DNA of 56,227 nt from positions 1 to 56,227 of the forward strand of contig CASFRI010000033.1 in NCBI GenBank assembly GCA_949297055.1. Reading direction: 5' to 3'. The translations under genes were made by a program, and so were the position numbers. The stretch is from an uncultured bacterium (GTDB lineage Bacteria; Bacillota_I; Bacilli_A; RFN20; CAG-826). Shown here in pieces: positions 1 to 56,227 of this stretch (its first letter is position 1; every line of letters begins with the position of its first letter). The notes below the pieces were generated by a model, which was given only the letters and a program-made list of their open reading frames with translations, had not been told where the DNA came from and ran no database searches.

Positions 1-26
1 ATTTAATAGTTTTTTATTTAATGATT

Positions 27-236
27 TTATCTATAAAAGTCTTTGTTTTTAAATGAAGCAACAATAGTGGAAAGATCATCGATTGGTAAATTTAAACATT
101 TTCGAATCGTATGCGTTTTTCCCACTTGTCTTAATCCGTTAATAAGCAATGCTTTGTGAATATTATTTTTCTCTCTTTCGCCACTATTAAGAATAAAATC
201 TTCGATTGTTTTCTCAATTTTTCTAGTCAATTCCAC
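27..236 (-). pseudogene. N-terminal fragment of an AAA_14/DUF4143-type ATPase (69 codons, then stop)
   Basis: Walker A GLRQVGKTHT sits at the same relative position as GARQVGKST in the intact 410-aa paralogue at 52480..53712. The ORF stops after 69 aa. The window edge hides any continuation. Confidence 0.5.
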
Positions 237-271
237 GACTAAAATACAGAATATTTCAGCATCTCAATCAA

Positions 272-355
272 GAATTTTCGGGAAAAAAATAACGAAAATT
301 CCAGAATTTTAAGGAAAATTATCCTGAAAATTCTTAATTACATTAGATGAAAATT
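272..355. repeat. Cluster of GAAAATTC / GAATTTTC octamers and partial copies
   Basis: GAATTTTC at 272..279; GAAAATTC at 294..301 and 326..333; 7-mer partial copies at 304..310, 314..320 and 349..355. The cluster lies just upstream of the truncated ATPase start at 236. Confidence 0.6.
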
Positions 356-757
356 GTTGGTTATTCATTAATGAATAAGTAGTGATTTATATTTATTGTT
401 TATCTTTGCGTTTAATTTTTCTAAAACTTGTTTCTTAGTTTCTTTATTTAAATCGCAAAAAATCTTTCTTGTTATATTCGCTATTATTAATTTTGCTGCT
501 AAGAGGCAATATTAAAAATAAAGTTTGGGCTAATTTTTGATTCTGTTGAACTATTTTTGATATTTGTTTTTGGAGAAGTTGAAAATTGGCTTCTTCACTA
601 TACTTCTCTAATTTTGTTTTGGAATCAAGTCTTTCTTTATTTACAATCACACTAATTCCATTCATTAATTTGATTGCAATAATTAATTTCTTTTTATAAA
701 TCAACAAATGTGATAATTTATTTTTAAATAAATTTAAATTTATTTTAGGAGAATAAA

Positions 758-2500
758 ATGAAAGAATCACCTGTCACAATCAAAGAAATTGTAGAAGAAA
801 TTGATAGCAAAACGATTTTGTTGCCCGCTATGCAAAGGCAGTTTGTTTGGTCCGAAGATAAGATTATTAACTTATTTGATTCTATTATGAAGGAATACCC
901 TTTTGGGGAATTTATTTTATGGCATATTGAAAATAAGGATAAAATTAAAAAATACCAATTTTATGAATTTGTCAAAGAATATTCTAAAAGAGATAATACT
1001 AAACATAAACGCGCAGGTTCGATAGGCAAAGATTCAATTTATGTTGTGTTAGATGGCCAACAAAGATTAACTTCGCTTTATATTGCGATTAAAGGAAGTT
1101 ATGAAACCATTAAAAAAGGAAAACACAAAAACAAAAATGAAAATTGGAAAAGAAAAAATTTATACATAATTCCTAGCACACCCATCGAAGAGAGAGATGA
1201 CGATAATGAGATTTCATGGAAATTTTGTTTTCTAGATGAAGAAACCGTTGAGGATAAAAATTCTATTGCTAAAAATGATTGGGAAAAATATTACCCTGTG
1301 TCGGATTTTTATAATATGTCTAAAGAAGAATTGAGAGAAAAATTTGACGTTGGACAAATAAGAAAAAATAATAAATATTTAAATGTTTTAGATAATTTAC
1401 GTGTGAAGCTTAACGAGGCAGAAATAATTAAATATGATTCTATTGGAGATAGAAACATTAGTGATATCTTAGAAATCTTTACAAGGATTAATAATGGCGG
1501 AACGAAGCTTGAACCAATTGAATTGCTTTTCTCATACGTTATTACATCGTGGGATGAAGGCAAAGACAAAATTACTCATTTTATTGAAGAAATCAACAGG
1601 GAAGAAATCATTAAGTTAAAGGAAGATTTTGTTATTAAAGCATGTTTATATTTATTAAACAAACCCGCAAGTGCAAAACTAGATTCGTTAACTACAGATA
1701 CAATTGATGAAATTAAAAATAATTGGAGTAAAATAACAGAAGCAATTCGCAATACAATAAAATTCCTAAAAGATCATCTTTACGTAAACGAGGCAATTCG
1801 TTCGTATAATGCTTTACTTCCAATCATTTATTATTACTTCTACAACGGTAATAAAGTAAAAGATAAAGTGGAAAAAGAGTTATATTTATTCTTTGCTATT
1901 TCGCAATTGTTTTCGTTGTTTGGGGCAAACACCACTAATGTATTAGAAACTGTAAGAAAGCACATGTGCAAAAATGAGCAACTAGGAAATCTTAAAGTCG
2001 ATTTTAAGATAAGCGATTTGTACGACATAACATTAGGTGCAAGAATAAACGTATTTAAAATTACCCGCGAGCAAATAAAAAGCCTAGTTGATAAAACTTC
2101 ATATGGAGATAGAAAATTGTGTGCTTTACTAGCGTTTTTACAACCAAATATAAAATTAAACGCTAACGAGTTCGATGTTGATCATGTAATTTCAAAAAAA
2201 CAAATTAGCAAAATATGTAGATACAATTCTGACTCAAAAGCAAGAGCTGACCAAATCAAAAATAAAATATCTAATTTACAATTACTTCAATATCAAGAAA
2301 ACAGAGGGGATAAAAACGACGCCAATCTATATCACTGGGTAGTTGAATTAGGTAATAAAATTCCGTTTGATCCATATGAAAACGATCATGATCCTGAGCT
2401 TTATGAAATTGAGAATATTGATCAGTTTGAAAACTTCTTTACCAAAAGGCGTGATTTAATTATTAATTATTTATGTGAGAAACTAAATGTTAAAGAATAA
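758..2500 (+). CDS. DUF262 (ParB-like NTPase) plus DUF1524 (His-Me finger) protein, GmrSD-like type IV restriction candidate
   Basis: N-terminal LLPAMQRQFVW and DGQQRLTSL motifs. C-terminal DVDHVISK...ISNLQLLQYQENRGDKND resembles the H...N...N nuclease motif. AGGAG lies 7 nt upstream of the ATG. Confidence 0.8.
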   Translation: MKESPVTIKEIVEEIDSKTILLPAMQRQFVWSEDKIINLFDSIMKEYPFGEFILWHIENKDKIKKYQFYEFVKEYSKRDNTKHKRAGSIGKDSIYVVLDGQQRLTSLYIAIKGSYETIKKGKHKNKNENWKRKNLYIIPSTPIEERDDDNEISWKFCFLDEETVEDKNSIAKNDWEKYYPVSDFYNMSKEELREKFDVGQIRKNNKYLNVLDNLRVKLNEAEIIKYDSIGDRNISDILEIFTRINNGGTKLEPIELLFSYVITSWDEGKDKITHFIEEINREEIIKLKEDFVIKACLYLLNKPASAKLDSLTTDTIDEIKNNWSKITEAIRNTIKFLKDHLYVNEAIRSYNALLPIIYYYFYNGNKVKDKVEKELYLFFAISQLFSLFGANTTNVLETVRKHMCKNEQLGNLKVDFKISDLYDITLGARINVFKITREQIKSLVDKTSYGDRKLCALLAFLQPNIKLNANEFDVDHVISKKQISKICRYNSDSKARADQIKNKISNLQLLQYQENRGDKNDANLYHWVVELGNKIPFDPYENDHDPELYEIENIDQFENFFTKRRDLIINYLCEKLNVKE

Positions 2501-2514
2501 TTGGATATTTTGAG

Positions 2515-2748
2515 TTAAATTCTTCTATTACCAATCTTATACACACTAGAGCCACTCCACTGGACTCTTTCACCATTGACCTTATAAAGTTTATTACCGG
2601 AATATTCAATTCTCGCATTCCCTACTTTATAGATACGAGCGCCACTATAATGAACTCTTAAATCACCGATGCGGTCTAACTTATTACCGCTCCAACGAGG
2701 TCTACCGCCAAAATAAGCTACTAAAATTTCTTCATCTGACATCATCAT
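2515..2748 (-). CDS. Small protein built from four ~15-aa repeats (YSG-x-[KR]-[IL]-Y-K-[VI]-G); possibly a 4-fold beta-flower-like fold
   Basis: Internal repeats WSGNKLDRIGDLRVH / YSGARIYKVGNARIE / YSGNKLYKVNGERVQ / WSGSSVYKIGNRRI. A strong GAAGGAGGA lies upstream. Confidence 0.6.
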   Translation of the reverse strand: MMMSDEEILVAYFGGRPRWSGNKLDRIGDLRVHYSGARIYKVGNARIEYSGNKLYKVNGERVQWSGSSVYKIGNRRI

Positions 2749-2825
2749 AATTTTTGATATCCTCCTTCAATTAAAGTAATTAAAGGATTCACTAATCTAA
2801 TGTCTAATCAAGAAACGTTTCGTTG

Positions 2826-3806
2826 CTAAGGCTTATAATACTTTTGATTTTTGCTAGTTTTTGCTTCCGGGTTCGTAAGTTTAATTAAACCAAGTTCAAG
2901 CGCAGGATTTAAATAATGACGCATGAACGTTAGGCGCGATTTTAACCCTAAATCTTTCATAAGTTCTTTCGCTGATTTAGGATACGTTTTAATTACTTTG
3001 AGTAAATCTCTAATTTGATCGCTTAAATGTTCAACGTAGCTTTTAACGTCTTTTAATAAATCTTTAATCGCTTCATCAATGCACCTTAACATGAAGATAA
3101 TAAATGCATTACAATTACCGTTTTTTGTCGAAAACATAATCGCATGATAATATTCGTCTTGACGTTCTTTTATAACGCTTTCGATCGGAATAAGTGAAAA
3201 AGTCTTTTTCCAGTGCGTTAATAAAGCACTTTGCCAAAATCTTCCCATCCTTCCATTCCCATCCATAAAAGGATGAATAAATTCAAATTCATAATAAAAA
3301 ACGGAAGATTTGATAAGGATGTGCGTCTTAGAGTTATTGAGCCACTCAAATAATTCATATAATTTTTCCTTAGCGATATGATGAGGCGGAGCCATATGAA
3401 CGACATCCCCTAATTCGTTATAAACCCCAACTTCTTTATTTCTTAATTTACCTGCATCTTCCACTAAGGAATGCATCATTATTTCGTGTATTTTTAATAA
3501 TGAATCTAATTCATAAGGATCAATTTGATCTAGGAGTTCATATGCCTTCATAGCATTTTTAACTTCGGTGATGTCTTTTTTATTACCTATTACTTCTAAT
3601 CCATTAATAACATCTCTTACTTCGTCAACATTTAACTGATTATTTTCAATCGCTAAGGAAGCACAGATGGATTTGATGTTACTTACTTTACGTAGTTCAG
3701 GCACACGCTTAAAATTATCGAAATACTTTAAAGTACCTAGTCTTTCCATAATGCTAGAAATGAGCGCAATCATTTCGTCATTTATATCAAATGGTGGCGT
3801 ATACAA
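2826..3806 (-). CDS. Fic family protein (AMPylase-type) with an intramolecular inhibitory motif and a C-terminal wHTH-like tail
   Basis: Fic motif HPFMDGNGRMGR. An upstream SLAIEN matches (S/T)xxxE(G/N). TTG start lies 10 nt after AGGAGG. Confidence 0.85.
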   Translation of the reverse strand: MYTPPFDINDEMIALISSIMERLGTLKYFDNFKRVPELRKVSNIKSICASLAIENNQLNVDEVRDVINGLEVIGNKKDITEVKNAMKAYELLDQIDPYELDSLLKIHEIMMHSLVEDAGKLRNKEVGVYNELGDVVHMAPPHHIAKEKLYELFEWLNNSKTHILIKSSVFYYEFEFIHPFMDGNGRMGRFWQSALLTHWKKTFSLIPIESVIKERQDEYYHAIMFSTKNGNCNAFIIFMLRCIDEAIKDLLKDVKSYVEHLSDQIRDLLKVIKTYPKSAKELMKDLGLKSRLTFMRHYLNPALELGLIKLTNPEAKTSKNQKYYKP

Positions 3807-3850
3807 AGATAAATTACCTCCTAGATAAAAACATTATATAGAAAAAGAAT

Positions 3851-3886
3851 TATCTTGTATATTATCTTGTATGTTTTCTTGTATGT
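3851..3886. repeat. Three tandem 12-mers overlapping the putative Fic promoter
   Basis: TATCTTGTATAT, TATCTTGTATGT and TTTCTTGTATGT run head to tail. On the minus strand, TATAAT (3833..3838) lies 17 nt from TATACA (3856..3861), which sits inside unit 1. Confidence 0.7.
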
Positions 3887-4025
3887 TTTGTCGTTAATTA
3901 AATTAAGTAATTTAAAATCGTTAATTAACAACTTTTTAATTACGATTGAAATTAAATTTATTTTTGTTTAAAAATAGCGATGAAACCGGAAGTGCACTTC
4001 CATTTTCACCGGAAAAATCATTGTA

Positions 4026-4214
4026 GTGGCTTTAAGAACAGGCCAAGAATTAAATAAAGAAAATATCGCGAGCGCGATTGGTATTAGTGTTAAAACCGTT
4101 GATAATTGGCTTGATATCTTAGAAAAACCTGGTCTTATCATCGATAGCGCTTCAAAAATCACACCTATTAATGAAAAGGCTTATATTTATCCTATCCACC
4201 TCTTAGGAGCGTAG
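4026..4214 (+). pseudogene. Internal fragment of a DUF4143-type ATPase gene
   Basis: LRTGQELNKENIASAIGISVKTVDNWLDILEKPGLI parallels LTGEELIYDKLAKVIGVSLDTIKAWISVLVAGDII of the intact copy. There is no Walker A region and no C-terminal part. Confidence 0.6.
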
Positions 4215-4227
4215 CCCCCTATCTCCA

Positions 4228-5157
4228 CTACTGAATAAACTTATCAATTTTATTTCTAATAAACTTTTTATATTTATCTTTAATGTCTTCATCTAATGGT
4301 GAATGATCGATAATCTTAAACCATTTAGAAGCATCATCAATCATTCTTTCGATTAATAACTTAGATTGAGCTTTATTAATATTCATATATTCACCAAAAT
4401 GGATGAAATCATTTTTCGTAAGATTTTGTCTTTTTCCATTTAATGATAACGCCATTTCTTTTTGATTAATAATAAATTCAGAAGGTACTAGATCGTAGCT
4501 TGGGGCAAGTTTATAACCTTGGCCTTGATTAATTAAAGAAAAATTCTTTAAATGCATATCTGTATTACCTGTCAAATAAGAAAATAAAACGATATTAAAA
4601 AACTTTATTGAATCGATTGTTCTTTGGGAAGAATAAGATAAAGGTAAGCGAAAGCAAAATTCATAAGAGCCATTATATTTATATTCAGTGAGTTTATTTG
4701 ATAATTGACAAAAATCTTCCATCGGATATTTTTTCTTACCATTTCTATCAATTCTTTTCGTTATATAAATATATCTATCATCTTTAACCCTTATAATTGC
4801 ATGAGGTACGACTTCGATGTGAGATGCTTCCGCCATTAACATTAAAGTTTGTTCTAAAAGAACAATGTGGGGGAAACGTTCATCTTCCGTTTTTATTATG
4901 TAGTTTAAACTGCCAATGATTGTAAGTCTATTATTTTTACCTGGCTTAAAAAGGTCTAAAGAGAGTTTTCTTTGAACACCTGTTATTGAGTTTCCACTTC
5001 CTAAAACTTCTTTTGCCAAATTTTCTAATTGTTCTTCTAAAGAAGAAAAATCAGGTAAATTATATGTGCCAAAAAATTTATGAATACATGTATCATGCCA
5101 ATTTGATCTATTATCAGCCAGTAATTCTTTTCCACAGCAAAAACAATATTTATTCAT
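4228..5157 (-). CDS. HipA C-terminal-type Ser/Thr kinase lacking the HipA N-subdomain (HipT-like toxin), with an N-terminal Cys/His cluster
   Basis: Gly-rich loop GNSITGVQRKLSL, catalytic GNTDMHLKNFSL, and APSYDLVPS. The N-terminus reads CFCCGKEL...WHDTCIHKFFG. It overlaps the upstream ORF by 8 nt. Confidence 0.85.
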   Translation of the reverse strand: MNKYCFCCGKELLADNRSNWHDTCIHKFFGTYNLPDFSSLEEQLENLAKEVLGSGNSITGVQRKLSLDLFKPGKNNRLTIIGSLNYIIKTEDERFPHIVLLEQTLMLMAEASHIEVVPHAIIRVKDDRYIYITKRIDRNGKKKYPMEDFCQLSNKLTEYKYNGSYEFCFRLPLSYSSQRTIDSIKFFNIVLFSYLTGNTDMHLKNFSLINQGQGYKLAPSYDLVPSEFIINQKEMALSLNGKRQNLTKNDFIHFGEYMNINKAQSKLLIERMIDDASKWFKIIDHSPLDEDIKDKYKKFIRNKIDKFIQ

Positions 5158-5473
5158 TATTTATTTCCTCAATTGAAACGTTACCAATCACATTTTTACC
5201 GGTTTTAAGTAAGATAGACATACGATCTAAACGATTTAAGTTAAAGTAAGAACACGCTAAATCAAGCAACCATCCTTCGGGAATTAAACCATCAAAGAAA
5301 GGAAATAAATAATTGCTTCTATAAGGTTCTTGTCTTAAAGGTAAGGTTAAAGATATCGCTCTTGCGTTTTCATCTTTTAAATATTCATCAAGATAAGCAA
5401 AAGTAAAACCGTTTTCATCTTGAATAAGGGTGCCTGCCAAAAAATCATCACAATACACATTTGCACTTTTCAT
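5150..5473 (-). CDS. Stand-alone HipA N-terminal subdomain protein (HipS-like)
   Basis: GFTFAYLDEY...ISLTLPL...LFPFFDGLIPEGWLL...GKNVIGNVSI is the Couple_hipA pattern. ATGA overlap with the HTH gene upstream. Confidence 0.8.
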   Translation of the reverse strand: MKSANVYCDDFLAGTLIQDENGFTFAYLDEYLKDENARAISLTLPLRQEPYRSNYLFPFFDGLIPEGWLLDLACSYFNLNRLDRMSILLKTGKNVIGNVSIEEINNE

Positions 5474-5685
5474 TTATTTTTGTCCTCACACTTAATTATT
5501 ACACCTAATTCGCAGTCGAAGAGTCTTAAAACATCGTTTACTTTATCAATTCTTAGCGTTGCTTTGCCGTTTTCTAATTCATTGATGAATTTTGTTGACA
5601 CTCCTGCGTAAAACGCTAAGTCTTCTTGCCTTAGTTTATTCTCTTTGCGTTTTGCTTTGACAAATTCACTTATGTTTTGTTTCAT
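5470..5685 (-). CDS. XRE-family HTH protein (HipB-like)
   Basis: LRQEDLAFYAGVSTKFINELENGK is an HTH_3 pattern. First gene of a three-gene overlapping operon. AGGTGA RBS. Confidence 0.8.
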   Translation of the reverse strand: MKQNISEFVKAKRKENKLRQEDLAFYAGVSTKFINELENGKATLRIDKVNDVLRLFDCELGVIIKCEDKNK

Positions 5686-5697
5686 ATTTTTATCACC

Positions 5698-5810
5698 TAT
5701 CGGTTATTTTATTATTGATATTACAAAAAGACAACACTTTTTTAACTTATCGGTTATTTTTTTTTCTAATTTTAATAAAATCAAAGAAAAATTTAACTAT
5801 CGGTTATTTT
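5698..5810. promoter_or_regulatory. Three identical 13-mers TATCGGTTATTTT spaced exactly 50 bp apart, upstream of the hipB-like gene
   Basis: Copies at 5698..5710, 5748..5760 and 5798..5810. On the minus strand, TTGTCT (5729..5734), a 17-nt spacer and TAAAAT (5706..5711) place copy 1 over the -10 box and start site. Confidence 0.7.
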
Positions 5811-6433
5811 TTATATTCTTTTTCGTACCCCTGCTTATATTCGTCTGGCAAGTATTTAAAAGGAACGTAAAGTATTTCTTTTGATATGTCTAAAGACGCG
5901 AACACAACATTAACGCCTAAATGAAAATTATGAACGCTATTTTTTCTTAAATAAACGCTAGAAACAAAAACGAGATGATTTAAGTTATAAGGTTCAGGTA
6001 TTTCGATATACTTAGCCTCGATATCGTTTCTTGTTAAACATAGATATAAATTTCTTAATTTCTTATCTTTAACTTTTTTTAAAGTTAATAATTCATTTAA
6101 TTTAAAAGCGATATCTTTATATCTAGAAGCATCTTCTTTAAAGTAACGTTCAGGTGAATATAAGACGTAAGTTAACACTAAGTCTTCATCATCTTTATTT
6201 TGTATTTCTCTAAAAGTATAAGCATACGTTAAAGGACTTTTAATTAATTTATTTCTTCGATGATAATCTAGCGTTAAAAAACCTTGAGTCTTTCCTTTAA
6301 AAGAATCTTTTCCAGTTAAAACTTTTTCATCTAATTTAGAAAAACTTATTTTTTGTTTATCGTAATGTTCATTAATTAAATTTAATAAATCTAAATCGTA
6401 ATTCATACCTACAATAATTATATTTAAAGACAT
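5804..6433 (-). CDS. Hypothetical protein with no motif I recognise
   Basis: A 209-codon ORF directly upstream of the hip-like operon on the same strand. No clear RBS at the annotated ATG. Confidence 0.45.
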   Translation of the reverse strand: MSLNIIIVGMNYDLDLLNLINEHYDKQKISFSKLDEKVLTGKDSFKGKTQGFLTLDYHRRNKLIKSPLTYAYTFREIQNKDDEDLVLTYVLYSPERYFKEDASRYKDIAFKLNELLTLKKVKDKKLRNLYLCLTRNDIEAKYIEIPEPYNLNHLVFVSSVYLRKNSVHNFHLGVNVVFASLDISKEILYVPFKYLPDEYKQGYEKEYKK

Positions 6434-6489
6434 CGTTTTTACAATGTGCTACAATTCTTAATTAGAAATTAAGGAGGGATAAATAATTT

Positions 6490-7887
6490 ATGATCTCAAA
6501 TAAATTAGCGAAAGATGTCTTAAATCTCGCCCTCTCCACCGGGGCGGACTTCGCTGAAATTTATCACGAAGATACGCGTAGTCAAAACATCCGCGTGGAA
6601 AATGGTAAGATTCAAAGCATCAATCACTCGAACATCTTAGGTATCGGCCTTCGTATCTTAAAAAATAACGAATGCTATTACGCTTCGATGGATGGTGAAA
6701 AGAAAAATGATTTACTGAAGCTTGCTTTAGAGCTCGCCGCAGCGTTAAGTGAAAAAAGAATCTTAAGTGTAAACGCATTGAAAAACGTCCACTACAAGAA
6801 AAGATTAGATACTTCTTCTCCTATCATCGATGTCGATGTCAAAGAAAAGATCGATCTAGTGAAAAAAGGCGTAGCCGCTATTATGGATTATGATCCAAGG
6901 CTAGTAAGAACAAACGGTAACTTCTCTTCTTCTTTTAAAACTATTACTATTTTTAATAGTAAAGAAGAAAAGATCGTAAGAAATGAACAACGCGCTTCTT
7001 TAACCTTCATGTCCGTCGCTAGCGATGGTAAGAGTTTAGAAAATGCTTTCGTTTCTAGAAACACGCAAAGTGATTTCTCTTTCTATAAGAATTTAGATGT
7101 CGAATCCTTAGCAAGAGATAAAGTCGCTAAGATTGCCATTCAAAACTTAACCGCGAAAGAATGCCCATCTGGTAAGATGCCCGTCGTCATCGGTAATGGC
7201 TGGGGTGGCGTCTTATTTCATGAAGCGTGCGGTCACGCCTTAGAAGCAAGCGCTGCCGCGAAAGGTTTATCAGTTTTTTCTAACATGAAAGGAAAACAAA
7301 TTGCTTCAAGTGTCGTATCAGCTTATGACGATGGAACGATTCCTAATGTTTGGGGTTCGATTGATGTCGATGATGATGGTCACGCGGGAGCGAAGAAGTT
7401 ATTAATTAAAGATGGTATCTTAAATGAATACATGATCGATGATTATAACGGAAGAAGGATGCATGAAATCGGTAATGGCTCGACGAGAAGAGAAAATTAT
7501 CGCTACGCCCCCACTTCTAGAATGACTAATACTTACATCGCGAACGGGGAAAGTAATCCAGAAGATATTATTAAAGCGACGAAGTTAGGCTTATATACCG
7601 TCGGTTTCTTAGGTGGCCAAGTTAACCCTCAAACGGGTGAATTTAATTTCGGTTGTAGCGAAGCTTACATCATCCGCGATGGAAAGATTGCTGAACCAGT
7701 GAAAGGTGCCTCTTTAATCGGGACTTGCCAAGAAATCATGTTAAATATCGATATGGTCGGGAACGATTTAGATTTAGGGGCTGGGATGTGTGGTGCCTCT
7801 AGCGGAAGCGTACCTGTATGCGTTGGTCAACCGACGTTAAGAGTGAAAGAAATTACCGTCGGTGGCCGAGGAGGAAAATTACAATGA
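6490..7887 (+). CDS. tldD: Metalloprotease TldD
   Basis: HEACGHALE motif, full-length TldD-like sequence, and AAGGAGGG RBS. Confidence 0.9.
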   Translation: MISNKLAKDVLNLALSTGADFAEIYHEDTRSQNIRVENGKIQSINHSNILGIGLRILKNNECYYASMDGEKKNDLLKLALELAAALSEKRILSVNALKNVHYKKRLDTSSPIIDVDVKEKIDLVKKGVAAIMDYDPRLVRTNGNFSSSFKTITIFNSKEEKIVRNEQRASLTFMSVASDGKSLENAFVSRNTQSDFSFYKNLDVESLARDKVAKIAIQNLTAKECPSGKMPVVIGNGWGGVLFHEACGHALEASAAAKGLSVFSNMKGKQIASSVVSAYDDGTIPNVWGSIDVDDDGHAGAKKLLIKDGILNEYMIDDYNGRRMHEIGNGSTRRENYRYAPTSRMTNTYIANGESNPEDIIKATKLGLYTVGFLGGQVNPQTGEFNFGCSEAYIIRDGKIAEPVKGASLIGTCQEIMLNIDMVGNDLDLGAGMCGASSGSVPVCVGQPTLRVKEITVGGRGGKLQ

Positions 7888-9206
7888 ATAGTAAAAAATT
7901 GCTCGCTTTAGCGAAAGATTATGGTTTAGAAGAAGTTTCTTTCGCTTTCTTAAAATCTAAAAGTGTCGCGGTTTCTTTATATCATCATGAAATCGATACT
8001 TATCAAAATGAAACAGTCGACAATTGTTTAATTAAAGGTGTCTATCGTGATCATTTCGCAAGTGTGTTCACTAATAAGATGGATGAGGCTAATGTTAGAA
8101 AAGCTTACGAAGAAGTAAAACTAAGTGCTTCGATGTCAGAAAAAGAAGAAAAGCCGATCATCTTTGCCGGTTCACCTAAATATAAAAGACGTAACATGTT
8201 TGTCAAAGAATTAGATGAAACACCACTAGACGATAAGATTAATCTTATTAAAGAAATCGAAAATAAGTTAGAGAAGGCTGATCCTCGCATCATTAACGTC
8301 GCCGGTGTCTCTTACGAAGAAAGTTCTTCTTCCACTACTCTTGTTAATTCTAAGGGCTTAAATGTGAAAAAAGGCGGAAACTATTTTGTCATCTTCGCCG
8401 ATGTCATGGCGAAGGGAAACGATGAAAAAGTAAGAGATTATTACGGTTATGCTTTCGGTAGTAGTTTAAAAGAATTCGATGTCGATGCCTTCGTCGATAA
8501 GATTAAAGATGGCGTCATCGCTAAGCTTGATGCGAAAAGCATTAAATCTAAAAAATATCCGACCATCCTTGCGCCGAGAGTCACTTCGACTTTCCTCAAA
8601 GTTTTAGTGGGTTGGTTAAATGCTGAAAAAGTGCAAAAACATACTTCGAAATTAGAAGGTAAATTAAATGAACAAGTCATCTCTAAGAAAGTGACGATCA
8701 TCGAAGACCCACACGTAAAGAATTTCTTCTTTTCACCTTTCGATGATGAAGGTGTCGCGACGATTAAGAAAGTCTTATTTGATAAAGGTGTGGCTAAAAC
8801 TTATTTATATAACTTAGAAACAGCCTATAAAGATAACGTCGAATCGACTGGGAACGCTTCTGGTTTATCTAACGTTGGAATTGGTACTTCTTTCTTGATG
8901 TTAAAACCAGGAAAGAAGAGCGAAGAATCACTAATAGAAAATATTAAAGAAGGGGTTTACATCACCGAAGTGAAAGGTTTACATTCTGGTTTAGACACCA
9001 CAAGTGGAGACTTTTCTTTAGAGGCGGATGGCTTTTTAATTGAAAACGGAAAGAAGACCACTTCATTAAGTGGTATCGCCATTGCCGGAAATGTATTGCA
9101 ATTATTTAAAGATGTTATAGGCGTAGCCTCTAACGCTACATTGAATGTAGCAGGAACTTCTACTTCTTCGATAAGAATTAAGTCTCTTCAAGTGTCAGGA
9201 GAATAG
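7884..9206 (+). CDS. pmbA: TldE/PmbA metalloprotease partner
   Basis: ATGA overlap with the tldD stop, and GGAGGAAAA RBS at 7869..7877. I trimmed the track ORF from 7818 to the MNSKKLL start. Confidence 0.85.
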   Translation: MNSKKLLALAKDYGLEEVSFAFLKSKSVAVSLYHHEIDTYQNETVDNCLIKGVYRDHFASVFTNKMDEANVRKAYEEVKLSASMSEKEEKPIIFAGSPKYKRRNMFVKELDETPLDDKINLIKEIENKLEKADPRIINVAGVSYEESSSSTTLVNSKGLNVKKGGNYFVIFADVMAKGNDEKVRDYYGYAFGSSLKEFDVDAFVDKIKDGVIAKLDAKSIKSKKYPTILAPRVTSTFLKVLVGWLNAEKVQKHTSKLEGKLNEQVISKKVTIIEDPHVKNFFFSPFDDEGVATIKKVLFDKGVAKTYLYNLETAYKDNVESTGNASGLSNVGIGTSFLMLKPGKKSEESLIENIKEGVYITEVKGLHSGLDTTSGDFSLEADGFLIENGKKTTSLSGIAIAGNVLQLFKDVIGVASNATLNVAGTSTSSIRIKSLQVSGE

Positions 9207-9210
9207 GAAA

Positions 9211-9783
9211 ATGAAAGACAAAGAAAAGAAAACTAAGAAGAAACGTGAATTTACTCTCTGGAAAGAGTTTAAAGCATTCATTAGCCGCGGCAATATTTTA
9301 GACCTCGCTGTTGGTGTTGTCATCGGTACTGCGTTCACCACAATCGTTAACGCTCTTGTCCAACAAATCTTAATGCCTCTAATCTCAATCGCTGTTCCAG
9401 GTGGTTTAGAAGGTTTAGTCACTGTTTTAAATCCTACCGAAGCGTTAGCGACAGCCGATACCGCGAACACGGTCGAATATTGGGATGTCCTTTACAATGC
9501 TGATACGGTTAACGTCATCAACTGGGGTACATTTATTAACGCTATCATCAACTTCTTACTCATCGCTATCGTCTTATTTACGATTGTAAAAATTGTTAAT
9601 AGTGTGACGAAGGCTCGTAAGAGATTTGAAGAAAAGATGAGAGAAGAATACCTTAAGAAACATCCAGAAGAAAAAGAAGAACCAGCGCCCGCACCAGCAC
9701 CCGCGCCAGATCCAAACATCGTCTTACTTACGGAAATTCGTGACTTATTAAAAGCTCAACAAGAAGAAAAGACGAAGAAATAA
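9211..9783 (+). CDS. mscL: Large-conductance mechanosensitive channel MscL, with a long loop and a Pro-Ala-rich C-terminal tail
   Basis: FKEFKAFISRGNILDLAVGVVIGTAF is the MscL N-terminal signature. Confidence 0.85.
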   Translation: MKDKEKKTKKKREFTLWKEFKAFISRGNILDLAVGVVIGTAFTTIVNALVQQILMPLISIAVPGGLEGLVTVLNPTEALATADTANTVEYWDVLYNADTVNVINWGTFINAIINFLLIAIVLFTIVKIVNSVTKARKRFEEKMREEYLKKHPEEKEEPAPAPAPAPDPNIVLLTEIRDLLKAQQEEKTKK

Positions 9784-9801
9784 TTATTACTAATAATTAA
9801 T

Positions 9802-9836
9802 AAAAGGACTAGCGATTGACCGCTGGTCTTTTTTTA
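9802..9836 (+). terminator. Bidirectional rho-independent terminator between mscL and the convergent ATPase gene
   Basis: Stem GACTAGCG / CGCTGGTC (one G-U pair) with a 6-nt loop, followed by T7 and preceded by an A-run. Confidence 0.75.
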
Positions 9837-9837
9837 T

Positions 9838-11241
9838 TTAATCTAGGTTAAACATCGTATTTAAATCGATGAGATGTAATTTATCGTCTTTAACATCTAA
9901 AATTGCATCGTTAAATCCGTTCGCACCAAATAGATAAAATTCGATGTTTTTATATGGTTTAAATATTTCGGCTGTCGAATTTTCAAGCATTCTTTTATAA
10001 TCGCCTAAACCACGTTTTTGTTTAGAAAATTTTGTTTCCGCTATCAAGATATTTTCTTCTGTCGCAGCGACGATATCAATTTCTACTGTCCTTTGTAAAG
10101 TTAGAGATTTAAATGCAAAGCTTTGAAAAGAAGTATAAACATCATTTAATCGCATGTTCTTACTTAAATATTCAAGATAAGTTAAACATAATTTTTCAAA
10201 GGCGTGATTCATAAATTCTTCAATAGCGTTCTTAAGTTTTAATTTGATAGCTTTACCAAATCCGTTTCGAATAAGTTCGCGGTTCGCTCTAATGAAGCGA
10301 TAATAAAACGCTAGCATGGGGTCTAATATCTCATATTTGACGTTTTTACTATTTTGAAAAGAATTTCTTTTGATGATGACATGATCTTCGAGTAATTCTT
10401 TTAAATATTTACTAATTTTAGCACTTTCCGTCATAAGATTTGTGGCTAATTCTTTCACTGAATCATGCCCTTCAGCGATATGGCTGATTAAAGAAGCATA
10501 TAAGCCACTTGTAATAATATTACTAGTGATGACTTTACTTGGGTCATCGATGAAAATGGCGTCGATATTAAAAAATAAATTGTCGAGATTTTCATCGAAA
10601 CTTTTCTTTGGATTGATGAGAGATATGTAATAAGGAAAGGTATTAGTAAGACATAATAATTTAGCTTTTTCTAAGTTGTCTTCGACATCTTTTAAACCTA
10701 ATAAGGCTTCATTAAACTCAAATTTATCTAAACGTAAAGAAAAAGTATTCCTTTGATATAAAGGAGCCTTACTATCGACAATTTCTTTACTAAGAAAGGA
10801 GACGTTAGAGCCCGTTAACACTAAGGTGAATTTCCTTTTGAAAAATAATAAATCGATAGCTTTTTGTAAGTTCGAATCAAAATCAGTTCTTTTCCTTTTC
10901 CCATCTCTTCCTACGATAATATTAGGAAATTCATCTATACAGATGATTGCCTTATCATCACCCACATATTTATCGAGTGCTTGAAAAAAAGTAAACCAAT
11001 TAGGATAAACACCAACGGAACCAGTCACTTCATTTAAGGTAGCAGAAAAAGACTCTAATATATCGATATCAGCGGAATCGGTCGCATAGAAGATTAAGTT
11101 TTTCTTATCTTTAGTAAACATAGACAATAAGGTCGTTTTACCAATACGCCTTTGCCCGTAAATGTAGCCAAATTCAAATGTATCGCTTTCGTAACGTCGA
11201 TTTAATATTTCTAATTCTTTTTTTCGCCCATAAGCTTGCAT
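9838..11241 (-). CDS. ATP-binding protein of the archaeal-ATPase / DUF234 type
   Basis: YGRKKELEIL...IYGQRRIGKTTLL is a Walker A. I moved the start to the ATG at 11241, 5-6 nt after AGAGGTGA. Confidence 0.7.
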   Translation of the reverse strand: MQAYGRKKELEILNRRYESDTFEFGYIYGQRRIGKTTLLSMFTKDKKNLIFYATDSADIDILESFSATLNEVTGSVGVYPNWFTFFQALDKYVGDDKAIICIDEFPNIIVGRDGKRKRTDFDSNLQKAIDLLFFKRKFTLVLTGSNVSFLSKEIVDSKAPLYQRNTFSLRLDKFEFNEALLGLKDVEDNLEKAKLLCLTNTFPYYISLINPKKSFDENLDNLFFNIDAIFIDDPSKVITSNIITSGLYASLISHIAEGHDSVKELATNLMTESAKISKYLKELLEDHVIIKRNSFQNSKNVKYEILDPMLAFYYRFIRANRELIRNGFGKAIKLKLKNAIEEFMNHAFEKLCLTYLEYLSKNMRLNDVYTSFQSFAFKSLTLQRTVEIDIVAATEENILIAETKFSKQKRGLGDYKRMLENSTAEIFKPYKNIEFYLFGANGFNDAILDVKDDKLHLIDLNTMFNLD

Positions 11242-11263
11242 GCATATCACCTCTTTAATTAGA

Positions 11264-11293
11264 GTAACTACGTTGTTAGTAACTACGTTGTTA
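11264..11293. repeat. Perfect tandem duplication of the 15-mer GTAACTACGTTGTTA in the ATPase leader
   Basis: Units at 11264..11278 and 11279..11293. They lie between a putative minus-strand promoter (TTGAAA, 16 nt, TAAAAT) and the RBS. Confidence 0.8.
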
Positions 11294-11367
11294 ATATAAT
11301 TTTAGCATGTTTTTTCTCTCTTTCAACAAAAAGTAAAAATGTGGCGTTTTTTTCTTAGTGTTTTTAT

Positions 11368-11398
11368 TAAAAATAAAAAACGCTCCCGCGGGAGCGTC
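11368..11398 (-). terminator. Rho-independent terminator
   Basis: Stem ACGCTCCCGCGGGAGCGT, followed on the minus strand by TTTTTTATTTT. Confidence 0.85.
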
Positions 11399-11403
11399 AT
11401 TTC

Positions 11404-12519
11404 TTATTTTGTGTCGCTTAGTTTCCAATCAGGATGTGCTTCGTTAATCTTTTCTTTAGCAAGATTAAATAATAATGTTTCTGTAGCTTTTCTTGAATCT
11501 AAACAACGTTTCATCGCTTTTTCTTTACGATTTAAGCAATACACTACTTCACCTAAAGAATCATCTAATAAACCAGCAATTAACATGTAGGCTCTAAGCG
11601 ATTCCATCGAATTATCTTCTGCAAAGAATCTTCTTACTTCAAGGCTAACGTTTTCTTCATAATACGTTTTTACTTCTTCAATAGGTTTAATAAGAAGTAA
11701 CATGAATAATTTTTGGGCTAAGGCTCTTCTTGCAGTTTTAATAGGAACGTTTTCTTTATTTTTTAAAATATTGTCAATAATTTCGATCGCTGGTTCATAT
11801 TCACCTTTCGCTAAATATTGATAAACTGTTAAGAAATTAACTTCTGAAGTATAAGGGGTAATTTCATCAAAAACTTTAACTTGAATATCTTTATTACCAA
11901 GTCTAGCTTCATCTTTTAAACGTAACATTTCATTAAATGCTTCTAAGTTAATAGCCTTATTACCTAAAAGGTAAAGTCTATAACCATCATTTGTGTGATC
12001 TAGTTGCACTGGAACGATTTGATAAATCGCAAACATCCCACCTACCGCTAAGATGACGATAGGGAAGAAATTCCATTCAGTCATAGGAGTGATGTAATAG
12101 AAAAGTAAAATTGCCGCGACCGCTTCTAAAATGAAGAATAATGTTCCACCAAAAAGATAAGGTTTAGGATTTGATTTTTCACTTTTTGGAGCAATTTCAG
12201 TTTGACCTAAAAAACCATCCATTCCTTTAAGTCTAAATTTCCATTTGTTCTTTTCGTTGCGATATAAATTGAAATAAAGAATGTTCACACTAGTGATTTT
12301 ATAACCACCAATTTTTGCTCCGACAATATGACCTAGTTCAAATAAGATGGAATTGATAACTAAGCCAGAAGCAATCGCGCCTAAGGTAAAGGGCCACGCC
12401 ACAGTTTGTGGAGTGCTAAATTCTTTGAATGCTGGAGCTAAAATAGCAAAGCCCACCACCGCCGCCAAGGCGATAAAGATGACGTAAACAATAAGCGATG
12501 CAATATCTGATGTTTTCAT
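11404..12519 (-). CDS. Polytopic membrane protein with a C-terminal soluble helical region
   Basis: Several hydrophobic segments. I moved the start to the MKTSDIA ATG, 8 nt after AAGGAGAA. Confidence 0.6.
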   Translation of the reverse strand: MKTSDIASLIVYVIFIALAAVVGFAILAPAFKEFSTPQTVAWPFTLGAIASGLVINSILFELGHIVGAKIGGYKITSVNILYFNLYRNEKNKWKFRLKGMDGFLGQTEIAPKSEKSNPKPYLFGGTLFFILEAVAAILLFYYITPMTEWNFFPIVILAVGGMFAIYQIVPVQLDHTNDGYRLYLLGNKAINLEAFNEMLRLKDEARLGNKDIQVKVFDEITPYTSEVNFLTVYQYLAKGEYEPAIEIIDNILKNKENVPIKTARRALAQKLFMLLLIKPIEEVKTYYEENVSLEVRRFFAEDNSMESLRAYMLIAGLLDDSLGEVVYCLNRKEKAMKRCLDSRKATETLLFNLAKEKINEAHPDWKLSDTK

Positions 12520-12681
12520 AATTTTATTCTCCTTAAGATGAGTGACATCTCTCATCTATACGTGTAGAGTGTTTATTAACTTAAGAAGACAATTTATTAT
12601 AAACTAAATCTTTTTTTGTGCCTATATATTTAAATTTTAATTCTTTAACTTCTCTATATTTAAATGGAAAATGCTGGGAAT

Positions 12682-13218
12682 TTAAGCATTTAAAAATTTC
12701 ATTTTCTTCACTAATCTCACAATTTCTTCGTGTGCGAAAAGCTTTTTAATATCTTCGAATGATTTTTTTAATCGATTATCTCTTAAGTAAAGTAAATAGG
12801 TACTTGATAAAGCACCTGAAAAATATTTAGCCACTAATAATCTTTTTTCTAATCTTAAATCGGGATATTTATTAGTGATGTAACGATTGAAAAAATAAGT
12901 ACTTGAAGAAGTGATGAATTCTTCTAAATTCGTCGCTAGTTCGCTTTCGATGATAGCTTTAATAAATCTTTCATTTTCTAAACGATACGTTTCTAGAACG
13001 TTTAAGAAATCTTCCACTGACGAAGATTTATCTAATTTAGTTTTTAAATCATCGATTAATATCCAAGCGACAAGATCTTTTAAATCGCGGAAGTGATAAT
13101 AAAAAGATTGTTTAGATTTATCAATTTGCATCGCTAAAAAAGAAGGAGAAATATCTTCGATATCTTTATTCTCTAAGGCTTTTTTAAAAGTAATTTTAAA
13201 TAGTTGTTCAGTTTTCAT
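12682..13218 (-). CDS. TetR/AcrR-family transcriptional regulator
   Basis: The N-terminal FKKALENK...ISPSFLAMQIDKSKQSFYYHFRDLKDLV is a TetR-type HTH pattern. Overlaps psuG by 4 nt. Confidence 0.7.
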   Translation of the reverse strand: MKTEQLFKITFKKALENKDIEDISPSFLAMQIDKSKQSFYYHFRDLKDLVAWILIDDLKTKLDKSSSVEDFLNVLETYRLENERFIKAIIESELATNLEEFITSSSTYFFNRYITNKYPDLRLEKRLLVAKYFSGALSSTYLLYLRDNRLKKSFEDIKKLFAHEEIVRLVKKMKFLNA

Positions 13219-14114
13219 AATTTAGTTAATTCTAACGCAATCTTTGCGCCTAGATGCGCGTTATTTTTTACTAAGGCAATATTAGCCTCAAGCGATTCTC
13301 CTTTTGTCATAGCAACAATTTCTTTTAATAAAAAAGGTGTTTCTTCTTTCCCTTTTATACCTAACTTATTCATCTTTTCTATTGCTTTATTTATGACTTC
13401 ATCCATCTTATCTTTATCTAAAGCATATTGTTCTGGAATAGGATTAGTGACTAACACTCCATTAGACAAAGATAAATCTTTTTGGGCTTTAATAATTTGA
13501 GCAATGAATTTTGGGTCTTTTGTGTGATATTCTAAAGGAATATTGGAACTACGTGAATAAAAGCAAGGCAAAGTGGAAGTATTATAACCTAACACTAAGA
13601 TACCTTTTGTTTCTAAATATTCCATTGTTAGATTTAAATCTAAAATAGCTTTTGGTCCAGCACATACTACGCACATATCGGTCTTACTTAATTCATCTAA
13701 ATCCGCGGATATATCAAAAGTTGAAGTCGCTCCGCGGTGCACCCCTCCAATACCGCCTGTAACAAAGACTTTAATAGACGCTAAAGAGGCAAGGATCATC
13801 GTCGCGGCGACTGTGGTCGCACCCCAAGATTTAGAAGCTATGACGTAGCCTAAATCACGTCTTGAAACTTTTAAGATACCTTTTCTTTTACCAAATTCTT
13901 CAATTTCTTCATGATTCATTCCGATGATTGGTTCACCATCAACGATACCAATCGTCGCAGGAACCGCTCCTTCATCTTCAATGATTTTTTCTACTTCTAA
14001 CGCTACTTGAACATTTTGAGGATAAGGCATGCCATGGCTTATAATTGTCGATTCTAAAGCGACGACAGGCTTATTATTGTTTAAAGCATCTAAAACTCTA
14101 CTGGCGATTTTCAT
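13215..14114 (-). CDS. psuG: Pseudouridine-5'-phosphate glycosidase
   Basis: VVALESTIISHGMPYPQN and a full-length YeiN/PsuG-like sequence. Confidence 0.85.
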   Translation of the reverse strand: MKIASRVLDALNNNKPVVALESTIISHGMPYPQNVQVALEVEKIIEDEGAVPATIGIVDGEPIIGMNHEEIEEFGKRKGILKVSRRDLGYVIASKSWGATTVAATMILASLASIKVFVTGGIGGVHRGATSTFDISADLDELSKTDMCVVCAGPKAILDLNLTMEYLETKGILVLGYNTSTLPCFYSRSSNIPLEYHTKDPKFIAQIIKAQKDLSLSNGVLVTNPIPEQYALDKDKMDEVINKAIEKMNKLGIKGKEETPFLLKEIVAMTKGESLEANIALVKNNAHLGAKIALELTKL

Positions 14115-16599
14115 ACTTTTTCCTCCTAATAATTTTAACGTTATGAAAAATTAAATCCAAAATGACGTAAAAGGCCGCACCCGCCAGTGTAAGAAACACT
14201 AAGATGAGCCAAGACCAAGTTGAGAAATAATCAAAAGAAGTATTTAATAATGGCCATTTTAAAATGTTTATCACAAGGAACGCTACCGCTCCAACAACGC
14301 AAATAGTAACGTATAAGATAAAACGATATAAATTGAAGGGTAAGCATCTTCTAAATAAATAAACCGCACTAATGATAGTCATATAAACAGTAGACATCGT
14401 AAGAGCGATAGAAGAGTCAATAGCTAAACCAGTATTCACGACATTAAAATTATCAAGTAGGGTGAATAAATAAATAATTGTTACACCACTTGCGATAGCA
14501 ATCGCTCCTGGGAAAGCATTTCTTAAAGTGTTTTTGGTAAATGCACCTTGTATAGACTTAGTGTTCGTTTGTAAAGCGAGGAAGAAAGAAGCTACACCAA
14601 TTGTTAAAAATTCCCAGACGTAGAAATTATTCGTCATAAATGGAAAGGAAATATCTACTCCTTCAAAAGGAATTGTCGCTAAACTTGCAATAGTGAATAT
14701 GAAAGTAATAAACATGGCAAAGAACGTTTTAACTAAGAATAAAGAATTCGTCGATTGTAGATTATTAATAACTTGTCTTCCTTGCCCCACAACCGCCGGT
14801 AAAGAAGCAAAATTTGAATCAAGCATAACAAAGTGGGAAGCTTTCTTAGCGGCATCCGCTCCATTGGCCATAGCAATTGAACAATCGCTAGATTTAAGAG
14901 CGAGAATATCATTAACCCCATCCCCTACCATCGCCACTTTATGACCTTTATTTCTAAGCGCCTTAATGATCGCTTCTTTTTGTTCTGGGCTAACGCGAGC
15001 AAAGACGACATATTCGCTTGCGATTTTACTTACTTCTTCGATGCTTAAATTTTCTAAAGACACGGCTTTTTCGGCGTTTTTTAATCCTACGCGTCTTGCA
15101 ATCTCGCTTGCAGTATTCACATTATCGCCACTTATTATTTTTACTTCAACGCCATTATCGTCATACCATTTTAACGTCTCTTTCGCATCGTCTTTAATAT
15201 GATCTTCTAAAATTATTAATCCTAATGGAATAACTTCATCTTTATTTAGTTCTTTTGCCTCTTTCAATTCTTTATTTAACTTTGCAAATAGTAATACACG
15301 ATAGCCGTGACGTGTTTGATTATCTACTTCCGCTTTTAAATTATCTTTGTTTAAATTACAAACCATTTCCGGCGCGCCTAAAATGAAAGTTTCATCCTTT
15401 TTAAAAGACGCAAAAGAAAATTTAAATTCACTAGAAAAAGCAACGTAACGAAGTGGAGATTTAGCTTCATTTAAAGGAAAATAAGATTTTAAAGCAAGGC
15501 CAGTGAAATTAGGGTGATTATCTAAATGGACGTAGTGAGCGATATCTTTTTTAATATCTTCTTCTTTATTTTTTCCTAATGGAATTAAAGTTTTAACATT
15601 CATTTTTCCATCTGTTAAAGTACCGGTTTTATCAATGCACAAAGTGTCAATTCTTGCAAGCATTTCAATACCGTAAAGTTCTTGCACAAGCGTGCGTTTT
15701 TTTGCTAGGCGAATAACCCCTACCGCTAAGGTTAAAGATGTTAATAAATACATACCTGAAGGTATCATAGCCACAAGTGATCCTGCGGTTTGAGCAATAC
15801 TTTCTTTAAAAGTTACCTCATTAACATAATCACCGCTAAAATAGTTCGCAGTAATCATTAAAATAGCTAAAAATAAAATGATTATAGAGATGACTCTAAA
15901 TAAAAATTGTAAAGATTTTAAAATTTCTGATTTAGGTCTTCTAAATTCGTGTGATTTCTTTTCTAAGTCAGTTGCGTAATTTGCGTCTTTAACTTTGTTA
16001 ACTTTCGCATAACAACTACCGCTTCTTATGTAAGAACCAGCGAATAAAAAGTCTCCTTTTTCTTTTTTGATTGCTTTTGATTCACCGGTTAATAAAGATT
16101 CATCGACGTTTACTAAGCCATCAAGAACTTCACTATCGCAAGGAATTTGAAGACCGCTAGAGAGGATGATAATATCATCTAAAACAATCTCATCGACATT
16201 GATTTTTATCTTTTGACCATTTCTTATCACTTCTATATCTGGGCTGATGACAATCTTTAATTTTTCTACAAGCCTTCTTGCTTTAATATCTTGATATAAG
16301 CCAATGCCCATATTTAAAAATAAGATGACGAGGAAAAATAAAGAAGAATAAGCTTCCGCATATATTAAAAGACCAGCGATGACAAAAAGTAAAATATTAA
16401 ATAATGTTAAAACATTATCTTTAATAATGCGGAAATAAGATTTCGTCGATTGTTTTTTTGTTTTATTAGTTAATTTTTGTTTTTGCCTAATTTCTATTTG
16501 ACTATCGTTTAAACCTTGATCAATAGCCACATCAAAGCGTTCAACACTAGCGATTAGTTCTTGTGTGGATTGTTTTTGATACTTTTGAAAATGACACAT
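14098..16599 (-). CDS. P-type (HAD-IC) cation-translocating ATPase with an atypical TM4 motif
   Basis: DKTGTLT phosphorylation motif, TGES, and GDGVNDILAL. TM4 reads IPSGMY where P2 pumps have IPEGLP. Confidence 0.85.
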   Translation of the reverse strand: MCHFQKYQKQSTQELIASVERFDVAIDQGLNDSQIEIRQKQKLTNKTKKQSTKSYFRIIKDNVLTLFNILLFVIAGLLIYAEAYSSLFFLVILFLNMGIGLYQDIKARRLVEKLKIVISPDIEVIRNGQKIKINVDEIVLDDIIILSSGLQIPCDSEVLDGLVNVDESLLTGESKAIKKEKGDFLFAGSYIRSGSCYAKVNKVKDANYATDLEKKSHEFRRPKSEILKSLQFLFRVISIIILFLAILMITANYFSGDYVNEVTFKESIAQTAGSLVAMIPSGMYLLTSLTLAVGVIRLAKKRTLVQELYGIEMLARIDTLCIDKTGTLTDGKMNVKTLIPLGKNKEEDIKKDIAHYVHLDNHPNFTGLALKSYFPLNEAKSPLRYVAFSSEFKFSFASFKKDETFILGAPEMVCNLNKDNLKAEVDNQTRHGYRVLLFAKLNKELKEAKELNKDEVIPLGLIILEDHIKDDAKETLKWYDDNGVEVKIISGDNVNTASEIARRVGLKNAEKAVSLENLSIEEVSKIASEYVVFARVSPEQKEAIIKALRNKGHKVAMVGDGVNDILALKSSDCSIAMANGADAAKKASHFVMLDSNFASLPAVVGQGRQVINNLQSTNSLFLVKTFFAMFITFIFTIASLATIPFEGVDISFPFMTNNFYVWEFLTIGVASFFLALQTNTKSIQGAFTKNTLRNAFPGAIAIASGVTIIYLFTLLDNFNVVNTGLAIDSSIALTMSTVYMTIISAVYLFRRCLPFNLYRFILYVTICVVGAVAFLVINILKWPLLNTSFDYFSTWSWLILVFLTLAGAAFYVILDLIFHNVKIIRRKKYENRQ

Positions 16600-16637
16600 A
16601 AATTACTCTTATTATTATACATAATATTAAGATAATG

Positions 16638-19304
16638 TTAATCACTACGTAACGCTTCCACTGGGTCTTTTTTTGCTGCAATCAAAGAAGGAATCAAACC
16701 AGAAACGATATTTAAAATAACGCTGACAGCGACTAAGATTAAAGCATAATGCCACGGTAAGAAAGCAATGCTACCAATGTAAGTTTCGTTATATAAAGCG
16801 TTTATAATCGCATTTATCGGGAAACAAAGAAGAACAGACACTAAAACACCTATGATGCCAGAAGTCGCCCCTATAATAAAATTTTCCGATTGGAAAAGAC
16901 GCGAGACATCTCTTTTTCTTGCCCCTATCGCTCTTAAAATGCCAATTTCTTTCGTTCTTTCTAAAACTGAAACGTAAGTAATAATTGCAGTCATGACGCA
17001 AGAAACCAAAAGCGCACTACTAGCGAAAGCAATTAAAACAATGGATATTAAATTGATCATAATACCTAAAGCATCTGTAATTTCACCAATGGTGTCTGTA
17101 TAAATAATTTGTTCATCTTCTGGTAAATCTTTGTTCCATTCATCTAAATAAGCCATAATATCCGCTTTCGCATCTAAACTATTAGGGAAGATAACAATTG
17201 AAGTTACTAAAGAATAGAAAAGCAAGGAAGATAAATAAGACATGTAATTATCTTTTCTATTACTATATTCATTTGATAAATCACTAGAATATTTTAAACC
17301 AAGGTTTAAATAAGCACTTATTCCTACGGAAGTTAAATTAGATTCTCTAGGTGTAGAATTATTGCCTGGATCAAAAAAATAAAAAGCATGATTTATCAAA
17401 TCATAGACATTAGAGTAACTTCTAAATATTTCTAAAGCGGGGTCTTTGGGCTGATAATCTGGATCAAGATACATCTTATAAAGTTCATCCATGTTATCTA
17501 ATACAACTTGATCAATCACCCAGTTATTTTCATAAAGCGAAGCAGATATTTCTGAATTCATATTTTTATTAAAAATGGTTTCTTTTAATCCGCTTAAATA
17601 ACCAATCGAAGGTTGCATAATATCAAGATAAGAATTTTCTTTAACACGAATAATGCCACTTAAAGTTAAATTGATACCTTTGCTTGTGTCGTTCCAATAA
17701 GTGTATCTTTCTTCTTCATTATTATTAAAATCTGGTGCTTCATAACGATCAATATTCACCACCTGTGTATTTCCATGTAAATCGATGTAAGTACCAGTTC
17801 CTTGATATTTATTAACATAAATATCTTTGTTCGGGAACACTTTAAATTCATGACCAATTAAAGAATCAAAATCAATATATTCAGAGTAATTATTAGAATC
17901 GATAAGACCAAGGTTCACTAAGGCGTTACGATAAACGCGGTTATAAGAATCGACGATCAAAACAACCTCATTATCGTTTTTAGGGAATGAACCCGCAAGA
18001 ACATCATATAAAGATAAAATATATTCTTCGTCTCCATAAAGTTCGTGCCAAACAGTCGTAGGTAAAGCGGTTAAAGAAGAGACAACTTCGCTAGAAAAAG
18101 AACCAGTAGAGCCACTTTCATCAACTTTAACTATTTTTCCACTTGGGGTTTTAGAAAGTAAATTCATTTCTAGACCAGTTTGATTGAACATAACTGAACC
18201 TGATAAACCTTGTTCTTCTAAGCCTTTGACGTATTCGATATATTCAGGGGTAAAAACATTATAGTGATAATCGTAGACGGAAGTTGAACTAGATGAATAA
18301 GAAATGATTGAATCGCCTTCAGGGAACCTTTCATAAGTTGGTCCATCTTCCGTAACGCTTACCGTCGCTCTGGCGATGGAAATAGGTAAAGAATTCGCGG
18401 TCGTCGTTTCCACATTTGTGACGTAAGCGCTAAAGCCGCTAGATAAAGCTAAAACTAAAGCGACACCGATGATACCAAAAGAACCTGCTACAGCAGTTAA
18501 AGTTGTTCTTCCTTTTTTAGTAAAGATATTTTTAACACTTATTGAAGCTGCAGTCCAAAAAGACATCGAAGATTTTTTCTTACTTCTTGTTGCTTTAATA
18601 GCTTCTTTTTTTACTTCTTCTTTAATTCTTGGTTTATCGTTATCTTTGATAATTTCGCCATCTTTTAATCTAATCATGCGCGTCGCATATTTATCTGCGA
18701 TTTCTTCATTGTGCGTGACCATGATGACAAGTTTTCTTTTAGATATATCTTTTAAGATATCCATCACTTGGATAGAAGTTTTAGAATCTAAAGCTCCGGT
18801 AGGTTCATCCGCTAAGATGATATCGGGGTTATTTATTAAAGATCTCGCAATAGCGACTCTTTGCATTTGGCCGCCTGAAAGAGTATTAGGTTTCTTTTTT
18901 GCTTCTTTTTCTAAGCCAACCGTTTTTAAAACTTCTAAGGCACGTTGTTTTCTTTCAAGTTTAGAAACACCAGTAAGAGTTAAGGCTAATTCGACATTTT
19001 CTAAAACCGAAAGATGAGGAATTAAATTGTAATGTTGGAAGACGAAGCCAATTCTTTTATTTCGATAATCATCCCAATCGCTATCTTTATAAGTTTTTGT
19101 GGAAACATCGTTAATGATGATATCGCCTTCCGAATAATGATCTAGACCGCCTATAATGTTTAATAAAGTAGTCTTGCCACAACCAGAAGGACCAAGAATT
19201 GTTACAAACCCTTCATCTTCAAAAACTAAATTGATGTTATTTAATGCTCGAAAGGGAGTTTTATTTAGGTAATAATCTTTACAAATGTTTTTTAAGATGA
19301 GCAT
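16638..19304 (-). CDS. Fused ABC ATPase and FtsX-type permease (MacB-like) with a very large extracytoplasmic domain
   Basis: GPSGCGKTT, LSGGQMQR and ILADEPTGALD motifs, with C-terminal FtsX-like TM helices. I trimmed the start to MLILKNI, after GAAGGGGGTGA. Confidence 0.85.
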   Translation of the reverse strand: MLILKNICKDYYLNKTPFRALNNINLVFEDEGFVTILGPSGCGKTTLLNIIGGLDHYSEGDIIINDVSTKTYKDSDWDDYRNKRIGFVFQHYNLIPHLSVLENVELALTLTGVSKLERKQRALEVLKTVGLEKEAKKKPNTLSGGQMQRVAIARSLINNPDIILADEPTGALDSKTSIQVMDILKDISKRKLVIMVTHNEEIADKYATRMIRLKDGEIIKDNDKPRIKEEVKKEAIKATRSKKKSSMSFWTAASISVKNIFTKKGRTTLTAVAGSFGIIGVALVLALSSGFSAYVTNVETTTANSLPISIARATVSVTEDGPTYERFPEGDSIISYSSSSTSVYDYHYNVFTPEYIEYVKGLEEQGLSGSVMFNQTGLEMNLLSKTPSGKIVKVDESGSTGSFSSEVVSSLTALPTTVWHELYGDEEYILSLYDVLAGSFPKNDNEVVLIVDSYNRVYRNALVNLGLIDSNNYSEYIDFDSLIGHEFKVFPNKDIYVNKYQGTGTYIDLHGNTQVVNIDRYEAPDFNNNEEERYTYWNDTSKGINLTLSGIIRVKENSYLDIMQPSIGYLSGLKETIFNKNMNSEISASLYENNWVIDQVVLDNMDELYKMYLDPDYQPKDPALEIFRSYSNVYDLINHAFYFFDPGNNSTPRESNLTSVGISAYLNLGLKYSSDLSNEYSNRKDNYMSYLSSLLFYSLVTSIVIFPNSLDAKADIMAYLDEWNKDLPEDEQIIYTDTIGEITDALGIMINLISIVLIAFASSALLVSCVMTAIITYVSVLERTKEIGILRAIGARKRDVSRLFQSENFIIGATSGIIGVLVSVLLCFPINAIINALYNETYIGSIAFLPWHYALILVAVSVILNIVSGLIPSLIAAKKDPVEALRSD

Positions 19305-19411
19305 ATTATCACCCCCTTCACGTAAAAGAAATAATATAGAACTTTTAACAAAAGTTAAAGTAATAAAATTTAAGTTATACAAATTTGAGACTATTTGTTA
19401 TTCATTTTTAA

Positions 19412-19436
19412 GAAAAAAGCCTCACATTTGAGGCAA
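19412..19436 (-). terminator. Rho-independent terminator after the lipoprotein gene
   Basis: Stem GCCTCA / TGAGGC with a T-run on the minus strand. Confidence 0.75.
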
Positions 19437-19469
19437 AATCACTGCAAAAACCAAATAAATAGCAACTAA

Positions 19470-20426
19470 TTACTTTTCGTTAACGACTTCAAAATTAGCG
19501 ATATCCATAAGTCCACCATCGAAGGTGTTTTGATTCGAGTTTACTTGATAGACATAACTTTGCTTATCGATACGCTTAATAACTTCTTCCCCTGCGTCTA
19601 AATAATAAGTTTTTTCTTCTTGGTTTAAAGAAGATATTACTCCATTTGAAATAGTGACGTTAAAACTATATCTAAAATTTGTCGTTTCATCGTTTTGATT
19701 TATTTGATCAATGATAAGATTTATTTCAAAGTTATCGTTTTCACTTTTACTTTCAATTTCAATCGTATAGTTTTCTAATTCCGAAGCTGTAAGGATGTAT
19801 GTGATTGCATCAATTTTAATCTCGCTAGAATTCGCAAGTGTAATTGCGTCACGATAAACGTAATCTAAATAAGCATAAGAATCGACGTAAGAACCAACGA
19901 AGGATGACTTATTTGCGTTATCGTAAAAATCGTAATATCTGCTATTAATTAAATCGCGATTTATTTGTCGGTTATACGTGTAATCATAATTCGTAATCAC
20001 TAAATTTTCGTCGTAATAATAGCCGTTTCTAGTTTCTATCCCATCCACTAAAAGAAGTGAATTATCGTCGTTTTGGTAACGTTTTAATGTGTAAGTAATG
20101 TTTTCTAAGAAAATATCTTTATCAAGTGGTTGATCGAAAGTTTGATAATTCGCACTTAATCCAGTGCAAGTAACTTGATTAATAACATCGTCATTAGAGT
20201 CTAAATTATTTAAGATGGAAATTAATTCATCTTGGCTAATATTGTTTTTATCTGTAACCGCATTAATCACATCTAATAAAGTGGAATTATTTTTAAATTC
20301 AAAAGCATTCTCGCTTGGATCGACGGGTGGAGGAATATAAGGTGGCCTTGGCTCCACTTTTCCCCATTCGCAACTTGCAAGGCTAAGTCCTAATAACGGT
20401 AGCAAGATTAACGTTAATTTTTTCAT
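19470..20426 (-). CDS. Lipoprotein of unknown function
   Basis: Signal peptide MKKLTLILLPLLGLSLASC with lipobox LASC. Confidence 0.7.
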   Translation of the reverse strand: MKKLTLILLPLLGLSLASCEWGKVEPRPPYIPPPVDPSENAFEFKNNSTLLDVINAVTDKNNISQDELISILNNLDSNDDVINQVTCTGLSANYQTFDQPLDKDIFLENITYTLKRYQNDDNSLLLVDGIETRNGYYYDENLVITNYDYTYNRQINRDLINSRYYDFYDNANKSSFVGSYVDSYAYLDYVYRDAITLANSSEIKIDAITYILTASELENYTIEIESKSENDNFEINLIIDQINQNDETTNFRYSFNVTISNGVISSLNQEEKTYYLDAGEEVIKRIDKQSYVYQVNSNQNTFDGGLMDIANFEVVNEK

Positions 20427-20441
20427 AACAAATTTATTATA

Positions 20442-20927
20442 TCATTGATTAAGTAATTTTTCTTTTTCTCTTTTAATTTTAAAAAATTCTTTTAATAAAG
20501 CTGCACACTCTTCTTTTAAAACACCGCCTCTAATTTGAGGGCGATGATTGATGTTAGGAACTTTAAATAAGTCAAAAGATGAACCTAATGCCCCACCTTT
20601 AATATCTTCAGTTCCATAAATTACTTCGCTAAACCTTGACCAAAGAATTGCCCCTGCGCACATCGCACAAGGTTCAACCGTCACATAAATTTTATAACCT
20701 GGCAACCTCCAAGTATGAAGTTTCTTGTTCAATTTCTTAATAGCGTTAATTTCTGCATGGGCTAAGACATCTTGTTTAGCTTCGCGCAAATTATGTCCTC
20801 TCGCTACTATCTTATCGTTATAAACGATAACTGCGCCAATAGGAACTTCATCTATCTGAAAAGCCTTCTTTGCTTCTTTCAAGGCTTCTTTCATAAAATA
20901 TTTATCGTCTTTAATAATTTTATTCAT
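20442..20927 (-). CDS. tadA: tRNA adenosine(34) deaminase
   Basis: HAEINAI and PCAMCAGA zinc-binding motifs. Confidence 0.9.
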   Translation of the reverse strand: MNKIIKDDKYFMKEALKEAKKAFQIDEVPIGAVIVYNDKIVARGHNLREAKQDVLAHAEINAIKKLNKKLHTWRLPGYKIYVTVEPCAMCAGAILWSRFSEVIYGTEDIKGGALGSSFDLFKVPNINHRPQIRGGVLKEECAALLKEFFKIKREKEKLLNQ

Positions 20928-20935
20928 CGCTATAA

Positions 20936-21024
20936 AAAGTCAAACCACCGCGCATAGAGTGATTACTTAAGGCTGCTATATTCCTATCCTGACCTGGTTC
21001 ATAACCCCTCTATCGCAGTGGCAA
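20936..21024 (-). ncRNA. ffs: Small SRP RNA (4.5S / scRNA type)
   Basis: The minus strand reads ACCAGGUCAGGAUAGGAAUAUAGCAGCC, the domain IV motif. The flanks CCACUGCGAUAGAG and CUCUAUGCGCGGUGG pair. TATAAT lies at 21030..21035. tadA-scr adjacency is known from Bacillus. Confidence 0.85.
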
Positions 21025-21078
21025 GTAATATTATAGATAAAAAGTTTATAATTCGCATTAAAGAAATGTTTTATATAA

Positions 21079-21107
21079 TAAAAAAGTCGCACTGTAGAAA
21101 TGCGACA
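21079..21107 (-). terminator. serS terminator
   Basis: Stem GTCGCA / TGCGAC, followed by T6 on the minus strand. Confidence 0.75.
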
Positions 21108-21145
21108 TAAAATAAAGCATCTATGGGAAGACAAAGTAATGATAC

Positions 21146-22429
21146 TTATTTTTTCTTAAGGAAAATATATTCTTCGCCATTCATGAACGGACGAAGTACT
21201 TCAGGAATTTTAACTGATCCATCAGCTTGTTGATATTGTTCTAGAATTGCCGGGAACACACGAGACGTCGCTAAGCCTGAGCCATTAAGCGTATGCATGA
21301 ACTTATTTTGGCCAGTAGCTTTGTCTTTATATCTCATTTTACCTCTTCTTGCCTGATAATCTCTAGCGTTACTGACACTTGAGACTTCTTTATAAATATC
21401 TAAACTTGGAAAATAAACTTCAATATCGTAGGTTCTTGCCATCGAAGCACTACAATCCGCGGCGGCAAGTTTCGAAACTCGATAATGTAAACCTAATTTA
21501 TCCATTAACGACTTTGCTTTATTAAGTAGTTCTTCAAAAGCACAATTAGAATCTTTTTCGGTCGTATATTGCACCATTTCAACTTTGTTGAATTGATAAC
21601 CTCTAATCGTTCCTCTTTCCACTGATCTATATGAGCCGGCTTCTTTTCTAAAGCAAGGAGTGTAAGCAAAGAATTTTTGAGGTAAATCATCTTCGTTTAA
21701 AATTTCACCGCGGTAATAGTTCACTAATGAAGTTTCGGCTGTAGGAAGTAAGAATTTATGAGGTTCGACGTTTTCGATTAAGAAAACATCGTTTTGGAAT
21801 TTAGGGAATTGACCTGAAACAAGTCCGCTTTCAAGATTTAAAAGCAAAGGTGAAAGTATGAACTTATAACCATCTTTTAAGTGTTCTTGAATGAAGAAAT
21901 TTAAAAGCGCCCATTCAAGTCTTGCCCCGTCTCCGGTATAAAACCAGTTTCCGTGACCCGCCACTTTTACGCCCCTTTCATAGTCAATTAAACCAAGGTT
22001 TTCTTCTAAAGTAACATGATCTAAAACTTTAAAATTAAATGATGGTTTCACACCTCTAACATCGATGACTTGATTGTTTTCTTTTTCACCAGGAAAAAGG
22101 TCATCATCGGGAATGTTTGGTAAGACGATTAAGAAATCGTAAATCTTTTTTTCTAACATTTCTAAATCGCTTCTTTTTTCTTCGATCGCTGTTTTAAGTT
22201 CGCTTACTTGTTTTTTAATTTCTTCTTTTTTAAAAGGATCATCTTTATATTTAGGAAATTCTTTTGATAATCTATTTTGAGCAGCTTGATTTTCTTCGAT
22301 TTCATGAAGTAATTTACGTCTATCTTCATCCATTTTTAAAACGATAGACATATCGACATGACATTCTTTTTTCGCTAAAGCGGCTTCAATTTTTTTTGGG
22401 TTTTCGCGAATGAGATTTAAATCTAACAT
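21146..22429 (-). CDS. serS: Seryl-tRNA synthetase
   Basis: Canonical MLDLNLIRENP N-terminus with class II motifs. I trimmed the track ORF from 22468. Confidence 0.9.
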   Translation of the reverse strand: MLDLNLIRENPKKIEAALAKKECHVDMSIVLKMDEDRRKLLHEIEENQAAQNRLSKEFPKYKDDPFKKEEIKKQVSELKTAIEEKRSDLEMLEKKIYDFLIVLPNIPDDDLFPGEKENNQVIDVRGVKPSFNFKVLDHVTLEENLGLIDYERGVKVAGHGNWFYTGDGARLEWALLNFFIQEHLKDGYKFILSPLLLNLESGLVSGQFPKFQNDVFLIENVEPHKFLLPTAETSLVNYYRGEILNEDDLPQKFFAYTPCFRKEAGSYRSVERGTIRGYQFNKVEMVQYTTEKDSNCAFEELLNKAKSLMDKLGLHYRVSKLAAADCSASMARTYDIEVYFPSLDIYKEVSSVSNARDYQARRGKMRYKDKATGQNKFMHTLNGSGLATSRVFPAILEQYQQADGSVKIPEVLRPFMNGEEYIFLKKK

Positions 22430-22433
22430 GGAG

Positions 22434-23459
22434 TTATTCCTTCTTTCCTTTTTCGCTTTGTGTTTCAATTAAATGTTCGTAATGATTTTTTAAGAAAATT
22501 CCTAATTTTTCTAAAGGTTCACTAATGGCGATTTCATAAGCTTTATCAACCGTACTAGGAATTTCTTTATTTAAAAATTTAGTTAAGGTATTAATTAGAT
22601 CCATGCCTGAAAGGCATACATAACCTGTCACACCATCAATTATTTCATCTTTAAAGATAGTTTTATTTAGGGCGATGATTTGTGTTTTCGAGGCCATTGC
22701 ATCCATTAAAGTAACGACGCCAGACATCGTATAACCAGGTAAAATGTAGGCTAAGGCATTCATCATTCCTGAACGATAAACATCATCAGGAATTAAAGGG
22801 TTAAAATAAGTGTTTTTTGGCTTTCTTCTCAACAATTTTTTAACAAGCCTTGGTAAGGAGAACCACTTCTTTGATTGACCAAAGAAATAAAAATCTACTT
22901 CCGGGAATCTTTTCGCTACTTGGACGAATGTTTCAACAGCGTCAGGGTTATCATATTCCCCTGTGCAAATGATCATTTCTTTGCTCGGCTCTCTTTGGAA
23001 ATAACGCCAGAACAATTCTTTTTCGATATCTCTATCGAATTTGAATCTAGCTTGGTTGACAGCGCAAGGACAAGTAACAATTGTTGCTTCCACTCCTTCG
23101 TCTTTTAAAAACGCTTTTGCCCCGTCGGAAGGAACAAAAATTAAAGAAGCATAATTAAGTGCTTTTAAGGCGCTTGGAATAAGATGAGGGATGCCAGTCG
23201 ACTTATCAATGTAACGGGCTAATGGGTCACCTTCAGTATAAAGAGCGCTATAAACAACTGGGATGTTATTAAATTTAGCATTTTCAGCAATAGCAAAGTC
23301 AAGCGGAGAAATAAGATGAACGATATCGTAATCATCGCTCGTATCTAAGCTATATTCTACTTCCAAGCGATTTAAAGCTCCGACGATAGTCTTTCTAAGA
23401 CGATCGCCTTCAAAATTTGCTTTATGTTTTTCGCTTGGGAAGTAGACTAAAACTTTCAT
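22434..23459 (-). CDS. Glycosyltransferase (GT-B, GT4-like)
   Basis: General GT4-like layout with a C-terminal E-x7-E-like region. This is a weak motif-level call. Confidence 0.5.
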   Translation of the reverse strand: MKVLVYFPSEKHKANFEGDRLRKTIVGALNRLEVEYSLDTSDDYDIVHLISPLDFAIAENAKFNNIPVVYSALYTEGDPLARYIDKSTGIPHLIPSALKALNYASLIFVPSDGAKAFLKDEGVEATIVTCPCAVNQARFKFDRDIEKELFWRYFQREPSKEMIICTGEYDNPDAVETFVQVAKRFPEVDFYFFGQSKKWFSLPRLVKKLLRRKPKNTYFNPLIPDDVYRSGMMNALAYILPGYTMSGVVTLMDAMASKTQIIALNKTIFKDEIIDGVTGYVCLSGMDLINTLTKFLNKEIPSTVDKAYEIAISEPLEKLGIFLKNHYEHLIETQSEKGKKE

Positions 23460-23468
23460 TTTTACCTC

Positions 23469-26054
23469 TTATTCCGCGGGTTTTTCCGTGGTTTCTTCGT
23501 TTGTAGCGTCACTTTCTTCTTCAATTTCTTCTTCGTGCGGGACGATAGCGACACTAGAAACTTTGCGCTTGTTATCAAGTTGAATGATACGTACACCTTG
23601 CGTATTTCTAGATGCAATACGCACTTGTTCAAGTGGTGTACGGATGATAACACCATTATCGGTGACAACCATCAAATCTTCGTTTCCATTAACCATAGCG
23701 ACACATACAATATTACCAACTTTTTCAGTTGCCTTCAAAGTTTTAACACCTTTTGTGCCGCGATTAGTCATACGGTATTCATCAAATGAAGTCATCTTAC
23801 CATAACCATTTTCAGATAAGACGAGGACTAAATTTCCTTCTTCATTAGTGATTGCTCCAATACATTCTCCACCATCAGTGTTCATTGCTTTGACGCCGCT
23901 TGCGGTTCTACCCATCGCTCTTGCGTCATTTTCATCGAATTTAACCATTTTGCCAAGGCTAGAAGCAATACCAATAATAGCGGATCCGGAAGTATGTTTA
24001 ACATCAAGTAACATATCATCATCTCTTAAAGAGATGGCAATCTTACCATTTTGTCTAATAGAAAGGAATTCTTCAATCTTTGTACGTTTGATTAAGCCTT
24101 TCTTAGTAATGAAGGAAAGATAAGTTCCTTCACCATAGTGATCAAGAGGAATGATAGCGATTACTTTTTCATTTTCATCTAAATTAATAAGGTTTTGGAT
24201 AGGTAAACCTTTAGATTCTCTACTATAAGCAGGGATTTGATGCGCTCTCATACGATAAACCTTACCTAAGGTTGTAAAGAATAATAAGTCCGTGTGAGTG
24301 ATAGTGTAAACTAAAATCTTCACTGCATCATTTTCATGTGTACGCGTTCCTCTTATACCTTTACCGCCTCTATTTTGCGTATGGAAGGTATCAACTGTTT
24401 GACGTTTCACGTATCCACCAGCGGTCAAAGTGATGACGATATTTTCCACCGGAATTAAGTCTTCATCTTCGATCGTTGATAAGGCATCAGAAATTTCCGT
24501 CTTACGTTCATCTTTATAACGATTCTTAATTTCTTCTAATTCATCGAGAACAACGCCTTGAAGTTTCATTCTATCGCTAAGTAAGTCGCGGTAGTAGGCA
24601 ATATTCTTTTCGAGTTGAATTCTTTCTTGTTTAAGTTTTTCGATTTCGATGCCAGATAATCTTCTTAATGGAAGCGCTAGGATGGCTTGTGTTTGAGCAT
24701 CACTAAAACCAAATCTAGCGATTAAGGTTTTCGCGCTTGCTTCCGCACTTTCACTAGCGACGATAATATCAACCACTTCTTTAATGTTTTCTCTAGCTTT
24801 AAGTAAACCTAAAACAATATGATCTCTTTGTTCATCTTTTCTAAGACGATATTTCGTCCTTCTTTCGATAACTTCGATTTGGAAATTTAAGTATTCTTGT
24901 AATAAATCTTTAATACCTAACACCTTTGGAACATTATTCACTAAGCAAAGGTTAATGATACCGTAAGATACTTGTAACTGTGTGTTTTTATAAAGTTGAT
25001 TTAATAATACTTCTGGGATGATATCTTTTCTTACTTCGATGACTACTCTAATACCTTCGTGGTTAGATTCATCACGAATGTCGGTAATACCATCGATTAT
25101 CTTGTTTTTAACAAGATCAGCAATCTTTTCAATCATCGTCGCTTTGTTAACTTGGTAAGGAATTTCGGTAACGATAATAGATTTTTTACCATTCGCGTGT
25201 TCTTCAATTTCACATTTAGAACGAATGGTAATGGTTCCTTGACCAGTTTCATAAGCTTGTTTGATACCACTTCTTCCTAAAATGATACCGCCAGTTGGGA
25301 AATCCGGCCCATGAATCGAATTAGCCATAATTTCTTCGACGCTTATTTCAGGGTTAAGAGCTACTACGCGAATACCATCGATAATTTCTGCTAGGTTGTG
25401 GGGCGGCATATTTGTAGCCATACCAACTGCGATACCAGAACTACCATTAATTAATAAGTTAGGAATTCTAGAAGGTAAAATAGATGGTTCTCTTTCTGTT
25501 CCATCATAGTTATCGACAAAGTCGATGGTGTCGTCATTAATGTCTCTTACCATCTCTAAAGAGAGTTTGGACATTCTTGCTTCAGTGTAACGCATCGCTG
25601 CCGCTTCATCACCATCGACCGAACCAAAGTTACCATGACCATCAACAAGCATATAACGCATGGAGAAAGGCTGCGCTAATCTAACTAAAGTTGAATAAAT
25701 AGCTGCGTCACCGTGTGGGTGATATTTACCCATGACGTCACCGACGATACGAGCACATTTCTTATAAGGTTTATCAGGAGTAATACCTGATTCATTCATG
25801 CCGAAGATGATACGTCTATGAACTGGTTTTAAACCATCACGCACATCCGGTAAGGCACGAGCGACGATGACGCTCATGGCGTAATCTAAGAAGGAACTTC
25901 TTACTTCTTTAGCGATATCAACATCTACTAAGCCTGGAACAATGCCAGCACTAGCGTCGCCATCATCATTTCCACCCTCTTCGCTTACGGGTGTTTCTTC
26001 TTCTAATTCTTCATCATTTTCTTCGTTGATGATTTTATCTTCTTCTTCAAACAT
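23469..26054 (-). CDS. gyrA: DNA gyrase subunit A, with acidic N- and C-terminal extensions
   Basis: [27 protein letters not shown] and AAMRYTE motifs. Confidence 0.95.
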
Positions 26055-26074
26055 TATTTATTACCACCTTTCTA

Positions 26075-29149
<3,075 letters not shown>

Positions 29150-29163
<14 letters not shown>

Positions 29164-29383
29164 CTTCTTTCAAATGGTAAGTAATTTGGTCGATGACCAC
29201 GTAAGAACAATTGTAGAGTTTCCTACCTCTTCTAGTTTCTTTTTCACCGTCGACTGAAACTTCATGCATCGCTAAGAAAATTTTAGCTTCGCCACCAGAT
29301 TCGATAAGGTCTAATTTTTTGAGCAATTGCCCCAAAGTGAGAAATGGACCTTTAAAGACGATAATTTGCTCTTTTTTATTCAT
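29150..29383 (-). CDS. yaaA: S4-domain RNA-binding protein YaaA
   Basis: A 77-aa ORF between dnaN and recF, as in Firmicutes, with an S4-like sequence. Confidence 0.75.
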
Positions 29384-29414
29384 ATAATAAAAACCCTACG
29401 CAGTAATTATACTA

Positions 29415-29451
29415 AAAATAAAATAAAAAGGGAATAACAATTTATTCCCTT
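29415..29451 (-). terminator. dnaN terminator
   Basis: Stem AGGGAATAA / TTATTCCCT, followed by a T-rich run on the minus strand. Confidence 0.7.
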
Positions 29452-29484
29452 GAATTCGTGAGCTTAAAATCGGCTATTTTTGGC

Positions 29485-30606
29485 TTAATAAACGCGTCTT
29501 GGCGTCACTAATTGGACGATGGAGTCATCTTTAGTGGACTTGACCGCAAAAGGCTTCATTTCGCCTAAAAACGCTAAGATGACATCGGTTGTTCCAGCTG
29601 CCTTGATCGCTTGAGCAGCATAAGAAGAATTAAAACTCACTTCTAGTGGTTCATTTTGATATTGGAAAACGCTAATTTCTTCACTAGCGGAACCGTTTTG
29701 TGAATCTTTAGAAGATACTTCGACGCTCGATTCTGACATTTTTAAAGTGACGATGTTATCTCTTTCTAAAGAAAGAGTTGATACTCTATCCATCGCTGAA
29801 AGTAGCTCTTGCGCATTAATTTCTAAGAAATAATTAAAGCTATTTGGAATGATTGCTTTGGCGTTAGGGAAGTCACCAGCGGCGTATCTAACAGAAACGA
29901 TTGTTTTGCCAAAGACAAACAAAGCTTTTTTAACATCAAAATAAATACGAACGTTTTCTTCACCATCGATTAGTCTTGCTACTTCTTGTGCCATTTTGGC
30001 AGGAACATTTGCAACGAATGATTCACTAGTATCTAAATCGGCTTCAATTCTAGCAAGTCTAAATCCATCTGTAGTAGTGCACGCTAAACGACCATTTACT
30101 GCTTCAAAATTAATAGCAGTAAGAACTGGCCTTTGTTCTTTTGTAGAAGCGGCAAAAGCAACCGTATCCACTAATTTAGAAAACAAAGAAGCTTTCATTC
30201 CAACTTCGACGCCTTTTTCTTCCATATCGAAATCAGGATATTCTTCCGCTCTTGCAGAATTAAGATTAAATCCTGAATTACCATATTTGATTTTAACAAT
30301 TGTTTCATCAAAGATGTCGAACGTTAACGTGTCTCTTTCGCATTTACGAACAATTTCTGTAAGTAAGCGACCATTTACTAACGCTCCACCATACTTGATG
30401 TTACTAATTACCTCTTCACCATTTTCTTTCAATGGAACACTTGTTTTAATTGTTATGTCGTTATTACTCCCTGTAATGTGTAAGCCTTCTTCATCTAATT
30501 CAAGTTTTAAAGAATTAAGAATTGGTAGTGCAACTTTAGAAGAAAGCGCTCTATTAGCAATGTTGAGTGCTTTAAGAAAGACATCTTTTCTTATTGTAAA
30601 TATCAT
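29485..30606 (-). CDS. dnaN: DNA polymerase III beta sliding clamp
   Basis: Full-length DnaN-like sequence immediately downstream of dnaA. Confidence 0.95.
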   Translation of the reverse strand: MIFTIRKDVFLKALNIANRALSSKVALPILNSLKLELDEEGLHITGSNNDITIKTSVPLKENGEEVISNIKYGGALVNGRLLTEIVRKCERDTLTFDIFDETIVKIKYGNSGFNLNSARAEEYPDFDMEEKGVEVGMKASLFSKLVDTVAFAASTKEQRPVLTAINFEAVNGRLACTTTDGFRLARIEADLDTSESFVANVPAKMAQEVARLIDGEENVRIYFDVKKALFVFGKTIVSVRYAAGDFPNAKAIIPNSFNYFLEINAQELLSAMDRVSTLSLERDNIVTLKMSESSVEVSSKDSQNGSASEEISVFQYQNEPLEVSFNSSYAAQAIKAAGTTDVILAFLGEMKPFAVKSTKDDSIVQLVTPRRVY

Positions 30607-30627
30607 ATTATCTCTCCTTCTTTATTA

Positions 30628-30673
30628 TAAATAATAATAATAACGGTTGTGGATTTTGTGGATTTTGTGGAAA
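30628..30673. other. oriC part 2: TAA trinucleotide run, then CGG, then three head-to-tail DnaA-box-like 9-mers
   Basis: TAA x4 at 30632..30643, then CGG, then TTGTGGATT (30647..30655), TTGTGGATT (30656..30664) and TTGTGGAAA (30665..30673). Confidence 0.75.
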
Positions 30674-30749
30674 AATCATTTTCACTACTTTTAAATTTTA
30701 TCACAATATGTTTGCTCTTTGAACAATTTTTATTTTGTTAAAATAACAA

Positions 30750-32105
30750 TTAATGACCAAGGTGCTTTTTAATCTCATCTATCGCTTGTTTTACTGTCGC
30801 ATCATGACGATATTTTTGATCAATTTTTTCCACAGCGGACATCACAGTTGTGTGGTGAGCCCCGCTAAAAATCGTGCCAATTTTAATAAATGGAGTGTCT
30901 AAAATCTCTCTAATTAAATACATTGCAACATGTCTTGCCCAAGAAATTTGAGAAATACGAATTTTTCCAGTTAATTGTGAAGGAGTTAAACGATAATAAT
31001 CCGCGACTTCATTAATAATGGTGGCTTCTGTAATTGTATCACCTTTAGAAGAAGGCCTATTTGCCCCACCTAAAGAATCTAAAGCATCATCAAAAGTAAC
31101 ATGTTGCGATTTTTTAATATTCACACTGTAATAAAGTAAGGAATTAAGTGCCCCTTCAAGTTCACGCACATTAGAAGAATATTGACTTGCTAAATATTGC
31201 AAAGCATCATCATCAAAATTAGAGGTGTCTAAACCAGAAGCAGATATTTTGCTTTTTAAAATAGATACGCATGTTTCAATATTTGGTTTAGTAATGTTAA
31301 CAGTTAAACCAGAAGAAAAACGTGACACGAGACGATCAGGAAGACCTTTTAATTCGCTTGGATAACGATCGCTTGTAATGACGATTTGTTTATTGTTGTT
31401 ATAAAGGGTGTTATAGCAAGAAAAAAACATCTCTTGTGTTTGTTGCTTATTAGCGAGAAATTGCACATCATCTATGAGCAATAAATCCGCAGAATTGATA
31501 TATCCTTTAATATTAGAATCGTCTGATTCTCCCCGCACGGCACGGACAAATTCATCTACGAACACATCCGCGGGTATATATAGAACCTTACGATTTGGGT
31601 TGTTCTTTTTATAGTAATTTCCTATCGCGTGAAGTAGGTGAGTTTTGCCTAATCCAGAATCTGAATAAATAAATAAAGGGTTATACATTTTTCCTGAATT
31701 AGACGCGACTATTAAAGCCGCTTGTTGAGCTTCTTTATTAGATGGCCCAACAATAAAATTATCGAAAGTACAATTAGGATTAACTCTTACCCCTGAGAAA
31801 AAAGGTTGTTTATTTTCTTCTACTTTTTTTGCCTTCGCGTTCACTTCTGATTCTAGGATATATTCGATTTCATATTGAGTTTGAGTTTCTTCAAGTAAAA
31901 TTGATTGAACAAAATCTAAATAATTTGTAGAGAGAAGTTGCTTGGCTAAGTTGGATGTCGCTACCACATATAACTTATTATTTTCTAATTTATGCACGTA
32001 CGTAGGAGCGAAGAAAGAACTATAAATGTTAAAATCCACACCATCTTTTACCCTTGCTAAGACACGGTCCCAGATCTGTGTGATTTCTGATATTGTTTTA
32101 TCCAT
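30750..32105 (-). CDS. dnaA: Chromosomal replication initiator DnaA
   Basis: AAA+ GLGKTHLLHA and the C-terminal box-binding domain. The true start is MDKTISE after AAAGGAGA; the track ORF runs on into the DnaA-box array. Confidence 0.95.
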   Translation of the reverse strand: MDKTISEITQIWDRVLARVKDGVDFNIYSSFFAPTYVHKLENNKLYVVATSNLAKQLLSTNYLDFVQSILLEETQTQYEIEYILESEVNAKAKKVEENKQPFFSGVRVNPNCTFDNFIVGPSNKEAQQAALIVASNSGKMYNPLFIYSDSGLGKTHLLHAIGNYYKKNNPNRKVLYIPADVFVDEFVRAVRGESDDSNIKGYINSADLLLIDDVQFLANKQQTQEMFFSCYNTLYNNNKQIVITSDRYPSELKGLPDRLVSRFSSGLTVNITKPNIETCVSILKSKISASGLDTSNFDDDALQYLASQYSSNVRELEGALNSLLYYSVNIKKSQHVTFDDALDSLGGANRPSSKGDTITEATIINEVADYYRLTPSQLTGKIRISQISWARHVAMYLIREILDTPFIKIGTIFSGAHHTTVMSAVEKIDQKYRHDATVKQAIDEIKKHLGH

Positions 32106-32140
32106 GAGATGATCTCCTTTTTGTCTTAACAAAAGAATAG

Positions 32141-32418
32141 CAATTTCCACAATAAAATTAAACAAAAATAAATTAATTTTTATTTTATCCACAAAATTAA
32201 CTTTAAAAAGCCTAGTGTGGATGCGATTTTCCCACAATCCACAACTTTTCATTGTGGATAAAATTGTGGAAAACTTTGTTGTGGATAAATTGTTGTGGAT
32301 TTTGTGGATTGTTTTCCACAATCAAAAATTTTCTTATAAACCGAAAAATTAGTCCTATTCAAAGAATACGAAAATAATTCACAGAGTTTTACACAGTATT
32401 TCACAATCTTGTGGATAA
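32141..32418. other. oriC part 1: DnaA-box array upstream of dnaA
   Basis: Perfect TTATCCACA at 32185..32193. Perfect TGTGGATAA at 32253..32261, 32280..32288 and 32410..32418. One- and two-mismatch boxes at 32265, 32294, 32303, 32312, 32216, 32235 and 32143. Confidence 0.9.
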
Positions 32419-32485
32419 AAAAATTTACCTTGTTTTTAATGGTGGGGGAGGGTCTTATTTAATTAATATCAGCTAATATATTTAT

Positions 32486-32513
32486 TTGACTTTAATTATT
32501 ATTAACTTATATA
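32486..32513 (+). promoter_or_regulatory. Putative rpmH promoter
   Basis: TTGACT (32486..32491), a 16-nt spacer, and TATAAT (32508..32513). Confidence 0.65.
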
Positions 32514-32550
32514 ATCTATATCGCATATTGCACGGAGGACCTGTTAGATT

Positions 32551-32685
32551 ATGAAAAGAACATATCAACCAAGTAAAAGACAACATAAAAACGTAAGTGG
32601 CTTTAGAGCACGTATGGCTACTCCAAACGGTCGTGCGACCTTAGCGAGACGTCGTCAAAAAGGACGCAAAGTTATAAGCGCCTAA
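32551..32685 (+). CDS. rpmH: 50S ribosomal protein L34
   Basis: [44 protein letters not shown], with a GGAGGA RBS. Below the ORF-track length cutoff. Confidence 0.95.
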
Positions 32686-32693
32686 AATTTGAT

Positions 32694-33029
32694 ATGAAGG
32701 CTCTTTATCGTATCAAAGATACGAAAGAATTTAAACAAATCGTTTCAAAAAGAAACAAATTAACATCAAGTAGCTTTATCGTTTATTACCAAAATAAAGC
32801 AAAAGACTTTGCAAGAATTGGTATCGCTACTTCGAAGAAACTAGGTAAAGCTCACATTCGCAACCACATAAGAAGACAAGTAAGAATGATGGCTAAATCA
32901 TTAATTGAAGCAAAACTTAATTTTGATTTAGTGATTGTCATCAAACCTAATTACTTAATTAACAACTACCACACGAATGAATTAGAGTTGTTAAACCTAG
33001 TGCTCAATTCCCTTGGAGGCAAACAATGA
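32694..33029 (+). CDS. rnpA: RNase P protein component
   Basis: Position after rpmH and a basic 111-aa RnpA-like sequence. Confidence 0.9.
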   Translation: MKALYRIKDTKEFKQIVSKRNKLTSSSFIVYYQNKAKDFARIGIATSKKLGKAHIRNHIRRQVRMMAKSLIEAKLNFDLVIVIKPNYLINNYHTNELELLNLVLNSLGGKQ

Positions 33030-34525
33030 ATAAAAAGCTTAAAAGAGTTCTATACGGTGTTGGGGCACTTTTTGGTGTGTTATTAGTGACAGGCTGTACA
33101 GCCTCTTTTTGCTCACCTAAAGATACCGCTTCTATCATGTTTGCTTACGATCAAGGCGTCGTCCGTTACGTCGAAGAAGGAACAGAAGGGGCGATTCAAC
33201 ACGAAGCATATCCAAATCTTTATTACACTACAAGCGTGGAATATAGCCCAACTTTAATGTCGGTTTATACCCAAGCTCAAAATGATAGCATCGTTCAACC
33301 AGTTCTAGATTTCTTTGTTCAAATTGATTTACTTGCTTTAGATGCAATGATTGAACAATATAATAAAGACTTCGTGGAACCTATCACAAATGAACAAGTT
33401 AATTATTCTTTTGTGAATGACGAACTAATTTATAAATTAAAAGATGATGGCGTTACTCGTTACGTTCATTATGGTTACATTAAATTCTTAGGTGAAAATG
33501 ACGAACTTTGGGCCAATTGGGATAAGTGGAGTGCATCTCTTGCAGTCGAACTTGGACCAGAAAATGTTCCTAATATGGATTTTACAAATCTATATAAACG
33601 AACGATGAATAATTATGTCGCTACGACGAGATCTTGTATTTCTATTAATGGCGGTTCTTATGGTTCTTATGGCCCGCAAGGTTCACAAATTGAAGTTGGT
33701 ATTGAAAAGAAAGATTGGGGATATGCTTGGAAAACCGGTCCAATTGAAGGTTTACTTGTTTATCCAGTAGCTTGGTTAGTGGACTTCTTTGCAACTTCTT
33801 TTGGTGCAGGTGGTTGGGGTCAAATCGGAGCGATTTTATTAGTGACTTTAATCATTAGAGGTTTACTCTTACTTTTCACATTTAAATCCACATCTTCACA
33901 AGCAAAGATGCAAGCTATTCAACCAGAACTTGCTAAGATTCAGGCAAAATATCCTAATTCCAAAACTAATCAATATGAAAAGCAACGTCTTGCTCAAGAG
34001 CAAATGGCGCTTTATAAGAAACATAAGATTTCGATGGTTGCACCATTTATAACAATGATTATTCAATTCCCAATCTTCATCGCTGTTTGGGGTGCAATGC
34101 AAGGTGCCGCTATTTTAAGTAGTGATGCAATTTTTGGCCTTAAGTTGTCTGATTCAATTGGTTCAACTTTAATTCAATTTAACGATTGGCATGCTTGGGG
34201 CACGGCTTTCGTCTTAATTATCTTGATGATTGTTGCTCAAATTGTGGCCACTAAACTTCCACAATGGATGCAAAAAAAGAAAATTAAGAAGTTAGCAAGG
34301 CTTGGTAAAAATCCTGCTCAAGCTGCACAAAATAAACAAATGAAATGGATTTCTAACATTATGTTAGTGGTCATCATCTTCATGGGCTTCACTCTTCCTG
34401 CTGCTATGGGTGTCTATTGGTTCGCTGGCGCGCTTATTATGATTGCTCAAACACTTATTATGGACGCTATTATGAAGCATAAAGAAAAGAAGCAAAAAGA
34501 AGCGAAGAAAGGAAAGAAATATTAA
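33026..34525 (+). CDS. yidC: Membrane insertase YidC, lipoprotein form with a large N-terminal extracytoplasmic domain
   Basis: Lipobox LLVTGC, a conserved YidC TM core (PELAKIQAKY...QEQMALYKKHKI), and a basic tail. Confidence 0.9.
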   Translation: MNKKLKRVLYGVGALFGVLLVTGCTASFCSPKDTASIMFAYDQGVVRYVEEGTEGAIQHEAYPNLYYTTSVEYSPTLMSVYTQAQNDSIVQPVLDFFVQIDLLALDAMIEQYNKDFVEPITNEQVNYSFVNDELIYKLKDDGVTRYVHYGYIKFLGENDELWANWDKWSASLAVELGPENVPNMDFTNLYKRTMNNYVATTRSCISINGGSYGSYGPQGSQIEVGIEKKDWGYAWKTGPIEGLLVYPVAWLVDFFATSFGAGGWGQIGAILLVTLIIRGLLLLFTFKSTSSQAKMQAIQPELAKIQAKYPNSKTNQYEKQRLAQEQMALYKKHKISMVAPFITMIIQFPIFIAVWGAMQGAAILSSDAIFGLKLSDSIGSTLIQFNDWHAWGTAFVLIILMIVAQIVATKLPQWMQKKKIKKLARLGKNPAQAAQNKQMKWISNIMLVVIIFMGFTLPAAMGVYWFAGALIMIAQTLIMDAIMKHKEKKQKEAKKGKKY

Positions 34526-34527
34526 TT

Positions 34528-35136
34528 ATGAAAACATACACCGGTAAAACTTTAGAAGAGGTTTTAGATAAAGTAAGTGAAGAAACCGGCATCACTAAAG
34601 ATGAATTAATTTATATCGTCACCGAAGAGAAAAAATCTTTATTTAAAAAAAGTATAAGCGTTGATGTTTACGATTTAAGTGAAGTCTTAGATTATGCGAG
34701 TGAATATGTTGTTAATATCTTAAATGAAATTGGTATAAAGGCTAAGACGAATGTCGCGATTAAAGATAACGATATTATCCGCATCACTATCAATAGTGAT
34801 CACAATCCATTAATCATCGGTCAAAAAGGTATTACCTTACAAGCATTAAACGAATTAGTGAAGGCGGCAGTGAATGCAAAGTTTGCAAGAAGATTCCGTA
34901 TTTTACTTGATGTTGAAAATTATAAAGAAAGAAAATATCGTCAAGATATCTTCGTTGCAAAAAGAGAAGCTAAGAAAGCTATCACTAGACAAATGTCTAT
35001 CGCTCTTGATCCAATGCCAGCGGACGAAAGAAAACAAATTCATAACGCTTTAGCGAAAATGAAACATATTTCTACCGAATCAGAAGGTGATGGTCCAAAC
35101 AGGCACATCGTCATTCGTTATAAGGATGAAGATTAA
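34528..35136 (+). CDS. jag: Jag/KhpB RNA-binding protein (KH and R3H domains)
   Basis: Synteny after yidC, and a C-terminal R3H-like PMPADERKQIHNAL. Confidence 0.85.
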   Translation: MKTYTGKTLEEVLDKVSEETGITKDELIYIVTEEKKSLFKKSISVDVYDLSEVLDYASEYVVNILNEIGIKAKTNVAIKDNDIIRITINSDHNPLIIGQKGITLQALNELVKAAVNAKFARRFRILLDVENYKERKYRQDIFVAKREAKKAITRQMSIALDPMPADERKQIHNALAKMKHISTESEGDGPNRHIVIRYKDED

Positions 35137-35159
35137 TAATTAAATTATTAGAAACAATA

Positions 35160-35190
35160 AAACTCTTAGCCAAACGCTAGGAGTTTTTTG
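35160..35190 (+). terminator. Terminator after jag
   Basis: Stem ACTCTTAGC / GCTAGGAGT, then T6. A TATAAT for mnmE follows at 35191..35196. Confidence 0.7.
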
Positions 35191-35203
35191 TATAATTACT
35201 TAC

Positions 35204-36517
35204 GTGCAAGATACAATTATTGCTTTAGCGACGCCTCCGTTTAAATCAGCCTTGGCCATCGTACGCGCAAGTGGCGAAGATGCTTTAATATTACTTAGTG
35301 AAGTATTTTCTACTCCAATTGATTTATCAAAAGATAAAAACGTGTATTATGGTTATATTAAAGATGAAGGAAAAATTATCGACCAAGTAGTGGTCATAGT
35401 TTATACTTCCCCACACGGTTATACAGGTGAGAACGCTTTTGAAATTATAAGTCACGGAAGTACGCTTATCACTAATAATATTATTTCTTTATTTATTAAG
35501 CATGGTGCAAGACTTGCTTTACCTGGTGAATTTAGTGAACGTGCTTACTTAAATAACAAGATGGATTTAATGCAAGTAGAAGCAGTAAATGACCTCATTT
35601 CAGCCCATACAGAAGAAGCAAGAAATCTCGCTATTTTAGGTTTAAAAGGCGATGATTCTAAACTTGTGAAACCATTAAGAGAAAAAATTGCTGATTTACT
35701 CGCTTTAATTGAAGTTAATATTGATTATCCAGAATATGAAGATATTGAAATCGCCAATACAAAAAAGATCGTTGACTCCGCTAAAAAAATTAAAGTAATG
35801 ATTAAAAATTTAATTCAAGATGGCTTAAAAGCTAAAGTGATAAAAGACGGTGTTAAGGTTATGTTGGTTGGTCACACAAACGTTGGTAAGTCTTCTTTAT
35901 TAAATGCTCTTTTAGGGGAAGAAAAAGCTATCGTCACCAATATTGAAGGAACGACGAGAGATATTGTGGATGGAGAAGTAAATCATAAAGGTATAACTTT
36001 TCATTTTTATGACACAGCCGGTCTACATAATGATGCGTCTTTCATCGAAAATATTGGTATAAAAAAAGCAAGAGTTTTGATGAAAGAGATGGATTATATA
36101 ATTTATGTCAGCGATAGTAATAACTTTGAACCGCTAAGATTTAAAGTTAATAATAACAAAGTTATTAAAGTAGTGAATAAATCTGAAAAAATTAAAATTA
36201 AAATTAAAGATTATGTTTACGTATCTGCAAAAAGAAAAGAAGTCGCGCCTATATTTGATATATTATTAAAGAAATTAAATTTAAAAGAAGAAAATTTCCA
36301 TTCACCTTCGATTAATAACTCAAGAGCAATTGGATTATTATCTCAAATTGATAAAGATATGGATAAAGTTATTAAAGACACGACTTTAGGGTTACCTATC
36401 GATATCGTTAGCGTCTCCCTTCAAGACGCTTATGCGCATTGCTTAGCGATTTTAGGTGAAGATCACGATCAAGATTTCGAAGAAGAAATATTTTCTAGAT
36501 TTTGTGTAGGTAAATAA
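35204..36517 (+). CDS. mnmE: tRNA modification GTPase MnmE
   Basis: GHTNVGKSSLLNAL G-domain and the C-terminal CVGK motif. GTG start. Confidence 0.9.
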   Translation: MQDTIIALATPPFKSALAIVRASGEDALILLSEVFSTPIDLSKDKNVYYGYIKDEGKIIDQVVVIVYTSPHGYTGENAFEIISHGSTLITNNIISLFIKHGARLALPGEFSERAYLNNKMDLMQVEAVNDLISAHTEEARNLAILGLKGDDSKLVKPLREKIADLLALIEVNIDYPEYEDIEIANTKKIVDSAKKIKVMIKNLIQDGLKAKVIKDGVKVMLVGHTNVGKSSLLNALLGEEKAIVTNIEGTTRDIVDGEVNHKGITFHFYDTAGLHNDASFIENIGIKKARVLMKEMDYIIYVSDSNNFEPLRFKVNNNKVIKVVNKSEKIKIKIKDYVYVSAKRKEVAPIFDILLKKLNLKEENFHSPSINNSRAIGLLSQIDKDMDKVIKDTTLGLPIDIVSVSLQDAYAHCLAILGEDHDQDFEEEIFSRFCVGK

Positions 36518-36519
36518 TT

Positions 36520-37299
36520 ATGTTAGTGATTGATTCACATTGTCATTTAAATGACGATAGTCTCTATTTAAAAAGAAAAGAACTTGTAGAAGAAGCTTAT
36601 AAAGAAGACGTCAAAATTATTATTTGCCCAAGCGATACTTATAAATCATCTTTACGTGCGCTTTTAATCGCAGGTGAATTTGAAAACGTTTATTACGCAG
36701 TTGGAATTCACCCTAGCGAAGTAAAAAACACAACTGAAGAAGAATATAACGATGTCAAAAAAATAAAAAGCAAAAAACTTGTGGCTATTGGAGAAATTGG
36801 CTTAGATTTTTATTGGGAAAAAAATGAAGCACAAAGAAAGTTACAAATAGAAGCTTTTAAAGATCAAATAAGACACGCGAACAATTTAAAACTACCGGTC
36901 ATCATTCATTCAAGAGATGCAATTAATGAAACTTTAAAGGTTTTAAAAGAAGTCACGCCATTGTATGGGGGAGTAATGCATTGTTATAGTGGTCCAAAAG
37001 AAATGGTTAAAGATTTTATCGATTTAGGCTTATATATTTCTTTTGGTGGACCCTTAACTTTTACGAACGCAAAAACGCCTAAAGAAGCATGTCTCGCCAC
37101 GCCTTTAGATAGGTTACTTATCGAAACCGATTCGCCTTATTTATCACCCCATCCATTTAGAGGAAAAGAAAACTCTCCTAAGCAAGTAAGGCTCGTGTTA
37201 AAAGCCCTTGCGGATATCAAAGATATAAGTGAAGAAGAAGCCGCTAGAATCACTAGTGAAAATACGGCTAAATTGTTTCACGTGAAAACAAATTTATGA
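36520..37299 (+). CDS. tatD: TatD-family metal-dependent hydrolase
   Basis: IDSHCHLND motif and overall length. Confidence 0.85.
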   Translation: MLVIDSHCHLNDDSLYLKRKELVEEAYKEDVKIIICPSDTYKSSLRALLIAGEFENVYYAVGIHPSEVKNTTEEEYNDVKKIKSKKLVAIGEIGLDFYWEKNEAQRKLQIEAFKDQIRHANNLKLPVIIHSRDAINETLKVLKEVTPLYGGVMHCYSGPKEMVKDFIDLGLYISFGGPLTFTNAKTPKEACLATPLDRLLIETDSPYLSPHPFRGKENSPKQVRLVLKALADIKDISEEEAARITSENTAKLFHVKTNL

Positions 37300-37838
37300 A
37301 AGAGTCAAATATCGTTTTAGTGGTCGAAGGCCGACAAGATGAACAGTTTATACGTTCTTTCCTTGATGTTGAGTGCGTCATAACGAACGGAACAGCAGTT
37401 CCACGTGAAACAATTGACTACCTTAAAAGTATCCAAGATAAGAAAACGATTGTCGTCTTAACAGATCCAGATTATCCAGGATCAAAAATTCGTCAAGAAA
37501 TTGCTAAATTCGTGGATAAATTTGTCAATGTTTATATCGATAAGAAAGATGCGATGAAAAAAGGTAAGGTTGGAGTAGCGGAATCATCAAAAGAAGCGAT
37601 TTTAGAGGCATTAAGATATTATTCTAATCCGTTTTTGCGGGAAAAGGGCGAAATTGATTTATCGACATTTATCGCATTAAAATTAACAGGTGGACCTGAT
37701 TCTAAGAAAAGAAGAGAATTTATCTCCAAATATTTTCATTTAGGCTATAACAACGCGAAGTCGTTAATGTTTAAACTAAACGCGAATAATATTTCTAAAA
37801 ATGAGTTGTTAGAAGCATTGAAAGGTTATAAAAATTGA
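37296..37838 (+). CDS. rnmV: Ribonuclease M5 (Toprim)
   Basis: VVEGRQDEQFI and LTDPDYPG Toprim motifs. ATGA overlap with tatD. Confidence 0.85.
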   Translation: MKESNIVLVVEGRQDEQFIRSFLDVECVITNGTAVPRETIDYLKSIQDKKTIVVLTDPDYPGSKIRQEIAKFVDKFVNVYIDKKDAMKKGKVGVAESSKEAILEALRYYSNPFLREKGEIDLSTFIALKLTGGPDSKKRREFISKYFHLGYNNAKSLMFKLNANNISKNELLEALKGYKN

Positions 37839-37841
37839 TAG

Positions 37842-38642
37842 ATGAAAAACGTTAAAGAATATATTGAACAAGCTTTAAATATTTTACCTAAACCTCATAA
37901 ATCATTAGGCCAAAATTTTTTGTTCGATGAAAGTTCGTTAACTTTTTTAAGTCAAATTGATAATGTCCCCACTCTAGAAATTGGAGGTGGGTTAGGTAAT
38001 CTTTCTTTTTTCTTGAAAGCGAAGACTAATAATTTAACTGTTATTGAACTTGATAAAGTCTTAGCGAAATTTTTAAACGAACAATTTTTAGATGATGAAG
38101 AAGTGAAAATCGTTAATGAAGATATTTTAAAATTTGATCTTTCTTCATTTAATCAAATTGTTGGTTCACTTCCTTATTACATCACAAGTGATATCATCGC
38201 TAAACTATTAACTGAAAGTCGCGCCTCACGTATCAACATCATGATTCAAGTTGATGCTTACGAAAGAATATTCGCTAAATTTCCTAGTCAAGATTTTAAT
38301 CCTTTAGCGGTGTTACTTTCTTTTCTTATCAGCAAAAAAGAAGTTAAAAAAGTTAATAGAAGATATTTTATTCCTCAACCTCGCGTCGATTCTATTATTA
38401 TCAACATGGAACTCGATTATTCAAAACTTAGCGACGTTAACGTTAAAGAATTTTATTTATTTGTTAAAAAATGTTTTATGAATCCACGTAAAACAATCTT
38501 AAATAACTTATCATTTCTAAACTCATTTAGTAAAAGCGATTTAGAAAAGATATTAAATAGTTTAGATATTAATCCATTATTACGTCCAGCCGCTATTGAG
38601 TCGAACGAGTATTTATTACTTTACAAGGCTTTAATCAATTAA
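37842..38642 (+). CDS. rsmA: 16S rRNA dimethyladenosine transferase
   Basis: LGQNFLFDES and EIGGGLGNLS SAM-binding motifs. Confidence 0.9.
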   Translation: MKNVKEYIEQALNILPKPHKSLGQNFLFDESSLTFLSQIDNVPTLEIGGGLGNLSFFLKAKTNNLTVIELDKVLAKFLNEQFLDDEEVKIVNEDILKFDLSSFNQIVGSLPYYITSDIIAKLLTESRASRINIMIQVDAYERIFAKFPSQDFNPLAVLLSFLISKKEVKKVNRRYFIPQPRVDSIIINMELDYSKLSDVNVKEFYLFVKKCFMNPRKTILNNLSFLNSFSKSDLEKILNSLDINPLLRPAAIESNEYLLLYKALIN

Positions 38643-38706
38643 ATCTATATAACAATGAAAATTTGTTTTAATATATTCTTGTCAAAATTGAAGGAAATGA
38701 TAAATT

Positions 38707-39573
38707 ATGTACGTTAAAGCGAATGCAAAAATTAATCTAGGGTTCAACGTCTTGGGTAGAAGAGAAGATGGTTATCATCTAATTGATTCTATCTATCTAC
38801 CTTTAACCTTACATGACACGATTGAAATAACATTAATTCCAAACGGAAATGACACTTACGTTACTTGTGATAGCTTCGTTTCTATTCCTTCAAAATATAA
38901 TCTCGCTCATATCGCTATTAGTAAGGCGCGTGATATTTTTCATTTTAAAGAACAATTTCGTATCAATATTCATAAATCTATCCCTATGGGCGCGGGCCTA
39001 GGTGGTGGTTCAAGCGATGCGGCCGCATGCTTAGAGGCTATTTTTAAAATGTTAGAAATTACCCCCACGAAAGAACAATTAAAAAATCTTGCTTTATCTA
39101 TCGGGGTGGACGTCGTCTATTTCTTAATGCTTGGCTTACCTGCAAGAGTGGATGGTGTAGGGGAACATTTAAAACCGATTAAAATTAAAAAAGATTATTA
39201 TTGCTTACTTGTTAAACCACACGAACCATTGTCGACGAAAGATGTATATGATAAAAGCGATACATACGATAAGTTACCTGTTGCAAATTTAGATTTAGTA
39301 GCGAAAGGTTTAGAAGAAGGCGATGACGATTTGATCGCTAATAACTTATCTAACGCTTTATATGTTCCGGCGAAAGATATGCTTCCTAAATTAACAAAGA
39401 TTGAACAAGAACTAAAAGATTATGGTTTTAAAATTGTTTCAATGACAGGTTCTGGAAGTTCAATGTTCGCTTTAACCGATAATAAAAAATTAGTGAAAAA
39501 AGCTGAAAATTATTTTGATAAATTAGGTTACGAAGTAGAAAAATGTAAAATTTATCGTCCAGAAAGTAAATAA
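38707..39573 (+). CDS. ispE: 4-diphosphocytidyl-2-C-methyl-D-erythritol kinase
   Basis: KINLGFNVLGRREDGYH and the GHMP motif PMGAGLGGGSSDAAA. Confidence 0.85.
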   Translation: MYVKANAKINLGFNVLGRREDGYHLIDSIYLPLTLHDTIEITLIPNGNDTYVTCDSFVSIPSKYNLAHIAISKARDIFHFKEQFRINIHKSIPMGAGLGGGSSDAAACLEAIFKMLEITPTKEQLKNLALSIGVDVVYFLMLGLPARVDGVGEHLKPIKIKKDYYCLLVKPHEPLSTKDVYDKSDTYDKLPVANLDLVAKGLEEGDDDLIANNLSNALYVPAKDMLPKLTKIEQELKDYGFKIVSMTGSGSSMFALTDNKKLVKKAENYFDKLGYEVEKCKIYRPESK

Positions 39574-39603
39574 TTAACACGAAATAAATAGGGAGAAAAA
39601 TAT

Positions 39604-41001
39604 ATGAAACTTAACACTGTTATTTTAGCAGCTGGCAAAGGAACAAGAATGCGTTCCTTAGACGAAAATAAATCAAAATGTTCTTTTGAAATATTTCATA
39701 AACCATTAATTCTTTACGTGTTAGATGCTGTTAATGAATTAAAACCTGACCGTAATGTTGTTGTTGTTGGTAGGGGCGCAGAAGAATTAACAAAGATCGT
39801 TTATGGTAGAGCTTTAACAGTCGAACAAAAACATCAGCTTGGAACAGCGGATGCTTTAAAAACTGGCATGTCTAAGCTTGATAAAGAAGAAGGCACAACA
39901 GTAGTGTTAAATGGTGATTCACCTTTGATTCGCGGGGAAACTTTACAAAAAGCTTACGCATTTCATAAGGAAAATAATGCAAAATTAACTATCATCACTG
40001 CGACATTAAACGAAAAGAATTCATATGGAAGAATAAAAAGATTTCCTAATGGCCAAGTCGAAAAAATTATAGAAACAAAAGATTTAAAAGAAGACGAATT
40101 AAATTTAAACGAAATTAATTCCGGCATTTATTTCATCGATAATGAAGTTTTATATAAAGAAATCGATTTAATCGAACCTAAAAACGCTCAACACGAATAT
40201 TATTTAACTGATATTGTCGGTTTAGCAATTAAAGATGGTTATAAAGTATGTGCTTACACTATTGATGATGCAAAAGAAATTGGTGGCGTTAACGACCGTG
40301 TCGATTTACTTAAGGCGTTTGAATATTTAAAAATTAGAATTAACACTAATCATTTATTAAATGGTGTAACAATTTTTGATATTAATAATACTTACATCGG
40401 ACCAGATGTTAAATTATCTAATGATGTAGAAATTTATCCAAATACTTGGATACTTGGTCAGTCCACCATTTTACCTAATAACGTTATTGGCCCTAATTCT
40501 TATTTAGAAAATGTTAAAATTGGTGAATCTAATCGCATTCTTTCTTGCCATATCGTCGATACGAAGATTGGTTATCATAATGAACTAGGCCCATACGTAA
40601 GAATGCGTGGCGGATGCGTTATTGGTGATCATTGCCGCGTAGGTAATTTTGTCGAACTTAAAAACGTTCATTTAGAAGACGGTGTTAAATGTGCGCATCT
40701 AACTTATTTAGGCGACGCTAAACTTGGTGAAAATACGAATGTTGGATGTGGCGTTATAACCGCGAATTATGATGGAGCGAATAAATTCCACACTATTATT
40801 GGGAAAAATGTTTTCTTAGGCTCTAATGCGACATTAATCGCTCCTATTGAAGTGCATGATGATTCTTTTGTGGCGGCTGGTTCAACTATTACAAGCGAAG
40901 TTCTTTCTAACGACTTAGCGATTGCTAGAGCAAGACAAGTTAATAAAAAAGGCTACGCGAAAGTGTTAAGAGATAAAGCCATAGAAAAGAAAAATTCTTA
41001 A
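39604..41001 (+). CDS. glmU: Bifunctional GlcNAc-1-P uridyltransferase and GlcN-1-P acetyltransferase
   Basis: ILAAGKGTRM motif and a C-terminal hexapeptide-repeat region. Confidence 0.9.
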   Translation: MKLNTVILAAGKGTRMRSLDENKSKCSFEIFHKPLILYVLDAVNELKPDRNVVVVGRGAEELTKIVYGRALTVEQKHQLGTADALKTGMSKLDKEEGTTVVLNGDSPLIRGETLQKAYAFHKENNAKLTIITATLNEKNSYGRIKRFPNGQVEKIIETKDLKEDELNLNEINSGIYFIDNEVLYKEIDLIEPKNAQHEYYLTDIVGLAIKDGYKVCAYTIDDAKEIGGVNDRVDLLKAFEYLKIRINTNHLLNGVTIFDINNTYIGPDVKLSNDVEIYPNTWILGQSTILPNNVIGPNSYLENVKIGESNRILSCHIVDTKIGYHNELGPYVRMRGGCVIGDHCRVGNFVELKNVHLEDGVKCAHLTYLGDAKLGENTNVGCGVITANYDGANKFHTIIGKNVFLGSNATLIAPIEVHDDSFVAAGSTITSEVLSNDLAIARARQVNKKGYAKVLRDKAIEKKNS

Positions 41002-41004
41002 TCT

Positions 41005-41211
41005 ATGCATTTCGTCGATTGTTATAACAAGAACATTTATTTAAAAGATAAACTTATCGGTTATATAAACGGTGATGGGTATATGTATGTATATCATAAA
41101 CCAATCGGCTTTTTACATGAACGTGGTGATATTGTTATTAACAGTCAAAAAGCAGGCTATATTTCCTCTAATGGAGACATTTCTTTAGAGGATCAATCAA
41201 AGGATATTTAG
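41005..41211 (+). CDS. Small repeat protein (G-[YF]-I/L...G-D periodicity); a second beta-repeat miniprotein
   Basis: Repeats LIGYINGDGYMYVY / PIGFLHERGDIVIN / KAGYISSNGDISL. The start lies 3 nt after the glmU stop, with no strong SD. Confidence 0.45.
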   Translation: MHFVDCYNKNIYLKDKLIGYINGDGYMYVYHKPIGFLHERGDIVINSQKAGYISSNGDISLEDQSKDI

Positions 41212-41275
41212 GACCCGAAAACGATTTAATATTTGAAGAATTTTAAACGAAATAATTTCTAGTTAAATTTAAGAA

Positions 41276-41300
41276 TAACACCTAAAAGGTGTTTTTTCTT
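41276..41300 (+). terminator. Terminator closing the glmU operon, at the core/island boundary
   Basis: Stem AACACC / GGTGTT with a 5-nt loop, then T6. Confidence 0.8.
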
Positions 41301-41330
41301 TTAATTAAGTTTCAATAATTAGGAATTATT

Positions 41331-41945
41331 ATGACTAGCTATAGAAAATATACATACATTAAAAAAGCTAAAAATCCACCAGTGATGAACCGATGTGAAT
41401 ACATCTTAAGCTGTTTAGATGATAAAATTAAAACTGCGAATATCATCACTAATAACGCGTCAAAACAATGTTCGAACTTAAAGATATTTTTCTTATCTTT
41501 TGGCTTGCCTGTAACCGCCGCGTGGTTTACGTTATATTATTCAAAAAATGTCTACGATAATCTTTATTTAAAAATGACTGTATCTGGTATTATTGCTACC
41601 TTTTATCTTTTAATTTTTCTTCTTGTTTTATTTCTTCACAAAAGTTTTTATAAAAGACAATTTCAATATCGTAAAGTGAAGGAATCTTTAGAAACGTTAA
41701 AAGAAAAATTTATCTTTGAATTAAATAATAATTCAGTGTTTATTTCTATCGAAACATTTAATAAGTATTTCGATGTCATTAGAGAAATATCTAACAAAAG
41801 TACGAAAGTCAATGTGTGGAAGTTAATCAAAGATATTGCTTTTTGTTTAATTCCCATCCTCATCATATTCGCCTTTTGGATCATCGTCTTTGGTTACAAT
41901 TGCCGAGATTGGTTAAGCATCATTAGTAAGAACCCACTTTTATGA
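41331..41945 (+). CDS. Predicted 3-TM membrane protein (N-helix, TM hairpin, amphipathic helix, C-terminal TM)
   Basis: Hydrophobic segments FFLSFGLPVTAAWFTLYY, VSGIIATFYLLIFLLVLFL and IAFCLIPILIIFAFWIIVFGY. Confidence 0.6.
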   Translation: MTSYRKYTYIKKAKNPPVMNRCEYILSCLDDKIKTANIITNNASKQCSNLKIFFLSFGLPVTAAWFTLYYSKNVYDNLYLKMTVSGIIATFYLLIFLLVLFLHKSFYKRQFQYRKVKESLETLKEKFIFELNNNSVFISIETFNKYFDVIREISNKSTKVNVWKLIKDIAFCLIPILIIFAFWIIVFGYNCRDWLSIISKNPLL

Positions 41946-42517
41946 TTTTCATCACTTATCAAACAAAAGAATTAAAAGCTCACCATTGCATCAACGATAA
42001 ACCATATTTTGTCTACGAAAAAATTAATCAGTTCTTTGAAAGATATGGAATCGCTATCGATAAGAATATCGTTAAAGATTCTTTAGAAGACATCTTAGAA
42101 GAAATTAATTGTAATTCCTTTAATGAAAAAATATATTATGAGAAAGTAGATGAACATTTTAATTATATAATTAAACCTATAGAAATTTTTTCAAAATGGG
42201 AAAGATTATTCAAAGAATTGAACAACTATTACGAAAATAAAATAAAAGCAAAAGAGGATGTAAATAATCTATCTTCCATCAAGCTAAAAATAATCGTCAT
42301 CAATAACGATAATAAACTTGGCCCATGGCAAAGTATTGAGATACTTAATACCTTACCTTATGAGGTTGATGTTTATTGGATCAACGTAAAAAAGTTCTTA
42401 AATGTCATCGATGAAGTAAAAACAACTATGAATTCACATATGCTAAGTGAATTCACTCCTAATGCATCAAATATATTTAAGCGCAACTTACTTGATAAAG
42501 CTAAAAAGATTAGGTAA
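41942..42517 (+). CDS. Hypothetical soluble protein
   Basis: ATGA overlap with the upstream membrane-protein gene. No motif I recognise. Confidence 0.55.
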   Translation: MIFITYQTKELKAHHCINDKPYFVYEKINQFFERYGIAIDKNIVKDSLEDILEEINCNSFNEKIYYEKVDEHFNYIIKPIEIFSKWERLFKELNNYYENKIKAKEDVNNLSSIKLKIIVINNDNKLGPWQSIEILNTLPYEVDVYWINVKKFLNVIDEVKTTMNSHMLSEFTPNASNIFKRNLLDKAKKIR

Positions 42518-42522
42518 AAGAA

Positions 42523-43047
42523 TTAAGCGTAATTTACTACAACAACTACTAAGAAGTAAGCAACTATAGCTATCGCACAGATAATAGGATAGTAACACTT
42601 TATTGACCAGCCGGCTTTTCTAGAACAATTATTTTTAGAACCTAATGCTGAAGAAATATCAAAAACATATCCTGGATATTTTTCCGCAAAAGCGTTATAA
42701 ATGGCTCTTAATTTTCTTTCATTCATCAAGTATTTGTAATCAAGGTAAGCAAAAATAAATGTGGAAAAACCCATCACTAAAGCCATGATCAAGCCAAAAT
42801 ATGTTTGATGGAGTATATTTGAAAACCAACCAGAACCGCCAGAGAACGCTAAAGTGAACATCATTGTTAAGATGATGCCAATGTAAGGTAAATATAAAGC
42901 TTTCAATCTTCCTGAATTTTCATTCATTCTAGCGATGTTATTTTGAACAATTAACGCCGAGTTTTCAATATCCGCTTTTTGAATTGGTGAATCTTTTACT
43001 GCTTTTTTGATGTTTTCAGTATCAAATTCTTTCATACTTTTAACCAC
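42523..43047 (-). CDS. Predicted 3-TM membrane protein with the same layout as 41331..41945
   Basis: Hydrophobic segments LYLPYIGIILTMMFTLAF, YFGLIMALVMGFSTFIFAY and YYPIICAIAIVAYFLVVVVV. Convergent with the 191-aa gene, only 5 nt apart. Confidence 0.6.
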   Translation of the reverse strand: MVKSMKEFDTENIKKAVKDSPIQKADIENSALIVQNNIARMNENSGRLKALYLPYIGIILTMMFTLAFSGGSGWFSNILHQTYFGLIMALVMGFSTFIFAYLDYKYLMNERKLRAIYNAFAEKYPGYVFDISSALGSKNNCSRKAGWSIKCYYPIICAIAIVAYFLVVVVVNYA

Positions 43048-43102
43048 TCATAATTCCTAATTATTGTAAGTTCATTTTAAAGTAAAAGTCATGTAATTGT
43101 AA

Positions 43103-43116
43103 ACGAAAAAATAGGA
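43103..43116. repeat. Left copy of the 14-bp direct repeat flanking the IS
   Basis: ACGAAAAAATAGGA, identical to 44725..44738, 1 nt outside IRL. Confidence 0.85.
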
Positions 43117-43231
43117 TGTTAATTGAAAAACAAAATGCAACGAACCATTTTCTTTTGTTGCTTTTGCCTTTTCAACTTGAATATGTCACCATTTTATTGA
43201 TGTCTCTTGAGCAAAGAAAGGAGTTTAATAT

Positions 43232-43669
43232 ATGTGCTCAAAGAAACACATCAACTATGATGAGCTATTAAAGATATACAAATTTATATCTCTTGGCTAT
43301 TCTTTAAAAAAGATAATCCACTTGGTAAATAAGAATCGTTCAACTATTTATCGATTGATTATTAATAATTCTAAATGGAACAAAGGATCAAGTGTCTTTG
43401 GTAGTTTGAAAAATACGAGGTTTAAAGATTGTTCGAACTTATTAAATTGTAAAAGACACGGCATTACTAGTTGTCCTAATTCTTGTCCAAATTATAAAAA
43501 ATGGATTTGTCCTAAACTTAGAAGTTTTCCTTATATATGTAATTTTTGTGAACAAAGATATACGTGCAAAAAAGAAAAAAGATTATTTAATCCTGAAGAA
43601 GCTTACATTCAAAGAGAAGACAAAAAAGCGAATCGAAAAGAAATCCTAACATTAGTAGAAACGATTTGA
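43232..43669 (+). CDS. IS30-type transposase, N-terminal part (HTH plus Cys-rich segment)
   Basis: HTH-like LGYSLKKIIHLVNKNRSTIYRLI and the Cys-rich CPNSCPNYKKWICPKLRSFPYICNFCEQRYTC. Confidence 0.7.
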   Translation: MCSKKHINYDELLKIYKFISLGYSLKKIIHLVNKNRSTIYRLIINNSKWNKGSSVFGSLKNTRFKDCSNLLNCKRHGITSCPNSCPNYKKWICPKLRSFPYICNFCEQRYTCKKEKRLFNPEEAYIQREDKKANRKEILTLVETI

Positions 43670-44502
43670 AAAGATTAGATGAGACTATATCTCCACTTAT
43701 CAAACAAGGATTATCAATTGAAACTATTTATTCTACTTTAGGTAGTATTTGCCCTGTCTCTTCAAGAACTATTAGAAACTACATCGATAGAGGCTATCTT
43801 GAAGCGAAAAGAATAGATTTAAGAAATGCTGTTAAAAGAGAATATAAAGATACTTATAAATATAAACGAGTATCAAATAATCCACTTCTTAAAGTTGGAA
43901 GGACTTGGACATCATTAATGGAATATCTCACTACTCATAATAAAGATGACATCATCCAATTTGATACAGTCCACGGCAAAAAAAGCGACAAGAAATGTAT
44001 TCTTACCATCCATCATCCCGCTTCTAAATTTCAAATAGGAAGATTATTAGATAATTTCACCGCGAATGAAGTGATGAAACAAATAGATGAGATTCGTTCT
44101 TTTATCGGTGATGATTACTATTTTAAATTCTTCAGAATCTTAGTATGTGATAATGGGCCAGAATTTGACAAAATGCCCGATCTTGAAATCGATGATGAAA
44201 CTGGTGAAGTATATGCAAGAGTATTCTATACGAGACCATATCGATCAGGAGACAAAGGATCTTGTGAAAGGAATCATGAATTGTTCAGATATGTGATAGC
44301 TAAAGGAAAAAGCCTAGATGACTTAACTCAAGATGATGTTAATTTCATCTTCAGTAATATCAATTCCTATCCTAGAAAATCACTTAATTATCAATGCCCT
44401 ATTGATGTCGTTAATTCTATGATGGGAAAAGATTTCGCCACTAGGCTTAAAATCATTAAGATCCCTTTTAAACAACTAACATTTAAAAAGAAACTTAAGT
44501 AA
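43666..44502 (+). CDS. IS30-type transposase, C-terminal DDE part (-1 frame relative to orfA; open from 43597)
   Basis: DDE triad candidates FDTVHG, CDNGPEF and CERNHELFR, then NSYPRKSLNY. No ATG start (TTG in the track). Confidence 0.7.
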   Translation: MKRLDETISPLIKQGLSIETIYSTLGSICPVSSRTIRNYIDRGYLEAKRIDLRNAVKREYKDTYKYKRVSNNPLLKVGRTWTSLMEYLTTHNKDDIIQFDTVHGKKSDKKCILTIHHPASKFQIGRLLDNFTANEVMKQIDEIRSFIGDDYYFKFFRILVCDNGPEFDKMPDLEIDDETGEVYARVFYTRPYRSGDKGSCERNHELFRYVIAKGKSLDDLTQDDVNFIFSNINSYPRKSLNYQCPIDVVNSMMGKDFATRLKIIKIPFKQLTFKKKLK

Positions 44503-44724
44503 CTAGATTATAAATCAAGAGACATCACTAGTTACAAGGAATGTTGCAATTACTGTTTCAATTTTTAAAAACAGTACATCTTTCCTATACTTTTTTTATA
44601 TAGCAATCAAATGAAAACCGCAAATAAAAGTGAACTTTTGATGCATTCAACCTTTCAATCTATTTGATTTTATTAATTGAAATGTCATTTCAAGTATTTG
44701 TTGCATTTTGTTTTTCAATTAACC

Positions 44725-44738
44725 ACGAAAAAATAGGA
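44725..44738. repeat. Right copy of the 14-bp direct repeat flanking the IS
   Basis: ACGAAAAAATAGGA, 1 nt outside IRR. It runs into the AGGAGG RBS of the recombinase gene. Confidence 0.85.
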
Positions 44739-44751
44739 GGTCTAATATCAC

Positions 44752-45672
44752 ATGAATACGAACAAATTGCATGATTTAACACTTAAGTTTTATGCTTCTT
44801 TAAGAAGTAATCCAAAAGTAAAAGAAACGACGATTAAATCTTATTATTACGATGTTAATCACTTTGTTAATGGATGCCTTAACGTGTTTAAGAAAGAAGA
44901 AGTGGAAGCTTATTTCATAAGTTTAATCGATCAAAAATATCATGCTTCTTCTTTACTTAGAAAGAAAGTTTCCGTCAAGTTATTTTATGATTACTTAATC
45001 GAAACAAAAGTTATTAAAGTAAACCCAATCACAATCATTAAGTTCGATGTTAAAAAAGAGAAGTCTTTACCTAAGACAGTTTCTATAAATAACATTAGAA
45101 AAATCCTTCGTTATTTAATGAATTCCGTAAGTGAAAGCAAATCTAAACAAGCTTATTTTAGAAACGTAAGAAACCTAGCGATATTTGATTTATTAATAAC
45201 AACAGGAATAAGAATATCTGAAGCTTCTAATATCACCTTAACGGATATTGAATTAAGTGAAAGAACGATATTAATAAACGGTAAGGGGAATAAACAAAGA
45301 ATCATTTATATTTCTAGTTACGAATGTTTCATTCACTTAAAAACTTATTTAACGTTAAGATTAAAAATTAATCTTTCACATAATTATTTATTCATTAATC
45401 GCAGTTACAACAAGTTAAGTGTTCACACCATCGATAGTGTCTTTAGAAAGATAATAAAATCTCTAAAACTAAATAAATCAATTACCCCACATCATTTAAG
45501 ACATACATTCGCTACTGAGTTACTTTCAGCAGGTGGTGATTTAAGAACATTACAAGAATTATTAGGTCACGCTTCCATATCCACAACTGAGATATATACA
45601 CACGTGGATACGAAGCAAAAAAAGAAAGTTTTAAATAAATGTAATTATAGAAATAAGTTGTTTCATAAATAA
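44752..45672 (+). CDS. Tyrosine site-specific recombinase, XerC/XerD-like
   Basis: GIRISEA (Arg), HHLRHTFAT (HxxR), LGHASISTTEIYTHV (His and Tyr), and an N-terminal SAM-like core-binding domain. Confidence 0.85.
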   Translation: MNTNKLHDLTLKFYASLRSNPKVKETTIKSYYYDVNHFVNGCLNVFKKEEVEAYFISLIDQKYHASSLLRKKVSVKLFYDYLIETKVIKVNPITIIKFDVKKEKSLPKTVSINNIRKILRYLMNSVSESKSKQAYFRNVRNLAIFDLLITTGIRISEASNITLTDIELSERTILINGKGNKQRIIYISSYECFIHLKTYLTLRLKINLSHNYLFINRSYNKLSVHTIDSVFRKIIKSLKLNKSITPHHLRHTFATELLSAGGDLRTLQELLGHASISTTEIYTHVDTKQKKKVLNKCNYRNKLFHK

Positions 45673-45823
45673 AAAATTTACAAGTCCCACTCTAATGTAA
45701 AATAATTCTTAGATTAAATTGTGTTGACATATATGCGCATAATGTAGTTATATATATTATAAATTCAGGTTAGTTCTATTCGCCTTGAAATTACTAACCA
45801 AAAATATTGGGAGGTCATACAAT

Positions 45824-48800
45824 ATGACAAAAAAATTTAAAAAGGCCATGACCTTTCTCCTTGGTTTTGCTATGCTTGGCGGCGTAATCGGTGGCGTTGC
45901 TTTGGCTAGCGGAGAAGGAGGCGTAGGGGTTCATGCCGCTACTGTTGAAGACACCATAACTTATTCGGTTCTTTCGCCAGAAGCCACAGGATATACCAAC
46001 CATACGTATACCAGTTCTACTACGAATGCTACTTATGAAGGGGTGCTTTATCAAACCAGTACCCAAAATTTAATTCAAATGAGAACTTCTGGTAGCAATT
46101 CCGGGTTAGTTGTTACTACCTCTGGCGGAGTACTCGAAAAAGTATCTGTTCAATTTGATGGTTCAACAACATCATCACGTTCCGTTGACATCTATGGAAA
46201 AAATGACAATTACACCGGAAGTGTAGATTTGTACAGCACTGATTCAACGGTGACGGGCACCAATCTGCGCAAAGTTTCTTTCGGTGTCAACACAGAATTA
46301 CAAGAAGTTACAGAGGTACAAGGGTACACAGCTTTTGGTATCAAACCAGTTGGCGGTGCACTATATCTCTCTCAAGTTGTAGTTGTGTGGCAAGGTGGAG
46401 CCACCACTACGTTAACTTCTATTAGTATTGACAATACAGGCTACCCTGGGGAAGTTTACGCTGGTGCGACATGGTCTACCGATGGTCTAGTTGCAACTGG
46501 TAATTACGACGATGGTAGCACTAAAGACATAACGAATAGTGTCACTTGGAATTTTAATCCAGCAACAATTCCTACTACTCTAGGTTCAACAACAGTTAAT
46601 GTTTCTGCAACGCTTGATGGTATTACTTCTAAAGAGTTGCCAATCACTGTGGAAGTTGTAGAAGCACCAGCTATTATTTCTTGGGATTTAACTAAAGCGA
46701 GTTTTTCTTCGGCAAGTTCTGCTTCCGTAGTTTGGTCATCAAACTATGTTACTATGACATGGAATAAAGGAACCTCAAGTACTCCCGCTAATAACTATTT
46801 GGGTGGAGAACGCGCAAATTCTAGAATCTATAAGAATCAAACATTTAATGTCGCGGCTGAACCAGGATATGCTATTGTTCAGGTTATTGTGACATTTGTG
46901 TCTTCTGGTAATAGCAGCGGTTTAAGTGGAAGCTGGACAACCGAATCTAGCGAGGTAATTGAACCTATTAAAACGACGGAGGGTGAAGTTCTATTAACTG
47001 TTGATACTTCTGCCAACCCTTGTACATCAATTTCCACAACCTGTACTGACACAACATATATTTCTAAAGTAGAGGTGAAATACACTACTAAAGAAGTTGT
47101 CGTTCCTACAGTTGCTGAAGTTGCATTTACTTCCGGAAAAGGCTCTTATTTCAATGGTAGTTTGAAAGATAGCAATACATTTAGCACTGCTGATTTAGTT
47201 GTTACAACTAAAGATGATGCTGGAAATGTTGCCGCTCAATACAATACAGGCACGGGTTTTGTCGTTATTATCAATGGCGAATCTTTAGATGCTACAACAG
47301 CCATACAAACTAAATCCTTTGAAGGAGCCACAGCCGGTGGTTATCCTCTCACTGTTACTGTCGAAGGATTGACAAGCAATGAGATTAATTTAATGGTCAT
47401 CCAAAAAGATGTTGAATCTTTCAATTGGGATAAACCACAAACAACTACTTTCTATTCACACGTCGACGAATTAGCGTTGGATGGTACTTTAAGAACTTTG
47501 TTCAATGATGGTTCTTATGCTACATCCGCTTCTCGCTATGCGTTCATCGTACGAGAATATAGTGAAACTTTACCAAATAATGCTGGTGCTGAAGTCGATT
47601 TAGCTACGCACCAAGATGGAACGTTGAATGTTGCGAAAGCATCTCGATACGTTCTAGATATTTGGAACACCGATTATCCAACTAGTTTACATACTTATGT
47701 AACTATCAATGTTGAACTTCCAACATTAACAATCGTTGATAATTTCACCGGTGCGTATTATACAAACGTGACAAGAGAATTAGATGTTACGGTGACTTTA
47801 ACTGCTGGTCAAACAGTGAAGACGCTCACCAAAGATGAGTACACTTTAACTCACACATCTGTTACTCCTGCTTCAACCGATCCAATTCATGTTTATCCAA
47901 TTCTTGTTAAAGATGGTCAAGAAGTCATGACTGGCACAACACCATTGGTCATAACCCCAGAGGTGTCTACAAAAGTTTTAAATGATTTAACTATTGATGC
48001 CGCTACTTATTCGGCTGGTTCATATTTTGTTTTACCACAAGAAAGTATCTTACTTGACTACACACTTGGTGGTGTCGACGGTGTAGAATTTCTTAGCCAA
48101 GACAACTTAGTTTTCCAAGCCGCTAACGGCGAAGTCATCGATATGAATACTAGACTCTTAAGAAGTCATTCTGGTTTAGTGACCGCCACTTACTCTGAAG
48201 GTGTAGGAGAAGTATCAACTACATTTAATCTCACAGTGACGAACGCTGTTGTTGAAGAATATGTTGAACCTTCTGTTTCAGATACTGCTACTTTAACTAC
48301 GAGTATCGAGATAGGTGATATCGTTTACCTAGTTAACGAAGGTGCTGCAAAAGAACTTTCTGAAATAAGTGTAAAAAATTATGGTACTGTAGCTGACTAC
48401 ACTGGTACAATCAATAGATTGGTACCATTAGAGGTCGTTGCTGGTGCAACTGAAGCAACGTACGCGTTGAAATTAGGTGATTCATATTTATCGTTGAATA
48501 GCGATGGTAACAATCTACATACACGCACTGATGTCAACAACAATTCTTCATGGACAATTACTTTCGACGGCAACAACGCTATCATCAAAAATGTTGCATA
48601 TCCTACTAGACAATTGCAATATAATGCTGGTTCTCCAAGATTTGCATGCTACGAAAGTACTCAACAACCAGTTCAACTATACGAGAGTGAAGTAACTCCA
48701 GGAGTAGGAGATCCAGTTAGTTATTTGAAGAGTGTCATCGATGCATATCGTTTGAATAATGACTTGCTATCGATCTGCGATGCTGATACGTCAATCTATG

Positions 48801-49087
48801 CTTCTAGTGATTGGACTAGAGCCAAAGAAGTTTATAATTCTTTAGACGCTAGTGAAAAACAAGCTCTTGCGGTGCAAGATTACTTTGGTGAAGAAGGCAA
48901 AACTTACGTTGATACATATGAAATGTTACTTGCCAAAGATCCAGCAGCACAAGGAGGTTTAGCGCCTACGTTCTTTGGTAACGAAGATACGACTATCGCA
49001 GTTGTAGTAGTGATCATTACTCTTGCTGCTATTACGACTCTTGTTGGTTTCTATTATTACGATAAGAGACGTCGTGTGAATAAATAA
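45824..49087 (+). CDS. Large (~1087 aa) Thr/Ser/Val-rich surface protein with a signal peptide, Ig-like repeats and a C-terminal TM anchor
   Basis: Signal MTKKFKKAMTFLLGFAMLGGVIGGVALASG. Ig-like module LTSISIDN...GLVATGNYDDGSTKDITNSV. C-terminus IAVVVVIITLAAITTLVGFYYYDKRRRVNK with no LPXTG. GGGAGG RBS; I trimmed the start from the TTG at 45785. Confidence 0.8.
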   Translation: MTKKFKKAMTFLLGFAMLGGVIGGVALASGEGGVGVHAATVEDTITYSVLSPEATGYTNHTYTSSTTNATYEGVLYQTSTQNLIQMRTSGSNSGLVVTTSGGVLEKVSVQFDGSTTSSRSVDIYGKNDNYTGSVDLYSTDSTVTGTNLRKVSFGVNTELQEVTEVQGYTAFGIKPVGGALYLSQVVVVWQGGATTTLTSISIDNTGYPGEVYAGATWSTDGLVATGNYDDGSTKDITNSVTWNFNPATIPTTLGSTTVNVSATLDGITSKELPITVEVVEAPAIISWDLTKASFSSASSASVVWSSNYVTMTWNKGTSSTPANNYLGGERANSRIYKNQTFNVAAEPGYAIVQVIVTFVSSGNSSGLSGSWTTESSEVIEPIKTTEGEVLLTVDTSANPCTSISTTCTDTTYISKVEVKYTTKEVVVPTVAEVAFTSGKGSYFNGSLKDSNTFSTADLVVTTKDDAGNVAAQYNTGTGFVVIINGESLDATTAIQTKSFEGATAGGYPLTVTVEGLTSNEINLMVIQKDVESFNWDKPQTTTFYSHVDELALDGTLRTLFNDGSYATSASRYAFIVREYSETLPNNAGAEVDLATHQDGTLNVAKASRYVLDIWNTDYPTSLHTYVTINVELPTLTIVDNFTGAYYTNVTRELDVTVTLTAGQTVKTLTKDEYTLTHTSVTPASTDPIHVYPILVKDGQEVMTGTTPLVITPEVSTKVLNDLTIDAATYSAGSYFVLPQESILLDYTLGGVDGVEFLSQDNLVFQAANGEVIDMNTRLLRSHSGLVTATYSEGVGEVSTTFNLTVTNAVVEEYVEPSVSDTATLTTSIEIGDIVYLVNEGAAKELSEISVKNYGTVADYTGTINRLVPLEVVAGATEATYALKLGDSYLSLNSDGNNLHTRTDVNNNSSWTITFDGNNAIIKNVAYPTRQLQYNAGSPRFACYESTQQPVQLYESEVTPGVGDPVSYLKSVIDAYRLNNDLLSICDADTSIYASSDWTRAKEVYNSLDASEKQALAVQDYFGEEGKTYVDTYEMLLAKDPAAQGGLAPTFFGNEDTTIAVVVVIITLAAITTLVGFYYYDKRRRVNK

Positions 49088-49148
49088 TTAATTAATAATC
49101 AATAGTTAATTTAAATCGTACTTTGCAAAAAGTTCGATACACGCATTC

Positions 49149-49180
49149 AAGGGAGTGAGTGTTCGCTCATTCCCTTTATT
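49149..49180 (+). terminator. Terminator after the surface-protein gene
   Basis: An 11-bp stem AAGGGAGTGAG / CTCATTCCCTT (one G-U pair), then a T-rich tract. Confidence 0.6.
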
Positions 49181-49243
49181 AATTCTTTGTGCAATGAGCG
49201 CACAAAATATGATAAAATGTAGTCAATTAAAGGAATATAGAAT

Positions 49244-50461
49244 ATGGGTAGTAATTTTGACATTTTTGCCTCAATTGTTTTCAAGCGTTTAAAAGGAAAA
49301 ACGCAACTTTTTTCGCCTAACACTAACGATGGATACTACAATAGAATGACACACACCTTACAAGTTTTGGCTGTTTCTATGAAATTAATTAATATTGCAC
49401 CAGAAGAGAGAAAGAACGATATTGATGTTGATGTTGTTCAAAGAATTGCGTTATGTCACGATCTTGGCCATACTCCTTTTGGACATGCTGGTGAAAGAAC
49501 ACTACACGATATTCTATCGGGAAAAGATAGATTAGGTGGGTTGATTTCAATTAACTACTATAAAAATAAGAAGCCTTTAGATGGTTTTAGACATAATATT
49601 TATTCCGCAAAGTTATATTTAAAGTTCTTTCTTACTGGGAGAAAAAGAATTAAAGATACGAAGAATACAAAAATAATAGATGGAATTTTAAAACACACAA
49701 AACCTTTCTACGATTTAAAAGAAGTAAAAGCAGGCGACATCAACTATGGTATAGATGATATTATAAAATCATACCCCCTTCTTAAAATCAAAGATTACAA
49801 CATCACTGAAACCCCACTATATCTTGAGGGAAGTATTGTAGCTCTCGCAGACGAAATAGCACAAAGATGTTCTGATACTTCTGATGCTTTGTTATCTAAA
49901 ATAATAAGTTATAAGCATCTTGAAAATAAATTACCAAGTATTTTTAAAGGCAAAAAATATAAAGATATCGAGAATACTATTGTTTGTCACTTTATTGATA
50001 GCAAAAAAATTAAATGGTTTGATAATGCTGTACGGATGACAAAAGTTGCACAAAAACAATGTGATAAATTAGAAAAATTAATCAAAGACAGTATACAAAA
50101 TTCGTATTTGATTAGAACCAATGACATTAAAAATTCTCAAATTATCAGACAAGTTTTCAAAGCGTTATACAAAAATCCTGCTCAATTAGACGACGCTACA
50201 TTAGTGAATATTTATTCAGATTGTTTAAAACAAAATCTACAATCTATTAAACAAGAAAGCAAAGACGGAACGATAAATACAAAAGAATTAGTATCCCGCT
50301 TAGTAAAAACGCATGAATTAATAGAAAAAAGCGCAATAAAGTCAAGCTTAATTAAAATAGAAACTATTTTGATAAAAAACATTGCGTTTTATATTGCAAA
50401 TTGTACAGATTTATTTCTTTATAAGAAATACAAAAAACTATATGGCGGCGAGGATGAATAA
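49244..50461 (+). CDS. HD-domain dNTP triphosphohydrolase (dGTPase-like)
   Basis: FKRLKGKTQLF, RMTHTLQV, CHDLGHTPFGHAGERTL and ALADEIAQ are the Dgt-family HD signature. Confidence 0.8.
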   Translation: MGSNFDIFASIVFKRLKGKTQLFSPNTNDGYYNRMTHTLQVLAVSMKLINIAPEERKNDIDVDVVQRIALCHDLGHTPFGHAGERTLHDILSGKDRLGGLISINYYKNKKPLDGFRHNIYSAKLYLKFFLTGRKRIKDTKNTKIIDGILKHTKPFYDLKEVKAGDINYGIDDIIKSYPLLKIKDYNITETPLYLEGSIVALADEIAQRCSDTSDALLSKIISYKHLENKLPSIFKGKKYKDIENTIVCHFIDSKKIKWFDNAVRMTKVAQKQCDKLEKLIKDSIQNSYLIRTNDIKNSQIIRQVFKALYKNPAQLDDATLVNIYSDCLKQNLQSIKQESKDGTINTKELVSRLVKTHELIEKSAIKSSLIKIETILIKNIAFYIANCTDLFLYKKYKKLYGGEDE

Positions 50462-50464
50462 TTC

Positions 50465-50493
50465 TTGCGGAATCATTTATTTATACCTATAAT
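50465..50493 (+). promoter_or_regulatory. Sigma-70-like promoter immediately after the HD gene
   Basis: TTGCGG (50465..50470), a 17-nt spacer, and TATAAT (50488..50493). Confidence 0.55.
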
Positions 50494-50498
50494 ATAGT

Positions 50499-50576
50499 TA
50501 TTCTTAAGCTCTAGTGGATGAAAACCTTTTCATTACTAGCATGAGGTAAGCGGTCGCTGGCCGCCCTTTTTGTTTG
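50499..50576 (+). ncRNA. Candidate small RNA (~75 nt) bounded by a promoter and an intrinsic terminator
   Basis: Hairpin 50511..50539 (CTAGTGGATGAAAA / TTTTCATTACTAG, one bulge). GC-rich hairpin GCGGTC-GCT-GGCCGC at 50550..50564, then CCTTTTTGTTTG. Confidence 0.35.
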
Positions 50577-50628
50577 TGTAAAGATTAACTAAATTTTCTA
50601 GCAATAAGGATTATTAAAATTATAATAT

Positions 50629-50896
50629 TTTTATGCAAATTTCGAGTTGAAATTGAAAAAATACTAAGATGAAAGTTCTTCTGAAGGTCAATTTATTCTT
50701 ATAAGCTCTACATCAATCAATAAGAATCAATATATCCATTCTGGCACCGGGCGTATCACCAGATTAAAATAAGCAACGAAATTAAAAAGTTGGCAAGCCA
50801 GCTAAATTAATGTTTGTTGTTTGTAATTTAACAAACATTGCATATAAAAGAGAAGATGGTGTTTATGTCGTCCCTATTACTTCTTTAAAAAATTAA
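50629..50896 (+). pseudogene. Decayed DUF4143-type ATPase gene (promoter-proximal 39-mer plus C-terminal remnant; the middle is deleted)
   Basis: The 39-mer at 50629..50667 matches 52416..52454 at 38 of 39 positions. The remnant FVVCNLTNIAYKREDGVYVVPITSLKN* (50786..50896) parallels FILCNTPSLYKIDDLVYATPISSI* of the intact copy. Confidence 0.6.
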
Positions 50897-50989
50897 TTGT
50901 GAAATGAAGAGTAAATTTAATTCAATAAATTGACTATATATTAGCAAAAACATTGTAAAAACATAGTAAAATTGTTAATATATTAGCAT

Positions 50990-51280
50990 ATGGAAGAAAA
51001 AGCATTAGAGTTTGTTACTTATTATGAATTACAATTAGAAATCACTAAGCGTTTTATTACTATTAGAAAAAATAGAAAAATATCACAACTTAGATTATCT
51101 GAAATATCTGGAGTGAGTTATGCTTCTCTTAGAAGATTTGAAAAAACTGGCGATATCTCTTTCGCGTCTTTAGTAAAACTCGCTATTGCGTTACGCTTAT
51201 ACGATGATTTAAATAATCTTTTTAAAGTTCATAAAGAATATCAATCAATAGAGGAAGTAATTAATGATCAAGAAAATTGA
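50990..51280 (+). CDS. XRE-family HTH protein (HipB-like antitoxin candidate)
   Basis: ISQLRLSEISGVSYASLRRFEKTGD is an HTH_3 pattern. Overlaps the kinase gene by 17 nt. Confidence 0.8.
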   Translation: MEEKALEFVTYYELQLEITKRFITIRKNRKISQLRLSEISGVSYASLRRFEKTGDISFASLVKLAIALRLYDDLNNLFKVHKEYQSIEEVINDQEN

Positions 51281-52352
51281 TGTTTTTGCTGACAAGATTA
51301 TAGTTGGCACCATTGCCTTAACTAAAGAAAAACAAGTAGCGTTTCAATACAGCAAAGAATGGCTAAAAAAAGGATTCTCAATCAATCCTATTAAACTTCC
51401 TTTGACTAGCAGAGTATTTATTTCAACTTCCCCACACTTTAAAGGATTATTTGGTGTATTTGCCGATTCTCTTCCTGATAGTTATGGCGAATTGTTATTA
51501 GATAGATATTTGAAAAGAAAAGGAATTGACATTAGTTCACTTTCATCTCTAGATAGATTAGCGTACGTTGGCTCTTCTGGCATGGGGATTTTAGAATATA
51601 TACCTGACTTCAGCGAGAAGCAAACTAATGAAAAAATTGATTTTGATTTAATTCAAAAAGAATGTAATGACCTTTTAAATTCAAAAGATATCGCGAATAT
51701 AGATATTTTATATTCTTTGGCTGGTTCTAGTGGTGGCGCTAGGCCTAAGGCGCTTATCAAATATAAAGATGAAGATTGGATAGTGAAATTCTCTTCGAAA
51801 TTTGATCCTAAAAATATCGCCGAACTTGAATACAAATATATGTCATTAGCCAAAGAACTAAAAATTAATATTCCCCAGATTGAATTAATCACTTCAGAAA
51901 AAGGAAACAAGTTTTTCCTCATCAAAAGATTTGACCGTATAAATGATCGTAAAATTCACATGATAAGTGCAGCCGCATTATTAGAATGTGATTTTAGAGC
52001 CCCATCTCTTGATTATAACGACTTAATTAAACTTACTAGAGTGTTAACAAACAATGATGAAGACGTTATCGAAATGTATAGGAGAATGGTGTTTAATGTT
52101 TTGATTGGTAATCAAGATGATCACGCGAAAAATTTTTCGTTTCTTTTTGATAGTAAAAAAATGATTTATCGTTTATCACCAGCGTATGATATTAGTCCAA
52201 CTAAGACTTATTTTGGAGAGCACACAACTTCAGTGAACGGTAAGGGAAAAGGAATTAGTGATGAAGATATGATTATAGTCGCTATAAATAATAAGATTGA
52301 TGTTTCTATCGCTAAAGATATTATCGATAAATGTCATGCATTATTAAGATAA
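51264..52352 (+). CDS. Fused (N-terminal plus C-terminal domain) short HipA-family kinase
   Basis: N-domain FADSLPDSYGELLLDRY, loop SLAGSSGGARPKALI, catalytic GNQDDHAKNFSF, and SPAYDISP. Confidence 0.85.
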   Translation: MIKKIDVFADKIIVGTIALTKEKQVAFQYSKEWLKKGFSINPIKLPLTSRVFISTSPHFKGLFGVFADSLPDSYGELLLDRYLKRKGIDISSLSSLDRLAYVGSSGMGILEYIPDFSEKQTNEKIDFDLIQKECNDLLNSKDIANIDILYSLAGSSGGARPKALIKYKDEDWIVKFSSKFDPKNIAELEYKYMSLAKELKINIPQIELITSEKGNKFFLIKRFDRINDRKIHMISAAALLECDFRAPSLDYNDLIKLTRVLTNNDEDVIEMYRRMVFNVLIGNQDDHAKNFSFLFDSKKMIYRLSPAYDISPTKTYFGEHTTSVNGKGKGISDEDMIIVAINNKIDVSIAKDIIDKCHALLR

Positions 52353-52433
52353 AAACGTTTTCTACTTTTTATTTATTTTTCATTCAATAATGTAAAACTT
52401 TAATGTGCTTAAATATTTTATGCAAATTTCGAG

Positions 52434-52462
52434 TTGAACTTGAAAAAATACTAAATTATAAT
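52434..52462 (+). promoter_or_regulatory. Putative promoter of the intact DUF4143 ATPase gene
   Basis: TTGAAC (52434..52439), a 17-nt spacer, and TATAAT (52457..52462). The -35 box lies inside the 39-mer repeat. Confidence 0.6.
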
Positions 52463-52479
52463 ATAGTCAAAGGAAATCT

Positions 52480-53712
52480 ATGATTGCAAGAACGATTAAA
52501 AAAGAAATTATTAAAAGTGTTAAAAACCGACCTGTTACTCTCATCACTGGTGCAAGGCAAGTGGGGAAATCGACTATTTGTTATGAACTAAAAAACGAAT
52601 TAGGCTTTGCTTATGTTTCTTTAGATGATATTCGCCTTAGAGAAGAAGCTATTAACGATCCGGAACTATTTTTAGAAATACATCATTGGCCTATTATTAT
52701 CGATGAAATACAACACGCTCCTAAATTATTTTCGGTCATAGAAGCGATAGTAAATAAACAAAAGATGGAAACCGGTTCTAATTATGGTATGTTCATCTTA
52801 ACAGGTTCTGAAACGTATGAATTATTAAGTGGTGTTAGCGAATCTTTAGCGGGCCGCGTTTCAATCATTAGAATGTCACCTTTAAGCATGCGTGAGATAA
52901 AGGGGCAAGAAGAAAATATTTTTTCTTTTGATCCTTTAGTTTTAGCTAAGAGAAGTGAACAATTTACTCTAAGCTCTGACGAATTATTTAAAACCATTGT
53001 CAGGGGAATGTATCCTGAGCTTTACGCGAACGAATTGTTAAATAGTGAAGCATTTTACGCGGATTACGTCGCTACTTACATCGAACGAGATGTTTCTAAA
53101 ATTATCAATTTAAAAGATAAATTAAAATTTTATAATTTTATCGAAGTGTTAGCCTCACTTACAGGCGAAGAATTAATTTACGATAAATTAGCGAAGGTAA
53201 TCGGCGTTAGCCTCGATACTATCAAGGCGTGGATTAGCGTCTTAGTCGCGGGTGATATCATTTATCTTCTCGAGCCATATAATGAAATATCTTTAATTAA
53301 AAGAGTAGTGAAAAGACCAAAAATTTATTTTAATGATACTGGTCTAGCTTGCTATCTAGCGCATCTTAACGATGAAAAAGTGCTCATGAAATCTATTTTT
53401 AAAGGCCGTTTTATTGAAACTTATATCGTTAACGAAATTAAAAAGACTTTTCGCAATAATGGGAAGAAAGAAAATTTTTATTATTATAGAGATAGCAATC
53501 AAAATGAGATTGACCTCGTCATCTTAGAAAACGGCACCTTACATTTTGTCGAATGTAAGTCTGGTATCAAATTTGATAAGAAAGATATCAAAGCGTTTAA
53601 GCAATTAGCAACTTCATCTTATCAAATTGGCTATTCTTTCATACTTTGTAATACACCTTCATTGTATAAGATTGATGATTTAGTGTACGCCACACCTATC
53701 TCTTCTATTTAG
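52480..53712 (+). CDS. AAA_14 / DUF4143-type ATPase (intact copy)
   Basis: Walker A GARQVGKST, Walker B IIIDEIQ, a DUF4143-like wHTH segment, and a C-terminal restriction-endonuclease-like EIDLV...ECK. Confidence 0.8.
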   Translation: MIARTIKKEIIKSVKNRPVTLITGARQVGKSTICYELKNELGFAYVSLDDIRLREEAINDPELFLEIHHWPIIIDEIQHAPKLFSVIEAIVNKQKMETGSNYGMFILTGSETYELLSGVSESLAGRVSIIRMSPLSMREIKGQEENIFSFDPLVLAKRSEQFTLSSDELFKTIVRGMYPELYANELLNSEAFYADYVATYIERDVSKIINLKDKLKFYNFIEVLASLTGEELIYDKLAKVIGVSLDTIKAWISVLVAGDIIYLLEPYNEISLIKRVVKRPKIYFNDTGLACYLAHLNDEKVLMKSIFKGRFIETYIVNEIKKTFRNNGKKENFYYYRDSNQNEIDLVILENGTLHFVECKSGIKFDKKDIKAFKQLATSSYQIGYSFILCNTPSLYKIDDLVYATPISSI

Positions 53713-54292
53713 TGGTGGAATATTTTTTTCAAAGAAAAAAAGAGATGATAAGTTATTTTAAATTTACATTTTCTAAGACGATGAATCTTTTTTCTTAGTT
53801 TTTACTATTTATTTTTTATATAAGATCATTCACTAATGATGAAAAACCATATTTTTAGAATCGTCAATATTCTTTAAACCAGAAGCTAATAAACAAGCTA
53901 AGGACAATTCATCAAAAGCATTAGAACTAGTATTAGAAGTACCTAATAAATTAGAAGAACGAGGATTTAAAGAAGTTGAAGAGCCGCTTGAAGAAGAAAC
54001 TGAAGAACCTAATACACCAGAAATAGCAGGATTAAGAAGAAGTGGAAAATCCTATCTTTTAACGAACATTTATAAACAATATTTGTTATCTTCATAGGCG
54101 AAAGAAAAGCAAATTATTATCATTTCACTAGATAATGACTACGATGCTTTAATAAAAGTTGCTAATTCATTTTAAATAATAATTGTGCTCAATAGACCAT
54201 TTCTTTCATATCACGATGAAAAGGTGTACTTTTAATTTCTTTAGAAGAATTTCTATTAAATAAGAATAGTTTAGATTTATAAGTTATAAAAT

Positions 54293-54326
54293 CAAAATAA
54301 AAGGCCCTAGAAACGCATCTAGAGCT
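54293..54326 (-). terminator. Terminator of the XRE-TM gene
   Basis: Stem GCTCTAG / CTAGGGC (one G-U pair) with an 8-nt loop, then CTTTTATTTTGATTTT on the minus strand. Confidence 0.65.
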
Positions 54327-54348
54327 TTTATTAAGTAAGGACGATAAA

Positions 54349-55383
54349 TTATGCGTTAGGGGGAGTTTCGCCTTGTGGTAATAAGTTTGCTACCACACCG
54401 ATGATGATGAGAACAACGATTATTATCGCAATAATAATGATCCATTTTCTTCTTTTCTTCTTTTTAAGCTGAGCGGTCGCTTCTTCGATTTTAGCAATTC
54501 TTACTTGTTTATCATTTTGACCACGTTTAACAGCTTCGTTTTTTGTTAAAACATCGATCGCGGGCAAGTTAGTGAGCGGTTTATTCGCTAAGTTGGCTTT
54601 TAATAAATTTAAAGCATTTTGAATTTCAGCAATGTTATTTAAAGTAGTTCTTCTAATTTGAGCACAGTAGGCTTTAACATTTGGACTCTTATCTAAAACA
54701 TTATTGAAGATATAAACTCTTACTGCGCTTTGCACTTGAATATCGTAACTATTGGCATTTCCGTCTTTATCATAATAAGAAATGGTAAGTGTATGCATAT
54801 CATTTTCGCCAGATGTGCCTCTAAAACCTCCGCTTGCGGTATGATTAGCATTCATATCGATGAAGTTTTCAAAAGGACAGACGAATTGTTCTGCATCGTC
54901 GAAAACAAAACCAAATGTTTTATTATTATCATCGATGAAGAAGTAACAAAGTAAATCAGGTTGTAAATAAATAACTTTGCTATATTGTGAAGCATTCGTG
55001 ACTGTTTCAAATCTGATTAAATTATCTTTAAAGACTTGATTGACGTCATATTTATCTTTTCTTGCTTTCCCGTTATTGATGTAATCATGATCAATATCAG
55101 CTTGTTCTGGATCTAAATTAACATCGCTTACGTAGACGTCGCGGTAAGTTTTTTTACTTCCATTATAGGTATTGTAACTAAGATCTTTCTTATCATCTAA
55201 TAAAACATCTAATGATACGTTGAAATATGATGCCATCTTCTTTAATTTTTCAATATCAGGAATAGCTTCACCGCTTTCCCATTTGAAGACTGCTTGTCTA
55301 GATATATCAAAGACGTTCGCGAGTTCTTCTTGTGACATACCTTTTTGTTTTCTTAAGTTCATAATTTTGTCTGCAAGTTTCAT
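54349..55383 (-). CDS. XRE-family HTH protein with an unknown central domain and a C-terminal TM anchor
   Basis: N-terminus LRKQKGMSQEELANVFDISRQAVFKWESGEAIP. C-terminus KKKKRRKWIIIIAIIIVVLIIIGVVANLL. Confidence 0.8.
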   Translation of the reverse strand: MKLADKIMNLRKQKGMSQEELANVFDISRQAVFKWESGEAIPDIEKLKKMASYFNVSLDVLLDDKKDLSYNTYNGSKKTYRDVYVSDVNLDPEQADIDHDYINNGKARKDKYDVNQVFKDNLIRFETVTNASQYSKVIYLQPDLLCYFFIDDNNKTFGFVFDDAEQFVCPFENFIDMNANHTASGGFRGTSGENDMHTLTISYYDKDGNANSYDIQVQSAVRVYIFNNVLDKSPNVKAYCAQIRRTTLNNIAEIQNALNLLKANLANKPLTNLPAIDVLTKNEAVKRGQNDKQVRIAKIEEATAQLKKKKRRKWIIIIAIIIVVLIIIGVVANLLPQGETPPNA

Positions 55384-55449
55384 AAATTTCTAAACTCCTT
55401 GTTTCGTTAGCCTTATTGTAAAGGAAAAGTAGACACTAAAAAAAGTAAC

Positions 55450-55476
55450 TGCTGGTTAAAAAGTTGTTAACTAGCA
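55450..55476. promoter_or_regulatory. Imperfect palindrome upstream of the XRE-TM gene (possible operator)
   Basis: TGCTGGTTAA (55450..55459), 7 nt, then TTAACTAGCA (55467..55476); 9 of 10 positions are complementary. Confidence 0.45.
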
Positions 55477-55671
55477 CTTTACATTTTGCCATTTTTTAAG
55501 TTTTTCTTAATTTTTTTATCACAAAACGAGACAAAATTGTTAAGAAATGATGAATGAAACAATGTGGCTAAAAAGATGAATTAAATGACGCTATACGAGC
55601 GAAGTGACGTTAAAATTCTTTCTGCTTTTTAGATTAGATTTAGGTGTTTAACAAGATGTTTTCGCTTTAAA

Positions 55672-55714
55672 AATTAGCCTAGAATAAAATGGCCTACCTT
55701 AAAATAGGCTAATT
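55672..55714. repeat. Perfect 10-bp inverted repeat with a 23-nt spacer
   Basis: AATTAGCCTA (55672..55681) and TAGGCTAATT (55705..55714) in a gene-poor stretch. Confidence 0.7.
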
Positions 55715-56132
55715 CGTTTAATTGTAAGCGTGCGAATTTAAGGAGACGATACTTTTTGGTTCTTTAAAAAAAGTTACACAACTTGGTTATCAAAGTATTG
55801 GAGCAGATACAATTTATAAAGAATATTCATAAGCCGAGGTATTAGTGAAAAAAGCAAGTCTAGAATTCTATTATGTCGTTAACGAAATGAGTGCAACTAT
55901 TATTGGTTCGCGCTATGGCTAACAATATGACGATCCAGCGCCTAATATTACATATTCTTGTTCTTTAGAAGAATATAAATCGATTGAAGAAATTCAATAA
56001 ATTTTAATCGCTAAAAGGAATAAATTTTGAAAAGTTATGATAATTTTCATAATTAATATATAAAATATATTATAGTGTTATAAATAGTGAAAATTAGTGA
56101 AAAAATAATGAAATTTATGTTAAAATTAAAAT

Positions 56133-56227
56133 ATGATTAAAGTTCATTATGATACAGAAATTTTATCTTACATTCTTAAAATAGAAGAAAGAAAAGCTGC
56201 GATAGGAAGAGTGGAATTACCTTTTAA
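56133..56227 (+). CDS. 5' end of an ORF running off the window (function unknown)
   Basis: ATG at 56133, open to the window end: MIKVHYDTEILSYILKIEERKAAIGRVELPF. Only 31 codons are visible. Confidence 0.3.
   Translation, partial: MIKVHYDTEILSYILKIEERKAAIGRVELPF

Follow-up and report, generated by a model that had tools for sequence, protein, structure and literature searches.

The window, meaning the whole 56,227-nucleotide stretch of DNA that was analysed, carries on its minus strand three closely packed genes in the order hipB, hipS, hipT:

5470-5685, minus strand: hipB, 71 aa, an Xre/Cro-type HTH protein and predicted operon autorepressor
5150-5473, minus strand: hipS, 107 aa, a stand-alone HipA N-subdomain 1 and predicted antitoxin
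4228-5157, minus strand: hipT, 309 aa, a HipA-type Ser/Thr kinase core and predicted toxin

As read from the sequence, hipB and hipS share the 4 nt ATGA (5470-5473), hipS and hipT share 8 nt (ATGAATAA, 5150-5157), and a ribosome-binding site, GAGGA or GGTGA, lies 8-10 nt 5' of all three starts. A first-pass annotation had assigned these open reading frames to a HipBST module. Its coordinates, lengths and both overlaps proved exact on the minus strand, and every motif that it quoted (PEGW, GKNVIGNVSI, GNTDMHLKNFS, S-I-T-G-V-Q-R-K and CFCCGKEL...WHDTCIHKFFG) was found. A Pfam domain scan, which the same annotation had proposed, returned HTH_3 in HipB (1.3e-10), Couple_hipA in HipS (6.7e-25) and HipA_C over residues 57-278 of HipT (4.4e-43). 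Gene order, tight coupling, and domain and solved-structure matches for the three proteins uphold the HipBST architecture: the locus is an intact, translationally coupled HipB/HipS/HipT module of a known and very widespread type.

HipB falls in the NCBIfam-named couple_hipB/Y4mF antitoxin family (TIGR03070, 2.6e-20, slightly over the cut-off) and matches the solved HipB(Lp) 8ezt at an E-value of 1.6e-4. A C-terminal aromatic residue of HipB has been proposed to reach into HipA (PMC10627512); the 71 residues encoded here include neither a C-terminal Trp nor another aromatic of that kind. The description of the 107-aa protein as a stand-alone HipA N-subdomain 1 is borne out at the sequence level by three solved HipS chains, namely 7czo from H. 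influenzae (2.6e-15), 7vkb_B from Legionella (2.7e-13) and 7ab4_B from E. coli (3e-12), and by an alignment with HipA residues 14-103 (E 1e-6). The fold of HipS rests on these matches to solved HipS chains, as its single-sequence AF2 model reaches a pLDDT of 41. The PEGW motif occupies P65-W68 and thus includes E66 and W68 (codon 5270-5272). It is kept in the HipS of 76 of 77 related loci, and W68 is aligned with E. coli HipS Trp65, in agreement with the earlier proposal that the PEGW Trp is the counterpart of the inhibitory Trp.

By analogy with characterised systems (PMC6581861, PMC9325769, PMC10653801), HipT would be toxic and would be neutralised by HipS, not by HipB alone. The converse, in which HipB is the real antitoxin, as in HipBA, and HipS only a detached structural lid for kinase activity, could draw on the family name of HipB and on HipBA systems, where HipB neutralises HipA (PMC8262856). 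Nevertheless, the two HipBST systems that have been tested experimentally both use HipS, and not HipB, as the antitoxin; HipB here has the short, aromatic-less form described above, and the inhibitory Trp is kept in HipS. We consider this alternative highly improbable.

The kinase itself carries three features of interest:

5044-5157, minus strand: mini-domain at the HipT N-terminus, residues 1-38, followed by KFFG; carries a Cys3His cluster
4966-4989, minus strand: Gly-rich loop S57-I58-T59-G-V-Q-R-K64, in which two residues are candidates for autophosphorylation
4492-4569, minus strand: catalytic motif GNTDMHLKNFS (G197-S207; D200, H202, K204, N205) and Mg-binding Y221-D222, conserved columns

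When Couple_hipA was looked for in HipT with Pfam, no match was obtained, and HipA_C is confined to residues 57-278; the kinase is devoid of N-subdomain 1, as had been suggested. Sequence matches to HipT(Lp) (1.1e-37; 33.6% identity over 280 aa) and to HipT(Ec) of E. coli O127 (about 1e-9; 25% identity) are accompanied by a confident AF2 model (pLDDT 86, pTM 0.88), for which Foldseek gives TM scores of 0.85 with HipT(Lp), 0.80 with HipT(Ec) and 0.65-0.7 with HipA. G60, Q62 and K64 of the Gly-rich loop, D200, H202, K204 and N205, and Y221-D222 are invariant columns in the homolog alignment. The catalytic and Mg motifs, which align with their equivalents in HipT(Lp), HipT(Ec) and HipA, are intact as judged from the alignment. 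S57-I-T59 aligns residue for residue with S57-I-S59 of E. coli HipT and with S54-V-Q of the Legionella protein, which places S-I-T where the first-pass annotation had located it, at the double-autophosphorylation position. It fits the (S/T)-aliphatic-T class of Gly-rich loops already published (PMC10627512).

Taken as a whole, the locus is very likely a working HipBST operon, a tripartite toxin-antitoxin system of type II. A 97% identical copy of the module exists in another sample, all open reading frames and catalytic motifs are intact here, and dN/dS against close relatives is 0.19-0.32, from small counts. We infer the toxicity of HipT, the antitoxin role of HipS, the repressor role of HipB, metal binding and the target. 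Following the roles assigned in HipBST studies (PMC6581861, PMC10627512, PMC9325769, PMC10653801), free HipT would phosphorylate an essential cellular protein, by analogy most likely an aminoacyl-tRNA synthetase, and thereby arrest growth. HipS is predicted to bind the kinase N-lobe and to neutralise it by placing Trp68 next to the Gly-rich loop, and the short HTH protein HipB, as a dimer, to bridge two HipS-HipT pairs. S57 and T59 are probable autophosphorylation sites, which may tune both toxicity and neutralisation.

Upstream of hipB lies a candidate regulatory region:

5690-5811, minus strand: promoter and candidate operator region, with three perfect AAATAACCGATA repeats and a promoter-like site

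The AAATAACCGATA repeats are found at 5698-5709, 5748-5759 and 5798-5809, with 50-bp spacing, and after each comes an inverted half that is imperfect (TAACC-GATA-GGTGA, -AGTTA and -GTTAA); the right halves of the ATAACCGATA repeats of the 5690-5811 fragment are poorly palindromic. The -10 hexamer of the promoter-like TTGTCT-17-TAAAAT (5734-5706) abuts the proximal repeat. Locus L081, which is near-identical, retains the same repeats, and at the analogous position 60 of 75 relatives carry TATACC-N6-GGTATA arrays, against 4 background matches in 537 kb; in a relative the array has a spacing of 40-42 bp. This family consensus operator was rejected for the window itself, where no match with two or fewer mismatches occurs near the locus. 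The three 50-bp-spaced repeats look like HipB operators, and HipB is predicted to repress the operon through these repeats, which flank and abut the promoter. The highly regular operator arrays of the clade would make DNA recognition by HipB and the HipST complex easy to study.

Defence-type genes surround the module and form with it an islet that is small and variable:

758-2500: GmrSD-like gene (PADLOC HEC-05, 1.7e-130)
2826-3806: Fic gene (SoFic, 6e-43)
9838-11250: defence-type gene (PDC-S27, 8.7e-52)

This setting raises the question of whether the module serves mainly in abortive-infection anti-phage defence, with infection freeing or activating HipT to shut down translation. The genes 3' of hipT vary among the window, L081 and L001, GC content is below that of the flanks, and the kinase and HipS match the defence candidate PDC-M03A/B. 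However, these PADLOC matches are partial as well as weak, at 1e-8 and 2e-5, no report of a defence phenotype for HipBST was found in the literature searched, and toxin-antitoxin modules in general often sit near defence genes. We regard a mainly defensive role as rather unlikely; it would in any case not compete with the toxin-antitoxin explanation, with which it is compatible. Neither a 209-aa upstream open reading frame nor the Fic gene was retained as a part of the module, since they accompany it only in the close relative L001 and, by gene content, in L081. The suggestion of a wall-less host found no support, the window having a standard code, long intact open reading frames, a GlmU-like gene and an oriC region.

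If the locus is ordinary, its kinase's N-terminal mini-domain is the point of interest, as it probably represents a zinc-binding form of a domain that lacks the ligands in the kinases studied so far. The cluster reads C5-x2-C8-x12-H21-x2-C24, its codons spanning 5086-5145. Across 23 diverse homologs C5, C8 and C24 never vary, and conservation of H21 is at least 90%; Cys, seen in close relatives, is the only substitution observed at the His. The cluster is present in 118 of the 120 closest database homologs and in 77 of 80 genome loci (195 of 200 sequences), and the sequences without it are truncated or misassembled. Because almost every close homolog has it, the cluster is not special to this locus. 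Cluster-bearing loci occur in Bacteroidota, Clostridia, Bacilli, Spirochaetes, Chlorobium and one archaeon, and the four-ligand version of HipT forms 455 clusters at 50% identity.

The first-pass annotation had seen in this cluster an extra module, zinc-ribbon-like and absent from E. coli HipT. The cluster itself is there, made up of C5, C8, H21 and C24, but it does not belong to an additional module: a homolog profile aligns it with E. coli HipT residues 7-30, within the published mini-domain 1-41, and this N-terminal homology is visible only with the full-length profile. Its absence from E. coli holds for three of the four ligands, L7, S21 and G24 standing there in place of C8, H21 and C24, although the mini-domain as such is present. 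In Legionella HipT the mini-domain (MKRCPITY...YSQRGL) is likewise ligand-less in 120 of 120 sequences. The term zinc-ribbon-like is approximate: in the model a CxxC knuckle comes first and H/C then sits where a helix begins, an arrangement closer to a treble clef. This metal-free AF2 model gives the mini-domain a pLDDT of 84-90, with a beta bridge 4/11 and a helix 22-29. The conserved CxxC in a beta turn combined with H/CxxC at a helix N-terminus is a structural zinc-finger pattern.

A Pfam scan of three N-terminal HipT peptides at E-values up to 10 yielded no family, a PDB sequence search with the first 66 residues of HipT gave only chance matches, and a profile search of 1.84 billion representatives revealed no mini-domain on other architectures. 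Short mini-domain matches were set aside as contig-edge fragments or adapter/frameshift artefacts, and the one 427-aa "fusion" (P0289) appears to be a hipS-hipT read-through produced by a frameshift. HipT's N-terminal mini-domain has been published as being of "unknown significance" (eLife 2023). The literature searched speaks neither of zinc nor of cysteine ligands for HipT, and no experimental study of the four-ligand version was found in it. E. coli O127 and Legionella, the sources of the best-studied HipBSTs, both have a ligand-less mini-domain, which leaves a gap in the study of HipBST.

On the strength of the ligand pattern and the model, the cluster is the probable zinc-binding, metal-ligand-bearing form of the HipT mini-domain; it would most likely hold one structural zinc ion and make rigid the mini-domain that precedes the Gly-rich loop. 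A metal-free reading, in which the conserved residues serve a hydrophobic or disulfide role or the module is a decaying remnant, appears very unlikely. It may appeal to the E. coli and Legionella mini-domains, which lack three of the four ligands yet are resolved in crystal structures, and therefore show that a mini-domain can exist without metal, and to the AF2 models, which carry none. Against it, the CxxC...HxxC spacing is classic, the ligands are conserved across phyla, the sole replacement of the His by Cys is a signature of metal ligands, and disulfides are unlikely inside cells. Decay is in addition contradicted by the intact reading frames and catalytic motifs and by the near-identical copy in another sample.

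The Legionella mini-domain is resolved in free HipT only, being ordered there and disordered upon HipS binding (PMC10627512), so that its folding appears to be coupled to antitoxin binding. It is conceivable, though clearly unlikely, that the Cys3His mini-domain is regulatory: from its place directly before the Gly-rich loop it might work as a switch that responds to zinc or redox state, or help to recognise the target. If this were true, oxidation or loss of zinc could free HipS or alter the choice of substrate, and kinase activation would be coupled to oxidative stress, metal stress or phage infection in a large non-proteobacterial HipBST clade.

The hipB-hipS-hipT order is kept in about 75 of 80 related loci from many phyla, and the Legionella-like HipBST subclade has already been reported as widespread (PMC10653801). 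The idea of a distinct subfamily has to be abandoned, since the locus falls as an ordinary member in a very large clade across many phyla. Judging from the published T[IV][TP] loop group, zinc-type members are probably among the 48 HipTs already published.

Among known systems, the PADLOC candidate PDC-M03 likewise pairs a HipA_C-like kinase core (A) with a separate protein that has a HipS-like N-terminus (B). The Hip proteins match it only weakly and partially, as given above, the B model comprises 245 positions, and the match includes no HipB-type gene. HipA of the two-gene HipBA systems has the kinase fold and catalytic motifs in common with HipT (TM 0.65-0.7), and its residues 14-103 correspond to HipS. 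However, HipA consists of one chain of about 440 aa, to which N-subdomain 1 is fused and from which the mini-domain is missing, whereas HipT here is separate from HipS. The HipB of HipBA, an HTH protein, represses through palindromic operators that occur as repeats, and is also the antitoxin there.

HipBST of E. coli O127:H6 (PDB 7ab3, 7ab4, 7ab5) is tripartite too, and its antitoxin HipS inserts Trp65, the equivalent of W68. Its HipT has a dual-site loop with identical numbering (S57-I-S59 versus S57-I-T59) and a mini-domain (1-41) alignable to residues 1-38 here. The two kinases differ in that the E. coli protein, at 25% identity, contains larger loop insertions; E. coli HipB has a 35-residue N-terminal extension that is lacking in the present HipB. 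TrpS has been shown as a target only for E. coli-type kinases, and the kinase described here stands closer to the HipT of Legionella.

HipBST of Legionella pneumophila (Lpg2368-2370; PDB 7vkb, 7vkc, 7wcf, 8ezr, 8ezt) has the same gene order, overlapping open reading frames and proteins of similar size, with HipB at 72 versus 71 aa, HipS at about 100 aa and HipT at about 310 aa. In contrast to the present kinase, Legionella HipT lacks three of the four ligands (the full set occurs in 0 of 120 Legionella sequences), its Gly-rich loop reads S-V-Q with one phospho-site instead of S-I-T with two candidates, and Legionella HipS has Ile in place of Trp68. The Legionella protein has been reported as a Dot/Icm effector; neither TrpS nor GltX can rescue from it, and the detail of neutralisation differs from the E. 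coli system. With a Trp-less HipS and a different neutralisation and target in Legionella, the E. coli mechanism therefore transfers only partially. In sequence (1.1e-37) and in structure (TM 0.85), Legionella HipT is the best match to the kinase core described here, which is closest to this protein and further from HipT of E. coli O127.

Three overlapping minus-strand genes make up a further HipBST toxin–antitoxin module of an already known type:

4228-5157, minus strand: hipT-like kinase, 309 aa
5150-5473, minus strand: hipS-like protein, 107 aa
5470-5685, minus strand: hipB-like protein, 71 aa

The three ORFs, their two overlaps (ATGA at 5470-5473 between hipB and hipS, 8 nt at 5150-5157 between hipS and hipT) and every peptide motif quoted in the first-pass annotation were all found in the sequence. 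Since a ribosome-binding site (GAGGA or GGTGA) also lies 8-10 nt 5' of each of the three starts, the arrangement indicates translational coupling of the genes. The HipBST reading was confirmed by domain matches, solved chains and fold similarity. The kinase matches Pfam HipA_C (4.4e-43, residues 57-278) and the solved chains of Legionella pneumophila HipT (1.1e-37), E. coli O127 HipT (~1e-9) and HipA (~1e-7); BLASTP identity is 33.6% to a Legionella HipT (280 aa) and 25% to E. coli HipT (263 aa). Its AF2 model, built with 23 homologs as input (pLDDT 86, pTM 0.88), superposes in Foldseek on full-length Legionella HipT with a TM-score of 0.85 (E 7e-22), on E. coli HipT with ~0.80 and on HipA with 0.65-0.7. 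The HipS-like protein matches Pfam Couple_hipA (6.7e-25), the HipS chains of H. influenzae (7czo, 2.6e-15), Legionella (2.7e-13) and E. coli (3e-12), and HipA residues 14-103 (~1e-6). The HipB-like protein is recognised by Pfam HTH_3 (1.3e-10), NCBIfam TIGR03070 couple_hipB (2.6e-20) and the Legionella HipB chain 8ezt (1.6e-4).

Functional residues are conserved throughout. In a 23-sequence alignment, the invariant kinase columns comprise G60, Q62 and K64 of the Gly-rich loop, K89, catalytic D200, H202, K204 and N205, and Mg-binding Y221-D222, all of which line up with the equivalent motifs in solved kinases. Alignment also bore out the proposed correspondence between loop residues S57-I58-T59 and S57-I-S59 of E. 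coli HipT, with identical numbering, and by its sequence the loop belongs to the (S/T)-aliphatic-T class already known among HipT orthologues (PMC10627512). HipS E66 and W68 line up with Glu63 and Trp65 of E. coli HipS, the latter being the residue shown wedged beside the Gly-rich loop, whereas Legionella HipS has Ile at the position of W68. The locus therefore mixes features of both studied systems: the kinase core and short HipB are Legionella-like, while the HipS Trp and the dual Ser/Thr loop are E. coli-like. Purifying selection is suggested by dN/dS values of 0.19-0.32 against close relatives, although counts are small.

Related modules are widespread. At E <=1e-10 the kinase matches 7185 proteins, and the best 80 genome loci come from Bacteroidota, Clostridia, Bacilli, 'Mollicutes'-labelled MAGs, Spirochaetes, Chlorobium, Riflebacteria and one methanogen. 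In about 75 of these 80, a HipS homolog lies directly upstream of the kinase and is preceded by a HipB homolog; stop and start codons usually overlap, and PEGW occurs in 76 of 77 HipS proteins. This distribution agrees with the published spread of Legionella-like HipBST beyond the Gammaproteobacteria, above all in the FCB group (PMC10653801). The proposal of a distinct subfamily was not upheld: with its conserved gene order, the locus is typical of a large clade that spans many phyla and had been recognised before. One relative, L001 (2045-4882), shares the genomic neighbourhood of the window and has a kinase 76% identical, but hipB is absent; a 193-aa ORF without recognised domain lies directly upstream of hipS and adjoins a divergent 127-aa HTH gene. 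Its 293-aa kinase has Cys at the H21 position and lacks 16 residues directly behind the Gly-rich loop (GVQKKILHSNYVIKFN), and the homologous proteins P0002-P0006 have the same short form.

Upstream of hipB, AAATAACCGATA occurs in three perfect minus-strand copies at 5698, 5748 and 5798, spaced exactly 50 bp apart; the whole window holds one other, mismatched occurrence. An imperfect inverted half comes after each copy (TAACC-GATA-GGTGA, -AGTTA, -GTTAA), and the -10 hexamer of a promoter-like TTGTCT-17-TAAAAT (5734-5706) abuts the proximal repeat. The repeats are kept in the 97%-identical locus L081. Among relatives L003-L080, 60 of 75, from several phyla, carry one to four copies of TATACC-N6-GGTATA in the 200 nt upstream of hipB (background, 4 matches in 537 kb); L042, L045, L068 and L077 are examples. 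Of 76 pairs of adjacent copies, 68 are spaced 40-42 bp apart. Variant TTATACCCGATAGG occurs twice, 51 bp apart, in L056 and L066, TACCCGAGCGGGTATA three times in L029 and TTCCCGATCGGGAA three times in L020. The repeats of the window resemble a diverged form of this operator array. Because HipB-dependent repression has been shown for E. coli hipBST, we infer that HipB may bind them.

The module lies within a lower-GC stretch of the chromosome with defence-type genes around it; these are listed here together with the 209-aa upstream ORF and the origin region:

758-2500, plus strand: GmrSD-like gene (PADLOC HEC-05, 1.7e-130)
2826-3806, minus strand: Fic gene (SoFic, 6e-43)
4026-4214, plus strand: DUF4143 fragment of 62 aa, resembling a gene remnant
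5804-6433, minus strand: 209-aa ORF ending inside the first operator-like repeat
9838-11250, minus strand: ATPase_2/DUF234 protein, further from the module (PDC-S27, 8.7e-52)
20932-34525: origin region, with SRP RNA (20932-21029), serS, gyrA, gyrB, recF, dnaN and dnaA (30750-32321) on the minus strand and yidC on the plus strand

Pfam, PHROGs and PADLOC gave no match for the 209-aa ORF, whose conservation is limited to the close relatives L001 and L081. Neither it nor the Fic gene travels with the module elsewhere, and both were rejected as module parts; the genes that follow hipT are not the same in the window, L081 and L001. The window also includes mnmE and a GlmU-like gene, and its cumulative GC skew reaches a minimum near 30-32 kb. 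UGA is read as a stop codon, since long ORFs are intact under table 11, and no sign of the suggested wall-less host was seen within the window. An 1100-aa ORF (45785-49087, plus strand) has higher local GC (0.40) and no Pfam match at E <=1e-5.

The kinase N-terminus carries a Cys3His cluster, C5-x2-C8-x12-H21-x2-C24, followed by K-F-F-G, for which Pfam holds no matching model. The cluster is not special to this locus: C-x2-C...[H/C]-x2-C precedes the Gly-rich loop in 118 of the 120 top-ranked homologs in the database (41-97% identity), the other two being N-terminally truncated, and in 77 of 80 genome loci, the remaining three being cut or frameshifted. Two flavours occur, CLCCGK...GWHxxC mostly in Firmicutes and spirochaetes, and CLYCYxxL...DFHxxC mostly in Bacteroidota. 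In the 23-sequence alignment C5, C8 and C24 never vary, and conservation of H21 is at least 90%. The one substitute observed for H21 is Cys, found in the closest relatives of 293 aa (WCDSC), an exchange typical of metal ligands. The AF2 model of residues 1-30 (pLDDT 84-90) has a short beta bridge around CxxC and a helix (22-29) beginning at H21, a predicted knuckle plus helix that resembles a treble clef more than a true zinc ribbon. Neither zinc nor cysteine ligands in HipT are mentioned in the key HipBST and Hip papers or in full-text literature searches.

From homology to the two characterised systems, HipT would be a growth-arresting kinase, with S57 and T59 as putative regulatory autophosphorylation sites; HipS would act as antitoxin, Trp68 being the probable plug, and HipB as operon repressor and complex organiser. 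The Cys3His site is predicted most likely to hold a zinc ion with a structural role, bracing the mini-domain ahead of the Gly-rich loop. TrpS is the target of E. coli-type HipTs; Legionella HipT, nearer to the window kinase, works through neither TrpS nor GltX.

The cluster had been described as an extra N-terminal module, a view that the alignments do not support: it falls within the mini-domain already present in E. coli HipT, residues 7-30 of which align to the window N-terminus in a full-length profile and, in identical register, in MAFFT. A mini-domain-only profile searched against 1.84 billion representative proteins (E <=0.001) returned 455 clusters, in which, where assessable, the match was the N-terminus of HipT-like kinases or their fragments. 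One 427-aa protein of the representative library, P0289, runs from a HipS-like N-terminus into a Cys3His mini-domain and then the kinase; the junction points to frameshifted read-through of the overlapping hipS and hipT more than to a true fusion. Where the window kinase has C8, H21 and C24, E. coli HipT has L7, S21 and G24, and the ligand set is found in none of 120 listed Legionellales-type sequences from a Legionella HipT-seeded search, all of which start MKRCPITY...NYSQRGLxLLSP. When a neighbour-joining tree is rooted with E. coli HipT, the ligand-bearing clade and the Legionella group come out as sisters. The E. coli and Legionella HipTs thus share a ligand-less form, C-x-I-T...Y-S-x-x-G-L, whereas the window kinase has the ligand-bearing one; as the two most-studied systems are ligand-less, the window carries a form that they lack. 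The remaining interest of the locus lies in this conserved, probably metal-binding form of the mini-domain, absent from the experimentally studied HipTs.

What the first reader, a model, noticed from the sequence alone, without database searches (positions are those of the whole stretch)
41331..43047. Uncharacterised cassette: two similarly built 3-TM proteins flanking a 191-aa soluble protein
This cassette comes immediately after the core-operon terminator. A 204-aa membrane protein and a 191-aa soluble protein are translationally coupled (ATGA at 41942..41945). A 174-aa membrane protein converges on them with only 5 nt between the stop codons. Both membrane proteins share one layout: a ~50-aa N-terminal helical region, a tight TM hairpin, a basic and aromatic amphipathic helix (YKRQFQYRKVKESLETL versus YKYLMNERKLRAIYNAF), then a third TM at the extreme C-terminus. 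A helix, 2-TM hairpin, helix layout is reminiscent of SLATT-type pore-forming effectors of conflict systems, but I cannot assign any family. The location (island edge, next to an IS and a recombinase) and the lack of any recognisable domain make this my best candidate for an undescribed module, possibly a membrane-disrupting effector with its regulator or immunity protein.
Basis: inference. Interest (0 to 1): 0.65.

Follow-up and report, generated by a model that had tools for sequence, protein, structure and literature searches.

The report
Invertible switch swapping two membrane-protein units
The three genes lie on a 1.75-kb DNA segment that a neighbouring recombinase flips, so that one fixed promoter drives either one small membrane protein or the other membrane protein with its soluble partner; it is a new example of a known kind of on/off genetic switch, and its cargo is uncharacterised and possibly linked to phage defence.

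Summary
The three ORFs are real, at the stated coordinates, and under purifying selection.

The trio is an invertible cassette (window 41313..43066, 1754 bp). It is bounded by an inverted pair of a 17-nt dyad-symmetric site, CA(A/G)TAATTAGGAATTAT, which contains the ribosome-binding site of both outer genes. Related contigs carry the cassette in both orientations between the same fixed flanks. In one metagenome run (about 170x) all four junctions coexist at roughly 55:45 with no other differences.

The fixed flank on the glmU side is a terminator. The other fixed flank is a conserved promoter-like site (TTTACA-18-TAAAAT, 7 nt before the site), followed by an Xer-like tyrosine recombinase gene. 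In this strain an IS30 insertion separates the two. So the switch most likely expresses either P3 or P1-P2, never both. This matches the logic of the vpma/vsp and mba switches of mycoplasmas and ureaplasmas.

P3 is homologous to PADLOC candidate PDC-M50A. That small 3-TM protein is paired with a TIR protein on enterobacterial plasmids and fused to a HIT domain next to a TIR gene in mycobacteria. P1 is probably a distant relative. P2 has no detectable relative.

A phase-variable toggle between two membrane-acting conflict modules is the best functional guess, but it is inference only.

The parts
41277..41293 (+). Terminator hairpin of the glmU operon. It is the fixed left flank and abuts the left recombination site.
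   Evidence: One search finds a 7-bp stem with 3 GC pairs and a T-run. The same hairpin precedes the site in every glmU-context locus, whichever gene follows.
41292..41329 (+). Left inverted-repeat arm. The conserved 17-nt core CAATAATTAGGAATTAT is at 41313..41329 and contains the AGGA ribosome-binding site of P1.
   Evidence: repeat I1: 38 nt, 79% complementary; 2 matches in 56 kb against 0.09 expected by chance; the core occurs as an inverted pair in 12 of the 14 loci fetched by then; the two cassette-only fragments L009 and L010 hold one copy and none.
41313..43066 (.). Invertible segment, 1754 bp including both cores.
   Evidence: Run X2 yields a cassette-only contig covering exactly 41313..43066, with four 43-nt junction unitigs. 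The orientation-B junction is confirmed on L012. Both orientations are seen among related contigs.
41331..41945 (+). P1, a 204-aa 3-TM protein. It is a long helical hairpin plus a C-terminal TM, with conserved motifs NASKQCSNLK and FYKRQxQYRKVKES.
   Evidence: dN/dS is 0.09-0.25. hhalign to a Klebsiella PDC-M50A protein gives probability 59.7%, E 8.8e-5.
41942..42517 (+). P2, a 191-aa soluble alpha/beta protein, translationally coupled to P1 through the ATGA overlap. It has no detectable relatives outside this cassette.
   Evidence: AF2 model: pLDDT 78, pTM 0.77. There are no Foldseek, Pfam, PADLOC, PDB, plasmid or phage matches.
42523..43047 (-). P3, a 174-aa 3-TM protein (170 aa from the ATG at 43035). 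It is homologous to PADLOC candidate PDC-M50A.
   Evidence: hhalign to the Klebsiella PDC-M50A protein gives probability 96.7%, E 3.4e-10. hhalign to the C-terminal half of a mycobacterial HIT-domain protein gives 87.9%, E 3.2e-6. Metatranscriptome contigs cover it in 4 runs.
43050..43087 (-). Right inverted-repeat arm. The core is at 43050..43066 on the minus strand and contains the AGGA ribosome-binding site of P3.
43074..43103 (-). Fixed promoter-like site reading into the cassette. The -35 TTTACA is at 43103..43098, the spacer is 18 nt, and the -10 TAAAAT is at 43079..43074, 7 nt before the core.
   Evidence: It is the best hit of the scan at 10/12. The same site is found in L012. Sequence and geometry are conserved across all lineages, including the distant L014 (TTTGTA-18-TAAAAT, 7 nt before the core). 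No transcription start site has been mapped.
43118..44723 (.). IS30-family insertion. It is strain-specific and separates the cassette promoter from the recombinase gene.
   Evidence: It has 24-nt terminal inverted repeats. The transposase matches NF033563. It is absent in L002, L003, L008, L011 and L012.
44752..45672 (+). Xer-like tyrosine recombinase, the presumed invertase.
   Evidence: Pfam Phage_integrase 3.9e-41. XerC/XerD models score 1e-60 to 1e-65, below the equivalog cut-offs. The XerA structure 5hxy matches at 3.6e-35, with HxLRH, GH and IYTH motifs aligned. It is adjacent to the cassette in every glmU-context locus that extends far enough.

Best explanation
The trio is the cargo of a site-specific DNA inversion switch.

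Shown: a 1754-bp segment (41313..43066) is bounded by two inverted copies of a 17-nt dyad-symmetric site, AATAATT-AGG-AATTAT. Each copy lies in the 5' leader of an outer gene and carries its Shine-Dalgarno sequence. The segment exists in both orientations between invariant flanks, across lineages and within single samples.

Inferred from synteny and family knowledge: the adjacent Xer-like tyrosine recombinase (44752..45672) catalyses the inversion.

Inferred from conserved sequence, not from a mapped transcription start: one flank is the glmU terminator. The other is a conserved sigma-70-type promoter that fires into the cassette 7 nt before the site.
- In the window's orientation (A), the promoter drives P3. 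P1-P2 is parked behind the terminator and lies antisense to read-through, because no terminator separates the convergent genes.
- In orientation B, the promoter drives P1-P2 and P3 is silent.
The population therefore holds two subpopulations expressing alternative small 3-TM proteins.

Inferred, about 0.35: P3 belongs to the PDC-M50A family, and P1 probably does too. These small membrane proteins occur elsewhere as partners or fusions of TIR and HIT nucleotide-signalling proteins in untested phage-defence candidates. The cassette would then be a bet-hedging toggle between two membrane-acting conflict (abortive-infection or exclusion type) modules, with P2 as the soluble partner of P1.
For: Inverted repeat:
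- 38-nt inverted repeat bracketing exactly the three genes.
- the core occurs twice in 56 kb against 0.09 expected by chance.
- the core is an inverted pair in every full-length locus, including lineages at 44-55% protein identity.
- in L014 (P1 42% identical, different genomic context) the core sits inside a 29-nt inverted repeat that is 97% complementary.
- synonymous sites between lineages are saturated, yet the core shows only one A/G polymorphism.

Both orientations between fixed flanks:
- Orientation A: window, L001, L003/L013, L005, L006.
- Orientation B: L002, L004, L008, L009, L011, L012.
- L003 and L004 encode 100% identical P3 yet have opposite orientations.

Within one sample (run X2):
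- Contigs break at both cores, leaving a 1754-nt cassette contig.
- Four 43-nt junction unitigs have depths of 71.2x and 58.1x (P1 end) and 93.5x and 82.3x (P3 end), with no other variants over 2.5 kb.
- The 58.1x unitig aligns end to end on the orientation-B junction of L012.
- Runs X1 and X3 show the same pattern.
- A second lineage shows both continuations in X12 and X29.

Promoter and terminator asymmetry.

Recombinase identity and synteny.

Transcription: metatranscriptome contigs cover P3 in four runs (and P1 in two of them) but not glmU, and they run past the P3 stop.

Cargo family. TIR partners.

Known precedent for this switch logic: PMC2268961 and PMC3047005.
Against: - No transcription start is mapped. 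The promoter is a consensus match, though conserved. AT-rich flanks carry many -10-like hexamers, one of them (AATAAT) inside the core itself.
- The RNA data are undirected contigs from a roughly 95%-identical strain, so they cannot tie expression to orientation.
- The recombinase's role rests on adjacency only. In this strain an IS separates it from its former upstream region, yet inversion is still seen.
- In L014 no recombinase is visible within the 170 nt before the contig ends.
- Metagenome data cannot strictly exclude two co-resident clones with fixed opposite orientations.
- Function: PDC systems are untested candidates. There is no TIR gene in the cassette or the window. P1 to P3 homology is weak. 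P2 has no relatives. SLATT/DUF4231 hits are all below threshold.
Confidence: 0.75

Rival explanations
1. One reading: a static three-gene module in which a membrane-disrupting effector is co-expressed with a regulator or immunity protein. P3 would partner P1/P2.
For: The shared 3-TM layout and strict co-occurrence of the three genes. P3 is homologous to a defence-candidate membrane protein.
Against: The cassette inverts between one promoter-bearing flank and one terminator flank. The two units are convergent with no terminator between them, so they are most likely expressed alternately. Their co-occurrence is explained by their being the two alternatives of one switch.
Confidence: 0.08
2. The inversion is real but has no regulatory consequence. 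The repeats would be merely the shared 5' leaders of two paralogous genes. Each unit would have its own promoter, or be read from both flanks, and occasional flipping would be a neutral by-product.
For: P1 and P3 are probably distant paralogues. AT-rich flanks contain many -10-like hexamers. L014's left flank has TATAAT-like hexamers. Both P1 and P3 regions appear in the RNA contigs of one run.
Against: The core is invariant while synonymous sites are saturated. The flank asymmetry (terminator on one side, TTTACA-18-TAAAAT at a fixed 7 nt on the other) is conserved across lineages. Only about 20 nt lie between the terminator and the core on the glmU side, and the scan finds no promoter there. 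A dedicated recombinase gene is retained next to the cassette. Orientations are near 50:50 within samples.
Confidence: 0.1
3. There is no active switching. The two orientations belong to different co-resident strains, or are assembly artefacts at a repeat.
For: All evidence comes from metagenomes. Logan contigs carry no read pairing. Some samples hold several related lineages.
Against: The junction unitigs are 43 nt long and span the whole 17-nt core plus 13 nt on each side, so each junction is read directly and not inferred by an assembler. Run X2 shows no other variant in 2.5 kb at about 170x. The same pattern recurs in at least 5 runs and 2-3 lineages. Loci with identical P3 protein have opposite orientations.
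Confidence: 0.04
4. The switch works as in the best explanation, but the cargo is not defence-related. The two 3-TM units would be alternative envelope components, for example phage-receptor or host-interaction variants, or alternative membrane partners of the adjacent 1100-aa surface protein.
For: Classical inversion switches of this design vary surface components (PMC2268961, PMC3047005). A giant surface protein always follows the recombinase.
Against: Predicted extracellular exposure is tiny: an outside loop of about 10 residues and a short tail. The conserved motifs are on the predicted cytoplasmic side. P3's only detectable relatives are partners or fusions of TIR and HIT proteins on plasmids. 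The surface-protein gene lies outside the invertible segment.
Confidence: 0.3

Closest known systems
Mycoplasma agalactiae vpma / Xer1 and M. bovis vsp / Mbr phase-variation loci
   Same: An Xer-like tyrosine recombinase is encoded next to the locus. The recombination sites lie in the 5' untranslated leaders of the alternative genes. [quoted passage not shown] Here the core lies 1-5 nt upstream of the start codons and the recombinase is adjacent.
   Different: Only two alternative units instead of six or more genes. The cargo is multi-pass membrane proteins plus a soluble partner, not surface lipoproteins. The site sequence is unrelated. The host is an uncultured gut member of the Bacilli that reads TGA as stop (the ATGA overlap). 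The recombinase's role has not been tested genetically here.
Ureaplasma parvum mba/UU376 and UU172/UU171 two-gene inversion switches
   Same: Two oppositely oriented genes alternate in expression through inversion at short inverted repeats, with one promoter (PMC3047005).
   Different: In Ureaplasma the crossover lies inside the coding region, so a shared N-terminal anchor is fused to either ORF. Here the crossover is upstream of the start codons and whole transcription units are exchanged.
PADLOC phage-defence candidate PDC-M50
   Same: P3 matches the PDC-M50A models nearly full length (E 5.5e-9) and a Klebsiella member by hhalign (96.7%). P1 matches weakly (59.7%). The P1-P2 gene order (small 3-TM protein, then a tightly coupled soluble alpha/beta protein) mirrors the plasmid operons.
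   Different: In all five plasmid contexts read, the partner is a TIR or ThsB-like protein of about 280 aa. P2 shows no significant similarity to it. P3 has no partner in the cassette. PDC systems are untested. No inversion is known for them.
SLATT / DUF4231 two-TM effector domains of nucleotide-signalling conflict systems
   Same: An N-terminal helix plus TM hairpin followed by a cytoplasmic helix. P3 relatives associate with TIR and HIT genes. DUF4231 is the most frequent weak Pfam hit for the extended P1 family (7 of 16 members).
   Different: No hit reaches the Pfam threshold (best E 0.025; P3 has none). There is a third C-terminal TM. No nucleotide-signalling enzyme is recognisable in the locus.
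Phase-variable Type I R-M hsdS invertons (tyrosine-recombinase shufflons)
   Same: A tyrosine recombinase next to a conflict-related locus creates subpopulations with alternative versions (PMC7672463 and PMC9881135).
   Different: Those inversions recombine within coding sequence to reshuffle specificity domains. Here complete, unrelated-looking transcription units are swapped at a promoter.

Membership tests
Tyrosine-recombinase inversion switch that links alternative genes to one promoter (vpma/vsp type) | Inverted copies of a specific site flank the segment and lie in the 5' leaders of the alternative genes | tested here: met
   The 17-nt core occurs as an inverted pair and ends 1-5 nt before the start codons (ATG, or the GTG of P3 in the window's lineage) in all lineages.
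Tyrosine-recombinase inversion switch that links alternative genes to one promoter (vpma/vsp type) | Both orientations coexist in a population, with exchange exactly at the site | tested here: met
   Four junction unitigs in run X2 at 71/58x and 94/82x. The orientation-B junction is confirmed on L012. Further runs and a second lineage show the same. Both orientations occur among contigs.
Tyrosine-recombinase inversion switch that links alternative genes to one promoter (vpma/vsp type) | A tyrosine recombinase with intact catalytic motifs is encoded next to the locus | tested here: met
   Conserved adjacency. In the window an IS30 element is inserted between them.
Tyrosine-recombinase inversion switch that links alternative genes to one promoter (vpma/vsp type) | The recombinase is required for inversion | not testable with these tools
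   This needs genetics: deletion or a catalytic Tyr mutant plus complementation, as was done for xer1 (PMC2268961).
Tyrosine-recombinase inversion switch that links alternative genes to one promoter (vpma/vsp type) | A single fixed promoter lies outside the invertible segment | tested here: inconclusive
   A conserved TTTACA-18-TAAAAT lies 7 nt before the core on the recombinase side. On the glmU side there is a terminator and no promoter-like site. No transcription start is mapped.
Tyrosine-recombinase inversion switch that links alternative genes to one promoter (vpma/vsp type) | Alternating (mutually exclusive) expression of the units | tested here: inconclusive
   RNA contigs cover P3 in four runs and P1 in two, but not glmU. 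They are undirected and not resolved by orientation.
PADLOC PDC-M50 (small membrane protein + TIR protein) | The A component matches the PDC-M50A profile | tested here: met
   P3: E 5.5e-9, residues 33-166 on profile positions 11-131 of 134. L014 P3: 4.6e-9. hhalign 96.7%. P1 has no HMM hit; its hhalign of 59.7% is inconclusive.
PADLOC PDC-M50 (small membrane protein + TIR protein) | An adjacent TIR / ThsB-like partner gene | tested here: not met
   P2 has no Pfam or PADLOC hit. hhalign to the partner family gives E 0.15. There is no TIR fold among the listed top-50 Foldseek PDB hits. No TIR was found among the proteins scanned in the right-hand part of the window.
PADLOC PDC-M50 (small membrane protein + TIR protein) | Anti-phage activity | not testable with these tools
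   The source paper lists the 145 PDCs as untested.
SLATT clan (SLATT_1-5, DUF4231) | A significant match to a SLATT-clan profile | tested here: not met
   P1 against DUF4231: E 0.13, 13.2 bits against a cut-off of 24.7. Extended family: best E 0.025, 7 of 16 members, all below the cut-off. The P3 family has none. PADLOC RTasSLATT: 0.23 in one member.
SLATT clan (SLATT_1-5, DUF4231) | An N-terminal helix plus two-TM hairpin architecture | tested here: met
   There is an additional third TM.
SLATT clan (SLATT_1-5, DUF4231) | Genomic association or fusion with nucleotide-signalling domains (SMODS, TIR, SLOG) | tested here: inconclusive
   This holds for P3 homologues on plasmids (TIR neighbour; HIT fusion plus TIR neighbour). 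It does not hold in this locus.
Holins / bacteriocin immunity proteins | A match to a holin or immunity family, or a lysis or bacteriocin gene neighbourhood | tested here: not met
   Only isolated sub-threshold hits, for example Phage_holin_3_6 in 1 of 16 members. There are no phage-collection matches. There are no lysin or bacteriocin genes nearby.

The most novel reading that the evidence does not exclude
The cassette is a phase-variable toggle between two alternative Thoeris-like or SLATT-like membrane effector modules. P1-P2 would be a cryptic, extremely divergent PDC-M50-type pair. P2 would be a TIR-like signal generator or sensor: it has an N-terminal strand MIFITYQTKE and a strand followed by GPWQSIEIL, reminiscent of the TIR beta-A and W-x3-E catalytic motifs. 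P3 would be a stand-alone alternative effector. The recombinase would let the population hedge between two anti-phage specificities, or between their autoimmunity costs.
Probability: 0.2. Interest if true: 0.7.

Novelty: new member of a known kind. Interest (0 to 1): 0.5.

Why it matters
The finding turns three anonymous ORFs into a defined regulatory device with exact crossover sites, a candidate invertase and a candidate promoter. The device works in an uncultured gut lineage of Bacilli (chicken and bird gut metagenomes) where no genetics exists.

It ties a phase-variation switch to the PDC-M50A family, an untested phage-defence candidate. A partner rule for that family emerged here: the small 3-TM protein is followed by a TIR protein on enterobacterial plasmids, and is fused to a HIT domain beside a TIR gene in mycobacteria.

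If the cargo does act in phage conflict, this would be a case of whole-effector swapping by inversion, rather than the usual specificity-subunit shuffling.

Practically, it warns that assemblies of this locus are arbitrary snapshots of one orientation. The many 1.7-1.9-kb cassette-only contigs are a signature of the switch.

Tried and rejected
- Family searches. Pfam, NCBIfam, PHROGs and PADLOC on all three proteins gave no Pfam or NCBIfam assignment. P2 was negative everywhere.
- P1 to P3 homology. BLASTP gave E 0.092 and hhalign E 0.011 with probability 3.9%. Both used the same register, but homology is not demonstrated.
- P1 exhaustive profile search. Only 11 clusters were found in 1.84 billion representatives, one of them a spurious repeat protein.
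- Structure. The P2 model had no Foldseek match at E <= 0.001 in PDB or BFVD. The P1 model matched only generic long-helix proteins. A PDB sequence search with the P2 profile gave nothing relevant.
- Other collections. P3 had no match in the phage records or IMG/VR. P1 and P2 had no match in plasmids, nor P2 in the phage records.
- P2 against TIR partners. hhalign picks the GPWQSIE / SPWIxxE motif, but E is 0.15. This is kept only as a lead.
- Rfam on 40900..44800 gave nothing above noise.
- Literature. No paper mentions PDC-M50.
- Metagenome scan. A 6-sequence alignment found one locus, L014.
- Rejected ideas. RecA-type homologous recombination is unlikely, because 17 nt of identity is below the usual minimal processing segment (established knowledge). 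An IR-bounded transposon is unlikely, because the segment inverts in place between constant flanks and has no target duplication. P3 as immunity or antitoxin for P1 conflicts with the alternate-expression architecture.
Full report
**1. Observation**

P1 is at 41331..41945 (+, 204 aa), P2 at 41942..42517 (+, 191 aa) and P3 at 42523..43047 (-, 174 aa from GTG). The ATGA overlap and the 5-nt gap between the convergent stop codons are visible in the sequence. A terminator-like hairpin sits at 41277..41293, after glmU and a small conserved ORF.

Hydropathy and an AF2 model confirm the shared layout: an N-terminal helix, a TM hairpin, a basic helix and a C-terminal TM. P2 has no hydrophobic segment.

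All three genes are under purifying selection, with dN/dS 0.07-0.36. Each has only a handful of homologues among 5.8 billion clustered proteins, and those homologues always travel together.

**2.

A 38-nt inverted repeat (79% complementary) brackets exactly the three genes, at 41292-41329 and 43050-43087. Its inner 17 nt, CAATAATTAGGAATTAT, are identical in both arms. This sequence occurs nowhere else in the 56-kb window, where 0.09 matches are expected by chance. It contains the AGGA ribosome-binding site of P1 and of P3. It is itself dyad-symmetric: AATAATT-AGG-AATTAT.

The same core, with one A/G polymorphism, is an inverted pair in every related full-length locus. This includes lineages whose proteins are only 44-55% identical and whose synonymous sites are saturated. 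It also includes L014, where P1 is 42% identical, the genomic context is different (no glmU), and the trio is flanked by a 29-nt inverted repeat that is 97% complementary.

**3. Both orientations exist between constant flanks**

Related contigs share the order glmU, small ORF, cassette, tyrosine recombinase, large surface protein.
- Orientation A (P1-P2 next to glmU): the window, L001, L003/L013, L005 and L006.
- Orientation B (P3 next to glmU): L002, L004, L008, L009, L011 and L012.

Printing the junctions shows that the sequence outside the core is constant on each side, and that the sequence inside is exchanged exactly at the core. L003 and L004 encode identical P3 but differ in orientation. 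Many assemblies contain cassette-only contigs of 1.7-2.0 kb, as expected when an assembly graph breaks at an invertible repeat.

**4. Both orientations coexist within one sample**

In run X2 (about 170x) the Logan contigs end at 41329, start at 43050, and include a contig covering exactly 41313..43066 (1754 nt).

Four 43-nt unitigs span the core plus 13 nt on either side:
- P1 end: the reference junction at 71.2x and an alternative junction at 58.1x.
- P3 end: the reference junction at 93.5x and an alternative junction at 82.3x.

No other variant appears in 2.5 kb. The 3 mismatches of the alternative unitigs are what one expects if the other flank is joined. Laid on the orientation-B locus L012, the 58.1x unitig aligns over all 43 nt across promoter flank, core and P1 start.

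This puts orientation A at about 55% in X2. Runs X1 and X3 show the same two forms. A second lineage shows both continuations after the shared flank in X12 and X29. This is direct evidence for population heterogeneity at the site. Strictly, it does not exclude two co-resident clones.

**5. Flank asymmetry and the likely logic of the switch**

On the glmU side the core is preceded by the operon terminator and about 20 nt of T-rich spacer. The scan finds no promoter-like site there.

On the other side the best promoter match of the region, TTTACA-18-TAAAAT (43103..43074, minus strand), ends 7 nt before the core. Its sequence and geometry are conserved in all lineages, including L014 with TTTGTA-18-TAAAAT also 7 nt before the core.

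The two units are convergent, with 5 nt between the stops here and overlapping stops in other lineages. No terminator lies between them.

I therefore infer one fixed promoter that drives the unit placed next to it: P3 in the window's orientation, P1-P2 after inversion. The other unit would be silent and covered by antisense read-through.

Metatranscriptome contigs from four runs cover P3 and extend past its stop. Two runs also cover part of P1, and none covers glmU. So the cassette is transcribed, but these undirected contigs from a roughly 95%-identical strain cannot assign expression to an orientation. The transcription start is not mapped.

**6. The recombinase**

The 306-aa protein at 44752..45672 is an Xer-like tyrosine recombinase:
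- Pfam Phage_integrase, 3.9e-41.
- XerC/XerD models at about 1e-60 to 1e-65, below the equivalog cut-offs.
- XerA structure 5hxy at 3.6e-35, with the HxLRH, GH and Tyr motifs aligned.

In IS-less relatives its start codon is about 60-65 nt from the core. In the window an IS30-family element (43118..44723) has inserted between the cassette promoter and the recombinase ribosome-binding site. Inversion is nevertheless seen in the IS-bearing population. That the recombinase is the invertase is inferred from adjacency and from precedent. It has not been tested.

**7. The cargo**

P3 matches PADLOC PDC-M50A nearly full length (E 5.5e-9) and phrog_19896 (1.4e-5). PDCs are 145 untested candidates found embedded in BREX, DISARM, type I R-M or Hma loci.

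Following the family:
- A Klebsiella Col-type plasmid carries a 158-aa PDC-M50A protein (5.6e-17), directly followed by a 278-aa ThsB-like TIR protein (2.6e-40).
- Homologues lie on 88 enterobacterial plasmids. In all five contexts read, the next gene is the homologous ~280-aa protein, which carries the PHVFISHSS and SPWIxxE motifs. RefSeq annotates it as TIR in two of them.
- On mycobacterial plasmids a TIR gene is followed by a HIT-domain protein whose C-terminal half is P3-like (hhalign 87.9%, E 3.2e-6).
- hhalign of the P3 family against the Klebsiella protein gives 96.7%, E 3.4e-10.

So P3 belongs to a family of small membrane modules that are partnered with nucleotide-signalling proteins. 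This is the logic ascribed to SLATT effectors, although no SLATT or DUF4231 profile is matched above threshold.

P1 forms a tiny family: 11 clusters in 1.84 billion representatives. It aligns weakly with the Klebsiella PDC-M50A protein (59.7%, E 8.8e-5 over 132 columns) and with P3 in the same register. It is probably a distant paralogue, but this is not proven.

P2 folds as an alpha/beta protein (pLDDT 78) with no structural or sequence relative. Two short motifs recall TIR proteins: the N-terminal strand MIFITYQTKE, and strand 116-120 followed by GPWQSIEIL. hhalign picks the second motif against the PDC-M50 partner family, but only at E 0.15. This is a lead only.

Downstream of the surface-protein gene lie an HD/dGTPase-like gene, a HipA-like kinase and a PDC-S01-type AAA_14/DUF4143 ATPase. 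This is an accessory, conflict-flavoured neighbourhood, but it holds no TIR gene.

**8. Mechanism and confidence**

| Claim | Basis | Confidence |
|---|---|---|
| The cassette inverts at the 17-nt sites | Shown | about 0.95 |
| The adjacent Xer-like recombinase does it | Inferred from synteny and family knowledge | about 0.8 |
| One fixed promoter gives alternate expression of P3 or P1-P2 | Inferred from conserved flank asymmetry | about 0.7 |
| The units are alternative membrane-acting conflict modules of the PDC-M50A type | Inferred from remote homology and the partners of homologues | about 0.35 |

The main functional rival is envelope or receptor variation. Mutual exclusivity argues against P3 being an immunity or regulatory partner of P1/P2.

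**9. Comparison and novelty**

The switch logic matches the vpma/vsp systems and the two-gene Ureaplasma mba/UU376 and UU172/UU171 switches. Shared features are recombination sites in the 5' leaders, a unique promoter and an adjacent Xer-like recombinase.

It differs in cargo (3-TM proteins and a soluble partner, not lipoproteins), in site sequence and in host. The host is an uncultured member of the Bacilli from chicken and bird gut that reads TGA as stop. It also differs from hsdS-type shufflons, which recombine inside coding sequence.

I file it as a new member of a known kind of switch, carrying an uncharacterised cargo. Interest is moderate (0.5). It would be higher if the cargo proves to be a swappable defence effector pair.

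Noticed in passing
window 43118..44723: An IS30-family element with 24-nt terminal inverted repeats (GTTAATTGAAAAACAAAATGCAAC). A duplication of about 14 nt (ACGAAAAAATAGGA) lies at its ends. Its transposase reading frame is split (43232-43669 / 43666-44502, a -1 frame change). It sits between the cassette promoter and the recombinase ribosome-binding site, and it is absent from all other lineages.
   Followed up: partly
window 49244..55383: An accessory, conflict-type neighbourhood: an HD/dGTPase-like gene (49244-50461; PADLOC dGTPase 1.6e-35), a HipA-like kinase (51264-52352; HipA_C 7.7e-51), an AAA_14+DUF4143 ATPase matching PDC-S01 (52480-53712; 1.7e-96) and an HTH_3 protein (54349-55383).
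   Followed up: partly
window 45785..49087: An 1100-aa surface protein with a C-terminal TM anchor and no Pfam or NCBIfam match. A large protein (860-1117 aa, faint Big_3 hits) follows the recombinase on the same strand in every glmU-context locus. It may be co-transcribed with the recombinase.
   Followed up: no
window 41005..41211: A small ORF (68 aa; 54-80 aa in relatives) conserved directly after glmU and before the terminator. It has no family assignment (weak beta-flower hit, E 0.055).
   Followed up: no
window 41331..43047 versus L008 6001..7705: Mosaic divergence inside the cassette: dS is 0.26 for P1 but 0.04 for P2 and 0.09 for P3 between the same two strains. This suggests recombination between lineages within the cassette.
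   Followed up: no
L015 3959..5276; L017-L020; L016 2072..3579: A partner rule for PADLOC candidate PDC-M50. On enterobacterial plasmids (88 records) the ~140-160-aa 3-TM protein was followed by a ~280-aa TIR/ThsB-like protein in all 5 contexts read. On mycobacterial plasmids a TIR gene is followed by a HIT-domain protein with a P3-like C-terminal membrane half.
   Followed up: partly
window 41942..42517 (P2 residues 1-12 and 116-136): Invariant motifs MIFITYQTKELK and KIIxxNNxxKLGPWQSxEILN resemble the TIR beta-A strand and the W-x3-E catalytic motif. The resemblance is not statistically significant (hhalign E 0.15).
   Followed up: partly
L014 4958..6581 (Ga0256407_10016547): The same trio and core site appear in a different genomic context (radical-SAM gene upstream, no glmU). 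The contig ends 170 nt beyond the promoter-like flank, so the presence of a recombinase is unknown. The module may be mobile or ancient.
   Followed up: partly
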